The notes under the pieces are model-generated. The model was not told where the DNA came from. It saw nothing but the letters and a program-made list of their open reading frames with translations, and did not search any database. A DNA stretch of 47,771 nt from an uncultured Thermotogae bacterium (GTDB taxonomy: Bacteria > Bipolaricaulota > Bipolaricaulia > UBA7950 > UBA9294): assembly GCA_964582975.1 (NCBI GenBank), contig CAZOUO010000002.1, positions 1-47,771 of the forward strand, written 5' to 3'. The position numbers and the translations under genes are program-made. This document shows positions 1 through 47,771 of this stretch, in pieces (position 1 is the stretch's first letter; each line of letters begins with the position of its first letter).

Positions 1-668
1 ACTACTTCGGCCGTCCCCTTAGCACCCTCTCCTGGTGCTCTGGAAGGGAGAAGATGCGCATGCTCCGCCGCCTGGTTGGCGATCTCACAATTGAGGAGCT
101 CCCTATTGCCTATGCAGCGGTAGCGACCGACCTTGAAAGCGGACTTCCCTATCCCATAACGAAAGGGTCACTCGCCCGGGCCATCCGGGCGAGTATCTCG
201 GTCCCTGGTTTACTCACACCGGTTTGGATCGACGGGCATCTTCTGATTGACGGTGGAGTCGCTGACCCTGTCCCGGTCGATATCGCCCGCCAGCTCGGAA
301 CCGCTGTGGTAATTGCTGTCGACGTCCTCGTAAACCCAGAAGAGGAAAGACTTTCCGGGATCCCCATTCCGGCGTATCGGGAGCGAATCCTCGGGATCAT
401 CCGGAGAATGGAAGCCACCTACGCGGCCAACGGAACGGCCCGTCGGTTCTACCCGAGCGTCTTTTCTGTCCTGTTCCAAATGTCGACCGTTTTTCAGAAG
501 CGCGTCAGTGACCTATCGCTACAAACCCATCCCCCAGATGTGCTCATTCAACCCGACTTCTCCTCCGATCCACCTTGCTACAGTGATGTCAAGAACGGAA
601 TCGAGGCAGGGGAAGAGGCGGCCCGCCTCGCCCTTCCCAAGATCCTAGCAGTTCTCAATGCGGCGTGA
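1..668 (+). CDS. patatin-like phospholipase family protein, C-terminal part (5' end outside the window)
   Basis: ORF 54..668 stays open in frame back to nt 3. It has the patatin C-terminal block HLLIDGGVADPVPVDIARQLG, with the DGG motif carrying the catalytic Asp, and a preceding PIAYAAVATDLESG block. Confidence 0.8.
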   Translation, partial: YFGRPLSTLSWCSGREKMRMLRRLVGDLTIEELPIAYAAVATDLESGLPYPITKGSLARAIRASISVPGLLTPVWIDGHLLIDGGVADPVPVDIARQLGTAVVIAVDVLVNPEEERLSGIPIPAYRERILGIIRRMEATYAANGTARRFYPSVFSVLFQMSTVFQKRVSDLSLQTHPPDVLIQPDFSSDPPCYSDVKNGIEAGEEAARLALPKILAVLNAA

Positions 669-686
669 GCACGCGCCTCCAAAGTG

Positions 687-1776
687 CTAGCCAATTTCTA
701 TCAGCTGATCTCGGGGGTAATTTGTCAAAAGCTCGTAGCCATCCTCCGTAATGAGAGCAATGTCCTCGATTCGAACCTCGCCCAAACCAAAGATGTAGAT
801 CCCGGGTTCCATCGTAACCGCCATGCCCGACTCGAGCACTTCAGGCTTGTCCGGACCCAACTTAGGAAGCTCGTGCACTTCAAGTCCTACGCCATGCCCA
901 ACGGGAGAGAGGAAAATGTATTCCTTGTACGGAGAGCCTTCGATCACCTCACCGGCAGCCCAATGGACCTCGGACCCGAAAACGCCGGCACGAAGCGCAT
1001 CAAGACCCGCGTCCGTCGAGCGTCGTACGCAATCGTAAATCTCGCGTTGCTTCTCGGACGCCTCGCCAACTACGAACGTCCGGGTCATGTCAGAGCAATA
1101 TCCGCTTACTTGGGCCCAAAAATCCCCTTCTCCGAGCGTTCGCCGGCCGAGCGAAGGGCGGTAGTAAGGAAGCAACGTCTTCTCCCCAGAGGCAACCGTC
1201 ACCTCAAACGAGACCCGCTCGGAGCCAAGAACACGCATTAACACGCCAAACTGGAACGCCACATCGACTTCGTTCACCCCTGCTGTAATCTCCGCAACGA
1301 GCTGGGTCAGTGCCTCCTCTGAGATGCGGGTCGCACGCCGAATAAACTCGATTTCCTCTTGGTCCTTAACCGATCGCATACGCAGGATCGGATCTTCTGT
1401 GGCAATCAGGTCAACCCCGGCCACCACGCCAAGCCAGCCGACGACGCAGTGCGACATCCGCCAGGAGGCAAACGCCAGGCGCCGGATTCCCTTCACCTTG
1501 ACCGCCGCCGCGATCTCCGCCAGATAATCCCCCTCCGCGTGCCGAAGGGGTAACTCGGGGACCTCTCGCTCCGCCTGCTCAAGATAACGGGAGTCCGTAA
1601 GCAGCACGGGCTCATCGTCACGACAGACGAGAAGCGCCCCCTGTATATCCGGTCAGATAGAAGAGGCTAACGCGGTCGATGTCACGGGGCAGGATCCGGT
1701 CCAGGTCGAAGACTAAGAACGCATCCGCATCAATTCCATCCAACAACGCTGCCCTCCGTTTGGGGTAGTCGATCAT
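687..1776 (-). pseudogene. M24 family Xaa-Pro aminopeptidase (PepP-like), broken by a 1-nt frameshift or a sequencing error
   Basis: ORF 687..1607 carries the M24 catalytic domain (HGVGLEVHELP, MEPGIY, VRIED). ORF 1618..1914 carries the creatinase/prolidase N-terminal domain (MIDYPKRRAALLDGIDADAFLV...FYLTGYTG), with ATG at 1776 behind AAGGAG. Removing one C from the C5 run 1637..1641 joins the frames as ...YLTGYTGALLVCRDDEPVLLTDSRYLEQAE... Confidence 0.75.
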
Positions 1777-2120
1777 CTTGCTCCTTTCTATCTTAAGTAC
1801 GTTGGATCGGTTGTTCTCCCGGCTAGAAAACACGCCCATGATGACCGATCCCTTGCTCCGTGAGTCTCCAGTAAAAACCACGTTAAGAGACAGCGTGCCA
1901 CCAAAGTGAAACATATCTTACAGCACTACAGCACCGGCAAACTCGCACAAGCAAAACCCTAATCGACCCCGTATGCCTGGCAGCACCCTGTTCCGCAACT
2001 GCTTCACTCTCTCTTCCTGGTCGGACACTGCTACGAATTTGCTCACCAAACCAAAAGGAATAGTTGTCACACGCGGGCGCCTCCCTCATCACCAACCTCG
2101 ATGTCTTGAGCCATACAGGC

Positions 2121-2149
2121 TTGACATTTTGCGCCAAAACTTCGAAAGT
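2121..2149 (+). promoter_or_regulatory. candidate sigma70-type promoter of rnc (TTGACA-N17-GAAAGT)
   Basis: TTGACA lies at 2121..2126, followed by an exact 17-nt spacer and GAAAGT at 2144..2149, which keeps the A2 and T6 positions of a -10 box. It sits 26 nt upstream of the rnc ATG. The same TTGACATTT-N11-TTCGAAAGTA arrangement recurs at 3114. Confidence 0.35.
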
Positions 2150-2174
2150 AATTGCCTGAAGGGACTATTTAAAC

Positions 2175-2867
2175 ATGAAGGAAAGACCTATCGAAGAGCT
2201 GGCCGCCAAGCTTCGCCTAAAGATCGCTCCAGATGCACTAGAACGAGCGTTTCTACACAGCTCATACGTGAACGAAAGGGAGGATCCCCGCGGGTCGAAC
2301 GAACGCCTGGAGTTCCTGGGGGACGCGGTCATCGACCTCGCTGTTACGGACTATTTGTACAAACAGTACCCGGAAGCCGATGAGGGACGTCTCACCAAGG
2401 CGAAATCTGTTGCCGTAAGTCGGCCAATCCTCGCGGAGAAGGCAGAAAAACTCGGGCTATCCGCCTACCTTCGTCTGGGAAAGGGAGAGGAGGCAAACGA
2501 CGGTCGCAAGCGAGCGTCTAATCTAGGAAACGCTTTTGAGGCCTTGATCGCTGTCATTTTCCTCAAGCGCGGTTTTCCATACGCAGCGAAGTTTGTTCTT
2601 CGACATCTAAAGGAGGACATCGAGCGATTATTAGCCGAACAGGCAGCAACTGGTGATTATAAGAGTCTGTTGCAGGAGACGGCGCAGCGCCTATTCGACT
2701 GTCGGCCAGCGTACACCGTAACTGAGGAGACCGGGAGAGAGCATCTCAAGGAGTTCGTGGTCACCGTCTCTGTGGCCGGACACCGTGGAGTCGGCCGTGG
2801 CCGCAGCAAGAAAGAGGCTGAACAAGCGGCAGCAAAACAGCTATACTTGATGTTGGAGGAGTTCTAA
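2175..2867 (+). CDS. rnc: ribonuclease III
   Basis: The 230-aa product has the RNase III signature ERLEFLGDAVIDLAV and a C-terminal dsRBD (GREHLKEFVVTVSVAGH..GRGRSKKEAEQAAAKQ). Confidence 0.95.
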   Translation: MKERPIEELAAKLRLKIAPDALERAFLHSSYVNEREDPRGSNERLEFLGDAVIDLAVTDYLYKQYPEADEGRLTKAKSVAVSRPILAEKAEKLGLSAYLRLGKGEEANDGRKRASNLGNAFEALIAVIFLKRGFPYAAKFVLRHLKEDIERLLAEQAATGDYKSLLQETAQRLFDCRPAYTVTEETGREHLKEFVVTVSVAGHRGVGRGRSKKEAEQAAAKQLYLMLEEF

Positions 2868-2875
2868 CTAAATAC

Positions 2876-2949
2876 GCGCCCGTAGCTCAGTTGGATAGAG
2901 CAGCGGTTTCCTAAACCGCAGGCCGGAGGTTCGAGTCCTCCCGGGCGTA
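2876..2949 (+). tRNA. tRNA-Arg (anticodon CCT)
   Basis: A 74-nt cloverleaf was folded by hand. The acceptor is GCGCCCG/CGGGCGT (G1-U72 wobble) and the D arm is GCTC-AGTTGGATA-GAGC. The anticodon arm is GCGGT-TTCCTAA-ACCGC (CCT) and the T arm is GGAGG-TTCGAGT-CCTCC. The discriminator is A, and CCA is not encoded. Confidence 0.93.
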
Positions 2950-3113
2950 CCCGCCAGCTTGCTGGGGATCGCTTTGTGAAATGGGTAGTGCTGATTGCGC
3001 AACGTAATCTGTCAGACTACCTGACAGAAAGCTCGCAAGTATTCCTCTACGGGTAATTACTCCGTATCGTGAGTTAGCGAGTGCATGCGCAATTCGCTAG
3101 CCACCAGGTCAAT

Positions 3114-3142
3114 TTGACATTTCTCTCCGTGAGTTCGAAAGT
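3114..3142 (+). promoter_or_regulatory. promoter-like module TTGACA-N17-GAAAGT in the spacer downstream of tRNA-Arg
   Basis: TTGACA lies at 3114..3119, with a 17-nt spacer and GAAAGT at 3137..3142. The layout matches the rnc module, and it overlaps copy 1 of the GAGTTCGAAAGTNGTCCA motif (3131..3151). Confidence 0.3.
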
Positions 3143-3500
3143 AGTCCAGTAAGGCCCATGTGCAGTTAAAATTCCCAAGATATCTTGGTTTTCGTGACAC
3201 TGAGTTGTCCAGTTCAAGTCCCGCCCGGGATTCTATCTACGGGGAGTCGTTCTTGGGTTCTACCACTGAGAAAGTAGCGCGAGCAACGTCGTACCCTGAG
3301 CCGTTTTTTTGTCGTACATCCGCACATCGTAGTAGCCCGCATCGTTCGGCGCGTTCGGCAAGAGGACTCCCTCCAGGTTCCCCAAGATACTGATAGCTGA
3401 TGTCGTGCTGGTCTGTCACACCACCACGGGCACTCCTAGAATCGGCCTGGCCAGGCGGATGAATTAACGAAGAGCTCCCCTGGGGTGGCCAGATCACTAT

Positions 3501-4778
3501 TTGGATTATCATTTCGAAAGCCCCGCTTCATTTGATAGTATAGGTCCTTGCATGCTGCGCAAATCAGATACAGAGATACGCGGGCAACGCGAAGCAGTTC
3601 GGGCAAGAACGAATTCCAAAAAGCTATCTCTCCTCGTTCTGGCAGCTATCGTGGCCCTTTGTTTCACTGCTGACTCAGCCCTCCGGCAGCCTGCGCAGCT
3701 CTATCTGAAAGAACTTGGTGCCACACCAATCGTCATCGGCCTTGCTACTACCCTTGTCTTGTGCGGTATGCTGCTCGCAAGCTACGTATGGGGTAAGCTG
3801 TGCGATCGGTACTCCAAGAAGGCTCTCTTGTTCATTATGCTGTCTGGCGGGACTGTAGCTGTTGGGGTTCTTGCTCTGCTTTTACCGGCCAGCGGTGTCC
3901 TGTTGGCGATCCTTCTGCGCGCTTTGTTGATCATGGGAGTTGCTCCGGTTTCCATGGCCTATGCATCAAGGAAGAGCTCACGCTCCAAACGGGGAAGGAG
4001 CCTCTCCTACATCAACTCTGCGCGCTCACTGGGAATGACCTTAGGTCGCATGTTAGTCGGCTTTTCGTTAGCCGCTTTTGGCTTCCGGTGGACCTTCCTG
4101 TCATTGGCAATCTTGCCCTTTGTTGGACTCCTTCTGCTTTTCCGGTTGCCTGGAGAGGAAGGAGTCCGTGAACAGGCCGCGACGGCATCTCAACGTAGGC
4201 GGCCGCACAAAGGACTGATAGGGCTCTGTATTGGCGGTGGCCTCAGAGAGATGGGCATCTCAGGAAGCCTCTCGCTCGTCTATGTACACATGGTCTCCCT
4301 AGAGATCCCTGCCAGTGTGATGGGTGTCGTCAGTTCTCTTGCTCCGGGTGTCAGCATCTTGGCAATGCTTGTATTTGGCAGGATGTCCGACCGCGTGGGG
4401 AGAAGGAGGGTCTTCCTCTGGGGTTTCGCGCTCTCTCCGCTTCCACCTCTGTTGTTTGCGCTGGCTCACGACGTTTGGACTATGATAGCTGGCTATCTAG
4501 CCTTGGGGATGACGTTCGCTGCGTTCTACACCGGCTGCACCGCCTACATCGGCGATGTCAGCTCCGAAGGCAAGCATGGCACCATGCTCGGCCTTTTCGA
4601 GGCAATTCGGGCAATGGGCGGAATCCTGGGACCAATTATGGCGGGGCTGGCCACTACAGGTTTAGGCTTCTACGGGATGTTCATTGCGATGGCAGCAATA
4701 GTAAGCTGTGGCTTTCTACTGGTCCTTGCCCAATCGGGCGGCAAAGAACAGGACTCCATTGCGATAGTTGGGAGCTAG
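3501..4778 (+). CDS. MFS transporter
   Basis: The 425-aa product is hydrophobic with about 12 predicted helices. It has MFS loop 2-3 type motifs (GKLCDRYSKK, GRMSDRVGRRRV). The start may instead be the internal ATG at 3552 (MLRKSD...). Confidence 0.8.
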   Translation: MDYHFESPASFDSIGPCMLRKSDTEIRGQREAVRARTNSKKLSLLVLAAIVALCFTADSALRQPAQLYLKELGATPIVIGLATTLVLCGMLLASYVWGKLCDRYSKKALLFIMLSGGTVAVGVLALLLPASGVLLAILLRALLIMGVAPVSMAYASRKSSRSKRGRSLSYINSARSLGMTLGRMLVGFSLAAFGFRWTFLSLAILPFVGLLLLFRLPGEEGVREQAATASQRRRPHKGLIGLCIGGGLREMGISGSLSLVYVHMVSLEIPASVMGVVSSLAPGVSILAMLVFGRMSDRVGRRRVFLWGFALSPLPPLLFALAHDVWTMIAGYLALGMTFAAFYTGCTAYIGDVSSEGKHGTMLGLFEAIRAMGGILGPIMAGLATTGLGFYGMFIAMAAIVSCGFLLVLAQSGGKEQDSIAIVGS

Positions 4779-4918
4779 AAGCATCTTCGGACGCAAGAGG
4801 GGAAGAACCACTGTCGGTGGTAGCTCCGAATCAGGCGAAATACTCTCCATGGTGCTCCGGCCAACAAAAGTGGATGAAGGACCCTTCCGCAAAGCCGGGC
4901 ATCTTGTTTTTCCGATGT

Positions 4919-6058
4919 CTAGCTGGTCAACGAATGAGGCTCGGCACCCCGCGTCGCCATAGCAGATGGGGCAACCTGAGAGTAGAGTGTTGTGCGCTCC
5001 CGCGGAGGGCGGCCAATTCCCTCGATTAACCCTCTCAGTTCCGCCACGGCAAGCCACTCCCTGTTTCTGCCCCCCGCAGCACGAGAAATGCTCTCACCGA
5101 AGAGCGTCCCACCAAGATCATTCGCCCCACAGCAAAGCATGAGCTGCGCTAACCGCTCACCGTACTTGACCCAACTGGCTTGGATGTTCGTGAAGTTGTC
5201 GAGAAAGAGCCTTGATACGGCGATGACGAGGAGGTCCTCGATTACATTGGGTCCAGTTGCCACCAAGCCCTCATCGTGAAGCGGTGTGTTGTAGCGAATG
5301 AAGGGAAGAGGGATGAACTCAGTGAACACCTCTATTTCATCTTGAAGAGACCGCAGGATGGATAGATGCGCAATCCGGTTCTCGAAGGTCTCCACGTGGC
5401 CATACATCATCGTTGCAGTGGCCCGAAGTCCGGCACGGTGTGCCGCTCGGATCGCCTCGATCCATTCATGGGCGGAGAGCTTCCTTGGGCAGATTCTGTT
5501 TCGGACCGGTTCAACCAGGATCTCAGCAGCCGTTCCGGGCACACTGCCCAAACCGCTCTCGGCCAAGAGGCGATAGCCCTCTTGAAACGATAGCTTCTCT
5601 CGGCGTAGAGCGTGTTTCAACTCCTCGGGAGTTAGTCCATGAATGTGAATTGCAGGAAACGCAAGATGTACTGCGGACACAAGACGGACATAGTCATCCC
5701 ACGTCTTGTCTGGGTGAAGTCCTGCCACAAGGCAGACTTCAGTAATTCCGTGACCGAGGGACTCATTAATCAGTTCGATGATCTCTTCGATTGAGAGGCA
5801 GAAAGCATCTCGGTGGCCAGGCGGACGCGAGAAGCCGCAAAACAGGCAGCGGCTCGTGCACACGTTGGTCCAGTTGATGTTTTTGTTAACAACATACGTT
5901 ACCGCCTCTCCTGCCCGGTGAGCTCTCACCTCATCAGCGGTCAGTAGAACTTCGTGGACTTGTCTTCTGTCGACCCCCATAAGGGCCAGGGCGTCTTGCT
6001 CGGCCAGCCGGGCACCGTGCTGTAGAGCACTCAAAATGGATCGAATCGTTCTGCTCAA
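4919..6058 (-). CDS. cofH: FO synthase subunit 2 (7,8-didemethyl-8-hydroxy-5-deazariboflavin synthase, radical SAM)
   Basis: It has the radical-SAM motif in the CofH context NINWTNVCTSRCLFCGF. It is the last gene of the cof cluster. The maximal ORF reaches a GTG at 6124, which would overlap cofG by 70 nt. A TTG at 6058 overlaps the cofG TGA as TTGA and is my preferred start, though no clear SD precedes it. Confidence 0.85.
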   Translation of the reverse strand: MSRTIRSILSALQHGARLAEQDALALMGVDRRQVHEVLLTADEVRAHRAGEAVTYVVNKNINWTNVCTSRCLFCGFSRPPGHRDAFCLSIEEIIELINESLGHGITEVCLVAGLHPDKTWDDYVRLVSAVHLAFPAIHIHGLTPEELKHALRREKLSFQEGYRLLAESGLGSVPGTAAEILVEPVRNRICPRKLSAHEWIEAIRAAHRAGLRATATMMYGHVETFENRIAHLSILRSLQDEIEVFTEFIPLPFIRYNTPLHDEGLVATGPNVIEDLLVIAVSRLFLDNFTNIQASWVKYGERLAQLMLCCGANDLGGTLFGESISRAAGGRNREWLAVAELRGLIEGIGRPPRERTTLYSQVAPSAMATRGAEPHSLTS

Positions 6059-7071
6059 GATCGCGCCGTGCAAATAGGACGTTCGTTTTGCAGTGCTATT
6101 CCGAGCACCGTCTCGATGCACCACTTCTTGGAGAGATATTGCTGGTAGACAGGGAGTCTCGTGACCAGCTTCATTCCAGCCCTACGAAGATCCTCACGCA
6201 ACTCGCAAATGGGAGGCCAGTGATTGTCCGGATTGATGTAGTCGGGTGTGATCGGGCTCATTCCGCCAAGATCTCTCGCACCTGCATGCAACAGCTCGAT
6301 CAACTGCTCTGCGGTGAAGAGGTTACCCGGCACTTGGACCACTGTTTCTTCGGGGAGCAGCCGCCGCGCCATCTGCACCATACGAACCATCGTTGCTATC
6401 TTAGGCCGTCGAAGACCAACTGTGTTGTTCTGTGGAATCACTGGTTGAAGAATGACCTCCTGGATGTGGCCATACGTTCTCTCAAGGTCACGGATGTAAT
6501 GCAGTGCCCCTATCCGATCGCGCCACGACTCGCCGATGCCTATTAGGAGTCCTGTGGTGAAAGGTATCCTTAGCTCTCCAGCGCGTTCGATCATCCCAAG
6601 GCGAATGCCTGGGGCTTTTGACGGTGAGTAGCGATGCGCCGCCACCTGACCCGTGGTCTCCAGCATCAACCCCATGGATGCGACAACAGCTCTAAGACGC
6701 GTCATCGCCTCTTTCTCGATCACGCCGGGATTGACATGGGGAAGCAAACCTCGAGCAAGAGCATGTTCGCATCCCCAGATCAAGTACGACAAGAAGTCAG
6801 GGAATCCCCAATCCTCGAGAAGGGCACGTACGATATCGTACTCATCTGGGTCTTGCCCGTGCGTAAACAGAACCTCGACGCAGCTCGCGTTCTGCCCGCT
6901 ATCCAGAATGCCCAATAGAGCATCGGGCGAGATCACGGATTGTTGGGTAACGGCGGTGTGAAATCGACAGTAGGAACAGTTCTGCGTGCACGCGGTCGCC
7001 AGAGGGACGAATACATTGGGAGAGTAGGTTATGCGAAGCAAACCATCAGGATTTCCGCTGGGTCTTGACAT
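6055..7071 (-). CDS. cofG: FO synthase subunit 1 (radical SAM)
   Basis: The 338-aa product has the motif CTQNCSYCRF near the N-terminus. It has the CofG-like length and lies directly upstream of cofH. Confidence 0.88.
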   Translation of the reverse strand: MSRPSGNPDGLLRITYSPNVFVPLATACTQNCSYCRFHTAVTQQSVISPDALLGILDSGQNASCVEVLFTHGQDPDEYDIVRALLEDWGFPDFLSYLIWGCEHALARGLLPHVNPGVIEKEAMTRLRAVVASMGLMLETTGQVAAHRYSPSKAPGIRLGMIERAGELRIPFTTGLLIGIGESWRDRIGALHYIRDLERTYGHIQEVILQPVIPQNNTVGLRRPKIATMVRMVQMARRLLPEETVVQVPGNLFTAEQLIELLHAGARDLGGMSPITPDYINPDNHWPPICELREDLRRAGMKLVTRLPVYQQYLSKKWCIETVLGIALQNERPICTARS

Positions 7072-7690
7072 CTTCAGCTACCTTGAGATAGTCGCTCAGT
7101 AATGGCCATGCTGCGAATGCATCGCGTGGCGTGTCGATGTCGCCTGCAAAACCAGGGGCATGAAACGTCCCCACGCAGTACCCCCGCTTTGCCAAATCCT
7201 CCCGATGTCGTCTGTAGCTTTGGCCGCCAAAACACGGCCGGAAGGAACACGATGCGCGAATGAAGACCGCATTGGTTCCTACGCCCACCTCGTCGGGAAT
7301 CAGCAGGCAATCATAGTGGCCTGTCTCAAAAACTAGCAGAGCTTCCTCAACCTCCTCCCGCTGCAAAAACGGCAAATCACCCAGCACAATTCCCACCGCC
7401 CGTGGCCTTGCAGAAAGCACCCGCTGCAGCGCGTCCCGAAGCGTGGCGTTGAGGCCATACCCCCCTTCGGGCATCCAGATAGCCCCTCGCGCGATGGCAA
7501 AGCTTCTCAGCCTCGCGCCACTGCCCACTACGATCACATCACGAATCGCTCCTGCAGACCCTAATACCAGCAACACGTTTTCGAGCATGGCGAGGGTAAG
7601 GACTTGGCGCAAGGCTAGGGGAAACACCTCGGCGAGTCTAGACTTGCACCGGCCGATGTCCTTCATTGGCACAACAACGTCGCACGACAA
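7046..7690 (-). CDS. cofC: 2-phospho-L-lactate / phosphoenolpyruvate guanylyltransferase (CofC/FbiD family)
   Basis: The 214-aa product starts VVPMKDIGRCKSRLAEV, the typical CofC N-terminus (K..KSRL). It also has a GDLPFL block and sits between cofD and cofG. Confidence 0.8.
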   Translation of the reverse strand: MSCDVVVPMKDIGRCKSRLAEVFPLALRQVLTLAMLENVLLVLGSAGAIRDVIVVGSGARLRSFAIARGAIWMPEGGYGLNATLRDALQRVLSARPRAVGIVLGDLPFLQREEVEEALLVFETGHYDCLLIPDEVGVGTNAVFIRASCSFRPCFGGQSYRRHREDLAKRGYCVGTFHAPGFAGDIDTPRDAFAAWPLLSDYLKVAEDVKTQRKS

Positions 7691-7693
7691 CCG

Positions 7694-8656
7694 CTACGCT
7701 CCCACAGACTCAAGAATCTCACGCGCCAGCCTGATCTTGTCTTGCCCAGTCCGCATGATTGTATCAGTGACGACTACCTCCATCCCCATGTCCTGAATGG
7801 ACGATGCAAGCTTAGCGTCCCGTCGGTCGAGAACGAAGACACTAAGGAAGTCCGAATACTGCTCCGCCACGGCCGAAGCGGTCGCCTGAATACCGAAAGC
7901 CCGCAGCATCTGCAGAGTCGGACCCTTCACTGCACGGCCTGCAATAACCGGAGACACCGCGACCTTGACGGTGTCGACACCACATAATCGATCCCTGATG
8001 CCACGCAATGCAAGAATGGGAGCAACGCTCACTACCGGATTGGATGGCGCGATCACGATCACGTCCGCACACTCGATGCCCTCCACAAGACATGGTGAGG
8101 GCCGAGCTGCCTCAATCCCTTCGAACCGGACCCCGAGTACTTCGGGCTCCGTCCTCCGACGCACGAAGTATTCTTGAAATGGTAACTCTCCCTCCGATGT
8201 ATTCACCCACGTACTAACCGCGTCATCCGACATCGGAGCCAGGTTCACAGATACCCCCAGACTCCGCGCCAGTCTCTTGGTCACCTCGGAAAGAGAGAAT
8301 CCCTTGTTTAGAAGTGCTGTACGGACAATGTGAGTGGCCAAATCCCGATCTCCAAGTTGGAACCAAGTGTCCTCTCCATAGCGGGCTATCATTTCCAGCG
8401 CATTCCAAGTATCCCCTGCAATACCCCAGCCTTTAGGTTCATCTTGAAGTCCGGAAAGTGCGTACATCACGGTGTCCAAGTCTGGACACACACGTAGATC
8501 GTGACAGTTGAAATCATCTGCGGTGTTTACTATAACACTTAGAGACGGGCTATTCATTAAATGTCCGAGTCCATTCACCAGCTTTGCTCCTCCTACTCCA
8601 CCTGAGAGCACGACGACGTTTAGCTCATGTGCCTTTTTCCGAACCATGCTTGTCAC
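7694..8656 (-). CDS. cofD: 2-phospho-L-lactate transferase (CofD/FbiA)
   Basis: The N-terminus is VVVLSGGVGGAKL, the CofD glycine-rich motif. The start is ambiguous: GTG 8692, GTG 8656 (behind GAGAGGGA) or ATG 8647. All three overlap the cofE 3' end. Confidence 0.85.
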   Translation of the reverse strand: MTSMVRKKAHELNVVVLSGGVGGAKLVNGLGHLMNSPSLSVIVNTADDFNCHDLRVCPDLDTVMYALSGLQDEPKGWGIAGDTWNALEMIARYGEDTWFQLGDRDLATHIVRTALLNKGFSLSEVTKRLARSLGVSVNLAPMSDDAVSTWVNTSEGELPFQEYFVRRRTEPEVLGVRFEGIEAARPSPCLVEGIECADVIVIAPSNPVVSVAPILALRGIRDRLCGVDTVKVAVSPVIAGRAVKGPTLQMLRAFGIQATASAVAEQYSDFLSVFVLDRRDAKLASSIQDMGMEVVVTDTIMRTGQDKIRLAREILESVGA

Positions 8657-9446
8657 GAAAGATATCCCTCTCTGGAGAACGGAGCACCACACGGATCGGG
8701 TCGCTGGAAACTGGCCAAATCATCCCCCGAATCACTACAAGTGGAATTCCCTCGTCCGCCTGTCCCATGACGAGGTTTGCCGCTGCACATAGCTCATCGG
8801 CAATGCATTCGGAGGACCGCTTAAGGGTGTAAGAGAAGAGGTCCTTCTTCCCGCGTAAGTCAAGCAACGGCGGCAACCCGGAGACGCCGATGCACGTTCC
8901 CACCGTCCCTTTACGGAAAGGACGACCGTGACTGTCGCTTATCAATACAGCCACTTGTCTTCCATACTCCTGTCGGATGAATCCGCTAATCTCTCTCGCC
9001 GTGCCATCCGGATCACGCGGGAGTAAGCACACCACATCCCCTTCGGCACTGTTTGATCGGTCCACCCCTGCATTCGCGCTCACGTGTCCAAGACGATGCT
9101 CGGTGATGATGTGTCTGTTGCTGACGCGTACGAGTTCTCTTGCCTCGCCCAAGATCACCTCGATCGTCCGAGGGTCTCTATCGGTCTCTGCTGCAAGCTG
9201 AAGAGCTTTGGCAGACGGGACGACCGAGTCAAGTTGAACAAGACGTCCTTCTGCTCGAGTGACTATCTTGTGTGTCACGACAAGAATATCTCCGTCCACA
9301 AGGGAGAAACCACTGGCTGTGATTCCTTTCCGAATGGCATCCAGCAGATTGCCCCCAGGAGCGACCAAAGGGAAGGGAGTCACGGCCATCAACTCAAGAT
9401 GTTCCGGTCGATGGAAATCCCTTCCTTCCCTTGTCAAATCCCCCAC
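8625..9446 (-). CDS. cofE: coenzyme F420-0:L-glutamate ligase (CofE-type, no fused C-terminal domain)
   Basis: CofE blocks are GDILVVTHKIVTRAEGR, ANAGVDRSN and ISDSHGRPFRKG. The ORF starts at GTG 9446, and an internal ATG at 9389 (MAVTPFPL...) is also possible. Confidence 0.85.
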   Translation of the reverse strand: MGDLTREGRDFHRPEHLELMAVTPFPLVAPGGNLLDAIRKGITASGFSLVDGDILVVTHKIVTRAEGRLVQLDSVVPSAKALQLAAETDRDPRTIEVILGEARELVRVSNRHIITEHRLGHVSANAGVDRSNSAEGDVVCLLPRDPDGTAREISGFIRQEYGRQVAVLISDSHGRPFRKGTVGTCIGVSGLPPLLDLRGKKDLFSYTLKRSSECIADELCAAANLVMGQADEGIPLVVIRGMIWPVSSDPIRVVLRSPERDIFRDKHGSEKGT

Positions 9447-9502
9447 TTTCGATTTGTCCTTTTCTGATCTCCAAGGTTGACACTGTCTCTCGCAAAGAGC
9501 GC

Positions 9503-10057
9503 CTAAAGGGACGCCTGTTTCCGATTTCCAGAGTATCGTTCCTTATGCACCACCTCTTCAAGCGTCCGCCGTCGCCTGCCTGCCCGCTCCTCCGCAGGAA
9601 AGCCAAGGGGAAATGATCCGATGATCCGCCAGTCATCCGGAATCTCAAGCGCTCTACGAAGATTCTGCTGCCACGGGTACGGGGTGATCCAGCAACAGCC
9701 AAGCCCAAGGGCATGCGCCTCAAGCAATAGATTCATCGCGGCAGCGCTTCCGTCCATCACTGGACTCTTTGTTCCCGAATCCGGACGCACGACTAGAGTG
9801 ATCACAACCGGCGCTCCACCGATAAACTTGGCGTGGCACAGCTCAGCTAGCCGGGCGATGTTGTCGGGATCCTTTGTGACTATGAACTCTGTCGGCTCAG
9901 AACTGTGCGAGCTGGGGGCCCACATCGCGGCCTCGATGAGTCTCTGCAACATGTCTTCAGGCACATCGCGGTCCTGATATTTCCTGATGCTCCGCCGACT
10001 CTTGATCAGAGGGAGCAGATCCATCTTCTCCATACTCATTTGCGGTAGGATCCTCAA
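9503..10057 (-). CDS. stand-alone nitroreductase-fold (NTR) protein, candidate dehydro-F420-0 reductase
   Basis: The roughly 180-aa product has the nitroreductase N-terminus RRSIRKYQDRDVPEDMLQRLIEAAMWAPSS and a C-terminal GFPAEE block. It lies between the LLM gene and cofE. The ORF starts at TTG 10057, with ATG options at 10039 and 10033. Confidence 0.75.
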   Translation of the reverse strand: MRILPQMSMEKMDLLPLIKSRRSIRKYQDRDVPEDMLQRLIEAAMWAPSSHSSEPTEFIVTKDPDNIARLAELCHAKFIGGAPVVITLVVRPDSGTKSPVMDGSAAAMNLLLEAHALGLGCCWITPYPWQQNLRRALEIPDDWRIIGSFPLGFPAEERAGRRRRTLEEVVHKERYSGNRKQASL

Positions 10058-10061
10058 GGTG

Positions 10062-11063
10062 CTATCGAAAGGTGCTCATCACTTCACTGGCAAATCGTTC
10101 CAGTGCTTCGGTTCCTTGTGAAAACGTCGCTCCCCACAGGAGCATCGCAAACTGGTTCATTCCAAGTGATTCGAGCTGTCGCAACTTAGTGATTATCTTC
10201 TCCTTGTTGCCGATGAGGCTCAGCTTGTCTATGTCTGCGTCAGTCACATGTTTGGCAGCTGCACCAGGGCCACCCCTTTCGTAGTCTGCTTTCAACTGCT
10301 TCAGGCACTCCGGGTCCAATTCCAGCGCATTGAGTATCGGCCCCGGTGCACCGCCAATGATGTGGGCTATTGTGGGGCGCACATTGTCCATCGCAGTTTC
10401 AACATCATCGGTCAGTCGAGTTGTCACCCAGCTCACGGAGTATGGCAACGGCCTCTGCTTCGCTGACCGCTCCATTCCCTTCCTTATGTTGCTGAATGCA
10501 AAATCCAACCCCGCCTTGGAGATAAGAGCGCCGATTATTACACCATCGGCTACCTTCCCGGCTGCTTGGAGTGTTGCTGGTCCCCGTCCAGCGATGAAGA
10601 GAGGCGGGGGTGGTCCAAGATCGCCTTCCAAGTGGACATCATCTACGTCAAAGAAATCGCCGTGGTAGGCTACCGTTTCGCCAGCGAGCAACGGGCTCAT
10701 AATCTGGACGGCCTCCTTACACGCTCGGGCAGGGCGATGCTGATCAAGGCCTAAGGGAGTAAGCAGCTCTTTGCGATTACCCGCTCCGATTCCGAGCGAA
10801 AACCGATTCGGAAAAGCTTGAGAAAGAGTCCCGATTGCTCGGGCAATCTGTACCGGATGACGCGTGTACGGATTGGTAACGCCAATGCCAAGATGGATAG
10901 ACGAGGTCCTCTCCGCGATCAGGCCGAGCGCAACAAACGGATCCTGATAGAAGGTCTGATCTGGCAGCCACGCGTAATCGTACCCCAGTTGCTCCCCTTG
11001 CTGTGCCAGCCGCCTTAGCTCATCGACCCTCAATTGATGGAGCAGTGCAAATCCAAATTCCAT
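10062..11063 (-). CDS. LLM-class F420-dependent oxidoreductase (Mer-like)
   Basis: The 333-aa product has luciferase-like/Mer-like blocks IHLGIGVTNPYTRHP, LGIGAG and LFIAGRGPATLQAAGKVADGVIIG. It lies 8 nt downstream of the enolase-superfamily gene and 4 nt upstream of the NTR gene. Confidence 0.8.
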   Translation of the reverse strand: MEFGFALLHQLRVDELRRLAQQGEQLGYDYAWLPDQTFYQDPFVALGLIAERTSSIHLGIGVTNPYTRHPVQIARAIGTLSQAFPNRFSLGIGAGNRKELLTPLGLDQHRPARACKEAVQIMSPLLAGETVAYHGDFFDVDDVHLEGDLGPPPPLFIAGRGPATLQAAGKVADGVIIGALISKAGLDFAFSNIRKGMERSAKQRPLPYSVSWVTTRLTDDVETAMDNVRPTIAHIIGGAPGPILNALELDPECLKQLKADYERGGPGAAAKHVTDADIDKLSLIGNKEKIITKLRQLESLGMNQFAMLLWGATFSQGTEALERFASEVMSTFR

Positions 11064-11071
11064 TCAAACCC

Positions 11072-12202
11072 CTATGTCTCTATTTCAAATCGATCGATGA
11101 GATACTTCTCCACTTTCGTCATATCTAAATCCCCCCCCAGGCCTGGAGCCTCCGGCACGACCAGGCACCCTTCCTCAAAACTCATCGGCTCGGTGCCAAC
11201 ATCCTCAACCAGCATGAATCGACCACCCATCTCACCCCCGTACACGACGGAAGGGGAAGAGCAGGCGAGATGGACGCAGGCACGGGCCCCAATAGGCCCC
11301 TCCAATGCCCCACCGATGTAGCACTTTAGCCGTCCCACCTCTGCTACCGCGATCATCTTCTTGGCATTAAGAAGTCCTCCTGGCGGGTTAACATACACGC
11401 TGATGACGTCAGCGGCACGATGCCTGATGATCTCATAGACATCGTGAGGAGAATTGGCAGCCTCATCGGCCATTATTGGTACACTTACGCTTTGATTGAC
11501 GATTGCCAGTCCTTCGACGTCCGCTCCATACACAGGTTGCTCCATGAATGCGATGTTATAGGGTTCAATCGCATTGATTACCTTGATCGCCGTTTTGACA
11601 TCGTAGGCTTGGTTCGCGTCGACTCGGATGCTGATTTCATCTCCGACTGTTTTGCGCATCCGTTTGACCATTTCCACATCATCCATTGGATCCTCACGTC
11701 CAACTTTCACCTTAAATACGCGGATCCCCTTCTTCATCATCTCCTCGGCCTCTTTGAGGCCTGCATCGAAATCAACTATGGGAATTGACCAACTCAGAAG
11801 CATCGCGTCTCGACACTTGCCGCCCAGTAGGTTGTATGCAGGTGTGTCCAGTATCTTCCCTGTAATGTCGTACAGAGCCATGTTAACGGAGCTCTTGGCT
11901 CTTCCATTCCAGGGGAGTGCTCGGTCCAAGGCAACCTGATGTTCTTCGATTCGTGTAGGGTCCTTGCCCAATACAGCAGGAATCAAGAAATCGCGCAATG
12001 CCGTCGCAACCGTTTGCTGAGTCTCCCCATAGCCGGAAAAGCGCACCATGTGGGGTGCCTCCCCCAAACCGGTGATCCCTTCGTCAGTAAACAGTCTCAA
12101 GAAAACACACTCCTGGTGATGAGTGGTCCCGATCGCCATCTTGTGGGCCCGTGTCACGGGAATCTTAGTCAGAAAGACCTCGGCCTTCGTAATCTTCATC
12201 AA
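11072..12202 (-). CDS. mandelate racemase / muconate lactonizing enzyme family protein (enolase superfamily, MLE-like subgroup)
   Basis: It has the KxK motif FKVKVG (K164/K166) and metal ligands in IRVDANQ (D195), MEQP (E221) and MADE (D246). Where the second catalytic Lys is expected the sequence reads DVISVYVNPPGG (Y270). Confidence 0.85.
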   Translation of the reverse strand: MMKITKAEVFLTKIPVTRAHKMAIGTTHHQECVFLRLFTDEGITGLGEAPHMVRFSGYGETQQTVATALRDFLIPAVLGKDPTRIEEHQVALDRALPWNGRAKSSVNMALYDITGKILDTPAYNLLGGKCRDAMLLSWSIPIVDFDAGLKEAEEMMKKGIRVFKVKVGREDPMDDVEMVKRMRKTVGDEISIRVDANQAYDVKTAIKVINAIEPYNIAFMEQPVYGADVEGLAIVNQSVSVPIMADEAANSPHDVYEIIRHRAADVISVYVNPPGGLLNAKKMIAVAEVGRLKCYIGGALEGPIGARACVHLACSSPSVVYGGEMGGRFMLVEDVGTEPMSFEEGCLVVPEAPGLGGDLDMTKVEKYLIDRFEIET

Positions 12203-12209
12203 CTACCTC

Positions 12210-13298
12210 CTATTTCTTACCGGTCTGCATGTACGTCTTCAGTTGGTCGACGGTCATCCCTGCAATGCCAAGCTTCTCTACAGTCCTACCGATACTCCAG
12301 TAGTCAACACCCTCGGCAACGGAGAGGATCGTCGTGATGGCGTGGCACATCGGCGTTGGCACCCCCAACATGTCTCCCAATGATGCCATCTGAACCATCC
12401 CGTAAGGGATGTCTTCCTTCGTGTAACGCGGCCAGATTCGATCCTTCTTCTTCATCGCAAAGGGTTCTCCCGGCTTGCGATAGACGTCCGGCGAGCTGCC
12501 GAACTCGATGTACAGGGAATCAACGTCCACTGGCTCCACACCAAGGGTTTTGAGCAAGGCCTGCTTTTCCGCGTCCACGGCGTCCATGCATTTCAGAACT
12601 GCCTTGGTCATCCCTTCGTTCATAATCGAAAGGAGTCCCTCTCGCCGTTCGACTTCCGCGAAGTTCAGTACCATTGGCGCCGGGTGAATGATGAAGTTGG
12701 GGTTGTTGAGCCCCGAATCGAAGCAATGGACGGCCCGCTTGACTTTGAAGAGGGGTGCGAGGCGTTCCAAAACTGCATCCGTGTTCTTCCCGGGGAACGC
12801 CGCAGTGCGAACCTGGGTGTCTCCCAATGCTACCTTGATCGTCCCATCGTCGATGAAACGGGCGGATCGCGGCATCGTCACCGTCTCGCCAAGATGCACA
12901 TCGTTCATGAAATCGACTCCCCGGTCCGAGAACTCCTCGTAGATGGCGAGGCTTGCCGTCGACCCAGAGCAGAACACCACGAGATTACCGGGCTCAAGGA
13001 ACGGGAAAACCTCTCGCATCATTGTGGCCTGCGCGTAGGCAGGAACTCCAATCAGATAGATGTCGCGCCCCTTGAGTGCCTCATCAGGGTTGGTGGTCAC
13101 GATTGGCAGCTTGACGAAATCCGCCGGGAACTCACCCTCAATCTTTAGTCCACCTTGTTCAACGATTTGTTGGAGCCTCTCCTCAGATCCTCTGAAGCCC
13201 GGGCACTCGAACACCGAGACATCGTGCCTCTTCGTCACGAGCCGAGCGGCCAACGCTAGGGCGGCAGGGCCGGCCCCCAATACTGCGATCTTCTCCAT
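12210..13298 (-). CDS. NAD(P)-dependent opine dehydrogenase family protein (octopine/nopaline dehydrogenase-like)
   Basis: The N-terminus is a Rossmann motif, KIAVLGAGPAALALA. Family-typical blocks, as I remember the Arthrobacter opine dehydrogenase, are GETVTMPRSARF, NNPNFIIHPAPMVLN, VDAEKQALLKTLGV and YTKEDIPYGMV..LGVPTP...GRTVEKLGIAGMT. Confidence 0.78.
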   Translation of the reverse strand: MEKIAVLGAGPAALALAARLVTKRHDVSVFECPGFRGSEERLQQIVEQGGLKIEGEFPADFVKLPIVTTNPDEALKGRDIYLIGVPAYAQATMMREVFPFLEPGNLVVFCSGSTASLAIYEEFSDRGVDFMNDVHLGETVTMPRSARFIDDGTIKVALGDTQVRTAAFPGKNTDAVLERLAPLFKVKRAVHCFDSGLNNPNFIIHPAPMVLNFAEVERREGLLSIMNEGMTKAVLKCMDAVDAEKQALLKTLGVEPVDVDSLYIEFGSSPDVYRKPGEPFAMKKKDRIWPRYTKEDIPYGMVQMASLGDMLGVPTPMCHAITTILSVAEGVDYWSIGRTVEKLGIAGMTVDQLKTYMQTGKK

Positions 13299-13300
13299 TT

Positions 13301-14491
13301 CTACCCCCTAGCGACGAAGAGATCCCGTGAAAGCGGCGTTAGATCCTCGTATCCCGTATCAGTGATCAGCAGGTTGTTCTCGATTCCGAAGTTCCCGATA
13401 CGGCCTTCCTTGTCACGGAAGATCGGTTCAACGGTCACCACCATACCGGTTTTCAATGGCTGCGAGTTCGTCACCGCGATGTTGGGCGGCTCATGTACGT
13501 CCAAACCAACGCCATGTCCGATGCGCTCCATCGTCCCAACGTGCTCGGAGAATCCCAAATGGTCGAACACTTCGACCGCTTCTGACACCACCTCGCATGC
13601 TGGAACACCGTCACGCAGCTTCTGAACAGCCGTCCACTGCGCCTGCTTCTCGGCTTCGAAGAAAGCCAGCTGTTCGTCTGTAGGTCCGCCGATGTTCGCC
13701 ATGCGCATCATGTCGCACCAGTAGTCGTTGTACGTAGCCCCTGCATCGAGAAGAATCATGTCGCCATTTTCCATGCGCTTGGCCTTGAACGGTGGTACGT
13801 TCACCATCTTGTACTTCAGGGGACCTGAGCGAACCACCACAAAACCCGGCTTGTAGGCTGTCTGCCTGGCCATCTCCTCGAACATCGCTCCCGCGAGATC
13901 CTGCTCCGACAGACCGGCGCGCATCACCTCAAATCCTCTCTCGAACGATTTGCAGGTAGCATCGCATGCCTTGCGTAGATACTCGATCTCCCTTGGCGTT
14001 TTGATCACGCGTAGCTCCCAGATCAGCTGCGCCGCGTCGGTCAGAGTGGCCTGTGGCAGTTGCTTCTGAAGGTCGAAAAACTCGGTCATGTGCATGGCAA
14101 GATACATCTCTTCGCCAAACTCCATCCCAATCCGTGCCTTCTCAAGCCCCAGTTGCCTAAGAACAGCTACAACACCTTCCACTGGATTCTTTGCCGCATC
14201 CTTGACCCGCCAGCCACCCCACAGATACCGCTTCTTGACCCAGCTCGTCTGTTCCCCCACGCTCTCCAACGATTCGGGAAGGACGAAGATCGGTTCCTCA
14301 CCTTTGGCCATGATCAGAGCAAGAGGCCGGGTCTTCGTGTCCCAGCCAACTGTCTGCAGGCCACTGAAGTAAAGAACGTTCTCCTTGGCTGTGACCATCA
14401 CCGCATCGAGATCGGATGCCTGAATCAGTTCCTGAAACCGTTTATACCTTTCGACGTATTCCTCATCCGGGAACTGCGAATACTTCGCCAT
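13301..14491 (-). CDS. M24 family metallohydrolase (creatinase/prolidase-like)
   Basis: The 396-aa product has a creatinase-type N-domain (DAVMVTAKENVLYFSG) and an M24 catalytic core (LLDAGATYNDYWCD, GHGVGLDVHEPP, TVEPIF). Confidence 0.85.
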   Translation of the reverse strand: MAKYSQFPDEEYVERYKRFQELIQASDLDAVMVTAKENVLYFSGLQTVGWDTKTRPLALIMAKGEEPIFVLPESLESVGEQTSWVKKRYLWGGWRVKDAAKNPVEGVVAVLRQLGLEKARIGMEFGEEMYLAMHMTEFFDLQKQLPQATLTDAAQLIWELRVIKTPREIEYLRKACDATCKSFERGFEVMRAGLSEQDLAGAMFEEMARQTAYKPGFVVVRSGPLKYKMVNVPPFKAKRMENGDMILLDAGATYNDYWCDMMRMANIGGPTDEQLAFFEAEKQAQWTAVQKLRDGVPACEVVSEAVEVFDHLGFSEHVGTMERIGHGVGLDVHEPPNIAVTNSQPLKTGMVVTVEPIFRDKEGRIGNFGIENNLLITDTGYEDLTPLSRDLFVARG

Positions 14492-14569
14492 ACTGACCTC
14501 CTCTTACTCGTCTTCTTGTGACTGCTTTTCCACAGCTCTTCTGATTCCGCGTTGCCAATATCATCCCGA

Positions 14570-15445
14570 TCAATCCCCCCTTAGGCGCGGATCGAGCTCG
14601 CGCTCGTACGCACGGGAGATGAAGAAAACGCTCATCACGATCAGCATGATGGCGAGCCCCGGAAACAACACCCACCACCACGCATATCGAATTCCACCCG
14701 TCGCGAAGCACATGTTCAGGAGCTTTCCCCAACTCGGCGTTTTCGGGTCACCATATCCGAGGAAGCTGACGTTTGCCTCAACGATGATTGCCCATCCCAT
14801 TCCCAAGGCAACATATATTGCCGAAATCGGCAACACATTGGGCAAGATATGAACGAAAAGAATCCGTGTTCGTGAAACACCTATCGCCTGTGCCGCCTCC
14901 ACGAAGACCTCCTTACACACGGAGAGGGCTTCTGCACGGACAACACGCGCCGACGAACGCCACATCAGCAGGGAGGTTGCCAAAACGATTGTCCATATGC
15001 TTGGAGACAGAAAGCTCACAATCACGATTACGAATGGCTCCAGCGGAATCGAGTAGCAGATGTCTACCAAGCGCATCAGCCCCTCATCGACCCAACGCCC
15101 GAAGAAAGCGGAGGTAACCCCAACCAGTGTCCCCAAAGAGGTGATCGCGAGGGCCGTCAGCCCTCCCACCATGAACGCGGCCCGCGTGCCGTAGAGCACT
15201 CCGCTGAATACATCTCTCCCCATATTCGTAGTCCCGAAAGGGTACTCAGCAGATGGCGGGTGAAGGAAAGGAACCTTGTTGTTCCCATCCCGGATAATCT
15301 CGTCCGGTTCGTAGCGCGCGATGTAAGGAGCTGTTATTGCGATCACTGCATAGCCTAAGATAATGATCAAACCCAGAAGGGCTAGCTTGTCACGCTTGAA
15401 CACCTGTAACTGTCTTTTGCGAAATGGCCTATTTTCCAATGCCAT
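14570..15445 (-). CDS. ABC transporter permease (DppC/OppC-like)
   Basis: The 291-aa product has 6 TM segments and the EAA-type loop EAAQAIGVSRTRILFVHILPN. Its N-terminus resembles OppC family proteins. Confidence 0.9.
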   Translation of the reverse strand: MALENRPFRKRQLQVFKRDKLALLGLIIILGYAVIAITAPYIARYEPDEIIRDGNNKVPFLHPPSAEYPFGTTNMGRDVFSGVLYGTRAAFMVGGLTALAITSLGTLVGVTSAFFGRWVDEGLMRLVDICYSIPLEPFVIVIVSFLSPSIWTIVLATSLLMWRSSARVVRAEALSVCKEVFVEAAQAIGVSRTRILFVHILPNVLPISAIYVALGMGWAIIVEANVSFLGYGDPKTPSWGKLLNMCFATGGIRYAWWWVLFPGLAIMLIVMSVFFISRAYERELDPRLRGD

Positions 15446-15459
15446 CCTCTATTCCACTC

Positions 15460-16428
15460 CTAATCGTAGGTGATCCTTGGATCAAGTGTTGCGTATGTCA
15501 GATCGGCGATGATGTTCATGATCACGATCATGACTCCGATCAGCAAGAACGCACCCTGGGTCACCGGGTAGTCCCTCATTTTGATACCCTCAATGATCGC
15601 TCGCCCGAGGCCAGGCCAGCTAAATACGTATTCAAGAACGGACATCCCGGCAACGGCCAACCCAATATGTGTCGCCGCCGAGGTCACAACCGGAAGCAGC
15701 GCGTTTCTCAACACATGCTTGATTGTCACCGTACTCTCCCGAAGTCCTTTGGAACGAGCCGTCCGCACGTAGTCCGCGGGTAGATGGCGAAGCATCGCGT
15801 TTCGCAGAAGAAGGGTGGGAAAACTGATGAAATAGGCAGTCATCACCAGAGTGGGAAGGATCAAATGGTGCAGAAAATCCACGTTCAGGTAGACCCAGAT
15901 ACCCGTCTCCTTGCTGCCAAAGGATCGTATCCCTGCATAAGGAAACCATCCAAGATAGAACGAAAAGACCATGATAGATAGCATTCCCGTCCAAAAGACC
16001 GGTGGGGCGCGAAGGACCAGGCATATCGAGACTAGCGCGGATTCTATCCACGTGCCTCGTTTTGCTGTCATGATGAGTGAAAGAAGGATGGCCAGTCCGT
16101 AAGTAAGGACGAATGCGGCCGCCGCAAGGATCAGCGTGTTTGCCAACCGACCTTTGATCACATCGATGACCGGGCGCTGTTGAAGGAACGATCTTCCGAA
16201 GTTGAGTCGAAGCAGGTTGGTCACATAGCGAAGGTACTGCTCGTGCATTGGCTTATCCAGGCCAAATGATGCCTTCACTTGCTGCCGCATTTCAGCAGGC
16301 AAGAGCGGACTTAGCATTACGGCAGCGGGATCACCAGGGAGTAGGCGAAACAGGATGAAGGCGATCGTAATAATCGCGATGATTGTTACAATTGAAGTCG
16401 CAAATCGCCTTAAAAGGAAGGTCCCCAT
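15460..16428 (-). CDS. ABC transporter permease (DppB/OppB-like)
   Basis: The 322-aa product starts LLRRFATSIVTIIAIITIAFILFRLLPGDP. It has the loop YVRTARSKGLRESTVTIKHVLRNA and the tail DPRITYD. Confidence 0.9.
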   Translation of the reverse strand: MGTFLLRRFATSIVTIIAIITIAFILFRLLPGDPAAVMLSPLLPAEMRQQVKASFGLDKPMHEQYLRYVTNLLRLNFGRSFLQQRPVIDVIKGRLANTLILAAAAFVLTYGLAILLSLIMTAKRGTWIESALVSICLVLRAPPVFWTGMLSIMVFSFYLGWFPYAGIRSFGSKETGIWVYLNVDFLHHLILPTLVMTAYFISFPTLLLRNAMLRHLPADYVRTARSKGLRESTVTIKHVLRNALLPVVTSAATHIGLAVAGMSVLEYVFSWPGLGRAIIEGIKMRDYPVTQGAFLLIGVMIVIMNIIADLTYATLDPRITYD

Positions 16429-16517
16429 GTTTCCTCTGTGTCAGTCGTTGTTCTTTCTAAAAGAGGAGCCCGACCCTCGGCGGACCAGGCCCCTTCAGAG
16501 AAACTCTTCGGCGCTCC

Positions 16518-18197
16518 CTATCCCGGCTGCCCGGGCCACTCGGGCGCGTCCTTGAATCGTTCCTCGCTGTTCTCCCACACCTCCGGGTAACAGAGTTTCC
16601 CCTTGTTGTCCCATTGGTAGCCTGCCCCTTCCAACAGTTCCCTCGCCTTGTCGAGATCAAACGGCGGGATAACTAGGTTAGGGTTGTTCCAGAATTCATT
16701 GGCCGGTGCGATGAACGACTGCCCTGCAACCGCCCACCCCTTGAGGATGACATCGACGATGAAGTCGTAATCAAACGTGTAAGCGAGTGCCTTCCGGAAC
16801 AGGCTGTCCCGTCCCGGTAGAATCCGCGTGTTCCATCCCATATAGTAGACGCCGAAATCCTCGAGGATGGACAGTTCGATGTTCAGGTTGCCTTTCGCTT
16901 CCTCGATTTGCTCCGGAAGAAGTCGGCGTTCGTGGAAGTCAATGTCCCCAGCCATCAGCGCCTGGAAGATCACCTCAGGATTCTGAAGGTTGATGAACAG
17001 GAAGTTCACCTGCGGTGGCTGATAGTGGTTCTCATTCGCCTCCAAAAACAATTCCTGCTCCCGTTTCCAATACCCCCACTTGAAGGGACCACTTCCTACC
17101 GGGTCGGGGTTCTCCCACTCATATGGTGTGGTTACACCCTCGAAGGACAAAACATCCTTCCAAATGTGCCACGGCAGGATATAAACCTGGGCAAAGGTAG
17201 TCTGGTACACCCCAGGATATGGATCCTTCAGCTTCATCCGTAGGGTCAGACTGTCCACGACTTCAATTTCCTCGAACGCTTTGGTGAACGGCGATAGCTC
17301 CGGCTGTTCCCACTCCGTCATGAACTCGTAGCTGAACTTGACATCGTGTGCGGTGACCGGCATGCCGTCATGGAAGAACATGTTCGGACGAAGACGAACA
17401 AGAATCGTCGTCTCGTCCTCGGCCTCCCACGACTCGGCCGCCGAGGAGACTGGCTTTCCATCCGTCCCAATCCGGGTTAGTGTATCATACACCAACCGCA
17501 TCAGATCAGGGTTCAACCCCGCCATGAAGTTCATGGGGTTAGACGTGCCGATGTCGTTGTGCCGTGCGAACCGTACCGTCTTATCGTCGGTCAGCGGACG
17601 CAGGTTCAACAGATTCCACACGTGCCACAGGTTGTATCCTACCATGGACGTCCAGCCCTCGAACCGTCCAATGCCATGACCAACAGCAGAGACTACGTGA
17701 TACAGAGGCTTCGCTGGCACCTCCTGGTTGATGTACTCCTGGCACTGCCACACAAGTTCTCGTCGTTTCTCGATGTCCATCTCCGTTCGTTGAGCCGTGA
17801 CAAGTTCGTCGTAGTAGGCGGAGCTAAACGCCGCGTAGTTCGTCCCGTCCTCCCCGATGTTCGAAGAGTGAAACGGCCAATAGAGCAACACGTCGGGGTC
17901 CAACCGCTCTGGCCTCGACACGAAACCGAACACCCACGCGCTATAGTCGTCAAACGGTGGCTTTCCAAGACGCTCAGCTGAACCCGCATAGTCAAGCTCG
18001 ATTAGCTCAACTGTGAGGCCGAGCTCCTCCCAGTTCCGCGTAAGCATTTTCCCCGATTCATTCCTCACCGGATCCCACGATGCAGCTGGGATGACGAACT
18101 GAATCGGGTCAACGGGCGTCAATGCTGACACACTCAATCCGACGCCCACGCACAATAAAACTGCAATACCCACTATCCACGTATTTCTAGACCTCAC
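16518..18197 (-). CDS. ABC transporter substrate-binding protein, family 5 (peptide/opine/nickel type), with permuted block order
   Basis: The 559-aa product starts at GTG 18197 behind AAGGAGG and has a signal-like N-terminus. Family-5 blocks (AESWEAEDETTILVRLRPNMFFHDGMPVTAHDVKFS; PVGSGPFK; ARELLEGAGY) are present. The normally C-terminal block comes first (see findings). Confidence 0.85.
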   Translation of the reverse strand: MRSRNTWIVGIAVLLCVGVGLSVSALTPVDPIQFVIPAASWDPVRNESGKMLTRNWEELGLTVELIELDYAGSAERLGKPPFDDYSAWVFGFVSRPERLDPDVLLYWPFHSSNIGEDGTNYAAFSSAYYDELVTAQRTEMDIEKRRELVWQCQEYINQEVPAKPLYHVVSAVGHGIGRFEGWTSMVGYNLWHVWNLLNLRPLTDDKTVRFARHNDIGTSNPMNFMAGLNPDLMRLVYDTLTRIGTDGKPVSSAAESWEAEDETTILVRLRPNMFFHDGMPVTAHDVKFSYEFMTEWEQPELSPFTKAFEEIEVVDSLTLRMKLKDPYPGVYQTTFAQVYILPWHIWKDVLSFEGVTTPYEWENPDPVGSGPFKWGYWKREQELFLEANENHYQPPQVNFLFINLQNPEVIFQALMAGDIDFHERRLLPEQIEEAKGNLNIELSILEDFGVYYMGWNTRILPGRDSLFRKALAYTFDYDFIVDVILKGWAVAGQSFIAPANEFWNNPNLVIPPFDLDKARELLEGAGYQWDNKGKLCYPEVWENSEERFKDAPEWPGQPG

Positions 18198-18259
18198 TTA
18201 TACCTCCTTTCCTTACTTGGTTCACTTGTTTCTACAGGCCACACGTTCTCCCGTGCATA

Positions 18260-19687
18260 TCACCTCCTATTTAGATTTAGTGGAGAGGTTAAGGCACATA
18301 CTTCGTCGCATTTCTCAAGATTGCGTATGACTCCAAGCATTTGGTCGCTTTGCTCATTGGTAAGTACCATTGATGCTTGATTACGAAACTTTCGCTCCAA
18401 TTCCTCATCTCCCAGTGGTCGATCAGGCGTTCCGCGGGCATCCACTGTAGTTGCAGAAAAACCCCTGTCGCGTCCCTTGGCAAACACCGAAACCGTCGAT
18501 TGCTCGTGCTCGGGGAACTGTCGGCTTGCCGACGTGTCTTCCACGACAGAAATCCTTTCCGCCAACGCAAGCACCTTGTCATCATCAACTGCTTCGGCAG
18601 CGAACTCTTTAGGCGTTAGTCTTCCATGTGAAACAAGCAAAGCCAGACAGAAGGGCAGCGAGAATTGAGCTTCCGTGAACGATGCCGGACGAGGAATGTT
18701 ATGGTACTCGTCTGTAAGGAGCGCGAACGTCGCTACCTCTATCCGCTCAATTTCGTCGTGCACTACGGACTCAGCTGAAATGATCTGTTCCATCGATTCC
18801 AAGGACGTGTGGAGAAAACGGCAGGTTGGGTACGGCTTGAATACGACCTGCTCGATCAAGAAGCTCTTCCCCAACCCGTCTGAAAGTCCTGAAAGTCCCA
18901 ATTGATCATTTCTCCTCTCCGTCCAGAATCCCAACTCGCCGTCCAAGCAGTTATCCTGAGCTCGAAATCCCTCTGCTGCCAGCAGGGCCGCTTCCAGGCC
19001 CGCTTGTACTGACCATCCGTAGCCGGACTTGAAATCGCTACGCACTCCCATAAGCGATTTTTCTTTCCGGATCATCGGTAGCGGAGCAGTGCTCAAGGAT
19101 GTGCCGAGGGCGTTGAACGTCTGCTGTGTATTCAGTTCGAGAATCTTCGAGGCAGCTGCCGAAGCCCCAAGCGTCTGCAGGGTTCCCAGATCCCAGCCCC
19201 CACTAAACCGTGTGAACTTTGGTTGCAGGCAGGCCATACAGCGAACCGCCACCTCGTAACCGACTACGACAGCCTCCAGGAATCTTCTTCCCGAGACGCG
19301 GAAAGCCTCGCCCAAAGCCAGTGCAGCCGGGATGACTGTGGATCCATGGTGCCCCACAAGAGTATCGTCGTAGTCGAGAGCGTTGGCCAGTCCCGCATTC
19401 GCAAAGCCAGCCAAGATGGGAGAAGTCCTTAATCCATCTGCAGACAGGACCGTTGCTACCTCCTCGCCAGGCCATCTCCTAGCCAAGCGCATGAGCTGTT
19501 CTGATATGGGAGTAACATTCCCCCCGAGTGCACAGCCAAGCGTGTCGAGCGCACAACGTTTCGCCGCATTTAGGGTGCTAGAAGAAAGGTCGTCAAACGT
19601 GGTTTGCACAACTGAGTCCGAGAGCTTCCACGTTGCCCCCACGAAAGGCTGTCTAGCTGCCGGTGATCTATTGTTCTTGTGTCTCAT
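18260..19687 (-). CDS. MmgE/PrpD family protein
   Basis: The 475-aa product has PrpD-family blocks AKRCALDTLGCALGG and YDDTLVGHHGSTVIPAALALGE plus a C-terminal PrpD domain. It overlaps the GntR gene 3' end by 20 nt. Confidence 0.82.
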   Translation of the reverse strand: MRHKNNRSPAARQPFVGATWKLSDSVVQTTFDDLSSSTLNAAKRCALDTLGCALGGNVTPISEQLMRLARRWPGEEVATVLSADGLRTSPILAGFANAGLANALDYDDTLVGHHGSTVIPAALALGEAFRVSGRRFLEAVVVGYEVAVRCMACLQPKFTRFSGGWDLGTLQTLGASAAASKILELNTQQTFNALGTSLSTAPLPMIRKEKSLMGVRSDFKSGYGWSVQAGLEAALLAAEGFRAQDNCLDGELGFWTERRNDQLGLSGLSDGLGKSFLIEQVVFKPYPTCRFLHTSLESMEQIISAESVVHDEIERIEVATFALLTDEYHNIPRPASFTEAQFSLPFCLALLVSHGRLTPKEFAAEAVDDDKVLALAERISVVEDTSASRQFPEHEQSTVSVFAKGRDRGFSATTVDARGTPDRPLGDEELERKFRNQASMVLTNEQSDQMLGVIRNLEKCDEVCALTSPLNLNRR

Positions 19688-20483
19688 TCTCCAGAAGGGC
19701 TAGCCAATCTGCCATCGCGCGCATCACGTGATCCCGAGCCATTGAAGCTGCCTTCTCGGCATCACGAGCGCGAAGGGCTTCCAAGATTTTTCTGTGCTCC
19801 TGAATCGATTTTCTCGAGCGCTTCACTGAAGGAAGGGCAAACAGTGTAACCCTGGATCGCTTCAGGTAGTCAATTGAAGCAAGGACCATTTCCAGCAAGG
19901 GAGCGTTCTGGGCCGCTTCGGCAACGGCCCGGGTAAACGCTCGATCGGCATACAACATGCCTGTCTTGTCTTCCGTCTCCACGGCCACTTCCTGCTCGTG
20001 TAGCGCCTCCTCCACTTTCTCAAGGTTTCCCGACTGCAGGCGCCTCGCTGCGAGATAAGCGGCTTCAGCAAAGACTGCCCTGTGGACTTCGAAGTATTCC
20101 AGAACCTCCTCTTTCCGCGCCTGAATCTGCCTGTGGATTAACTGTGTCTCGGCATTCTGCCCATTGAGTCCAACAACAAATGCTCCCTTGCCAGGCTTCA
20201 CTGCGATGTACCCAACGGCTTCGAGAGCGCGCAACGCTTCACGAACCGGATTTCGGCTCGTACCGAATTGTTCAGCAAGAACCCGCTCACCTGGAAGCTT
20301 CTGACCCAGCCCCAATTGGCCCTCCCGGATCATCGTCTCAATCTGCCTAGCAATCTGCTTCGATGTCCGGAGTGCTTCGACTGGCTGGAAGAGCGTGTGC
20401 TTGGATTTAGAATCACCGGCTTTGCTTTCAGGCACTGTTCCCTCCGAAGCCAAGCGCGCTGCCGTCCGCCAGAGCCATAGCAT
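19668..20483 (-). CDS. GntR family transcriptional regulator (FadR/FCD subfamily)
   Basis: The winged HTH reads LPGERVLAEQFGTSRNPVREALRALEAVGYI, followed by an all-helical FCD-type C-domain. A GTG at 20435 behind GGAGGG is a plausible alternative start. Confidence 0.85.
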   Translation of the reverse strand: MLWLWRTAARLASEGTVPESKAGDSKSKHTLFQPVEALRTSKQIARQIETMIREGQLGLGQKLPGERVLAEQFGTSRNPVREALRALEAVGYIAVKPGKGAFVVGLNGQNAETQLIHRQIQARKEEVLEYFEVHRAVFAEAAYLAARRLQSGNLEKVEEALHEQEVAVETEDKTGMLYADRAFTRAVAEAAQNAPLLEMVLASIDYLKRSRVTLFALPSVKRSRKSIQEHRKILEALRARDAEKAASMARDHVMRAMADWLALLENETQEQ

Positions 20484-21078
20484 GAATTATCTCCTCATCA
20501 TGTATTCCATGTATTCCCGCGTGCGCGCGGCTCCCACGGCACGCGAGGGAGAGCTCGCAGCCCCCCCGGACAAGATCAGTTGCACACTCGCTGCACAGCG
20601 CCCCTACGCCTTGCAACCGGGCAGATGTTGATTGGCCTTTTGCATACGCCAAACCGATAACCTGCTCCATTGCTTCACTTGGACGCCCCGCCCAAATCGC
20701 GACGTCAAGTTCCGCATGAAGGTGAGACAAGGGGAAGAGCTCGAAAACCCTCTTCGCCGTCGTCAGACGGGGCATGGATTCAAGTATTTCGAGTGCGATT
20801 CCCTCATCTTGCACTCCCCACTCCAGCAGCCTTTCTGCCAGCACCCCAATGATTTCGGAAGAAGATGGGTCTACTCCAAGGACGAAACGCGCCAACAGAC
20901 AAGTGAACCAATCCGCTTTGACGGTGATGGTTTCACCCCCAAGAGCCCGGCCAACGGATTCGCAAAAACGGTCCTCTTTCAGTTGACTGGCGGATTGATC
21001 TGAGGGATCAGCCTGAACCCAAAAGCCAACTAGAGAGATGTCGCAGTTGGTTCGCTGCTTGCAGGTTGATCTCATCAC
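20428..21078 (-). CDS. hypothetical protein, possibly DUF169 family
   Basis: This 216-aa ORF is the first gene of the long minus-strand array. FCESVGRALGGETITVKADWFTCLLARFVLGV resembles the DUF169 core as I remember it. The family assignment is tentative. Confidence 0.5.
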   Translation of the reverse strand: MMRSTCKQRTNCDISLVGFWVQADPSDQSASQLKEDRFCESVGRALGGETITVKADWFTCLLARFVLGVDPSSSEIIGVLAERLLEWGVQDEGIALEILESMPRLTTAKRVFELFPLSHLHAELDVAIWAGRPSEAMEQVIGLAYAKGQSTSARLQGVGALCSECATDLVRGGCELSLACRGSRAHAGIHGIHDEEIIHAMALADGSALGFGGNSA

Positions 21079-21100
21079 GTTGTTTCATTCCTTCGCATTC

Positions 21101-21125
21101 GGTATACTGGTTCAACCAGTATACC
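21101..21125. promoter_or_regulatory. perfect 12+12 inverted repeat, candidate GntR operator
   Basis: GGTATACTGGTT-c-AACCAGTATACC lies in the divergent gap between the 20428..21078 gene and the MFS gene. The core TGGTTCAACCA fits the GntR-type GT-N-AC palindrome pattern. Confidence 0.45.
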
Positions 21126-21205
21126 AAGGGCGGGGTACGTTGTCAACGCTACGATACGAAACTGCGTGCATAAGGGCATCTTGACTTGATAGGACATGAA
21201 CTACT

Positions 21206-22402
21206 ATGCAAATTCTCAATGAGCGCGCTCGCGTTCTGACGCTCTGTTCGCTGGCATGGTTCCTCATCTTCTCGGGGGGGCTCCTCCCAGGAGTCGTACT
21301 TCCCGTTGTGCAGAGAGAGCTCGCGCTTAGCTTGACCCAGGCAGGTTTCGCGATTACTATGCTGTGGCTGTTTCATGCACTGACACAGTTTCCAGCTGGA
21401 ATCCTAGCGGATCGTCTCGGCCGGAAGCTCATCATCGCCCTGGGTCTGCTCGTATTTGCAGCCGGAAGCTTCATCACAGGGATATCATCGGAATACACGG
21501 TCCTATTGCTCGCGTTCATTGTGCTTGGGATCGGCATGGGAACCTACCCTAGCGCAGGGACAACGCTTCTCGCGGAGACGTTCGGCAACCAAAAGGGAAA
21601 AGCTTTCGGAATCCATTCAGCCGTTTCCACGCTTGGAGGGGTCGTTCCGCTTGTCGTCCCTCTTCTCATTCCTTTTTTCGGATGGCGTGGGGTATATCAC
21701 GGCTTTGGCTTCCTCGCACTTCCCCTCGTTGGGCTCTTTTTAGTGGCCAACCGACGAGATGACAGTAGCATCTCACAGACCCAGACCTTCCGACCTGCAT
21801 TTCGAGACATATTCTGGAATCGTTCGCTGAGATGTCTTCTGATCCTTACTATCCTCTTCGTTAGCGCGTGGCAGGCAACAACCTCGTTCCTGCTCACTTA
21901 CTTGGTAAATGAAAAGGGAATTTCGCTTGGCCTAGCAGGAATGATTTATTCCATGATCTTCTTCGCTGGGGTAATGACGCGGCCTTTGATCGGAATCCTC
22001 TCAGACTGGCTCGATCGTCGTCGACTGCTTCTCGCGATGTGCGCCCTTGGCAGTATGGGTTGTCTGATCCTAATCATCAGCCAATCAATTGTCGGAATCT
22101 GCCTTGCAGTTGGTTGTTTCTCATTATGTGGGGGGTTCTTCTTGGTCAAGAACGGGTATCTTCTCGATCTACTCCCTCAGCAACGCGCGGCGACGGATTT
22201 GGGCTTGTTCAACATGACAATTACGCTGGTGGCGAGTCAATCCTCGGTCTTAATCGGTGCTTTGGGGGATCACTACTCGTTAACGCACGGCTTTGCTGTA
22301 CTCACAGGCCTGATGGCCGCAGCGGCTGTGCTGACAGTTCCACTGCCTCCTCCGGCTCAAGCGTCACTGCAACAGGAAGGTCTGCACTTGTCTAAACAGT
22401 GA
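21206..22402 (+). CDS. MFS transporter
   Basis: The 398-aa product has 12 hydrophobic segments and MFS motifs GILADRLGRK and GILSDWLDRRR. Confidence 0.85.
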   Translation: MQILNERARVLTLCSLAWFLIFSGGLLPGVVLPVVQRELALSLTQAGFAITMLWLFHALTQFPAGILADRLGRKLIIALGLLVFAAGSFITGISSEYTVLLLAFIVLGIGMGTYPSAGTTLLAETFGNQKGKAFGIHSAVSTLGGVVPLVVPLLIPFFGWRGVYHGFGFLALPLVGLFLVANRRDDSSISQTQTFRPAFRDIFWNRSLRCLLILTILFVSAWQATTSFLLTYLVNEKGISLGLAGMIYSMIFFAGVMTRPLIGILSDWLDRRRLLLAMCALGSMGCLILIISQSIVGICLAVGCFSLCGGFFLVKNGYLLDLLPQQRAATDLGLFNMTITLVASQSSVLIGALGDHYSLTHGFAVLTGLMAAAAVLTVPLPPPAQASLQQEGLHLSKQ

Positions 22403-22478
22403 CTGAAAAGAGTACCATCTCTGTCAACCGATTAATCATGAGGAACGAGGTGTGACAAGAAGAGATAAGGAGAAGCAG

Positions 22479-22955
22479 ATGGACGACCAATTACGGCTGA
22501 GCAAGCTTGAACTCCTGTTTGAGCATGGTGATCGTCTCACAGCAACCCTCCTCTGGGATTCTGCGCCGAAGACATGCGCAGCGATCGTGGGTGTCCTTCC
22601 CGTAGAAGGAAAGACTCGCCACGCACAGTGGGCCGGAGCGGAGTTCATGCTCTCAGGATTCCCGATCGAAGAACGTCTCCCCATTGAAAACCCATTTGTA
22701 TGGCGCGAGCCTGGTTTTGTGATCACGAACAAGCATCCCGGAGGCGTGCTTGCCTTCTATCCCAATCCGGAGGTCCGCGCTTTTTGTGTCCTATATGGTG
22801 AAACCATCCCGCGGTGTGCGGTAGACAAGCCGGTTGCTGTCACGGTTTTCGCAACAATCGATGACCTTCAAAAGGCTGATGAAATTGGCAGGCGGCTTCG
22901 CGAAATCGGCCCCAGCTCAGTCCGTATAAGCGCGCTTAATTCCTGCGATGAGTAG
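22479..22955 (+). CDS. hypothetical protein, possibly DUF3830 (cyclophilin-like fold) family
   Basis: ATG 22479 lies behind AAGGAG, and the track ORF starts at GTG 22452. ATLLWDSAPKTCAAIVGVLPVEGKTRHAQWAGAEF resembles the DUF3830 N-terminal block as I remember it. The assignment is tentative. Confidence 0.5.
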   Translation: MDDQLRLSKLELLFEHGDRLTATLLWDSAPKTCAAIVGVLPVEGKTRHAQWAGAEFMLSGFPIEERLPIENPFVWREPGFVITNKHPGGVLAFYPNPEVRAFCVLYGETIPRCAVDKPVAVTVFATIDDLQKADEIGRRLREIGPSSVRISALNSCDE

Positions 22956-23162
22956 GGAGGCCGCGGCCATCATCCCGCTTGGATCAGGATTGTTCCAGAA
23001 GCCGTGGGCTGTGGAATACCAGATGGCACATGCCACATGGACAAGTAAGCAATCTGATTCTAGGATCACTCTTCCAGACTTATGTCTCGGTGCTCGGTCC
23101 TAAGTACAGACCTATGTAGCGGCTGTAATCAGGGCAATTCACCTCGACCAATCGAGGCAGCG

Positions 23163-23556
23163 GAGTTCCAAAGTTGTCCGCCACCCGGAGGCTCCATAGA
23201 CAAAGAGGTTCTCGCCACCACCACGAAACAAGCTGACACGCGTTCCAGGATCGGGCCTCAAAGCTCGGATCTCCATAGCTCAATGCTGAGCACATAATCA
23301 CTTAGCGACTGTTCAGGCCAATTCCTTCAGCGATTCCCAATAGGAGTTCCAAGGCTGTCTACCTACAGCATCCGCAGGTCACTTGCCACCCAGCTGATTT
23401 AACATCTCGCCCTGGGAGTTCGAAAGTCGTCCACCAGACTCCACCTGGTGTGATTCGATCTTCATTGCCGACCTGTATTGCTTCTACCACCACTGACGAG
23501 TAGAATCTTAACATCTTCGGTGGGCAGCCACTCGAAAGTTCGAAAGTTGTCCACTA
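23163..23556 (+). repeat. four same-orientation copies of a degenerate ~20-nt motif GAGTTC(G/C)AA(A/G)G(T/C)NGTC(C/T)(A/G)C
   Basis: The copies are at 23163 (gagttccaaagttgtccgcca), 23344 (gagttccaaggctgtctacc), 23416 (gagttcgaaagtcgtccacca) and 23536 (aagttcgaaagttgtccacta, with a tandem TCGAAAGT duplication). A fifth copy lies at 3131 (gagttcgaaagtagtccagta). Confidence 0.45.
23399..23427 (+). promoter_or_regulatory. promoter-like module TTAACA-N17-GAAAGT
   Basis: The geometry matches the modules at 2121 and 3114. A second candidate, TTGCTT-N17-TAGAAT, lies at 23478..23506. Confidence 0.25.
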
Positions 23557-23980
23557 GGGGGTACCAGTTTGCAGAATCATCCCCCGACGCCACCAAATCA
23601 AACGGCTTTTTCATCTTTCGAGTGGTCCAGAGATTTGGGCAGGGTCACTGGTATTCCACGCCCACTCGTCGAGCAAATCTAGAATGCCTTCTTAACATCA
23701 TGTCCCTCATCCAATGCTCATAACTAGCGCTGCCTGAAACGGTGGAACCCCCGATTGTCTTCCGCCCGTAGGGCGTTGCTCACTCGAGATTGATGGGGCC
23801 GTTTCGAGGTTGCACCCTCGTTTGGCTATACTCTGAACCGATCACCGAACTCTGTAAAGAGCTGTGAGTAAGGTCCTAGCATGAACCATCAGCTTGCCAG
23901 GATCCCGGTAAGACGAGACGTCAAGATCGGTCGATTCGTCCGAACAGGTAGGGCCACATAACGACAAACGAGGAGCGAAA

Positions 23981-25114
23981 ATGTTGACTCTCTCAAACGC
24001 CGCGATCTACACACCGACGCATTATCTTCCACAGGCGACCGTGGTGGTTGATCGAGGTCGGATTAAGCGGATCAGCCAAGGAAAATCTAGTAAGGGAGAG
24101 TCCCTGGAAGGATACACCATCATCCCGGGGTTCGTCGACACGCACATCCACGGATACGGAGGATGGGACACCAACGATGCCACCAAGGACTCCCTTTTGG
24201 CCATGGCAGAAGGTCTAGTCCGGCACGGTATCACGGGCTTCTTACCCACGACCGTTACCACCTCTTATCAGAACCTGTTGGCCTGTGCTCGCGCCACCTC
24301 CAAGGCGATCCAGGCGCAAAGCGAAGGTGTCGGCGGCGCCAGGATCATAGGCCTCCAATTGGAGGGGCCGTTCATCAATCCCAAAAAGAAGGGGGCACAA
24401 AACCCTGATTACATTCAGCGCCCCAATTGGGAAGCACTCGAGGCGATCCACCAAGCCGGCAACGGGTGCGTTCGTGCCCTGACCATCGCCCCGGAGCTCA
24501 CGGGAGCCTTCTCCGTGATCGAGCAGGCCACTGCAGCCGGGTGGATCGTTTCACTCGGCCACAGCAACGCAACCTACGACGAAGGCATGCAGGCCATTGT
24601 GGCAGGTGCCACGCGAGCTACTCACCTTTTCAATGCAATGGCGCCCCTTCACCACCGACAACCCGGACTCGTCGCCGCGTGTCTGGAAAGCCCACAAGTG
24701 TTCGTCGAGCTGATCGCTGACCTTGTCCACGTCGCACCGCCCCTATTGCGTCTTACCCGCCAGATAGTGGGGGCTCAAAGAGCGGTACTAATCACGGATT
24801 CCATTTCCGCAACAGAGCTTCCCAATGGGGCCCACTCTCTCGGCGGGTTGACAGTCACCGTGGAGAACCACGTTGCACGACTGGAAGACGGTACTCTGGC
24901 CGGAAGCACGCTGACGATGGATCGGGCCGTACTGAACGTGACGGCCATCGGGGTCCCGTTCCGTGAGGCGTTGATGATGGCAACCGCTGTGCCGGCCCGC
25001 TCCATTGGGGAACGGATCGGCACCATTCAACCGGGCGGAGTAGCCGATTTTCTCGTCCTGAATGAGGACCTGTCCATTAGCCGCGTCTACGTGGCTGGCC
25101 ACCGGATGGTCTAG
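23981..25114 (+). CDS. nagA: N-acetylglucosamine-6-phosphate deacetylase
   Basis: The 377-aa product has the metal site GFVDTHIHGYGG, the ELAPE-like block LTIAPEL, and the NagA blocks SLGHSNATY and HLFNAM. Confidence 0.92.
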   Translation: MLTLSNAAIYTPTHYLPQATVVVDRGRIKRISQGKSSKGESLEGYTIIPGFVDTHIHGYGGWDTNDATKDSLLAMAEGLVRHGITGFLPTTVTTSYQNLLACARATSKAIQAQSEGVGGARIIGLQLEGPFINPKKKGAQNPDYIQRPNWEALEAIHQAGNGCVRALTIAPELTGAFSVIEQATAAGWIVSLGHSNATYDEGMQAIVAGATRATHLFNAMAPLHHRQPGLVAACLESPQVFVELIADLVHVAPPLLRLTRQIVGAQRAVLITDSISATELPNGAHSLGGLTVTVENHVARLEDGTLAGSTLTMDRAVLNVTAIGVPFREALMMATAVPARSIGERIGTIQPGGVADFLVLNEDLSISRVYVAGHRMV

Positions 25115-25878
25115 TCTCCGGTCCAGGTCTCCACTGAGACACCTCGCCGATGCTCTCCCTGAAGATGCGCCGCTGCGTGCTGTTCCACAACGACGGTGAC
25201 ATCCGGATGCAGCTGGAGAATCGACGCCGGAACGCTTCTTGAAACGGCTCCGAACAGACTTTCCCGGACAATTTCCGCTTTTTCGACACCGTTTACCAAT
25301 AACAGGATCCGTCGGGCATTCATGATCGTACGAATTCCCATCGTGATCGCATACTGTGGCACGCCCTCCAACGACCCGAACAGCTCCGCCTCCCGCTGCC
25401 TTGTCTCCAAAGAGAGCCTTGCGAGATGGGTCGCGCTACCAAAGGGCGTGCCGGGTTCGTTGAATCCAATGTGTCCGTTTTGTCCCAATCCCAGAACCGC
25501 GAGATCAATGCCTCCGCGTTCGGCAATCCGGCCCTCGTAGCGATCGCATTCAGCTTTGTGGTCTGAGGCAAGGGAGTTCGGAATATTGTGCTCGCGTACC
25601 GCCACGTGCCGAAGGAAATGTGTCTCCATGAACCGGGTGAAGCTCTGCGCGTGATCAGGTGGAATCTCGTAGTACTCATCCAGATTAAAAAAAATAACAT
25701 TGCAGAAATCTACCCAGCCATCGTGGTAAGCAGCGATCAGCTCTCGGTACAACCCCATCGGGGTTCGCCCTGTCGGCAAAGCGATCACCGTTCCTGGCCA
25801 GCACAGCACCTCTCGGCACACGTGCCGAGCAGCAGCACGAGAAAGCCTACCATAATCCTCCACCACGATGATCCGCAC
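25111..25878 (-). CDS. nagB: glucosamine-6-phosphate deaminase
   Basis: The 255-aa product starts at GTG. Its blocks are LPTGRTPMGLYREL, FFNLDEY and LGLGQNGHIGFNEPG. Confidence 0.92.
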   Translation of the reverse strand: MRIIVVEDYGRLSRAAARHVCREVLCWPGTVIALPTGRTPMGLYRELIAAYHDGWVDFCNVIFFNLDEYYEIPPDHAQSFTRFMETHFLRHVAVREHNIPNSLASDHKAECDRYEGRIAERGGIDLAVLGLGQNGHIGFNEPGTPFGSATHLARLSLETRQREAELFGSLEGVPQYAITMGIRTIMNARRILLLVNGVEKAEIVRESLFGAVSRSVPASILQLHPDVTVVVEQHAAAHLQGEHRRGVSVETWTGD

Positions 25879-26046
25879 CTAGTTACCTCCGGCAGTGCGC
25901 AATCGAAGTCGCTCCTGAAAAAGGAGTCGCACCCCCAGGCCCCTCCCACCAAGATGCAGGGGGCCCCATGCGGTCGGCAGGTCACGCTCCCGCACTGTGC
26001 CAGCTGTCAAATCAACATCCAGGTATCGATGCCACAAACCGTCCAT
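25879..26046 (-). pseudogene. relic of an aldehyde:ferredoxin oxidoreductase (AOR family) N-terminus, 55 codons
   Basis: MDGLWHRYLDVDLTAGTVRERDLPTAWGPLHLGGRGLGVRLLFQE matches the AOR N-terminal pattern (W.R...V.L..G........LGGRGL...LL.E). ATG 26046 sits behind GGAGAGGTG. Its TAG stop abuts the nagB GTG start. Confidence 0.55.
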
Positions 26047-26071
26047 CGTGCACCTCTCCTTTCTCTGAGGC

Positions 26072-26761
26072 CTAGGTTTTCGCTCCCAGAGTTGCGACAA
26101 ATCGTTTTGTGGTCGTCAGCGGATTCGTAATTGCCTGCCCGACAACTACGGCAAAAGCGCCTACTTTTAGTGCCTGGCGCACTTGGGCTGGAGTCGTGTA
26201 GCGCCCTTCCGCGATCACTGGAATATCTAGCTTCAACGCGAGCGCGCTCACAAGGTCGAAGTCCGGTCCGACCATCTGCGCTGAGTATGGGGTGTATCCT
26301 GACAAAGTCGTCGCCACGATGTCTGCGCCCGCCTCTGCAGCGGAAAGTCCCTCCTCCACCGTCGAGACGTCCGCCATTACCAACACGGAATGCGACGACT
26401 TGAGCTCGGCGGCGATGTCACTGAACGCCCCAACGCCAGAGGGACGCGGCCGTTTTGTTGCATCCATCGCTACGATCTCCGCACCCGCGCGCACCACCAC
26501 TTCGGCGCTCTTGAGATCCGGTGTGATCCAGCCCTGGGGGGCGAGGTCACGGCGCTTTAGAATTCCAATCACAGGAAGAGAGACCCGCTGCTTGATTGCT
26601 CGAATGTGATCTTCACCATTTGCTCTGATGCCGACCGCACCTCCGAGTTGAGCTGATTCAGCCATGGCTGCCATGTAGTTGGGACCATCGAGTGGTGTAC
26701 CTGGGGTAGCTTGACACGACACGATCAGCCCGCCTTCAATCTGCCGCAAGATTTGGTCCAT
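26072..26761 (-). CDS. nanE: N-acetylmannosamine-6-phosphate 2-epimerase
   Basis: The 229-aa product has the NanE N-terminal block GGLIVSCQA plus AVGIRANG, VIGILKR and AMDAT. Confidence 0.9.
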   Translation of the reverse strand: MDQILRQIEGGLIVSCQATPGTPLDGPNYMAAMAESAQLGGAVGIRANGEDHIRAIKQRVSLPVIGILKRRDLAPQGWITPDLKSAEVVVRAGAEIVAMDATKRPRPSGVGAFSDIAAELKSSHSVLVMADVSTVEEGLSAAEAGADIVATTLSGYTPYSAQMVGPDFDLVSALALKLDIPVIAEGRYTTPAQVRQALKVGAFAVVVGQAITNPLTTTKRFVATLGAKT

Positions 26762-28055
26762 TACTTGCTCCTCCTAGTTTTGCCAACAGTACGGTAGCCT
26801 CCTCTGCAAGGATTTCTGCGCTCCGCCAGTCAAAACAGCTGATCTGGGCCTCGTACCAGCCTGCATCTGTGGCTGATCGATCGGGAAAGTAGCCAACATA
26901 ACCGTTCGAACAGCCAAACACCGTCACTTTCTGCTCCGGCCTCTTGGTCGCTCGCACTCGTTGCACGAGAGAGTTAAAGGGTTCCCCGGGAACCGCAATG
27001 AAGATTCCGTCTCCAAGCCGAACCCCTTTCAGAACGACGGTTTCCCCGCCTCGCGCCAGGCACCCAGACCGAAGCAGGTCCAGCAGTCCTCTGGCCCCTT
27101 CAAGACGCGTCTCAATGACACGTCTCTCCCCAGGATGGTTATCCTCAACACGTTTTCCTGCCAGTCGCCCCTCCAAGCGGTCGATCTCCGTTTGTGCGTG
27201 CACCACGCTAGACGCGGGTTTGTACGGAAGCCAGCAGCTGCGTTCGCCGACCGTTAGGCACGCTCCACCCCGGGTGCGTATGCCGTCGGTGACGTCCAGC
27301 ATCGCCACGGACAGGATGCGGCTCAGATGCTTAAGCTCTTCAAAATTCTGTGCCTTGCGGCAAAACCGAGTACTGACATCGCCCGAAGCGCCGTTTGTGA
27401 CAGCGATAATCGCTGTCACATCCCCAACCAACTCTGCGTTGCTTGCAGCGGTTCCAAGCAAATCAGCGGAGAGGTAGCGGTTGTCCGACCCCAATACGGT
27501 GGAATGGCAGGGAAAGTTAGCGAGTGCCCCGCGCAACCTTCCCGACGTATCATCGATCCGCAATAACCAAAGGGAGTCATCGATCGATCGCGTCCAGTCC
27601 GTCCGATGACTCGCGATCCCCGGGACACGCTCGCAGCCCACACCGAGTCTTGCAGCAAACATCGACGCGGCAGCCCGGCGAACGGCCTCTCGCGTCCCTG
27701 CCAGCAATGCTTTGCCCTTCCGCTCCTGAAGATCGGAACGGGGGCTGACGCACCCAGTGTCAACAAAACCCGCTGGTCCTGCGTGTGTGTGGGTGGCTGC
27801 CGCGACCACGTTCTGAGCAGCGATACCGGCGATCTCCTGAACCACTGCTTGAAGCGCTTTGACCCACTCAGCCGATAAACCCAGCACGTCCAACACGAGA
27901 ACGCCTACGGCCGCCACATCATCCTGAAAAAGGAAACAGCGCGCGGAGAGCCGGTCATGGATTCCGACGGACCGACCATCTCTGGCGACGTACCCCCCCA
28001 TGGGCATGCCAACAGGCGGCGTGATGTCTCCCTTACCGAGGCCAACGAGCATCAT
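26736..28055 (-). CDS. neutral/alkaline ceramidase N-terminal-domain-like amidohydrolase
   Basis: GKGDITPPVGMPMGGYVARDGRSVGIHDRLSARCFLF...NVVAAATHTHAGPAGF matches the ceramidase N-domain pattern (DIT..MGY...GIH.RL.AR.F...THTH.GP.G). ATG 28055 forms an ATGA overlap with the kinase stop, and the track ORF starts at 28064. Confidence 0.7.
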   Translation of the reverse strand: MMLVGLGKGDITPPVGMPMGGYVARDGRSVGIHDRLSARCFLFQDDVAAVGVLVLDVLGLSAEWVKALQAVVQEIAGIAAQNVVAAATHTHAGPAGFVDTGCVSPRSDLQERKGKALLAGTREAVRRAAASMFAARLGVGCERVPGIASHRTDWTRSIDDSLWLLRIDDTSGRLRGALANFPCHSTVLGSDNRYLSADLLGTAASNAELVGDVTAIIAVTNGASGDVSTRFCRKAQNFEELKHLSRILSVAMLDVTDGIRTRGGACLTVGERSCWLPYKPASSVVHAQTEIDRLEGRLAGKRVEDNHPGERRVIETRLEGARGLLDLLRSGCLARGGETVVLKGVRLGDGIFIAVPGEPFNSLVQRVRATKRPEQKVTVFGCSNGYVGYFPDRSATDAGWYEAQISCFDWRSAEILAEEATVLLAKLGGASNGPNLAAD

Positions 28056-29041
28056 TCCGCCCATCCGATTCGCGCGAGTTCCCGAGCGAGCGTGTCAAGG
28101 ACGCTCACCCCTGGCCCGACGCCAACCAACTGGAATCCGAGCAGCACCGCTCCGCCCACCGGTGGAAACGCCGGTGGCCGGACCACAGCCGCTGGGGCGT
28201 GGGAGGCAAGCTCTTCTTTGAAGGAACGGAGAACGAACTCCCCCGCTGCAAAGACGCCACCTCCGTAGTAGACATCAAACGGTGAGTCTGCTTTCCCAAG
28301 CTTCCGCAACGCCACAACGGCCGTTGCCGCCAGGGTCCGTCCCGCGTTTTCCAGAATACTCACCGCAACGGTGTCCCCCTCACCTGCGGCGTGAGCGACG
28401 AGCTTGGCCAAGGCAGCAATCTCGGGTCGACCCAGCCCCCCTCTTTCGTATACCCTATCGCGAACTTCAGCAAGGGTCTCGCAACCGAAGTGCTCAAGCA
28501 ACTTGGACTTCAGTGCTGTCGCACGCCCCCTGCCATCGTCCGCCCGAAACGTCCACTTCAGGGCTTGGCACCCGATATGGTAGCCCCCTCCTTCATCGTC
28601 AATAATGTGGCCCCAACCGCCGACTCTTACCTCCTTACCCCGTTCGTTAACACCGTACGTGTGCGCTCCCGTCCCCGCATAGACCATAACCCCCGGCTGC
28701 CCAACTGATGCGCCCGCCAAGACGATCACCAGATCGTTGTGCACACCGATGTGGCGAGGACGAACAAACTCCCGGACATACTTGGTGACCAGCGCTTGTT
28801 GTTCCGGACTCTTCCCGATCCCCGTCATCCCCAAAACAATGCTGTCTACCGTGATGGTTTCGTCGCCCGGGAGAGCTTGGCGGATGGAGGACTCCAGCGC
28901 CGCGTGGAGGCGGCGGCGGCCGGCTTCACCCTGAACATGATTGGACGGACCACCACGTCCGTGGCCGATCACGCGTCCTTTTTCATCAACGACCAGACAG
29001 CGGGTCGAACACTGTCCGCCGTCGACTCCCACGATCCGCAA
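28052..29041 (-). CDS. BadF/BadG/BcrA/BcrD-type ATPase, N-acetylglucosamine/N-acylhexosamine kinase-like
   Basis: TTG 29041 sits behind GGGGAGG. The ASKHA motifs are IVGVDGGQCSTRCLVVD, GMTG and AGTGA. Confidence 0.8.
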   Translation of the reverse strand: MRIVGVDGGQCSTRCLVVDEKGRVIGHGRGGPSNHVQGEAGRRRLHAALESSIRQALPGDETITVDSIVLGMTGIGKSPEQQALVTKYVREFVRPRHIGVHNDLVIVLAGASVGQPGVMVYAGTGAHTYGVNERGKEVRVGGWGHIIDDEGGGYHIGCQALKWTFRADDGRGRATALKSKLLEHFGCETLAEVRDRVYERGGLGRPEIAALAKLVAHAAGEGDTVAVSILENAGRTLAATAVVALRKLGKADSPFDVYYGGGVFAAGEFVLRSFKEELASHAPAAVVRPPAFPPVGGAVLLGFQLVGVGPGVSVLDTLARELARIGWAE

Positions 29042-29053
29042 GAAATTCCTCCC

Positions 29054-29770
29054 CTAGTGGGCCAAGCGAGCTCGATATCGCTCAAACAGCTTCAGATTGT
29101 GGTCGTCGGCCCCTTCCAGGTTATAACTCTTTAGAATGGGCGGCTCGACTCCCTCCTGCAGGATTCGCTCTACCACGGCAAGCACAAGCATATTCACGAG
29201 GAGGGCACCCGCGATGGTGGAACTTGCGCCCGCCTTCTGACCGGTCTTCCCGATCTCGACGACTGCATCGCCCGGAGGAACGCAATTGTCAAGGACGAGG
29301 TCAACGACCTCGAAGAGTCGCTTTCCGCTCGCATGCCGCGAAGTCGACTGTCGAGAGTATTCAAGCGATGTGATGGCTATCGTGTAGAGACCCTGCCTGC
29401 TTGCTTCCATCGCCACCTCAATGGGTACGGGGTTTCGGCCCGAAGTGGAAACGATAATCATGACCTCACCGGGAAGCAACTGACACCGCTTCGCGTAACG
29501 CTCCAACAGGATCTCTGCGAGCCCCTCCAATCTCTCCGCCATCCCCTCGGTGGGATCGGGGACTTGGTTGATCGGCACCAGTCCACCGGCTCGACTCGTG
29601 ATCTCCTTGCCGATCATCGCTGAGTGACCGCTCCCGAACACGTGCAGAATCCCGCCCTGCAACAGTGACTTGGCCACTCGATCGCTTGCTTGGTCGATCG
29701 CTTCGCTCTGCGTCGCAATCAGTTTCTCTATAAGTTCCTTTATCTTTTCATAGTACGTCACTGCAAACAT
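29054..29770 (-). CDS. SIS domain protein (UPF0309-like sugar-phosphate isomerase fold)
   Basis: ATG 29770 sits behind AAGGAGG. The sequence MFAVTYYEKIKELIEKL...ILHVFGSGHSAMIGKE...IIVSTSGRNPVPIE is typical of SIS proteins. The 5' extension of the track ORF to 29932 overlaps the permease gene and is rejected. Confidence 0.8.
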   Translation of the reverse strand: MFAVTYYEKIKELIEKLIATQSEAIDQASDRVAKSLLQGGILHVFGSGHSAMIGKEITSRAGGLVPINQVPDPTEGMAERLEGLAEILLERYAKRCQLLPGEVMIIVSTSGRNPVPIEVAMEASRQGLYTIAITSLEYSRQSTSRHASGKRLFEVVDLVLDNCVPPGDAVVEIGKTGQKAGASSTIAGALLVNMLVLAVVERILQEGVEPPILKSYNLEGADDHNLKLFERYRARLAH

Positions 29771-29823
29771 GTGTTCCTCCTTGTATTTGAAGCGGTCCCG
29801 ACCGAGCCTTGCCTCCTTGATGT

Positions 29824-30690
29824 CTACACGTCTCGTATCCGTGGGTCGAACAGCTCCCTGAACCCGTCCCCCATAAGATTGATCCCCATTACCAGTGCGA
29901 AAATCATCCCACCAGGGAAGAACGTCATCCACGGTGCCTCGCGGATGATCGCACGAGCGTCACCCAGGATGTTTCCGAGGCTCGGTGTCGGGGGTTGTAT
30001 CCCTACCCCGATGAAACTCAAACCGGCCTCCGCAAGCACTCCGTAGGCGAAGACAAAAGTCGCCTGGACCATCAACGCCGCAAAGACATTGGGAAAGATG
30101 TGCCTCAACACAACTCGCCACACCGGGATCGCCAAGGCCCGCGTCGCCTCGATGTATACCTCCTCACGAACGGAGAGCGTCGAGCTTCGAACGATGCGCG
30201 CCGTCCTCGGCGTGTAGACGAGCGCAAGAGCGATCAGAATGTTGGTGACGTTCCTTCCCAAGGCGGCAAGAACGGCCAATGCCAAAAGAAGGGATGGAAA
30301 CGCCATGATCACGTCCATGAGGCGCATGATAAGGGAATCGAGTCTCTTGAAGGACCCCGCTATTATGCCCACCGCACTACCGAGCACACTGCTGATCGCA
30401 GCTGTTGCAAGGCCGATCGCCAGGGACATTCGCGCTCCATAAAGGGTACGCGTGAACACATCGCGACCGAAGTTATCCGTACCGAACCAGTGCGAGACCG
30501 ACGGCGACTGGATAAACGCGGGGGTCAATCGGTTGGGCAGATAGGGGCTGAAGTAGGGGCCAATGACAGCCGCAAGCACCAACAGAAGAACGAGGGTCCC
30601 TCCAATGGCGATTGACCGCTGGTGCAAGAACCGCCGTAGCCCTTTCCGAACTTGTCCGAACGAGTCCGCACGAATTTTCGCGCTAGTCAT
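29824..30690 (-). CDS. ABC transporter permease (DppC/OppC-like)
   Basis: ATG 30690 overlaps the upstream stop (ATGACTAG). The product has the EAA loop EATRALAIPVWRVVLRHIFPN. Confidence 0.9.
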   Translation of the reverse strand: MTSAKIRADSFGQVRKGLRRFLHQRSIAIGGTLVLLLVLAAVIGPYFSPYLPNRLTPAFIQSPSVSHWFGTDNFGRDVFTRTLYGARMSLAIGLATAAISSVLGSAVGIIAGSFKRLDSLIMRLMDVIMAFPSLLLALAVLAALGRNVTNILIALALVYTPRTARIVRSSTLSVREEVYIEATRALAIPVWRVVLRHIFPNVFAALMVQATFVFAYGVLAEAGLSFIGVGIQPPTPSLGNILGDARAIIREAPWMTFFPGGMIFALVMGINLMGDGFRELFDPRIRDV

Positions 30691-31627
30691 ACTTGATCCT
30701 CGGATCCAGGTATGCATAGAGCAGATCAATGAGCAGATTGATCAAGAGGATGCCGGTGGCAATAAGGAGCATCGCTCCCTGCACAACAGGATAGTCGCGT
30801 TTCAGCACAGAATTCACGACAAGATTTCCCATCCCTGGCAGCGAGAAGACAATCTCCGTGATGAAGGCACCGGAGACGACGAGAACAATCACGAAACCCA
30901 CAACCGTTATGATGGGGTTGACTGCGACGCGAAGCACGTGCTTCCAGAGGACAACGCTCTCTCTAAGACCCTTCGAACGCGCCGTGCGAATGTAGTCGTT
31001 TCCTAGCACATCGAGCACCGTGGCTCGGGTCATGCGGGCGATCAGCGCCGCCCAGATGAAACCGAGCGTGAAACAAGGCATGATGAGATGCCTTAGTGCA
31101 TCGAGAAAATCCTTGTTAAAGGGGACATAGCCCCCCACGGGAAACCATCGTAAGCCGACCGCGAACAGATAAATCAACACAAGCCCCATCAGAAATTCTG
31201 GCGTCGACAGACCGACAAGCGCAACCACCATCACCGACGTGTCCAATACGCTGTTTCGTCTGGTTGCGCTGATGATGCCCGGCGGGATTCCCAGCACGAG
31301 CGCAACAAGGAGTGCCCCAACCCCGATGGTGAGAGTCACAAAGAGCCGATCCGCGATCGCCTGACTCACCGATCGACCGAGAAAGATCGATTGCCCCAGG
31401 TCGCCTTGTATCGCCTCCTTCAACCACTTGCCGTATCGGACCCAGAAGGGATCGTCGAGATGCATGCTCTTGAGCATGCGCGCTCGCACTTCGGGGGATG
31501 CGCTTGGCCCCAAGATCGATACCAGCGGGTCACCCGGGATCAAATACATGATCGAAAAAGTTATGAAGCTGACCGCCAGCCACATGGGCACAATGGCCAA
31601 GAGACGACGCAGTACGTATGCAAGCAT
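30683..31627 (-). CDS. ABC transporter permease (DppB/OppB-like)
   Basis: The 314-aa product starts MLAYVLRRLLAIVPMWLAVSFITFSIMYLIPGDP. It has the loop YIRTARSKGLRESVV and the tail DPRIKYD. Confidence 0.9.
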   Translation of the reverse strand: MLAYVLRRLLAIVPMWLAVSFITFSIMYLIPGDPLVSILGPSASPEVRARMLKSMHLDDPFWVRYGKWLKEAIQGDLGQSIFLGRSVSQAIADRLFVTLTIGVGALLVALVLGIPPGIISATRRNSVLDTSVMVVALVGLSTPEFLMGLVLIYLFAVGLRWFPVGGYVPFNKDFLDALRHLIMPCFTLGFIWAALIARMTRATVLDVLGNDYIRTARSKGLRESVVLWKHVLRVAVNPIITVVGFVIVLVVSGAFITEIVFSLPGMGNLVVNSVLKRDYPVVQGAMLLIATGILLINLLIDLLYAYLDPRIKYD

Positions 31628-31710
31628 ATTTCACACTTAACGAACAACAGGCACGACGCGGATAAGAAATCGGCAGCGACCGACTCTCACCCGCGTCGAC
31701 CCTTATACTC

Positions 31711-33252
31711 CTATTTCCAAACGTTCCAGAATCGCGGCACAACATACCAAGGTTCGTAACCTTGGAGTTCCTTCCGCGTTGCCTCCAGCCCAAAGATGTC
31801 ACCAAAGTAAATCACGGGGACATCCTCGTAGTACAACAGCTGAACCTGTTCGAAGATCTTCTTGCGTTCTTCGAACGAGGCCGGCTTCGAGAGCTCGTCA
31901 AGCAATTGATCCATCTTCGGATTGCAGTAGCCGTAGGCGTATGGCGCCCCACACTGCAGCGACCCCTTCATCCGGAGTGGCTCCTCGGACGGCGACCAAC
32001 CGGTTTGGTTGATGTGCCATCCCTTGCCTTCGAGCGCCTTTCCGATCTGGGACGGCCAATCTGAGAACTCGATCTTGATGCGGAAGCCGCCGAGTTCCAG
32101 GGACGTTGCTGCCGCCAACGTGCATCGGTACATCCAGTAGTAGTCCCGGTTGGAGAGGAGGATGATGTCCTCGCCCTGATAGCCGGCTTCTTTCAGCAAT
32201 TGCTGGGACTTCTTCGGGTTGGCCTGGTTGTAGTTGTAACTTCCCACTTCGGTATACCACGCCGACCAGGGACCGTATCGGAAGCCCGGATGAGCGCTGT
32301 AGAAGTCCGGGTCATTCATGACCACGGTTGAGACAACGAACTCCATGTCCAGTGCCGCAAACAGGGCCTGGCGAACCTTCACGTTATCGAACGGTGGCTC
32401 CGATTGATTTAATTCCCACACCAACGCCCATTGAGGTTTCACGATATGCGAGACGAGGTCTGCGTTTGAATCAATTGTGGATCGTGTCTCGATGGGAAGC
32501 GCTTCTGCGTAGTCATACTCGCCGGTCTCGAGACCAGCGATCCGAGCGCCTACTTCTTTAACCGGTATCAAAAGGATCTCATCGAAGTAGGCGACCTTCT
32601 TTCCGACAAATCCGGACGCGGGGGCGTCAACAGGTGTGTAGTCTTCAAATCGAGCGAGCTTGACGTGCACGTCCGGTTGCCACTCGACGAGCTTATAGGG
32701 ACCGGTGCCGATGAGATCGGGGATGCGAAGCTCCTCACGACTCTCGGCGAATTCCTTCGGCATCACTCCCTGCCACGTGACCTGGATCACCATGGCGCTG
32801 ACGAGGTTCATCGGCTGGGTCAGCGTCACGAGGAGTGTGTGGTCATCAACCACCTGAATCTCGTCGACACCGTCGTAGTATCCGCTGACCGGCGAGATAG
32901 CGATGATGCGCTCCAGCGAAGCCTTGGCATCCTCCGCCGTCAGTGTCTTTCCGTTGTGAAACTTGATGCCCTGCCGAAGAACGAGGGTGTAGGACAAGCC
33001 ATCCTCGGCCGCTTCCCACGACTCGAGCAACACGGGTTCCGGCGCATAGTTCGCGTCGAAGGCCACGAGCGGCTCAAACACATGGGATGCCACTTGCTGT
33101 GTTGCAGTTGTCGTCGTTTGGTGCGGATCTAGCGTTGGCGGGTTGGTCTGCATTGCGGCGCGAAGCGTTCCCCCGAAAGTCTGCCCTATCGCAGTCACCG
33201 TGACTAGTCCGATCAACAGTCCAATCGTCATTAGCAGCACTATCTTTCTCAC
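31711..33252 (-). CDS. ABC transporter substrate-binding protein, family 5, canonical block order
   Basis: GTG 33252 sits behind AAGGAGGTG and is followed by a signal-like segment. Then come TLRAAMQTNPPTLDP, LESWEAAEDGLSYTLVLRQGIKFHNG, IGTGPYK, LLKEAGYQGE and the C-terminal block NPKMDQLL...VPVIYFG. Confidence 0.9.
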   Translation of the reverse strand: MRKIVLLMTIGLLIGLVTVTAIGQTFGGTLRAAMQTNPPTLDPHQTTTTATQQVASHVFEPLVAFDANYAPEPVLLESWEAAEDGLSYTLVLRQGIKFHNGKTLTAEDAKASLERIIAISPVSGYYDGVDEIQVVDDHTLLVTLTQPMNLVSAMVIQVTWQGVMPKEFAESREELRIPDLIGTGPYKLVEWQPDVHVKLARFEDYTPVDAPASGFVGKKVAYFDEILLIPVKEVGARIAGLETGEYDYAEALPIETRSTIDSNADLVSHIVKPQWALVWELNQSEPPFDNVKVRQALFAALDMEFVVSTVVMNDPDFYSAHPGFRYGPWSAWYTEVGSYNYNQANPKKSQQLLKEAGYQGEDIILLSNRDYYWMYRCTLAAATSLELGGFRIKIEFSDWPSQIGKALEGKGWHINQTGWSPSEEPLRMKGSLQCGAPYAYGYCNPKMDQLLDELSKPASFEERKKIFEQVQLLYYEDVPVIYFGDIFGLEATRKELQGYEPWYVVPRFWNVWK

Positions 33253-33337
33253 TGATTCCACCTCCTTAATGGATGGACGATTAACTTTTGCCTCACTGCA
33301 CAACTTGTTCCTATTCCGCTCTGATGTCTCACCTCCT

Positions 33338-34357
33338 TTATTTAGTTAATCTAGTGTAGACGGCTATTCCTGTGGAGATTGACTCCTCGATAGCGTTCGC
33401 CAGCTTCAACGAGTGAAGGCCTTCTTGCACCGGAATCGGCGATGGCCGATCGTGGAGCACACAATTGATAAACGCGATGAGTTCCTCACGCAGGTCCCCG
33501 CGGACTTCCCCACCGAAACCTGGCGCGTGATGAACGTCGGGGGCATTAATCCCCCTCGCCGACGTCAACAGCACTGCCTGTTCGTGATAGACCCCGACGT
33601 ACGCAGAGCCTTGGGTACCCACGACCTCCATACGAGCATCGAGGCGTGTCGTGGACCGATCAGGCAGGACCCAGGAATAATTAACGCTGGCGAAGGCACC
33701 GTCCTCAAACGTGATCAAGGCCGACGCCGCATCTGTCATTTGCTTGACCTTAAGAAGCTTACTTACCGCAACCGCAAAGACCTTCGAAGGCTGCGTTTGC
33801 ATGAACCAGGCGATCAAATCCAGATCGTGCACTGCGACGTGCGTGGTGAGTGAGGTCCCCGCCTTATAACGTTTCGGCCCCTCTGTATGCGGGCTGTTTC
33901 GATGCGACACGATATACACGATCTCGCCAAGATCTCCCCGCTCTATCGCTTCTTTTACAGCTAGGTATCGGGGATCAAACCGCAGCAGGTACGCAACCAT
34001 CGCTTTCACCGATGACCGGTCCAGTGCCGACACGATCTCCTCCGCTTCCTGCAGCTCCGTCGCCAATGGCTTCTCAAGCATGATGTGCTTGCCCGCATCG
34101 ATCGCAGCCAGTACAGGCTCCTTGTGAGCTTCGTCCGGGGTGCAGATGCTTACCGCATCCAAATCCGCGCGAGCAAGCAACTCTTGATAGTCTTCGTATA
34201 CATCCTCAACGCCAAGATTCCCCGCCACTTGACGACACGCGTCGATCCTCGGATCGGCAAGCCCGACGAGTTCCGCTTGTGGAAGACGCGCATACACCTC
34301 GGCGTGCTTCGCCCCCATCTGCCCTACACCGATGACGCCAACCTTTAACTGCCTCAT
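33338..34357 (-). CDS. Gfo/Idh/MocA family oxidoreductase
   Basis: The N-terminus is the Rossmann motif LKVGVIGVGQMGAKHAE, followed by the EKPLA motif (MLEKPLATE). The product is 339 aa. Confidence 0.88.
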   Translation of the reverse strand: MRQLKVGVIGVGQMGAKHAEVYARLPQAELVGLADPRIDACRQVAGNLGVEDVYEDYQELLARADLDAVSICTPDEAHKEPVLAAIDAGKHIMLEKPLATELQEAEEIVSALDRSSVKAMVAYLLRFDPRYLAVKEAIERGDLGEIVYIVSHRNSPHTEGPKRYKAGTSLTTHVAVHDLDLIAWFMQTQPSKVFAVAVSKLLKVKQMTDAASALITFEDGAFASVNYSWVLPDRSTTRLDARMEVVGTQGSAYVGVYHEQAVLLTSARGINAPDVHHAPGFGGEVRGDLREELIAFINCVLHDRPSPIPVQEGLHSLKLANAIEESISTGIAVYTRLTK

Positions 34358-34366
34358 CTAGTTCTC

Positions 34367-35125
34367 CTAACGCTTCAACGCTACCACGAAGCGATATCGA
34401 TCCCCTCGGAACGTGGAGCGCACAAACTCGACAGGCTCCCCCTTTCGCAGGAACGTTAATCGTTCAAGCGCAAGCACCGGCGAATAGCGACTAACGTTGA
34501 GCATCTCCGCTTCGTACTCGTCGGCTGGCTTCGCCTCAATTGCCTGCTCGGCGTGACCGATCTCGAGCCCGTAGATCACCTCCAGGGTCCGGTAGAGAGA
34601 GCCATCTACTAGCTCCTGGTCCACCAAATCGGGGGCGAGCACGTGACGAACGAATGTCGCCTGGATCGCAGCAGGCTGATCTTCAATCAGTCTAATCCGA
34701 TCCAGCCGCACAAACTTGTCTTCGTCGCCGATGCCCATCCGCTTCACGACATCACGATCGTTGACTACTGTACGGTTGAGGATGATCGAAGTGGTAGCCA
34801 GGTTGCGCAACTTCATGTCCTCTGTGAAGCTTGTCAGGCGTCCCAGTTGATGTTCCAGCCTTGGCCTAGCGACAAACGACCCGCGACCCTGCTCACGATA
34901 CAGGTAGCCCTCCTCCACGAGCTCGCTGAGGGCTCGACGTATCGTCATTCGACTCACTTTGAAGGCATTCTCCAGATCTCTCTCAGGCGGAAATTGCTGC
35001 TGGGTTGAAAATGCTCCCGATGAGATCCACGACTGCATGACTTCTTTCACTTGATGATAAAGAGGAACACGACTCCGTCGATCAACGGCTGCAAGTCTTA
35101 AAACGTCACTAGGTGGTATATACAT
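34367..35125 (-). CDS. GntR family transcriptional regulator (HutC/NagR-like, UTRA effector domain)
   Basis: The HTH reads PPERDLENAFKVSRMTIRRALSELVEEGYLYREQGRGSFV, followed by a UTRA-type C-domain. It is the first gene of the amino-sugar operon. Confidence 0.88.
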   Translation of the reverse strand: MYIPPSDVLRLAAVDRRSRVPLYHQVKEVMQSWISSGAFSTQQQFPPERDLENAFKVSRMTIRRALSELVEEGYLYREQGRGSFVARPRLEHQLGRLTSFTEDMKLRNLATTSIILNRTVVNDRDVVKRMGIGDEDKFVRLDRIRLIEDQPAAIQATFVRHVLAPDLVDQELVDGSLYRTLEVIYGLEIGHAEQAIEAKPADEYEAEMLNVSRYSPVLALERLTFLRKGEPVEFVRSTFRGDRYRFVVALKR

Positions 35126-35686
35126 TAGACCATCTGTATGTTAGCATGGCTACTGCTAACCGTCAACCATGCGCTGACGTGCCCCCTCTGAAATCGGCCC
35201 AAGCGTAGCGCTAGTATTTCGTCGATCGGGGAAGAAGGAGAGAGATAGGAAGAGAAGCCTGCCTTCCAGAGGTGACGAGCGATGATCGAACTTCCTCCAC
35301 ACTGGGCCACTCGATGGTTCCGAAGCTGTCCCCTAGGAGGTACCAGACAACTCCTGATTCGAACTAACTTCTATTCCCCTCTTCTCTTCCGAAGTCGTGG
35401 TCTATGTTTTAAGACCGCGTTCGAACGTGACCGAGAAGGTCTTAGCTACGGTGAAGTCAGGCGTACAAGGTTTTTCGACTTTCTTCTGCCTGAAGACCGC
35501 CGGGCAGATTACGCAAGCAAGTTGCTCTCGATCTTCTCGCCACGACACAGGTCGTCCTGACACACGCCAGTAGCCCCGGACTACATATTTCTGTGCTGTT
35601 GAATTAAAATTTATAACACATTAACAAACATCGAACTTGCTTAACGTCCCTTCTGGAACGAGCCGTTTGAAAGGAATTTCGCAAAC

Positions 35687-35715
35687 TTGACGTAGCTCTT
35701 AAGCCGTGCTATAAA
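35687..35715 (+). promoter_or_regulatory. candidate sigma70 promoter of the Liv-type operon (TTGACG-N17-TATAAA)
   Basis: TTGACG lies at 35687..35692, with an exact 17-nt spacer and TATAAA at 35710..35715. It is about 155 nt upstream of the binding-protein ATG. Confidence 0.45.
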
Positions 35716-35731
35716 GGGTTGCGCAGATTGT

Positions 35732-35766
35732 CGATTCGATGTTCATAATAATGAACAAACGAATCG
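35732..35766 (+). promoter_or_regulatory. interrupted 13-bp hairpin or palindrome in the predicted leader
   Basis: The sequence CGATTCG-at-GTTCAT-aata-ATGAAC-aaa-CGAATCG begins about 17 nt after the -10 box. Confidence 0.35.
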
Positions 35767-35870
35767 CGGGAGTCAGAGAAGGGAGGTGAAGCGAGAGAAC
35801 ATATACCAGGAAGCTAGGAGGGAAAAAGGTTGGAGTTAGATTCTTAAAACAAAGATTCAAGGGGGTAGCG

Positions 35871-36995
35871 ATGAAAAGATACGTATATGCGATGGCAATC
35901 GCCGTCCTGCTGGGTTGTCTTGTCGGCGCTTTCTCGATGGCTGAAGAACCCATATACATAGGGCTTCTGGCCCCCATCACCGGAACTCAGGCAGTGATGG
36001 GGGAGGACCTGCTAGCTGGCGCCCAGATGGCGGTGGAGGAGACAAACGCGGCAGGCGGAGTGTTGGGGAGACCTCTGGAACTCATTGTCGAGGACACCGA
36101 AACCCGACCAGCACCAGGGATGGATGCGGCGCGGAAACTAGTAGAGGTAGACAAGGTTACTATTCTAACCGGTGGCTTCTCAAGTGGTGTATCCTTGCCA
36201 ATTACGGAGTATTGCCAAGAACAAGGGATTCTCTATCTCCTGGCCGTTCCCACGTCGCCACTATTCCGCGACGTTGGCCCATTCTGCATGAGCGTCACCG
36301 TAGTGGACACTTTTAAGGGCAAAGCAATAGCCGACTTTGCCGTTGAAGATTCGGGCAAGACGAAATACGCGTTGATATTCATGAACAACGCATTTGGGCA
36401 AGCGCTAAAAGAGGTGACGATTGATCGGCTTGAGGAGCTAGGGGCTGAAATCCTCACCGAGGTCAATTACGAGTTGGACAAAGTTGACTACAAGGCAGAA
36501 CTGCAGCGACTATTCGCAAACAAACCGGAAGCAGTCATTGGCACCTGGTACGCAAAAGAGGGCCTTGTAACCGCTAAGCAAGCCTACGAAATGGGATTGC
36601 TCGATGTGGAAAAGGTGCCGTGGTACGTCCCCGAAGTGACAACAAGCTTTGCTGAAGCAATCCAATCAATACCCACCGCCCTTGAGGGGATAAAGGGACT
36701 TGACCCACTTGAGCCCAAGGAACTCTTTACGGAGAAGTTCGTCGCCAAGATGGGCCGGGAGCCGATCACGGCCTTTGCAGCTCAGAACTACGATGCCGTA
36801 AGGATGATCGCTATGGCGATAAACTTCGCTCAAACCACAGACCCTGCTGCTGTACGAGATACCCTGTTCGTCATCGATGACTGGTACCGAGGTGTGTCGT
36901 ACGGAGGGGACAAGCGGTTCGATAAGGACGGGATGCAAGATCACGCAGACTTCCGGAAAGTGATCATCCAAAATGGGGAGCTGGTTGACTATTAA
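35871..36995 (+). CDS. ABC transporter substrate-binding protein (LivK/LivJ-like, type I PBP)
   Basis: The 374-aa product has a signal peptide, then EPIYIGLLAPITGTQAVMGEDLLAGAQMAVEETNAAGGVLGRPLELIVEDT, which is typical of branched-chain amino acid or amide binding proteins. Confidence 0.88.
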   Translation: MKRYVYAMAIAVLLGCLVGAFSMAEEPIYIGLLAPITGTQAVMGEDLLAGAQMAVEETNAAGGVLGRPLELIVEDTETRPAPGMDAARKLVEVDKVTILTGGFSSGVSLPITEYCQEQGILYLLAVPTSPLFRDVGPFCMSVTVVDTFKGKAIADFAVEDSGKTKYALIFMNNAFGQALKEVTIDRLEELGAEILTEVNYELDKVDYKAELQRLFANKPEAVIGTWYAKEGLVTAKQAYEMGLLDVEKVPWYVPEVTTSFAEAIQSIPTALEGIKGLDPLEPKELFTEKFVAKMGREPITAFAAQNYDAVRMIAMAINFAQTTDPAAVRDTLFVIDDWYRGVSYGGDKRFDKDGMQDHADFRKVIIQNGELVDY

Positions 36996-37054
36996 TAGTT
37001 TCTAATAAGATTAACCATTTCCTGAATGACACTTGACGAAGCATGGAGTGTGTG

Positions 37055-37101
37055 GCAGATCCCACCAATCTTTTCATCGGTTGGTGGGATCTGCTTTGGT
37101 T
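37055..37101 (+). terminator. intrinsic terminator or attenuator-like hairpin between the binding-protein and permease genes
   Basis: A perfect 14-bp stem GCAGATCCCACCAA / TTGGTGGGATCTGC closes a 12-nt loop and is followed by TTTGGTTG. Confidence 0.6.
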
Positions 37102-37172
37102 GCTCCGCCGGTTGTCCTTTTCCTCTCCAGACTCCGGTTGACTCGTTTTCAGGAGCTAGAGAATATTGAGCC

Positions 37173-38087
37173 ATGGATTTCCCCCAAATCATCGCCAACA
37201 GTCTAGTGAGAGCCGCCGAACTGAGCCTGTTAGCTATTGGGCTTACGATGGTTTACGATATCCTGAAATTTGCTAATTTTGCCCACGCTGATTATGCCAT
37301 TTTAGGGGCCTTTCTGGCGTACACCTTCAACCAGACACTTGGGCTCAACTTATTCCTTTCGATCCTTCTTGCAGCACTTGCTACCGGCCTGATTGCTATC
37401 GCGATCGACAAAGCTGTTTTCAAAACCTTGCGCAGGCGAGAGGCGAAATCTGTTACGTTGATGATCACCTCGCTCGGCATTGCGATCGCTTTGAGAAATA
37501 TCTTGCGACTCATATGGACCAGCAAGCCGAAAACCTATGCGATACCGCTACAAAAGCCGTTTGAGATACTTGGCGCAAGAATTACCCCCACCCAGATAGG
37601 CATCGTGGCAACGGGTCTTGTCTTCATGATCAGCCTTCATCTACTACTCCACCGAACAACGCTCGGCAAGGCACTACGAGCGATCTCTGACAATAGAGTA
37701 TTGGCCAGCGCTTGTGCGATTGACTCCGAAAGGATGATCCAATGGATGTGGTTCATAGCCGCTGCTTTTGGAGTAATTGGGGGAACCATGATCGCGATGG
37801 AGCACCTCCTTTATCCCAGATTGGGGTTTGACATTCTGATCCCAATCTTTTGTGTTGCGATACTTGGAGGTATTGGCAATCCGTACGGAGCGATGTTGGG
37901 GGCGCTAATCCTGGCGCTGGCTGAAAATGTTATCCTGGCGCTTGACTTTGGGTATATCATAAGCTTGGGCGGATTGTTCAAAGTTGGTTCGCTTCAAATC
38001 AACACCGGTTACAAGGCAGCGATCAGCTTTGTAATCCTGATCATTGTCTTACTCTTCAGGCCAACAGGAATCTTGGGAAGGAGATAA
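37173..38087 (+). CDS. livH: branched-chain amino acid ABC transporter permease (LivH-like)
   Basis: The 304-aa product has LivH-type motifs FAHADYAILGAF and ILGGIGNPYGAMLGAL. Confidence 0.88.
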   Translation: MDFPQIIANSLVRAAELSLLAIGLTMVYDILKFANFAHADYAILGAFLAYTFNQTLGLNLFLSILLAALATGLIAIAIDKAVFKTLRRREAKSVTLMITSLGIAIALRNILRLIWTSKPKTYAIPLQKPFEILGARITPTQIGIVATGLVFMISLHLLLHRTTLGKALRAISDNRVLASACAIDSERMIQWMWFIAAAFGVIGGTMIAMEHLLYPRLGFDILIPIFCVAILGGIGNPYGAMLGALILALAENVILALDFGYIISLGGLFKVGSLQINTGYKAAISFVILIIVLLFRPTGILGRR

Positions 38088-38088
38088 G

Positions 38089-39015
38089 ATGACGGTAGTT
38101 AATTTTCTCATCTATCTTCTAATCATGATCGGCATCTACGCGTTACTTGCTCTGAGCCTGAACTTTCAAGTTGGTTTTACGGGCCTGATCAATTTTGGCC
38201 AAGTTGCCTTCTTCGCTATCGGCGCCTACACATCGTGCCTTTTGGTTTGCAAAGCGGGAGTCCCTATCGTACTGGGCTTTCTGTGCGGGATGATCTTAAG
38301 CGGATTGTTCGGATACCTGATCAGTATCCCAACAAGATCTTTAAAGGCGGATTATTGGGCCATCGTAACCCTCGCTGGCGGAGAGGTCGTTAGGCTCATT
38401 GCCGTGAACGAAGGGTGGCTCACTGAGGGTTCCTTCGGAGTGATGCGCATCCCGCAGCCGTTAAAACACCTCCTTTCGAAGGGCACATATCCGCTTTTTT
38501 ACCTTGTTCTAGTGGCTGCCTGCGTGGTGTTTATGTACGTTGTCCTGCGATTGCTAATCCACTCCCCCTTTGGAAGAAATCTCAAAGCAATTAGAGATTC
38601 AGAGGAACTCTGTTTGAGTTTAGGAAAAAACACCCGGAAACTAAAGATGGAAGCGATGATTGTGGCGGGAGCAATCGCCGGGTTGGCTGGAGCCCTTTTT
38701 GCCCATTACATCACCTACATTTCTCCGGAGAATTTCCAACCCATCGAAACGTTTCTCATGTGGGCGATGATCATCGTGGGTGGCAGAGGAAACCACGCGG
38801 GGGCCATCCTGGGGGCTGTCGTCATCCAGGTGTTCAACGTGTCTACCAGATTTATCGTGAGATATGTACCCCTCGGGCCCGACTTTGTTGCACCGTTGAG
38901 GATGGTTATTATTGGGCTTCTAATCGTAGCATTTCTGCTATTCAAGCCCGACGGTCTTGTCAAAGAGAAAAAGAAGATCTACGAGCTAAAGGACAATCAA
39001 GCTAGGGAGCACTGA
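38089..39015 (+). CDS. livM: branched-chain amino acid ABC transporter permease (LivM-like)
   Basis: ATG 38089 lies 1 nt after the livH stop and behind GGAAGGAG. The product contains GLINFGQVAFFAIGAY and VGGRGNHAGAILGA. Confidence 0.88.
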   Translation: MTVVNFLIYLLIMIGIYALLALSLNFQVGFTGLINFGQVAFFAIGAYTSCLLVCKAGVPIVLGFLCGMILSGLFGYLISIPTRSLKADYWAIVTLAGGEVVRLIAVNEGWLTEGSFGVMRIPQPLKHLLSKGTYPLFYLVLVAACVVFMYVVLRLLIHSPFGRNLKAIRDSEELCLSLGKNTRKLKMEAMIVAGAIAGLAGALFAHYITYISPENFQPIETFLMWAMIIVGGRGNHAGAILGAVVIQVFNVSTRFIVRYVPLGPDFVAPLRMVIIGLLIVAFLLFKPDGLVKEKKKIYELKDNQAREH

Positions 39016-39021
39016 ACAAGC

Positions 39022-39777
39022 ATGCTAGACATCAAAAATCTCCAAAAGAACTTCGGCAACCTTCGAGCACTAGATGGCGTGTCGCTAAGTGTCGGAAGTG
39101 AGTCTATCACTGGACTGATCGGGCCAAACGGGTCTGGCAAAACTACCTTATTCAATGTTGTCTCGGGGTTCTATCCAAAGGACGGAGGAGAGATCTTTTT
39201 CAAAGGTGAAAGGATAGATGGCCTAACGCCAGATGAGATAGCCAAAAGAGGACTGTGCCGAACGTTCCAAATCGCCATGGCTCCCGAAAAGCTTACCGTA
39301 TTGGAGAACATGTTGCTCGCTGCAAACGGCCAGAGAGGGGAGAATCCGATCAGTGCCCTGTTCAAACGTCGCTTAGTCTCCAAGCAAGAAAAGGAAAACC
39401 TGGGTAGAGCAACGGAGCTCCTCACGAGGTTACAGCTTGCCCATTTGAGGAATGAATTTGCTGGCAATCTCTCTGGCGGACAGAAGAAACTCCTCTCACT
39501 GGGGAGAATGCTCATGCGAAATCCGGATCTGATATTGCTAGATGAACCTACGGCGGGAGTGAATCCAACGTTAGCCAATGATCTACTAGAAGCAATAAGG
39601 CGACTTCAAAAGGAGCTCCAAAAAGCGTTCTTGATCGTCGAGCATAACATGAAGGTCGTCGCCAACTTATGTGGAAAGGTGTTCGTGTTGAACTTCGGAA
39701 AGGTGCTTGCTGAAGGCACTCCAGAAGAGATTCAACAAAACGAGCAGGTTTTAAAAGCATATTTAGGCGGTACTTAA
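39022..39777 (+). CDS. livG: ABC transporter ATP-binding protein (LivG-like)
   Basis: It has Walker A GPNGSGKTT, signature LSGGQKKLL, Walker B LILLDEP and the LivG-type tail VLKAYLG. Confidence 0.92.
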   Translation: MLDIKNLQKNFGNLRALDGVSLSVGSESITGLIGPNGSGKTTLFNVVSGFYPKDGGEIFFKGERIDGLTPDEIAKRGLCRTFQIAMAPEKLTVLENMLLAANGQRGENPISALFKRRLVSKQEKENLGRATELLTRLQLAHLRNEFAGNLSGGQKKLLSLGRMLMRNPDLILLDEPTAGVNPTLANDLLEAIRRLQKELQKAFLIVEHNMKVVANLCGKVFVLNFGKVLAEGTPEEIQQNEQVLKAYLGGT

Positions 39778-39778
39778 G

Positions 39779-40489
39779 ATGGCTCTATTACAGGTGGATA
39801 GAGTGTTCTCCGGCTACGGAGGCATGGAAGTGTTGCACGGCGTTTCCGCGCACGTTGATGCGCCGGAGATTGTGACCATTATCGGTCCTAATGGTGCTGG
39901 CAAGTCAACGTTGCTCAAAACCATAATGGGTTATCTAACCCCGACAAAGGGCACGATCTTGTTCCAAGAGAAGGACGTGTCCAGGCTGGAGCCAAACAAG
40001 AAGGTAAAGCGCGGTATGGCCTATGTTCCACAGCTGGAAGGGATTTTTTCATCCCTCACCGTTAGAGAGAATCTTGAAATGGGTGGCTACTCCATTGATA
40101 GCAGAAATGTAAGACAAGGGATAGAGAAAGCCTTCGATATGTTTCCCGTGCTGAAAGAGAAAAGGTACAAAAGAGGCCGGACGCTCAGTGGCGGCCAGCG
40201 GCAGATGTTGGCCATGGGAAGAGCTCTAATGACCGAGCCCTGTCTCATATTGCTCGACGAGCCATCGGCTGGTCTTGCACCAAAAGCAGCGGATGCTGTA
40301 TTTGAGCAGATTGGAATCATGCACGAAGCGCGTGGGTCAGCGATCATTATTGTAGAGCAGGATGCTGAACGATCCCTAAGCATATCTGATAGAGGGTATG
40401 TCTTGGCTATGGGACAGAATGAATTCGACGGTTCCGCCGATCAAATCCTGAACAACGACCAAATACGAAAAGCCTATCTGGGTGGATGA
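39779..40489 (+). CDS. livF: ABC transporter ATP-binding protein (LivF-like)
   Basis: It has Walker A GPNGAGKST, signature LSGGQRQML, Walker B LILLDEPS and the tail IRKAYLGG. Confidence 0.92.
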   Translation: MALLQVDRVFSGYGGMEVLHGVSAHVDAPEIVTIIGPNGAGKSTLLKTIMGYLTPTKGTILFQEKDVSRLEPNKKVKRGMAYVPQLEGIFSSLTVRENLEMGGYSIDSRNVRQGIEKAFDMFPVLKEKRYKRGRTLSGGQRQMLAMGRALMTEPCLILLDEPSAGLAPKAADAVFEQIGIMHEARGSAIIIVEQDAERSLSISDRGYVLAMGQNEFDGSADQILNNDQIRKAYLGG

Positions 40490-40635
40490 TTCTACCGGTA
40501 TCCTCCATGCAGAACAGTTGGCATCAACTGAAACGATACGCTATATACTCAGCCGCATCTTGATTTAGACCCCAGTTGCTTGAGGGATGAGGAGGGTCAG
40601 CAAGGCAAACGAGCAGAGAAAGGGGGAATGACTTT

Positions 40636-41514
40636 ATGGGAAAGTTCGTAGGCGTTATCCCGCCGGTTGTAACTGCGTTCGATGCAAACGGGACGCTCAA
40701 TCTTGAAAAGACAAAGGCGTTCATCCGCTACCTAATTAGCAAGGGCGTTCACGGCATCTTCGTCGCGGGAAGCACGGGGGAATACACGCTGCTCTCGCTG
40801 CAGGAACGAAAAGAGCTTTTTGCAGCCGGTGTTGAGGCGGTCAACGGAAAGGTGCCACTTCTGGCCGGCACAGGGCACAACTGCACCCGTATCGCCGTTG
40901 AGTTGTCCCAATCCGCAGAACAAGCGGGGGCCGATGCGGTCGTTGCCTCCCTCCCCCATTATCCCAAGCCCACTGAAGAGGGCTTGTACGAGCATTACAA
41001 ACAGATCGCTAAAGCGGTGTCCATGCCTGTCTTTGTGTACAACTGGCCTGATGCTATGGGTTACAGCATCTCTCCCGAACTTGTCGCGCGGCTTGGAAAC
41101 GAAGGCCTTATCGCCGGAATCAAGGATTCCCATTCAAATCTCGATCACGCCGCGGAGGTCTTCCGCCTAACCCGAGGGAAGATCACCGTGTTCGCAGGAT
41201 GGGCGAGCAAGCTCCTACCGGCACTTGTCCTGGGCCTTCATGGCATCATCGCCACCGCCGCAAACGCGATCGCCGAAGAGGTGGTTGCAATCTATGATCT
41301 CTACCAAGCGGGGGATCTGGAGAAGGCGCGCCAGCTGCACTACAAGATCCAGCCGTTCATCAACGCCATGGAGCTGCACCCGGACGGCATCAAGCAAGCG
41401 GTCAGGCTGCTCGGGCACGATGTCGGGCCGTCGCGGATGCCCATCGAGGAGGTATCCCCAGAGGTCAAGGCAGCCTTGAGAGAGCGCCTGCGCGAATTGG
41501 GAAAACTTCGGTAA
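40636..41514 (+). CDS. dihydrodipicolinate synthase / N-acetylneuraminate lyase family protein
   Basis: The 292-aa product has GVIPPVVTAFDANGTLNLEKTKAFIRYLISKGVHGIFVAGSTGEYTLLS (GSTGE motif) and IAGIKDS with the Schiff-base Lys. Confidence 0.85.
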   Translation: MGKFVGVIPPVVTAFDANGTLNLEKTKAFIRYLISKGVHGIFVAGSTGEYTLLSLQERKELFAAGVEAVNGKVPLLAGTGHNCTRIAVELSQSAEQAGADAVVASLPHYPKPTEEGLYEHYKQIAKAVSMPVFVYNWPDAMGYSISPELVARLGNEGLIAGIKDSHSNLDHAAEVFRLTRGKITVFAGWASKLLPALVLGLHGIIATAANAIAEEVVAIYDLYQAGDLEKARQLHYKIQPFINAMELHPDGIKQAVRLLGHDVGPSRMPIEEVSPEVKAALRERLRELGKLR

Positions 41515-41527
41515 TCGGTTCTGTAAG

Positions 41528-42538
41528 TCACGAAGCGCCCCGTTCGTCCCTTGAATACAGGTGACACCGGACACGGTGCACATCCGACTCCGGAGGAGTC
41601 ATTCTGGGATCACTTTGGGAACAGATATCCATCTTGACCGGACAGCGTGGGTGAAAGCTGCAGCCAGGAGGAACATTCACGGGACTAGGCACTTCCCCGG
41701 TCGATGTCACTTTCTCCGGCTTAAGCGTTTCTTCTTCGTCTGTAACCACTGGGATAGAAGAAAGCAACATCTGGGTATAGGGGTGAAGAGGTTTTGCAAA
41801 GAACTCGGCTGTCGGGGCAATTTCGCAAATCTTCCCGAGGTACATGATAGCGACTTCTGAGGCCACATTTCGCATCAGACTCAGGTCGTGAGTAATGAAC
41901 AGATACGGAAGACTAAATTCGTTGTGCAGAGCTAGCAACAGAGAGATGATCTTCCCTTGCACTGACACGTCCAACGCTGACGTCGGTTCATCCAAAATGA
42001 GAAAAGACGGCTCAGTTGCTAATGCACGTGCAATCGCTACTCTCTGTTTTTGTCCACCGCTCAACGCAGAAGGATACTTCTGCATGTAAACACTCGGCAG
42101 TCCAACTACAGAGAGCAATTCTCTTATTCTGCTTCTTCTCCTCTTTTCTCCGTCTATCTTATGTATTTTTAATGGAAGCTCGAGGGTCTGCTCAATCGTC
42201 CTCCTTGGGTTCAGCGAAGAGCCGGGATCCTGAAAAACGATTTGCATTTCCTTTTTGAATCCCTTCAGTTCTCTCCTGCTTATCCTAGTGATGTCTTTGC
42301 CCAAGAACGAGATCCTCCCAGCCGTGGGCCTGTATATTCGCACCAATGTATAGCCTAGCGTGGATTTTCCCGAACCGGACTCCCCTACAAGACCGAAGAC
42401 ATCTTCTCGATTGATAGAGAAAGTCACTCCGTCTACAGCTTTGATATATTCGCTTTTCCTCCGAAATACCCTTCGCGGAAGAGGGAAGTACTTCCTCACC
42501 TCTTCTAAGACAAGTATGGCCTCATCTGGGGTTTTCAT
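41528..42538 (-). CDS. peptide-type ABC transporter ATP-binding protein (DppF/OppF-like)
   Basis: ATG 42538 forms an ATGA overlap with the upstream stop. It has Walker A GESGSGKST, signature LSGGQKQRV, Walker B LILDEPTSALD and a C-terminal Cys motif PPGCSFHPRCP. Confidence 0.9.
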   Translation of the reverse strand: MKTPDEAILVLEEVRKYFPLPRRVFRRKSEYIKAVDGVTFSINREDVFGLVGESGSGKSTLGYTLVRIYRPTAGRISFLGKDITRISRRELKGFKKEMQIVFQDPGSSLNPRRTIEQTLELPLKIHKIDGEKRRRSRIRELLSVVGLPSVYMQKYPSALSGGQKQRVAIARALATEPSFLILDEPTSALDVSVQGKIISLLLALHNEFSLPYLFITHDLSLMRNVASEVAIMYLGKICEIAPTAEFFAKPLHPYTQMLLSSIPVVTDEEETLKPEKVTSTGEVPSPVNVPPGCSFHPRCPVKMDICSQSDPRMTPPESDVHRVRCHLYSRDERGAS

Positions 42539-43512
42539 TTCCGGTAAAGAAAACAAGCGACTTCGTGCTCCTCGTCTATCACAAAGGCTGGAGGCTTCTC
42601 TTCACAGATCGCCATCGCGTACTCACATCTTGGCCGGAACCTACACCCCTCGGGGGGATTGCTGTAGTCAGGGATCATACCCTCAATACCTGGCGATACG
42701 CCTTCGCCTGTTAGTTTGGGTACCGACTCAATCAACCCTTGAGTGTATGGATGCTTACGTTGGGAGAAGAGCTGCTTCGTACGAGCAACCTCCGCTAGCT
42801 GCCCCCCATACATCACGCAGGTCCTGTCTGTCAATTCTCTGACGACCCCTAGATTATGGGTTATGATGACAATCGTCAACTGTCTTTTGTTGACGAGTTC
42901 CTTCATTAGGCGCAGGATTTGGTCCTGAATCGTGACATCCAACGCTGTGCTCGGTTCGTCTGCAATGAGAAGTTCTGGCCCGGTAACTAGGGCCATTGCA
43001 ATCAAGACCCGCTGCTGCATTCCCCCACTTAACTGAATCGAATAACTGTTCATATTCCGCTCAGGATCAGGTAACCCAACTTCTTTTAGCGTATTTAGGG
43101 CAAGACGCCTTCTCTCTTTCGCATCTTTGCCCTGCCCTCTTGAACTCGCGGAATGCTTGATAACATCCATAAGTTGAGTGCCAACCTTGAAAACAGGATT
43201 AAGGGACGCAGACGAATCTTGGGGGATAAGCGATATTCTACTCCTGATATCCTTAAGCTCTCGAGCGTTTGCAGTTAGGAGATCCTCCCCCAGGAAACGT
43301 ATCTCTCCACTCGAGATTCTCCCAGGCGGCATGGGCAGTATTCCTAACGTGGCCTGCATCGTAATTGACTTTCCGCATCCAGTTTCTCCTACAATGCCTA
43401 CTTTCTCGCCCTTTCGCACGACCAGGCTAAAGCCATCAAGGACCTTGAAGGTTCCCTCATACATTTCGAAGTCTATCCGTAGATCTCTTACTTCGAGGAT
43501 GGGGCAGGGCAT
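42535..43512 (-). CDS. peptide-type ABC transporter ATP-binding protein (DppD/OppD-like)
   Basis: It has Walker A GETGCGKS, signature LSGGMQQRV, Walker B LIADEPSTALD and a C-terminal PEGCRFRPRC. Confidence 0.9.
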   Translation of the reverse strand: MPCPILEVRDLRIDFEMYEGTFKVLDGFSLVVRKGEKVGIVGETGCGKSITMQATLGILPMPPGRISSGEIRFLGEDLLTANARELKDIRSRISLIPQDSSASLNPVFKVGTQLMDVIKHSASSRGQGKDAKERRRLALNTLKEVGLPDPERNMNSYSIQLSGGMQQRVLIAMALVTGPELLIADEPSTALDVTIQDQILRLMKELVNKRQLTIVIITHNLGVVRELTDRTCVMYGGQLAEVARTKQLFSQRKHPYTQGLIESVPKLTGEGVSPGIEGMIPDYSNPPEGCRFRPRCEYAMAICEEKPPAFVIDEEHEVACFLYRK

Positions 43513-43518
43513 CCGCGG

Positions 43519-44412
43519 TTACACCTCTTCTGCGGTGAGCATATCCCGTAGTCCATCTCCAAGGAGATTGAAGGCCAACACGACGATCAGGATTGCAATG
43601 GCTGGGAAGACCGCTGTCCACCACTGGTCTGGCAAGTACTTCATTCCATCGGCGACCATCGTACCTAGCCCAGGCTTGGGGGGCTGAACACCGAGGCCCA
43701 CAAAGCTCAGAGCGGCACCGAGCAAGATGACCCAACCTACGTCCAAGCTCATCTTGGTAAAGATCGGGGAAATGCAATTGGGAAGAATTTCACGCAGAAG
43801 GATGTGACCTTTTCCTGCTCCGATTACATCGGCGGCCTGCACAAAGAATTCATTCCGCAAGGACGACGTGACGCCGTAGACCAGCCGGCAGTACCAAGGC
43901 CACCACATCAACGAGACAGCAATCATAGAATTGAATAGATTTGGAGTCAATACTGAAGCGATAGCAAGTGCCAACACCAAAGGCGGAATGGAAAGGAAAA
44001 TGTCGGTAATGCGCATGATTACCGTATCAATCCACTTTCCTTTCAAGTATCCGGCAATCAAACCCAGAACAACTCCCGGAGGTACAACAAGGGCCAAGAC
44101 AATCACAGCCATCACCAATGAAAACCTATACCCAAACAATATTCGGCTCAAAACGTCCCTGCCAACTACGTCTGTTCCGAAAGGATGCTTCCAGCTGGGC
44201 GGTTGACTGGCCTCCGCGAAGTTCACAAATCTGCCGGCATGCTTGGGATACGGAGCAATGTAGGGAGCAAATACGGCGAGGAAGACAATCAGAAGTACCG
44301 CAGTCAAACCCACAATGGAAAGAGGATTCCGCGAGAATTTGTGCCACCCTTTTCCTACCCTTTCTCGGTTTCTTACAAGAAAGCCTCTGTATTCGCTCTC
44401 TTCCATGCTCAA
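43519..44412 (-). CDS. ABC transporter permease (DppC/OppC-like)
   Basis: The 297-aa product has the EAA loop QAADVIGAGKGHILLREILPN. Its start forms an ATGA overlap with the upstream gene. Confidence 0.9.
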   Translation of the reverse strand: MSMEESEYRGFLVRNRERVGKGWHKFSRNPLSIVGLTAVLLIVFLAVFAPYIAPYPKHAGRFVNFAEASQPPSWKHPFGTDVVGRDVLSRILFGYRFSLVMAVIVLALVVPPGVVLGLIAGYLKGKWIDTVIMRITDIFLSIPPLVLALAIASVLTPNLFNSMIAVSLMWWPWYCRLVYGVTSSLRNEFFVQAADVIGAGKGHILLREILPNCISPIFTKMSLDVGWVILLGAALSFVGLGVQPPKPGLGTMVADGMKYLPDQWWTAVFPAIAILIVVLAFNLLGDGLRDMLTAEEV

Positions 44413-45440
44413 GACATCCCACTCCTTCCCCGCAAGCGAATTCGCGGGTCGAGATAGGCAACGACAATGTCCACGATAATGTTGACCGTTATGAAGATGA
44501 TGCCAATCACTAACACAACTGCAGTAATGGCATTGAGATCCTTTTGTATCATTGCCTGAATTCCGTATCGAGATAGCCCTGGCCAGTTGAAGACGCCTTC
44601 GACAAGAAACGCGTTACCGAGCAGCGCCGCGAAGTCCAGGGCCATGATTGAGACCGTTGGGATAAGCGATGGCTTGAGAAGATACTTGAGATTGATCACT
44701 CTATCAGGGATGCCCTGAACCTTCTCAATCGCAATATAGGGCTTCAACATATTATCGGTCATGCTCGACCTCGTAATGCGGATCTCTTGCGCCAAGGGCC
44801 CCAAAGCCAACGCCGTCGCAGGCATCAAGAGGTGCTTCAATGCATCAAGAAAAGCAACGAAGTTACCAGTAATGAGACTGTCGATCGTAATCATCCCAGT
44901 CATCACAGGAGGAGGTGTTATCGTGCTTTCAAGCCGTCCCAATGTGGGAAGGATCTTGAAGAGATATCCAAAGAGCAAGAGAAAGAATATCGCAAATACA
45001 AAGGCCGGTGTGGCTACCCCAACATAGGTTCCGACACGAAGGACGTTGTCAATCCACGTGTCACGATATCGGGCCGAGATCGCGCCAAGCAATACACCAA
45101 AAACGCCCATGATCAGACCAGAAAACAGGACGAGCTCCATCGTGGCCGGAAGGAATGTTTTCACATCGATGGCGACGTCGCGACGCGTGTACAGCGATTG
45201 GCCGAAGCTGCCATGAAAAGTGTCTACGAGCCAGTAGTAGTATTGAACATAGAGTGGTTCATCCAGATGCATCCATTCCCGCCACCTCTGTACGACATCC
45301 TCAGGAGCTCGCGGTCCCAGCGCCAATCGAGCAGGATCACCCGGCATCACTCGCGCAATCAAGAAGATAAGGATCGAGAGTCCTACCAAGATCACGAGCG
45401 AATGTCCTAATCGTCGAACAAGATAGGTTGAGAACGCCAT
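44409..45440 (-). CDS. ABC transporter permease (DppB/OppB-like)
   Basis: The 343-aa product starts YLVRRLGHSLVILVGLSILIFLIARVMPGDP and ends with the tail DPRIRLRG. Confidence 0.9.
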   Translation of the reverse strand: MAFSTYLVRRLGHSLVILVGLSILIFLIARVMPGDPARLALGPRAPEDVVQRWREWMHLDEPLYVQYYYWLVDTFHGSFGQSLYTRRDVAIDVKTFLPATMELVLFSGLIMGVFGVLLGAISARYRDTWIDNVLRVGTYVGVATPAFVFAIFFLLLFGYLFKILPTLGRLESTITPPPVMTGMITIDSLITGNFVAFLDALKHLLMPATALALGPLAQEIRITRSSMTDNMLKPYIAIEKVQGIPDRVINLKYLLKPSLIPTVSIMALDFAALLGNAFLVEGVFNWPGLSRYGIQAMIQKDLNAITAVVLVIGIIFITVNIIVDIVVAYLDPRIRLRGRSGMS

Positions 45441-45462
45441 GAGTTGCCCTTTGATCAGAGAG

Positions 45463-45493
45463 GGGCGGGAGCTTGTAGCCCTCTCCCGCCCCA
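45463..45493 (-). promoter_or_regulatory. intercistronic GC-rich stem-loop between the binding-protein and permease genes
   Basis: A perfect 10-bp stem GGGGCGGGAG / CTCCCGCCCC closes an 11-nt loop. No U-tract follows on the sense (minus) strand. Confidence 0.5.
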
Positions 45494-45539
45494 GTAGAGC
45501 TCTTCCGGATTGCCCTCGATTTCCTTCAAATTGGTCCCG

Positions 45540-47150
45540 CTACGGTATTCGGTCGGGGAATACTTCGATGAAGCGACAATCGTTATTGTATCCCATGACA
45601 GGAATAGGATTTTCAAGCTGTGGCCAATTGACGTATGCTGCCTGATAGGCGTGTTTCTCGAACAGCTCAAACAGGAAAATTGTAGGAGCAAGTTCCACTG
45701 CGATTTCCTGAATGAGCCCATATTTCCTGTATCTTTCCCCTATATCCACTGTTGCCAACGCATCATTGATCAACTGGTCGAGTACGTGGCTTACAACCCA
45801 CTCAGCTTGTTCCCACGTACCGGCGGTCTTCGAGTGATACTTGGATTCGATCATCGATCCCGCTTCAGGATAGTGTGGGGCAACGTTGATTGGCATAACA
45901 TGGGGATTCTCGTCCGGGTCTGCAACGACTTCGACGATCTTCCCCCAGGGCATCTTGACCAGTTCGACATTGACGCCGATTTCGTTCGCATTCGCCTGGA
46001 ACAAGAGTCCCACTTTTTCCAGGGCCGGGACGTCGACGTTGATGGCAAAAATGACTGTTGCTTCATCAAGTTGATCGTAGTACTTGGACTTCTGGAGTTC
46101 CTCTCTTGCCTTGTCGAGGTTTTGGTGGTACTGGAAAAGGCCTTCCTTATAGCCGCCAGTTACATGTGCGACAGGCCCGTGTGCCTGCGTTGTCTCCGGA
46201 AAGATGGTAGTGATGATCTGTTCGTAGTCCAACACCCAGGAGAGGGCTTTCCTGAAGTGAATGTCATCGGTCGGCGGTCTCTTGTTGTTAAGCATGAGGT
46301 AGTAGACGTTGCCATTCACCCACTGGGCGATGTCAACTCCCTCTATCCTGGCCATCGATTGGTAGGACTCTTCGGGCTGCCACGCATCCGTTATCTCAAG
46401 CTCCCTTCTGGTAATCATCGTCACGATTGTGACTGGGTCTGGAGAGCGCAAGAACTTTACCTCATCAGCCGCGTTTGGAGCAACCTCCCCCCAGTACTCG
46501 GGGAACCTCTCCATTAGCAGATATTCCTCAAACGGAAACTCCTTTACCATGTAGGCCCCTGATCCTGCGTCGTGGCTGAGGAGGTATTCCTTCCCGTAGT
46601 CTCCAAAATCACCATAGGGACCAGGTTTAATGTTGGCCATGACCACGTCCTCGTTCATCAGGTAGAACCTGATCAGCGAAGCGAGGAAAGGGCCATAGGG
46701 CTGCTTCAGGACTAGCTGAACAGTATACTTGTCAACCACCTTCGCGCTGTCAACCTTGCCTCGGTAGAGATAGGCGTATCCTTCACCAATCTCTAGAAGC
46801 CTGTCCATCGTGAATTTGACGTCTTCGGCTGTCAGCTCGCTGCCGTCATGAAACTTGATGCCTTTTCTTAACTTGAAGGTGTACGTGAGGTTGTCGGTGG
46901 ATATTTCCCAACTCTCAGCTGCGTGTGGTACAACGTCGCCGTCAGGCGTAGGGTAGACCAATGAGTCATACAAGTTAATGACCGCTGAGGAGCTTGAGAA
47001 GTCCGATGCAACTGCCGGATCAATAAACGTTGTCCAAGAGAATCCGATTCGTAGAATAGACTTATCCTGTGCTAATCCGGTTGTGGTTAAACCGAACAGC
47101 AACCCGCTTATCACAACCACTAGGCACAAGAATCTTGCCTTTGTTCTCAT
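45540..47150 (-). CDS. ABC transporter substrate-binding protein, family 5, canonical block order
   Basis: ATG 47150 sits behind GGGAGGGA and is followed by a signal peptide. Then come ILRIGFSWTTFIDPA, AESWEISTDNLTYTFKLRKGIKFHDGSELTAEDVKFT and the C-terminal block. Confidence 0.9.
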   Translation of the reverse strand: MRTKARFLCLVVVISGLLFGLTTTGLAQDKSILRIGFSWTTFIDPAVASDFSSSSAVINLYDSLVYPTPDGDVVPHAAESWEISTDNLTYTFKLRKGIKFHDGSELTAEDVKFTMDRLLEIGEGYAYLYRGKVDSAKVVDKYTVQLVLKQPYGPFLASLIRFYLMNEDVVMANIKPGPYGDFGDYGKEYLLSHDAGSGAYMVKEFPFEEYLLMERFPEYWGEVAPNAADEVKFLRSPDPVTIVTMITRRELEITDAWQPEESYQSMARIEGVDIAQWVNGNVYYLMLNNKRPPTDDIHFRKALSWVLDYEQIITTIFPETTQAHGPVAHVTGGYKEGLFQYHQNLDKAREELQKSKYYDQLDEATVIFAINVDVPALEKVGLLFQANANEIGVNVELVKMPWGKIVEVVADPDENPHVMPINVAPHYPEAGSMIESKYHSKTAGTWEQAEWVVSHVLDQLINDALATVDIGERYRKYGLIQEIAVELAPTIFLFELFEKHAYQAAYVNWPQLENPIPVMGYNNDCRFIEVFPDRIP

Positions 47151-47387
47151 TGTTTATCCCTCCCTCTTCGTCTCTACCTTGTTCGAGCTGTCTTCCCACT
47201 TTCCATATGAGTCAGGTCATCACCCCCTTCGCGGAGTAGGCGTTAAGGCTCAACTCAATTGACTCCTTGTCCCTACGATTATTGACTCAGCCTGCCTAGT
47301 ATCTACTGGCCTTGCCAGATTGTCCGAGTCCCCTAGTCCCCAACCACCTCTTCGTGCTAGTAGTCTGCAAAAGCCCTTGTTTCCTTC

Positions 47388-47771
47388 TCAACCCTTGCCC
47401 AATTGCCGAGCCAGCTCGACAAGCTCTGGGTGCACCACTTTTCCTTCATCCAGCAGCTGTACTCCATCCAACCAAGCTGATGTATTCATGCAGATGCCAT
47501 CGGTATGAGATGGCGCAGAAATGTACTCTCCCTTCTCAGAAAAAAGCGGGCCGACTGCCCCGATTCCCCATTCGGTTGCCCCCCACACTCGCTCGTCTTC
47601 CACGATGTCACCGGTCAGCTTCGCGCCAGGATGCCACGCCCAGCTCACGTGCGCTAATCGGCGCATCTGCGGATGGTTCCAGCTATCCATCCACTGCTCA
47701 AACTCCCTCGCCTCATTGCCTCCTTCCACTTTTACGATCTCGGCTTTTTCAACCGTCATCCGGATCGGTTC
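47388..47771 (-). CDS. C-terminal part of an M29 (aminopeptidase T)/NicX-like protein (5' end outside the window)
   Basis: The ORF is open to the window edge. HVSWAWHPGAKL...GATEWGIG...SHTDGICM...LDGVQLLDEGK resembles the M29-family C-terminus as I remember it. The family call is tentative. Confidence 0.45.
   Translation of the reverse strand, partial: EPIRMTVEKAEIVKVEGGNEAREFEQWMDSWNHPQMRRLAHVSWAWHPGAKLTGDIVEDERVWGATEWGIGAVGPLFSEKGEYISAPSHTDGICMNTSAWLDGVQLLDEGKVVHPELVELARQLGKG

Follow-up and report, generated by a model that had tools for sequence, protein, structure and literature searches.

The gene at positions 16518–18197 (minus strand) of the window, a 47,771-nucleotide stretch of DNA from an uncultured Thermotogae bacterium, encodes a binding protein with a truly circularly permuted family-5 (cluster C) fold. 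The fold is a known one in a new topological variant, in which the canonical C-terminal third of the chain (block B) precedes the canonical N-terminal two thirds (block A). We put the probability at about 90% that the product is a functional, exported receptor of an Opp/Dpp-type importer, a natural permutant whose chain order was inherited from an old event. Family 5, or cluster C, is the largest group of ABC binding proteins and among the best studied, with roles in the uptake of peptides, nickel, opines and oligosaccharides and a use as biosensor scaffolds; to our knowledge, its solved structures all share one chain topology.

Gene layout and chain order

The permuted gene is complete, with an open reading frame that runs without interruption for 559 codons before the stop, as the preliminary description of this DNA had stated. 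A strong ribosome-binding site (AAAGGAGG, 18203–18210) lies upstream, separated by a 5-nt spacer from the GTG start at 18197–18195. The N-terminus, MRSRNTWIVGIAVLLCVGVGLSVSA, is signal-like on inspection, with a positive n-region, a hydrophobic core and the motif SVSA; this segment (aa 1–25, 18123–18197) stands ahead of the transplanted block, again as first described, and its residues 1–22 have pLDDT values below 50 in the AlphaFold model. Sec, lipobox/lipoprotein or Tat (RRxFLK) signals occupy the equivalent place ahead of block B in other family members, and the protein would be exported.

Block B (aa 31–201, 17595–18107) corresponds to the second half of lobe II and the last lobe-I segment of canonical proteins. 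It is followed by the sequence LTDDK, now placed at aa 202–206 (17580–17594) and matching the linker of about five residues originally noticed, through which the canonical C-terminus leads straight into the canonical N-terminus, with pLDDT values of 93–98 across the junction. Block A (aa 207–532, 16602–17579) comprises lobe I with its extra domain, a hinge and the front half of lobe II, ending in the AGY helix and a small hairpin. The tail beyond the cut loop (aa 533–559, 16521–16601) is poorly conserved, with a pLDDT of 65 in the last block, and C-termini in the family stop at WD..G.L.YP or shortly beyond.

Membership of the family is clear from Pfam SBP_bac_5 (PF00496), whose match to the protein scores 196.6 bits (curated cut-off 32.4; E 8.8e-58), in two stretches of which the best aligns aa 249–535 with HMM positions 2–286. 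The order of the blocks was resolved with a profile of 107 canonical-order relatives (505 positions, hereafter the canonical HMM). Residues 31–201 match positions 338–503 (i-E 5e-35) and residues 206–532 match positions 3–327 (i-E 3.9e-85); these two non-collinear matches cover 492 of the 505 positions without duplication, together spanning the whole canonical fold and bearing out the permuted order that had been proposed. When the first block was moved behind the second in silico, the two fused into a single domain (3–503, E 1.2e-119), and both family-5 paralogs in the window give a single collinear domain as they stand. A search of PDB chains revealed the same pattern in AppA (1xoc), with aa 229–531 aligned to residues 45–348 and aa 34–167 to residues 362–488 (i-E 1e-57 and 5e-16 with a family profile); blocks A and B as delimited here correspond to AppA 23–345 and 359–495, and block A has an hhalign E value of 3.6e-91. 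In the canonical relative P0232, aa 204–527 align with residues 35–355 (1e-52) and aa 52–207 with residues 391–543 (3e-18), and the re-permuted query yields one HSP (1–532 vs 35–538, E 4.5e-73). The protein as encoded gave no collinear full-length alignment to canonical cluster C members, the outcome that would have spoken against a permutation; swapped segments that become one full-length collinear match after re-permutation are what defines a natural circular permutant in general.

The likeness of block B to the C-terminus of the window paralogs, on which the proposal was first built, does not reach significance in pairwise BLAST alone (E 0.28–0.55 and 0.012); profiles and closer canonical relatives are what make the block B match significant. 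One detail is corrected: the paralog at 31711–33303 has 152 residues beyond the motif LLKEAGYQGE, where about 190 had been given. Among NCBIfam models, none is collinear with the permuted protein and all matches fall far below their cut-offs. Domain annotation covers about two thirds of permuted proteins because their chain order is rotated.

Predicted fold and spread of the family

The AlphaFold model of the permuted protein is a single confident fold (pLDDT 92.5, pTM 0.88), bilobed and complete with the extra domain, and its secondary-structure elements form an exact cyclic shift of those in the model of a canonical sister, both being predictions. The element string of block B reads E H E H E H H H E H, and both blocks match the sister cyclically. 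Against NikZ (4oet), Foldseek aligned 517 columns of the canonical sister (TMt 0.92) and 361 columns of the permutant (TMt 0.57), a shortfall of the kind expected when a permutant is aligned sequentially. Model confidence, the order of secondary-structure elements and the sequence profiles thus point, indirectly, to a fold that is the same as the canonical one. After the signal peptide, the chain would begin halfway through lobe II, with the strand that canonically follows the ‘...AGY-D-DGDG’ helix and hairpin, reach the usual C-terminal end, pass through the join of about five residues to the usual N-terminal strand of lobe I, run through lobe I and the hinge, and finish with the opening half of lobe II. 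No structural element would be lost; only the chain ends would shift from lobe I to lobe II, and the hinge would still be crossed twice.

The short tail after the AGY motif, with the end of the canonical fold missing from the C-terminus, looks at first sight like a truncation, and the protein could be taken for a decaying fusion of fragments with an incomplete fold, the N-terminal block being the leftover of a truncated gene. This reading is very improbable in view of the near-complete, non-duplicated coverage of the canonical profile, the confident single-fold prediction, the conservation of permease and ATPase operons around the gene, and the strong conservation of a family of over 250 sequences, in which identities fall as low as 30% and each block retains invariant residues. 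The view that the protein is a genuine permutant and not a fragment, already favoured in the preliminary description, is upheld by this coverage, by the predicted fold and by the sharing of the order among homologues.

That sharing is extensive. All 120 homologues listed, down to 30% identity, are collinear with the permuted query, and 256 of 381 fetched proteins belong to the permuted class, which therefore numbers at least 256 database proteins. Each of the 84 fetched loci holds an ORF with block B before block A and an identical cut loop, block B starting at HMM positions 330–351 and block A ending at a median of 327. Permuted members occur in cultured Bacillota, Proteobacteria, Spirochaetes and haloarchaea, with isolates or complete replicons including Halalkalicoccus jeotgali B3 (WP_238532955.1), Evansella, Oceanobacillus, Billgrantia and Alkalispirochaeta, and a Bipolaricaulia MAG, at 57% identity, is the closest genome match. 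The permuted family is large, bacterial as well as archaeal, old and widespread, and not a one-off of the window genome.

The distribution also bears on whether the gene arose in the computer. The window is a single metagenome-like contig, and its two further family-5 genes could have recombined in the assembler, so that the 3′ part of one binding-protein gene was joined to the 5′ part of another; a frameshift fusion through faulty annotation would look similar. We consider such an artefact vanishingly unlikely. Contigs from three independent metagenomes carry a syntenic gene that is 75% identical, the order and cut site are identical in 84 of 84 loci from different organisms, complete isolate replicons among them, GC composition shows no break at the LTDDK junction, and neither block is a copy of a window paralog (23–26% identity). 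Misassembly was rejected on these grounds, and with it a chimeric junction at 17.6 kb.

Operon context and presumed function

Two permease genes follow the permuted gene directly on the same strand: a DppB/OppB-type gene at 15460–16428 (Pfam BPD_transp_1, BPD_transp_1_N), immediately downstream, and a DppC/OppC-type gene at 14570–15445 (OppC_N, BPD_transp_1). Beyond them lies a co-oriented catabolic set (10062–14491, minus strand), assigned by Pfam, of an M24 creatinase/prolidase-like gene (13301–14491), an octopine-dehydrogenase-like gene (12210–13298), an MR/MLE enolase gene (11072–12202) and a luciferase-like monooxygenase gene (10062–11063). Upstream, also on the minus strand and by Pfam, are an MmgE/PrpD-family gene (18260–19687) and a GntR/FCD regulator gene (19668–20483). 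The catabolic set is linked to the closest homologues (loci L001, L002, L004, L005, L014 and L081–L083), and the MmgE/PrpD and GntR/FCD pair is syntenic in L001 and L081–L083. Elsewhere in the window, 28052–29041 encodes a BadF-type ATPase and 29054–29932 a SIS protein, and F420 biosynthesis genes are present.

Across homologous genome loci, a DppB-type permease homologue lies after the permuted gene in 72 of 80, a DppC-type permease is present in 64 of 80, and ATPases, detected with DppD/F queries, in 61 of 80. With permeases almost always and ATPases usually found after the gene, the permuted protein is read as a working receptor of an ABC importer. Its operon in the window holds no ATPase genes, and binding proteins have been recruited for signalling in known cases, so that a real permutant might serve as partner of a sensor (chemotaxis or two-component) or as an enzyme derived from the scaffold instead of a transport receptor. 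We regard such a role as improbable: the two permease genes adjoin the permuted gene, complete binding protein–permease–permease–ATPase–ATPase operons surround its homologues in the 61 loci with ATPases, and a second family-5 operon of the window likewise lacks ATPases while a third has them, which suggests that ATPases are shared.

As a transport receptor, the signal-bearing protein would capture a small amino-acid-derived solute and hand it over to the two downstream permeases, with ATPases supplied in trans in the window genome. The solute may be dipeptide-like or opine-like, a guess from the gene neighbourhood alone, namely the conserved M24, opine-dehydrogenase-like, MR/MLE, PrpD-like and GntR neighbours.

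Relatives, origin and meaning of the permutation

The permuted protein shares with canonical cluster C proteins (DppA, OppA, AppA 1xoc, NikA, NikZ 4oet) its PF00496 family, the set and cyclic order of secondary-structure elements, a mature size of ~530 aa, an export signal and DppB/DppC-type permeases in the operon. Unlike them, it carries the canonical C-terminal ~170 aa first, fuses the canonical termini through about five residues and has its new termini in a hairpin loop of lobe II. The closest canonical-order sequences are archaeal-type proteins from Sulfolobales, Korarchaeota and other archaeal sources (P0232, P0227, P0261, P0323), which align with the re-permuted query at 29–30% identity over ~535 aa in one alignment; they have the normal order and a C-terminal Ser/Thr-rich linker with a transmembrane anchor, both of which the window protein lacks. 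Two archaeal groups are themselves permuted, X (P0326, P0332, P0344, P0356) and Y (P0327, P0330). They have block B before block A and the same cut loop as the window protein, after ‘...AGF-DIDGDGI-E’, and keep the archaeal linker and transmembrane anchor, now after block A. Their identity to canonical archaeal proteins is 39–42%, compared with 29–32% to the window family, outside which they fall in a neighbour-joining tree, where group X and the root of the main family take only tentative positions.

TpMglB-2 (Tp0684) of Treponema pallidum, an ABC-transporter binding protein, has been described as naturally circularly permuted; its order is common to a family of homologues and ligand binding is retained (PMC4990184). 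In this type I, cluster B glucose-galactose binding fold, three strands of the N-lobe have been transferred to the C-terminal end and there is an additional, fourth hinge crossover, and the subclass ‘Bc’ was proposed for it (PMC4990184). The cut of the window protein differs in lying inside lobe II of a cluster C fold, where the two hinge crossovers would be unchanged, and all its sequence and structure matches are cluster C, which sets it apart from cluster Bc. TpMglB-2 is the only natural precedent found within the literature searched on permuted and circularly permuted binding proteins, which otherwise yielded engineered sensors and no family-5 case. Among 115 sequence matches and 156 Foldseek matches in the PDB, no chain has the permuted order; the initial impression that a permuted family-5 binding protein had not been described thus agrees with the literature searched, the PDB and NCBIfam.

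The order was inherited from an old event and not made in the window genome. Most likely, a canonical gene of the archaeal type would have been duplicated in tandem or fused, in frame, after which the leading A block and the trailing B block were lost. The duplication and trimming suggested in the preliminary description is a plausible route of this kind, but simple trimming of the ends would not suffice; internal in-frame deletions would be required, because the N-terminal signal and the archaeal C-terminal anchor were both kept. No clear relic of a duplication is seen; in archaeal members, the HMM coordinates of the two ends overlap weakly, over 10 residues.

The neighbour-joining tree suggests, from sequence comparison, that the order changed more than once at one loop. 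Group Y joins canonical P0323 in 200 of 200 bootstraps, no replicate unites all permuted sequences, and the modules of P0165 use a cut site different from that of the family. These observations weigh against a single, functionally neutral origin, in which one old topological accident would explain all permuted proteins and the appearance of several would be a tree artefact. Such an origin is nevertheless a serious contender, a little short of even odds: the cut site is identical in all groups, neighbour-joining is sensitive to rate differences, and diagnostic columns in which archaeal permuted groups agree with canonical relatives may hold ancestral residues. A bolder proposal, tentative and on the whole doubtful, is that the two blocks flipped repeatedly, at least twice and perhaps three times, at one hairpin loop within an archaeal and bacterial clade, with a second cut site used in giant multi-module surface proteins. 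If this were true, the repeated flips would imply that selection had favoured a shift of the chain ends, and with them of the membrane tether (an N-terminal lipid anchor or a C-terminal transmembrane helix), from lobe I to lobe II, and tether geometry or lobe dynamics would matter for the docking of binding proteins on the transporter.

This large natural family of rotated chains reveals a place at which the fold accepts new termini, and its cut loop offers sensor design a validated permutation site. The permuted proteins are ready material for relating tether position and connectivity to hinge dynamics, docking and folding. Annotation pipelines and the classification into clusters A–G could gain a ‘Cc’ subclass, analogous to the ‘Bc’ of TpMglB-2.

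Exchanged sequence blocks in a family-5 binding protein

The minus-strand gene at 16518–18197 runs for 559 codons without interruption, from a GTG start codon 5 nt 3' of AAAGGAGG. A preliminary description had read its product, from the sequence alone, as a circularly permuted family-5 ABC binding protein, in which the canonical C-terminal third (block B) precedes the canonical N-terminal two thirds (block A). The uninterrupted frame it described holds, as does the signal-like N-terminus in front of the transplanted block (MRSRNTWIVGIAVLLCVGVGLSVSA, Sec-signal-like in appearance). The canonical C-terminal end is fused straight to the canonical N-terminal start at LTDDK (aa 202–206, nt 17580–17594), and the gene's GC content stays level at 0.53–0.57 throughout, with no break at this junction. 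About ten profile positions are absent; they fall in the hairpin loop that follows the '...AGY-D-DGDG' motif, and the new chain termini sit there.

Pfam SBP_bac_5 matches the protein with 196.6 bits in two stretches, the better of which aligns aa 249–535 with HMM 2–286. Against a canonical HMM of 505 positions, built on 107 relatives in canonical order, the native protein splits into two non-collinear domains, aa 31–201 on HMM 338–503 (5e-35) and aa 206–532 on HMM 3–327 (3.9e-85). Re-permuted in silico (aa 204–559 followed by aa 27–203), it gives a single domain over 3–503 (E 1.2e-119); the window's two canonical paralogues also give one collinear domain apiece. BLASTP with P0232, the closest canonical relative among the fetched database proteins, yields two swapped HSPs for the native protein (1e-52 and 3e-18) and one of 539 columns for the re-permuted sequence (E 4.5e-73). 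In a PDB sequence search, aa 229–531 and 34–167 align with AppA (1xoc) residues 45–348 and 362–488, respectively, and a profile of 43 family members raises these two matches to i-E 1e-57 and 5e-16. None of the 115 PDB chains matched by that profile is collinear with it; all are in canonical order. The profile comparison proposed in the preliminary description thus returned two swapped partial matches with SBP_bac_5-family profiles and none that was collinear over the full length.

The AlphaFold2 model, computed with the family alignment, has a pLDDT of 92.5 (93–98 over the LTDDK junction) and a pTM of 0.88, and the model of canonical P0232 is of equal quality. Once cyclically shifted, their lists of secondary-structure elements are identical (block B, E H E H E H H H E H; block A, E H E E E E H H E E H H E E E H H E E H H E H), apart from one additional short helix in block A of the permutant. 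With NikZ (4oet) as a control for Foldseek, a sequential aligner, the alignment extends over 517 columns for the canonical model (TMt 0.92, E 1e-45) and over 361 for the permutant (TMt 0.57, E 5e-19), as expected for a circular permutant. Sequence and Foldseek searches of the PDB found no chain with the permuted order. The order of blocks is confirmed, and the earlier reading of the protein as a genuine circular permutant of the cluster C fold is supported.

Spread and probable novelty of the permuted family

Homologues share this order. All 120 database matches listed, down to those with 30% identity, are collinear with the query and span 81–99% of it as a single alignment. When 1.84 billion cluster representatives were searched exhaustively, some 130 of the best 150 matched the permuted profile end to end without a break, and 256 of 381 fetched proteins place B before A. 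Species-representative genomes yielded 80 loci, every one of them collinear with the query, from Bipolaricaulia, Chloroflexota, Thermotogae, Armatimonadota, Desulfobacterota, Bacillota, Spirochaetota, Actinomycetota and Alpha-, Beta- and Gammaproteobacteria. Among the cultured carriers are Evansella halocellulosilytica, Oceanobacillus halotolerans, Planococcus, Billgrantia endophytica, Aquibium pacificus and Alkalispirochaeta alkalica DSM 8900. Plasmids or megaplasmids of the haloarchaea Halalkalicoccus jeotgali B3, Haloferax and Haladaptatus, and of Neorhizobium galegae and Ketogulonicigenium vulgare, encode members annotated solely as 'ABC transporter substrate-binding protein'. An assembly artefact or a one-off event is excluded by the permuted-order ORF in 84/84 loci (block B starting at HMM 330–351, block A ending at a median of 327) and by three independent JGI metagenomes that carry a 75%-identical gene in the window's synteny. 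The permutation is ancient and widespread.

In a full-text literature search, the one natural case of a permuted ABC binding protein was TpMglB-2, which belongs to cluster B and led its authors to propose a subclass 'Bc' (PMC4990184). The same search, covering open papers, turned up no family-5 or cluster C protein with a permuted order, and the family lacks an NCBIfam model. The permuted protein shares the homology family of SBP_bac_5 but breaks the collinearity of all its described members. In agreement with the preliminary description, which knew of no such protein, the topology is probably undescribed, going by open papers, NCBIfam and the PDB.

Other arrangements of family-5 modules also occur. 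The giant multi-module protein P0165 (4308 aa) is cut at another site, with aa 17–340 matching canonical HMM 184–504 and aa 349–536 matching HMM 3–184; a partial second permuted module (aa 2733–3168) and two adjoining canonical modules are present. P0250 (2754 aa) contains four canonical modules in tandem.

Archaeal relatives and origin

The nearest relatives in canonical order (P0227, P0232, P0261 and P0323) are of archaeal type and combine an N-terminal signal with a C-terminal Ser/Thr-rich linker and transmembrane anchor. Among the matches of P0232, six archaeal proteins show the B–A order with the same cut loop as the window's family: P0326, P0332, P0344 and P0356 (group X), and P0327 and P0330 (group Y), the latter two with an additional MG2/CarboxypepD_reg-like domain. 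Both groups keep the linker and anchor, placed after block A, and are 39–42% identical to the canonical archaeal proteins and 29–32% to the window's family.

In neighbour-joining trees of re-permuted and canonical sequences, the window's family forms a clade with 72% bootstrap (62% in an earlier, larger tree). Group Y joins canonical P0323 in 200/200 replicates, and no replicate of 200 unites all permuted proteins. This hints at repeated changes of chain order at one loop, by independent permutations or by reversions; alternatively, rate differences may have misled neighbour-joining into apparent multiple origins, and diagnostic columns do not separate the two.

Permutants typically arise when a gene is duplicated or fused and the outer blocks are then lost. 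Such an origin, proposed in the preliminary description as duplication and trimming, would agree with the seamless join; it would also require internal in-frame deletions, since the signal peptide persists, as does the C-terminal anchor in archaea.

Operon context and function

Family members always carry their signal ahead of block B, be it Sec, a lipobox with a long linker, or twin-arginine (RRxFLK). In the window, DppB- and then DppC-type permease genes lie downstream; homologues of permease B and permease C follow at 72 and 64 of the 80 genome loci, respectively, and 61 of these 80 loci have DppD/F-type ATPases. The H. jeotgali operon is complete (SBP-permease-permease-ATPase-ATPase). Three family-5 systems occupy the window at 14570–18197 (that of the permuted protein), 29824–33303 and 41528–47150. 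The first two have permeases without ATPase genes and the third alone encodes DppD/F ATPases (41528–43512), so these are likely common to several of the systems.

Variants surround this layout. At locus L058 (Billgrantia endophytica), a 580-aa DppC-type permease (8637–10379) carries a ~300-aa insert that separates the OppC_N helix from the permease core and has a weak BNR/beta-propeller-like (PSII_BNR) match, and both ATPases seem fused in one 809-aa ORF (10268–12697). At about 25 further loci the permease B and C matches lie ~1 kb apart. An MR/MLE enolase-superfamily gene lies between the permease genes at locus L029 (8664–9821) and 21 more, mostly proteobacterial, loci.

Common to the closest homologues is a gene cluster made up of GntR/FCD, MmgE/PrpD-like, M24 creatinase/prolidase-like, octopine-dehydrogenase-like, MR/MLE enolase and luciferase-like monooxygenase genes; with low confidence, the ligand may be a small dipeptide-like or opine-like amino-acid conjugate. 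Directly downstream of the window's catabolic cluster, an F420-related run (4919–11063) encodes a luciferase-like monooxygenase, a nitroreductase, F420-0:gamma-glutamyl ligase CofE, CofD, CofC and two radical-SAM CofG/CofH-like proteins; such a run is linked to a permuted-protein homologue in locus L081 too. The second operon (29824–33303) lies amid amino-sugar or sialic-acid-type genes (25111–35125: NanE, glucosamine-6-P isomerase-like, amidohydrolase, SIS, BadF-type kinase/ATPase, GFO/IDH/MocA, GntR-UTRA and ceramidase-like), which suggests an amino-sugar substrate for its canonical binding protein.

The permuted protein probably works as an ordinary ABC-importer receptor, and its topology implies no new function. 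It is a new topological form of a known fold, not a new system; the weight of the case lies in a clean, large family with a seemingly unrecognised topology and hints of recurrent permutation at one loop.
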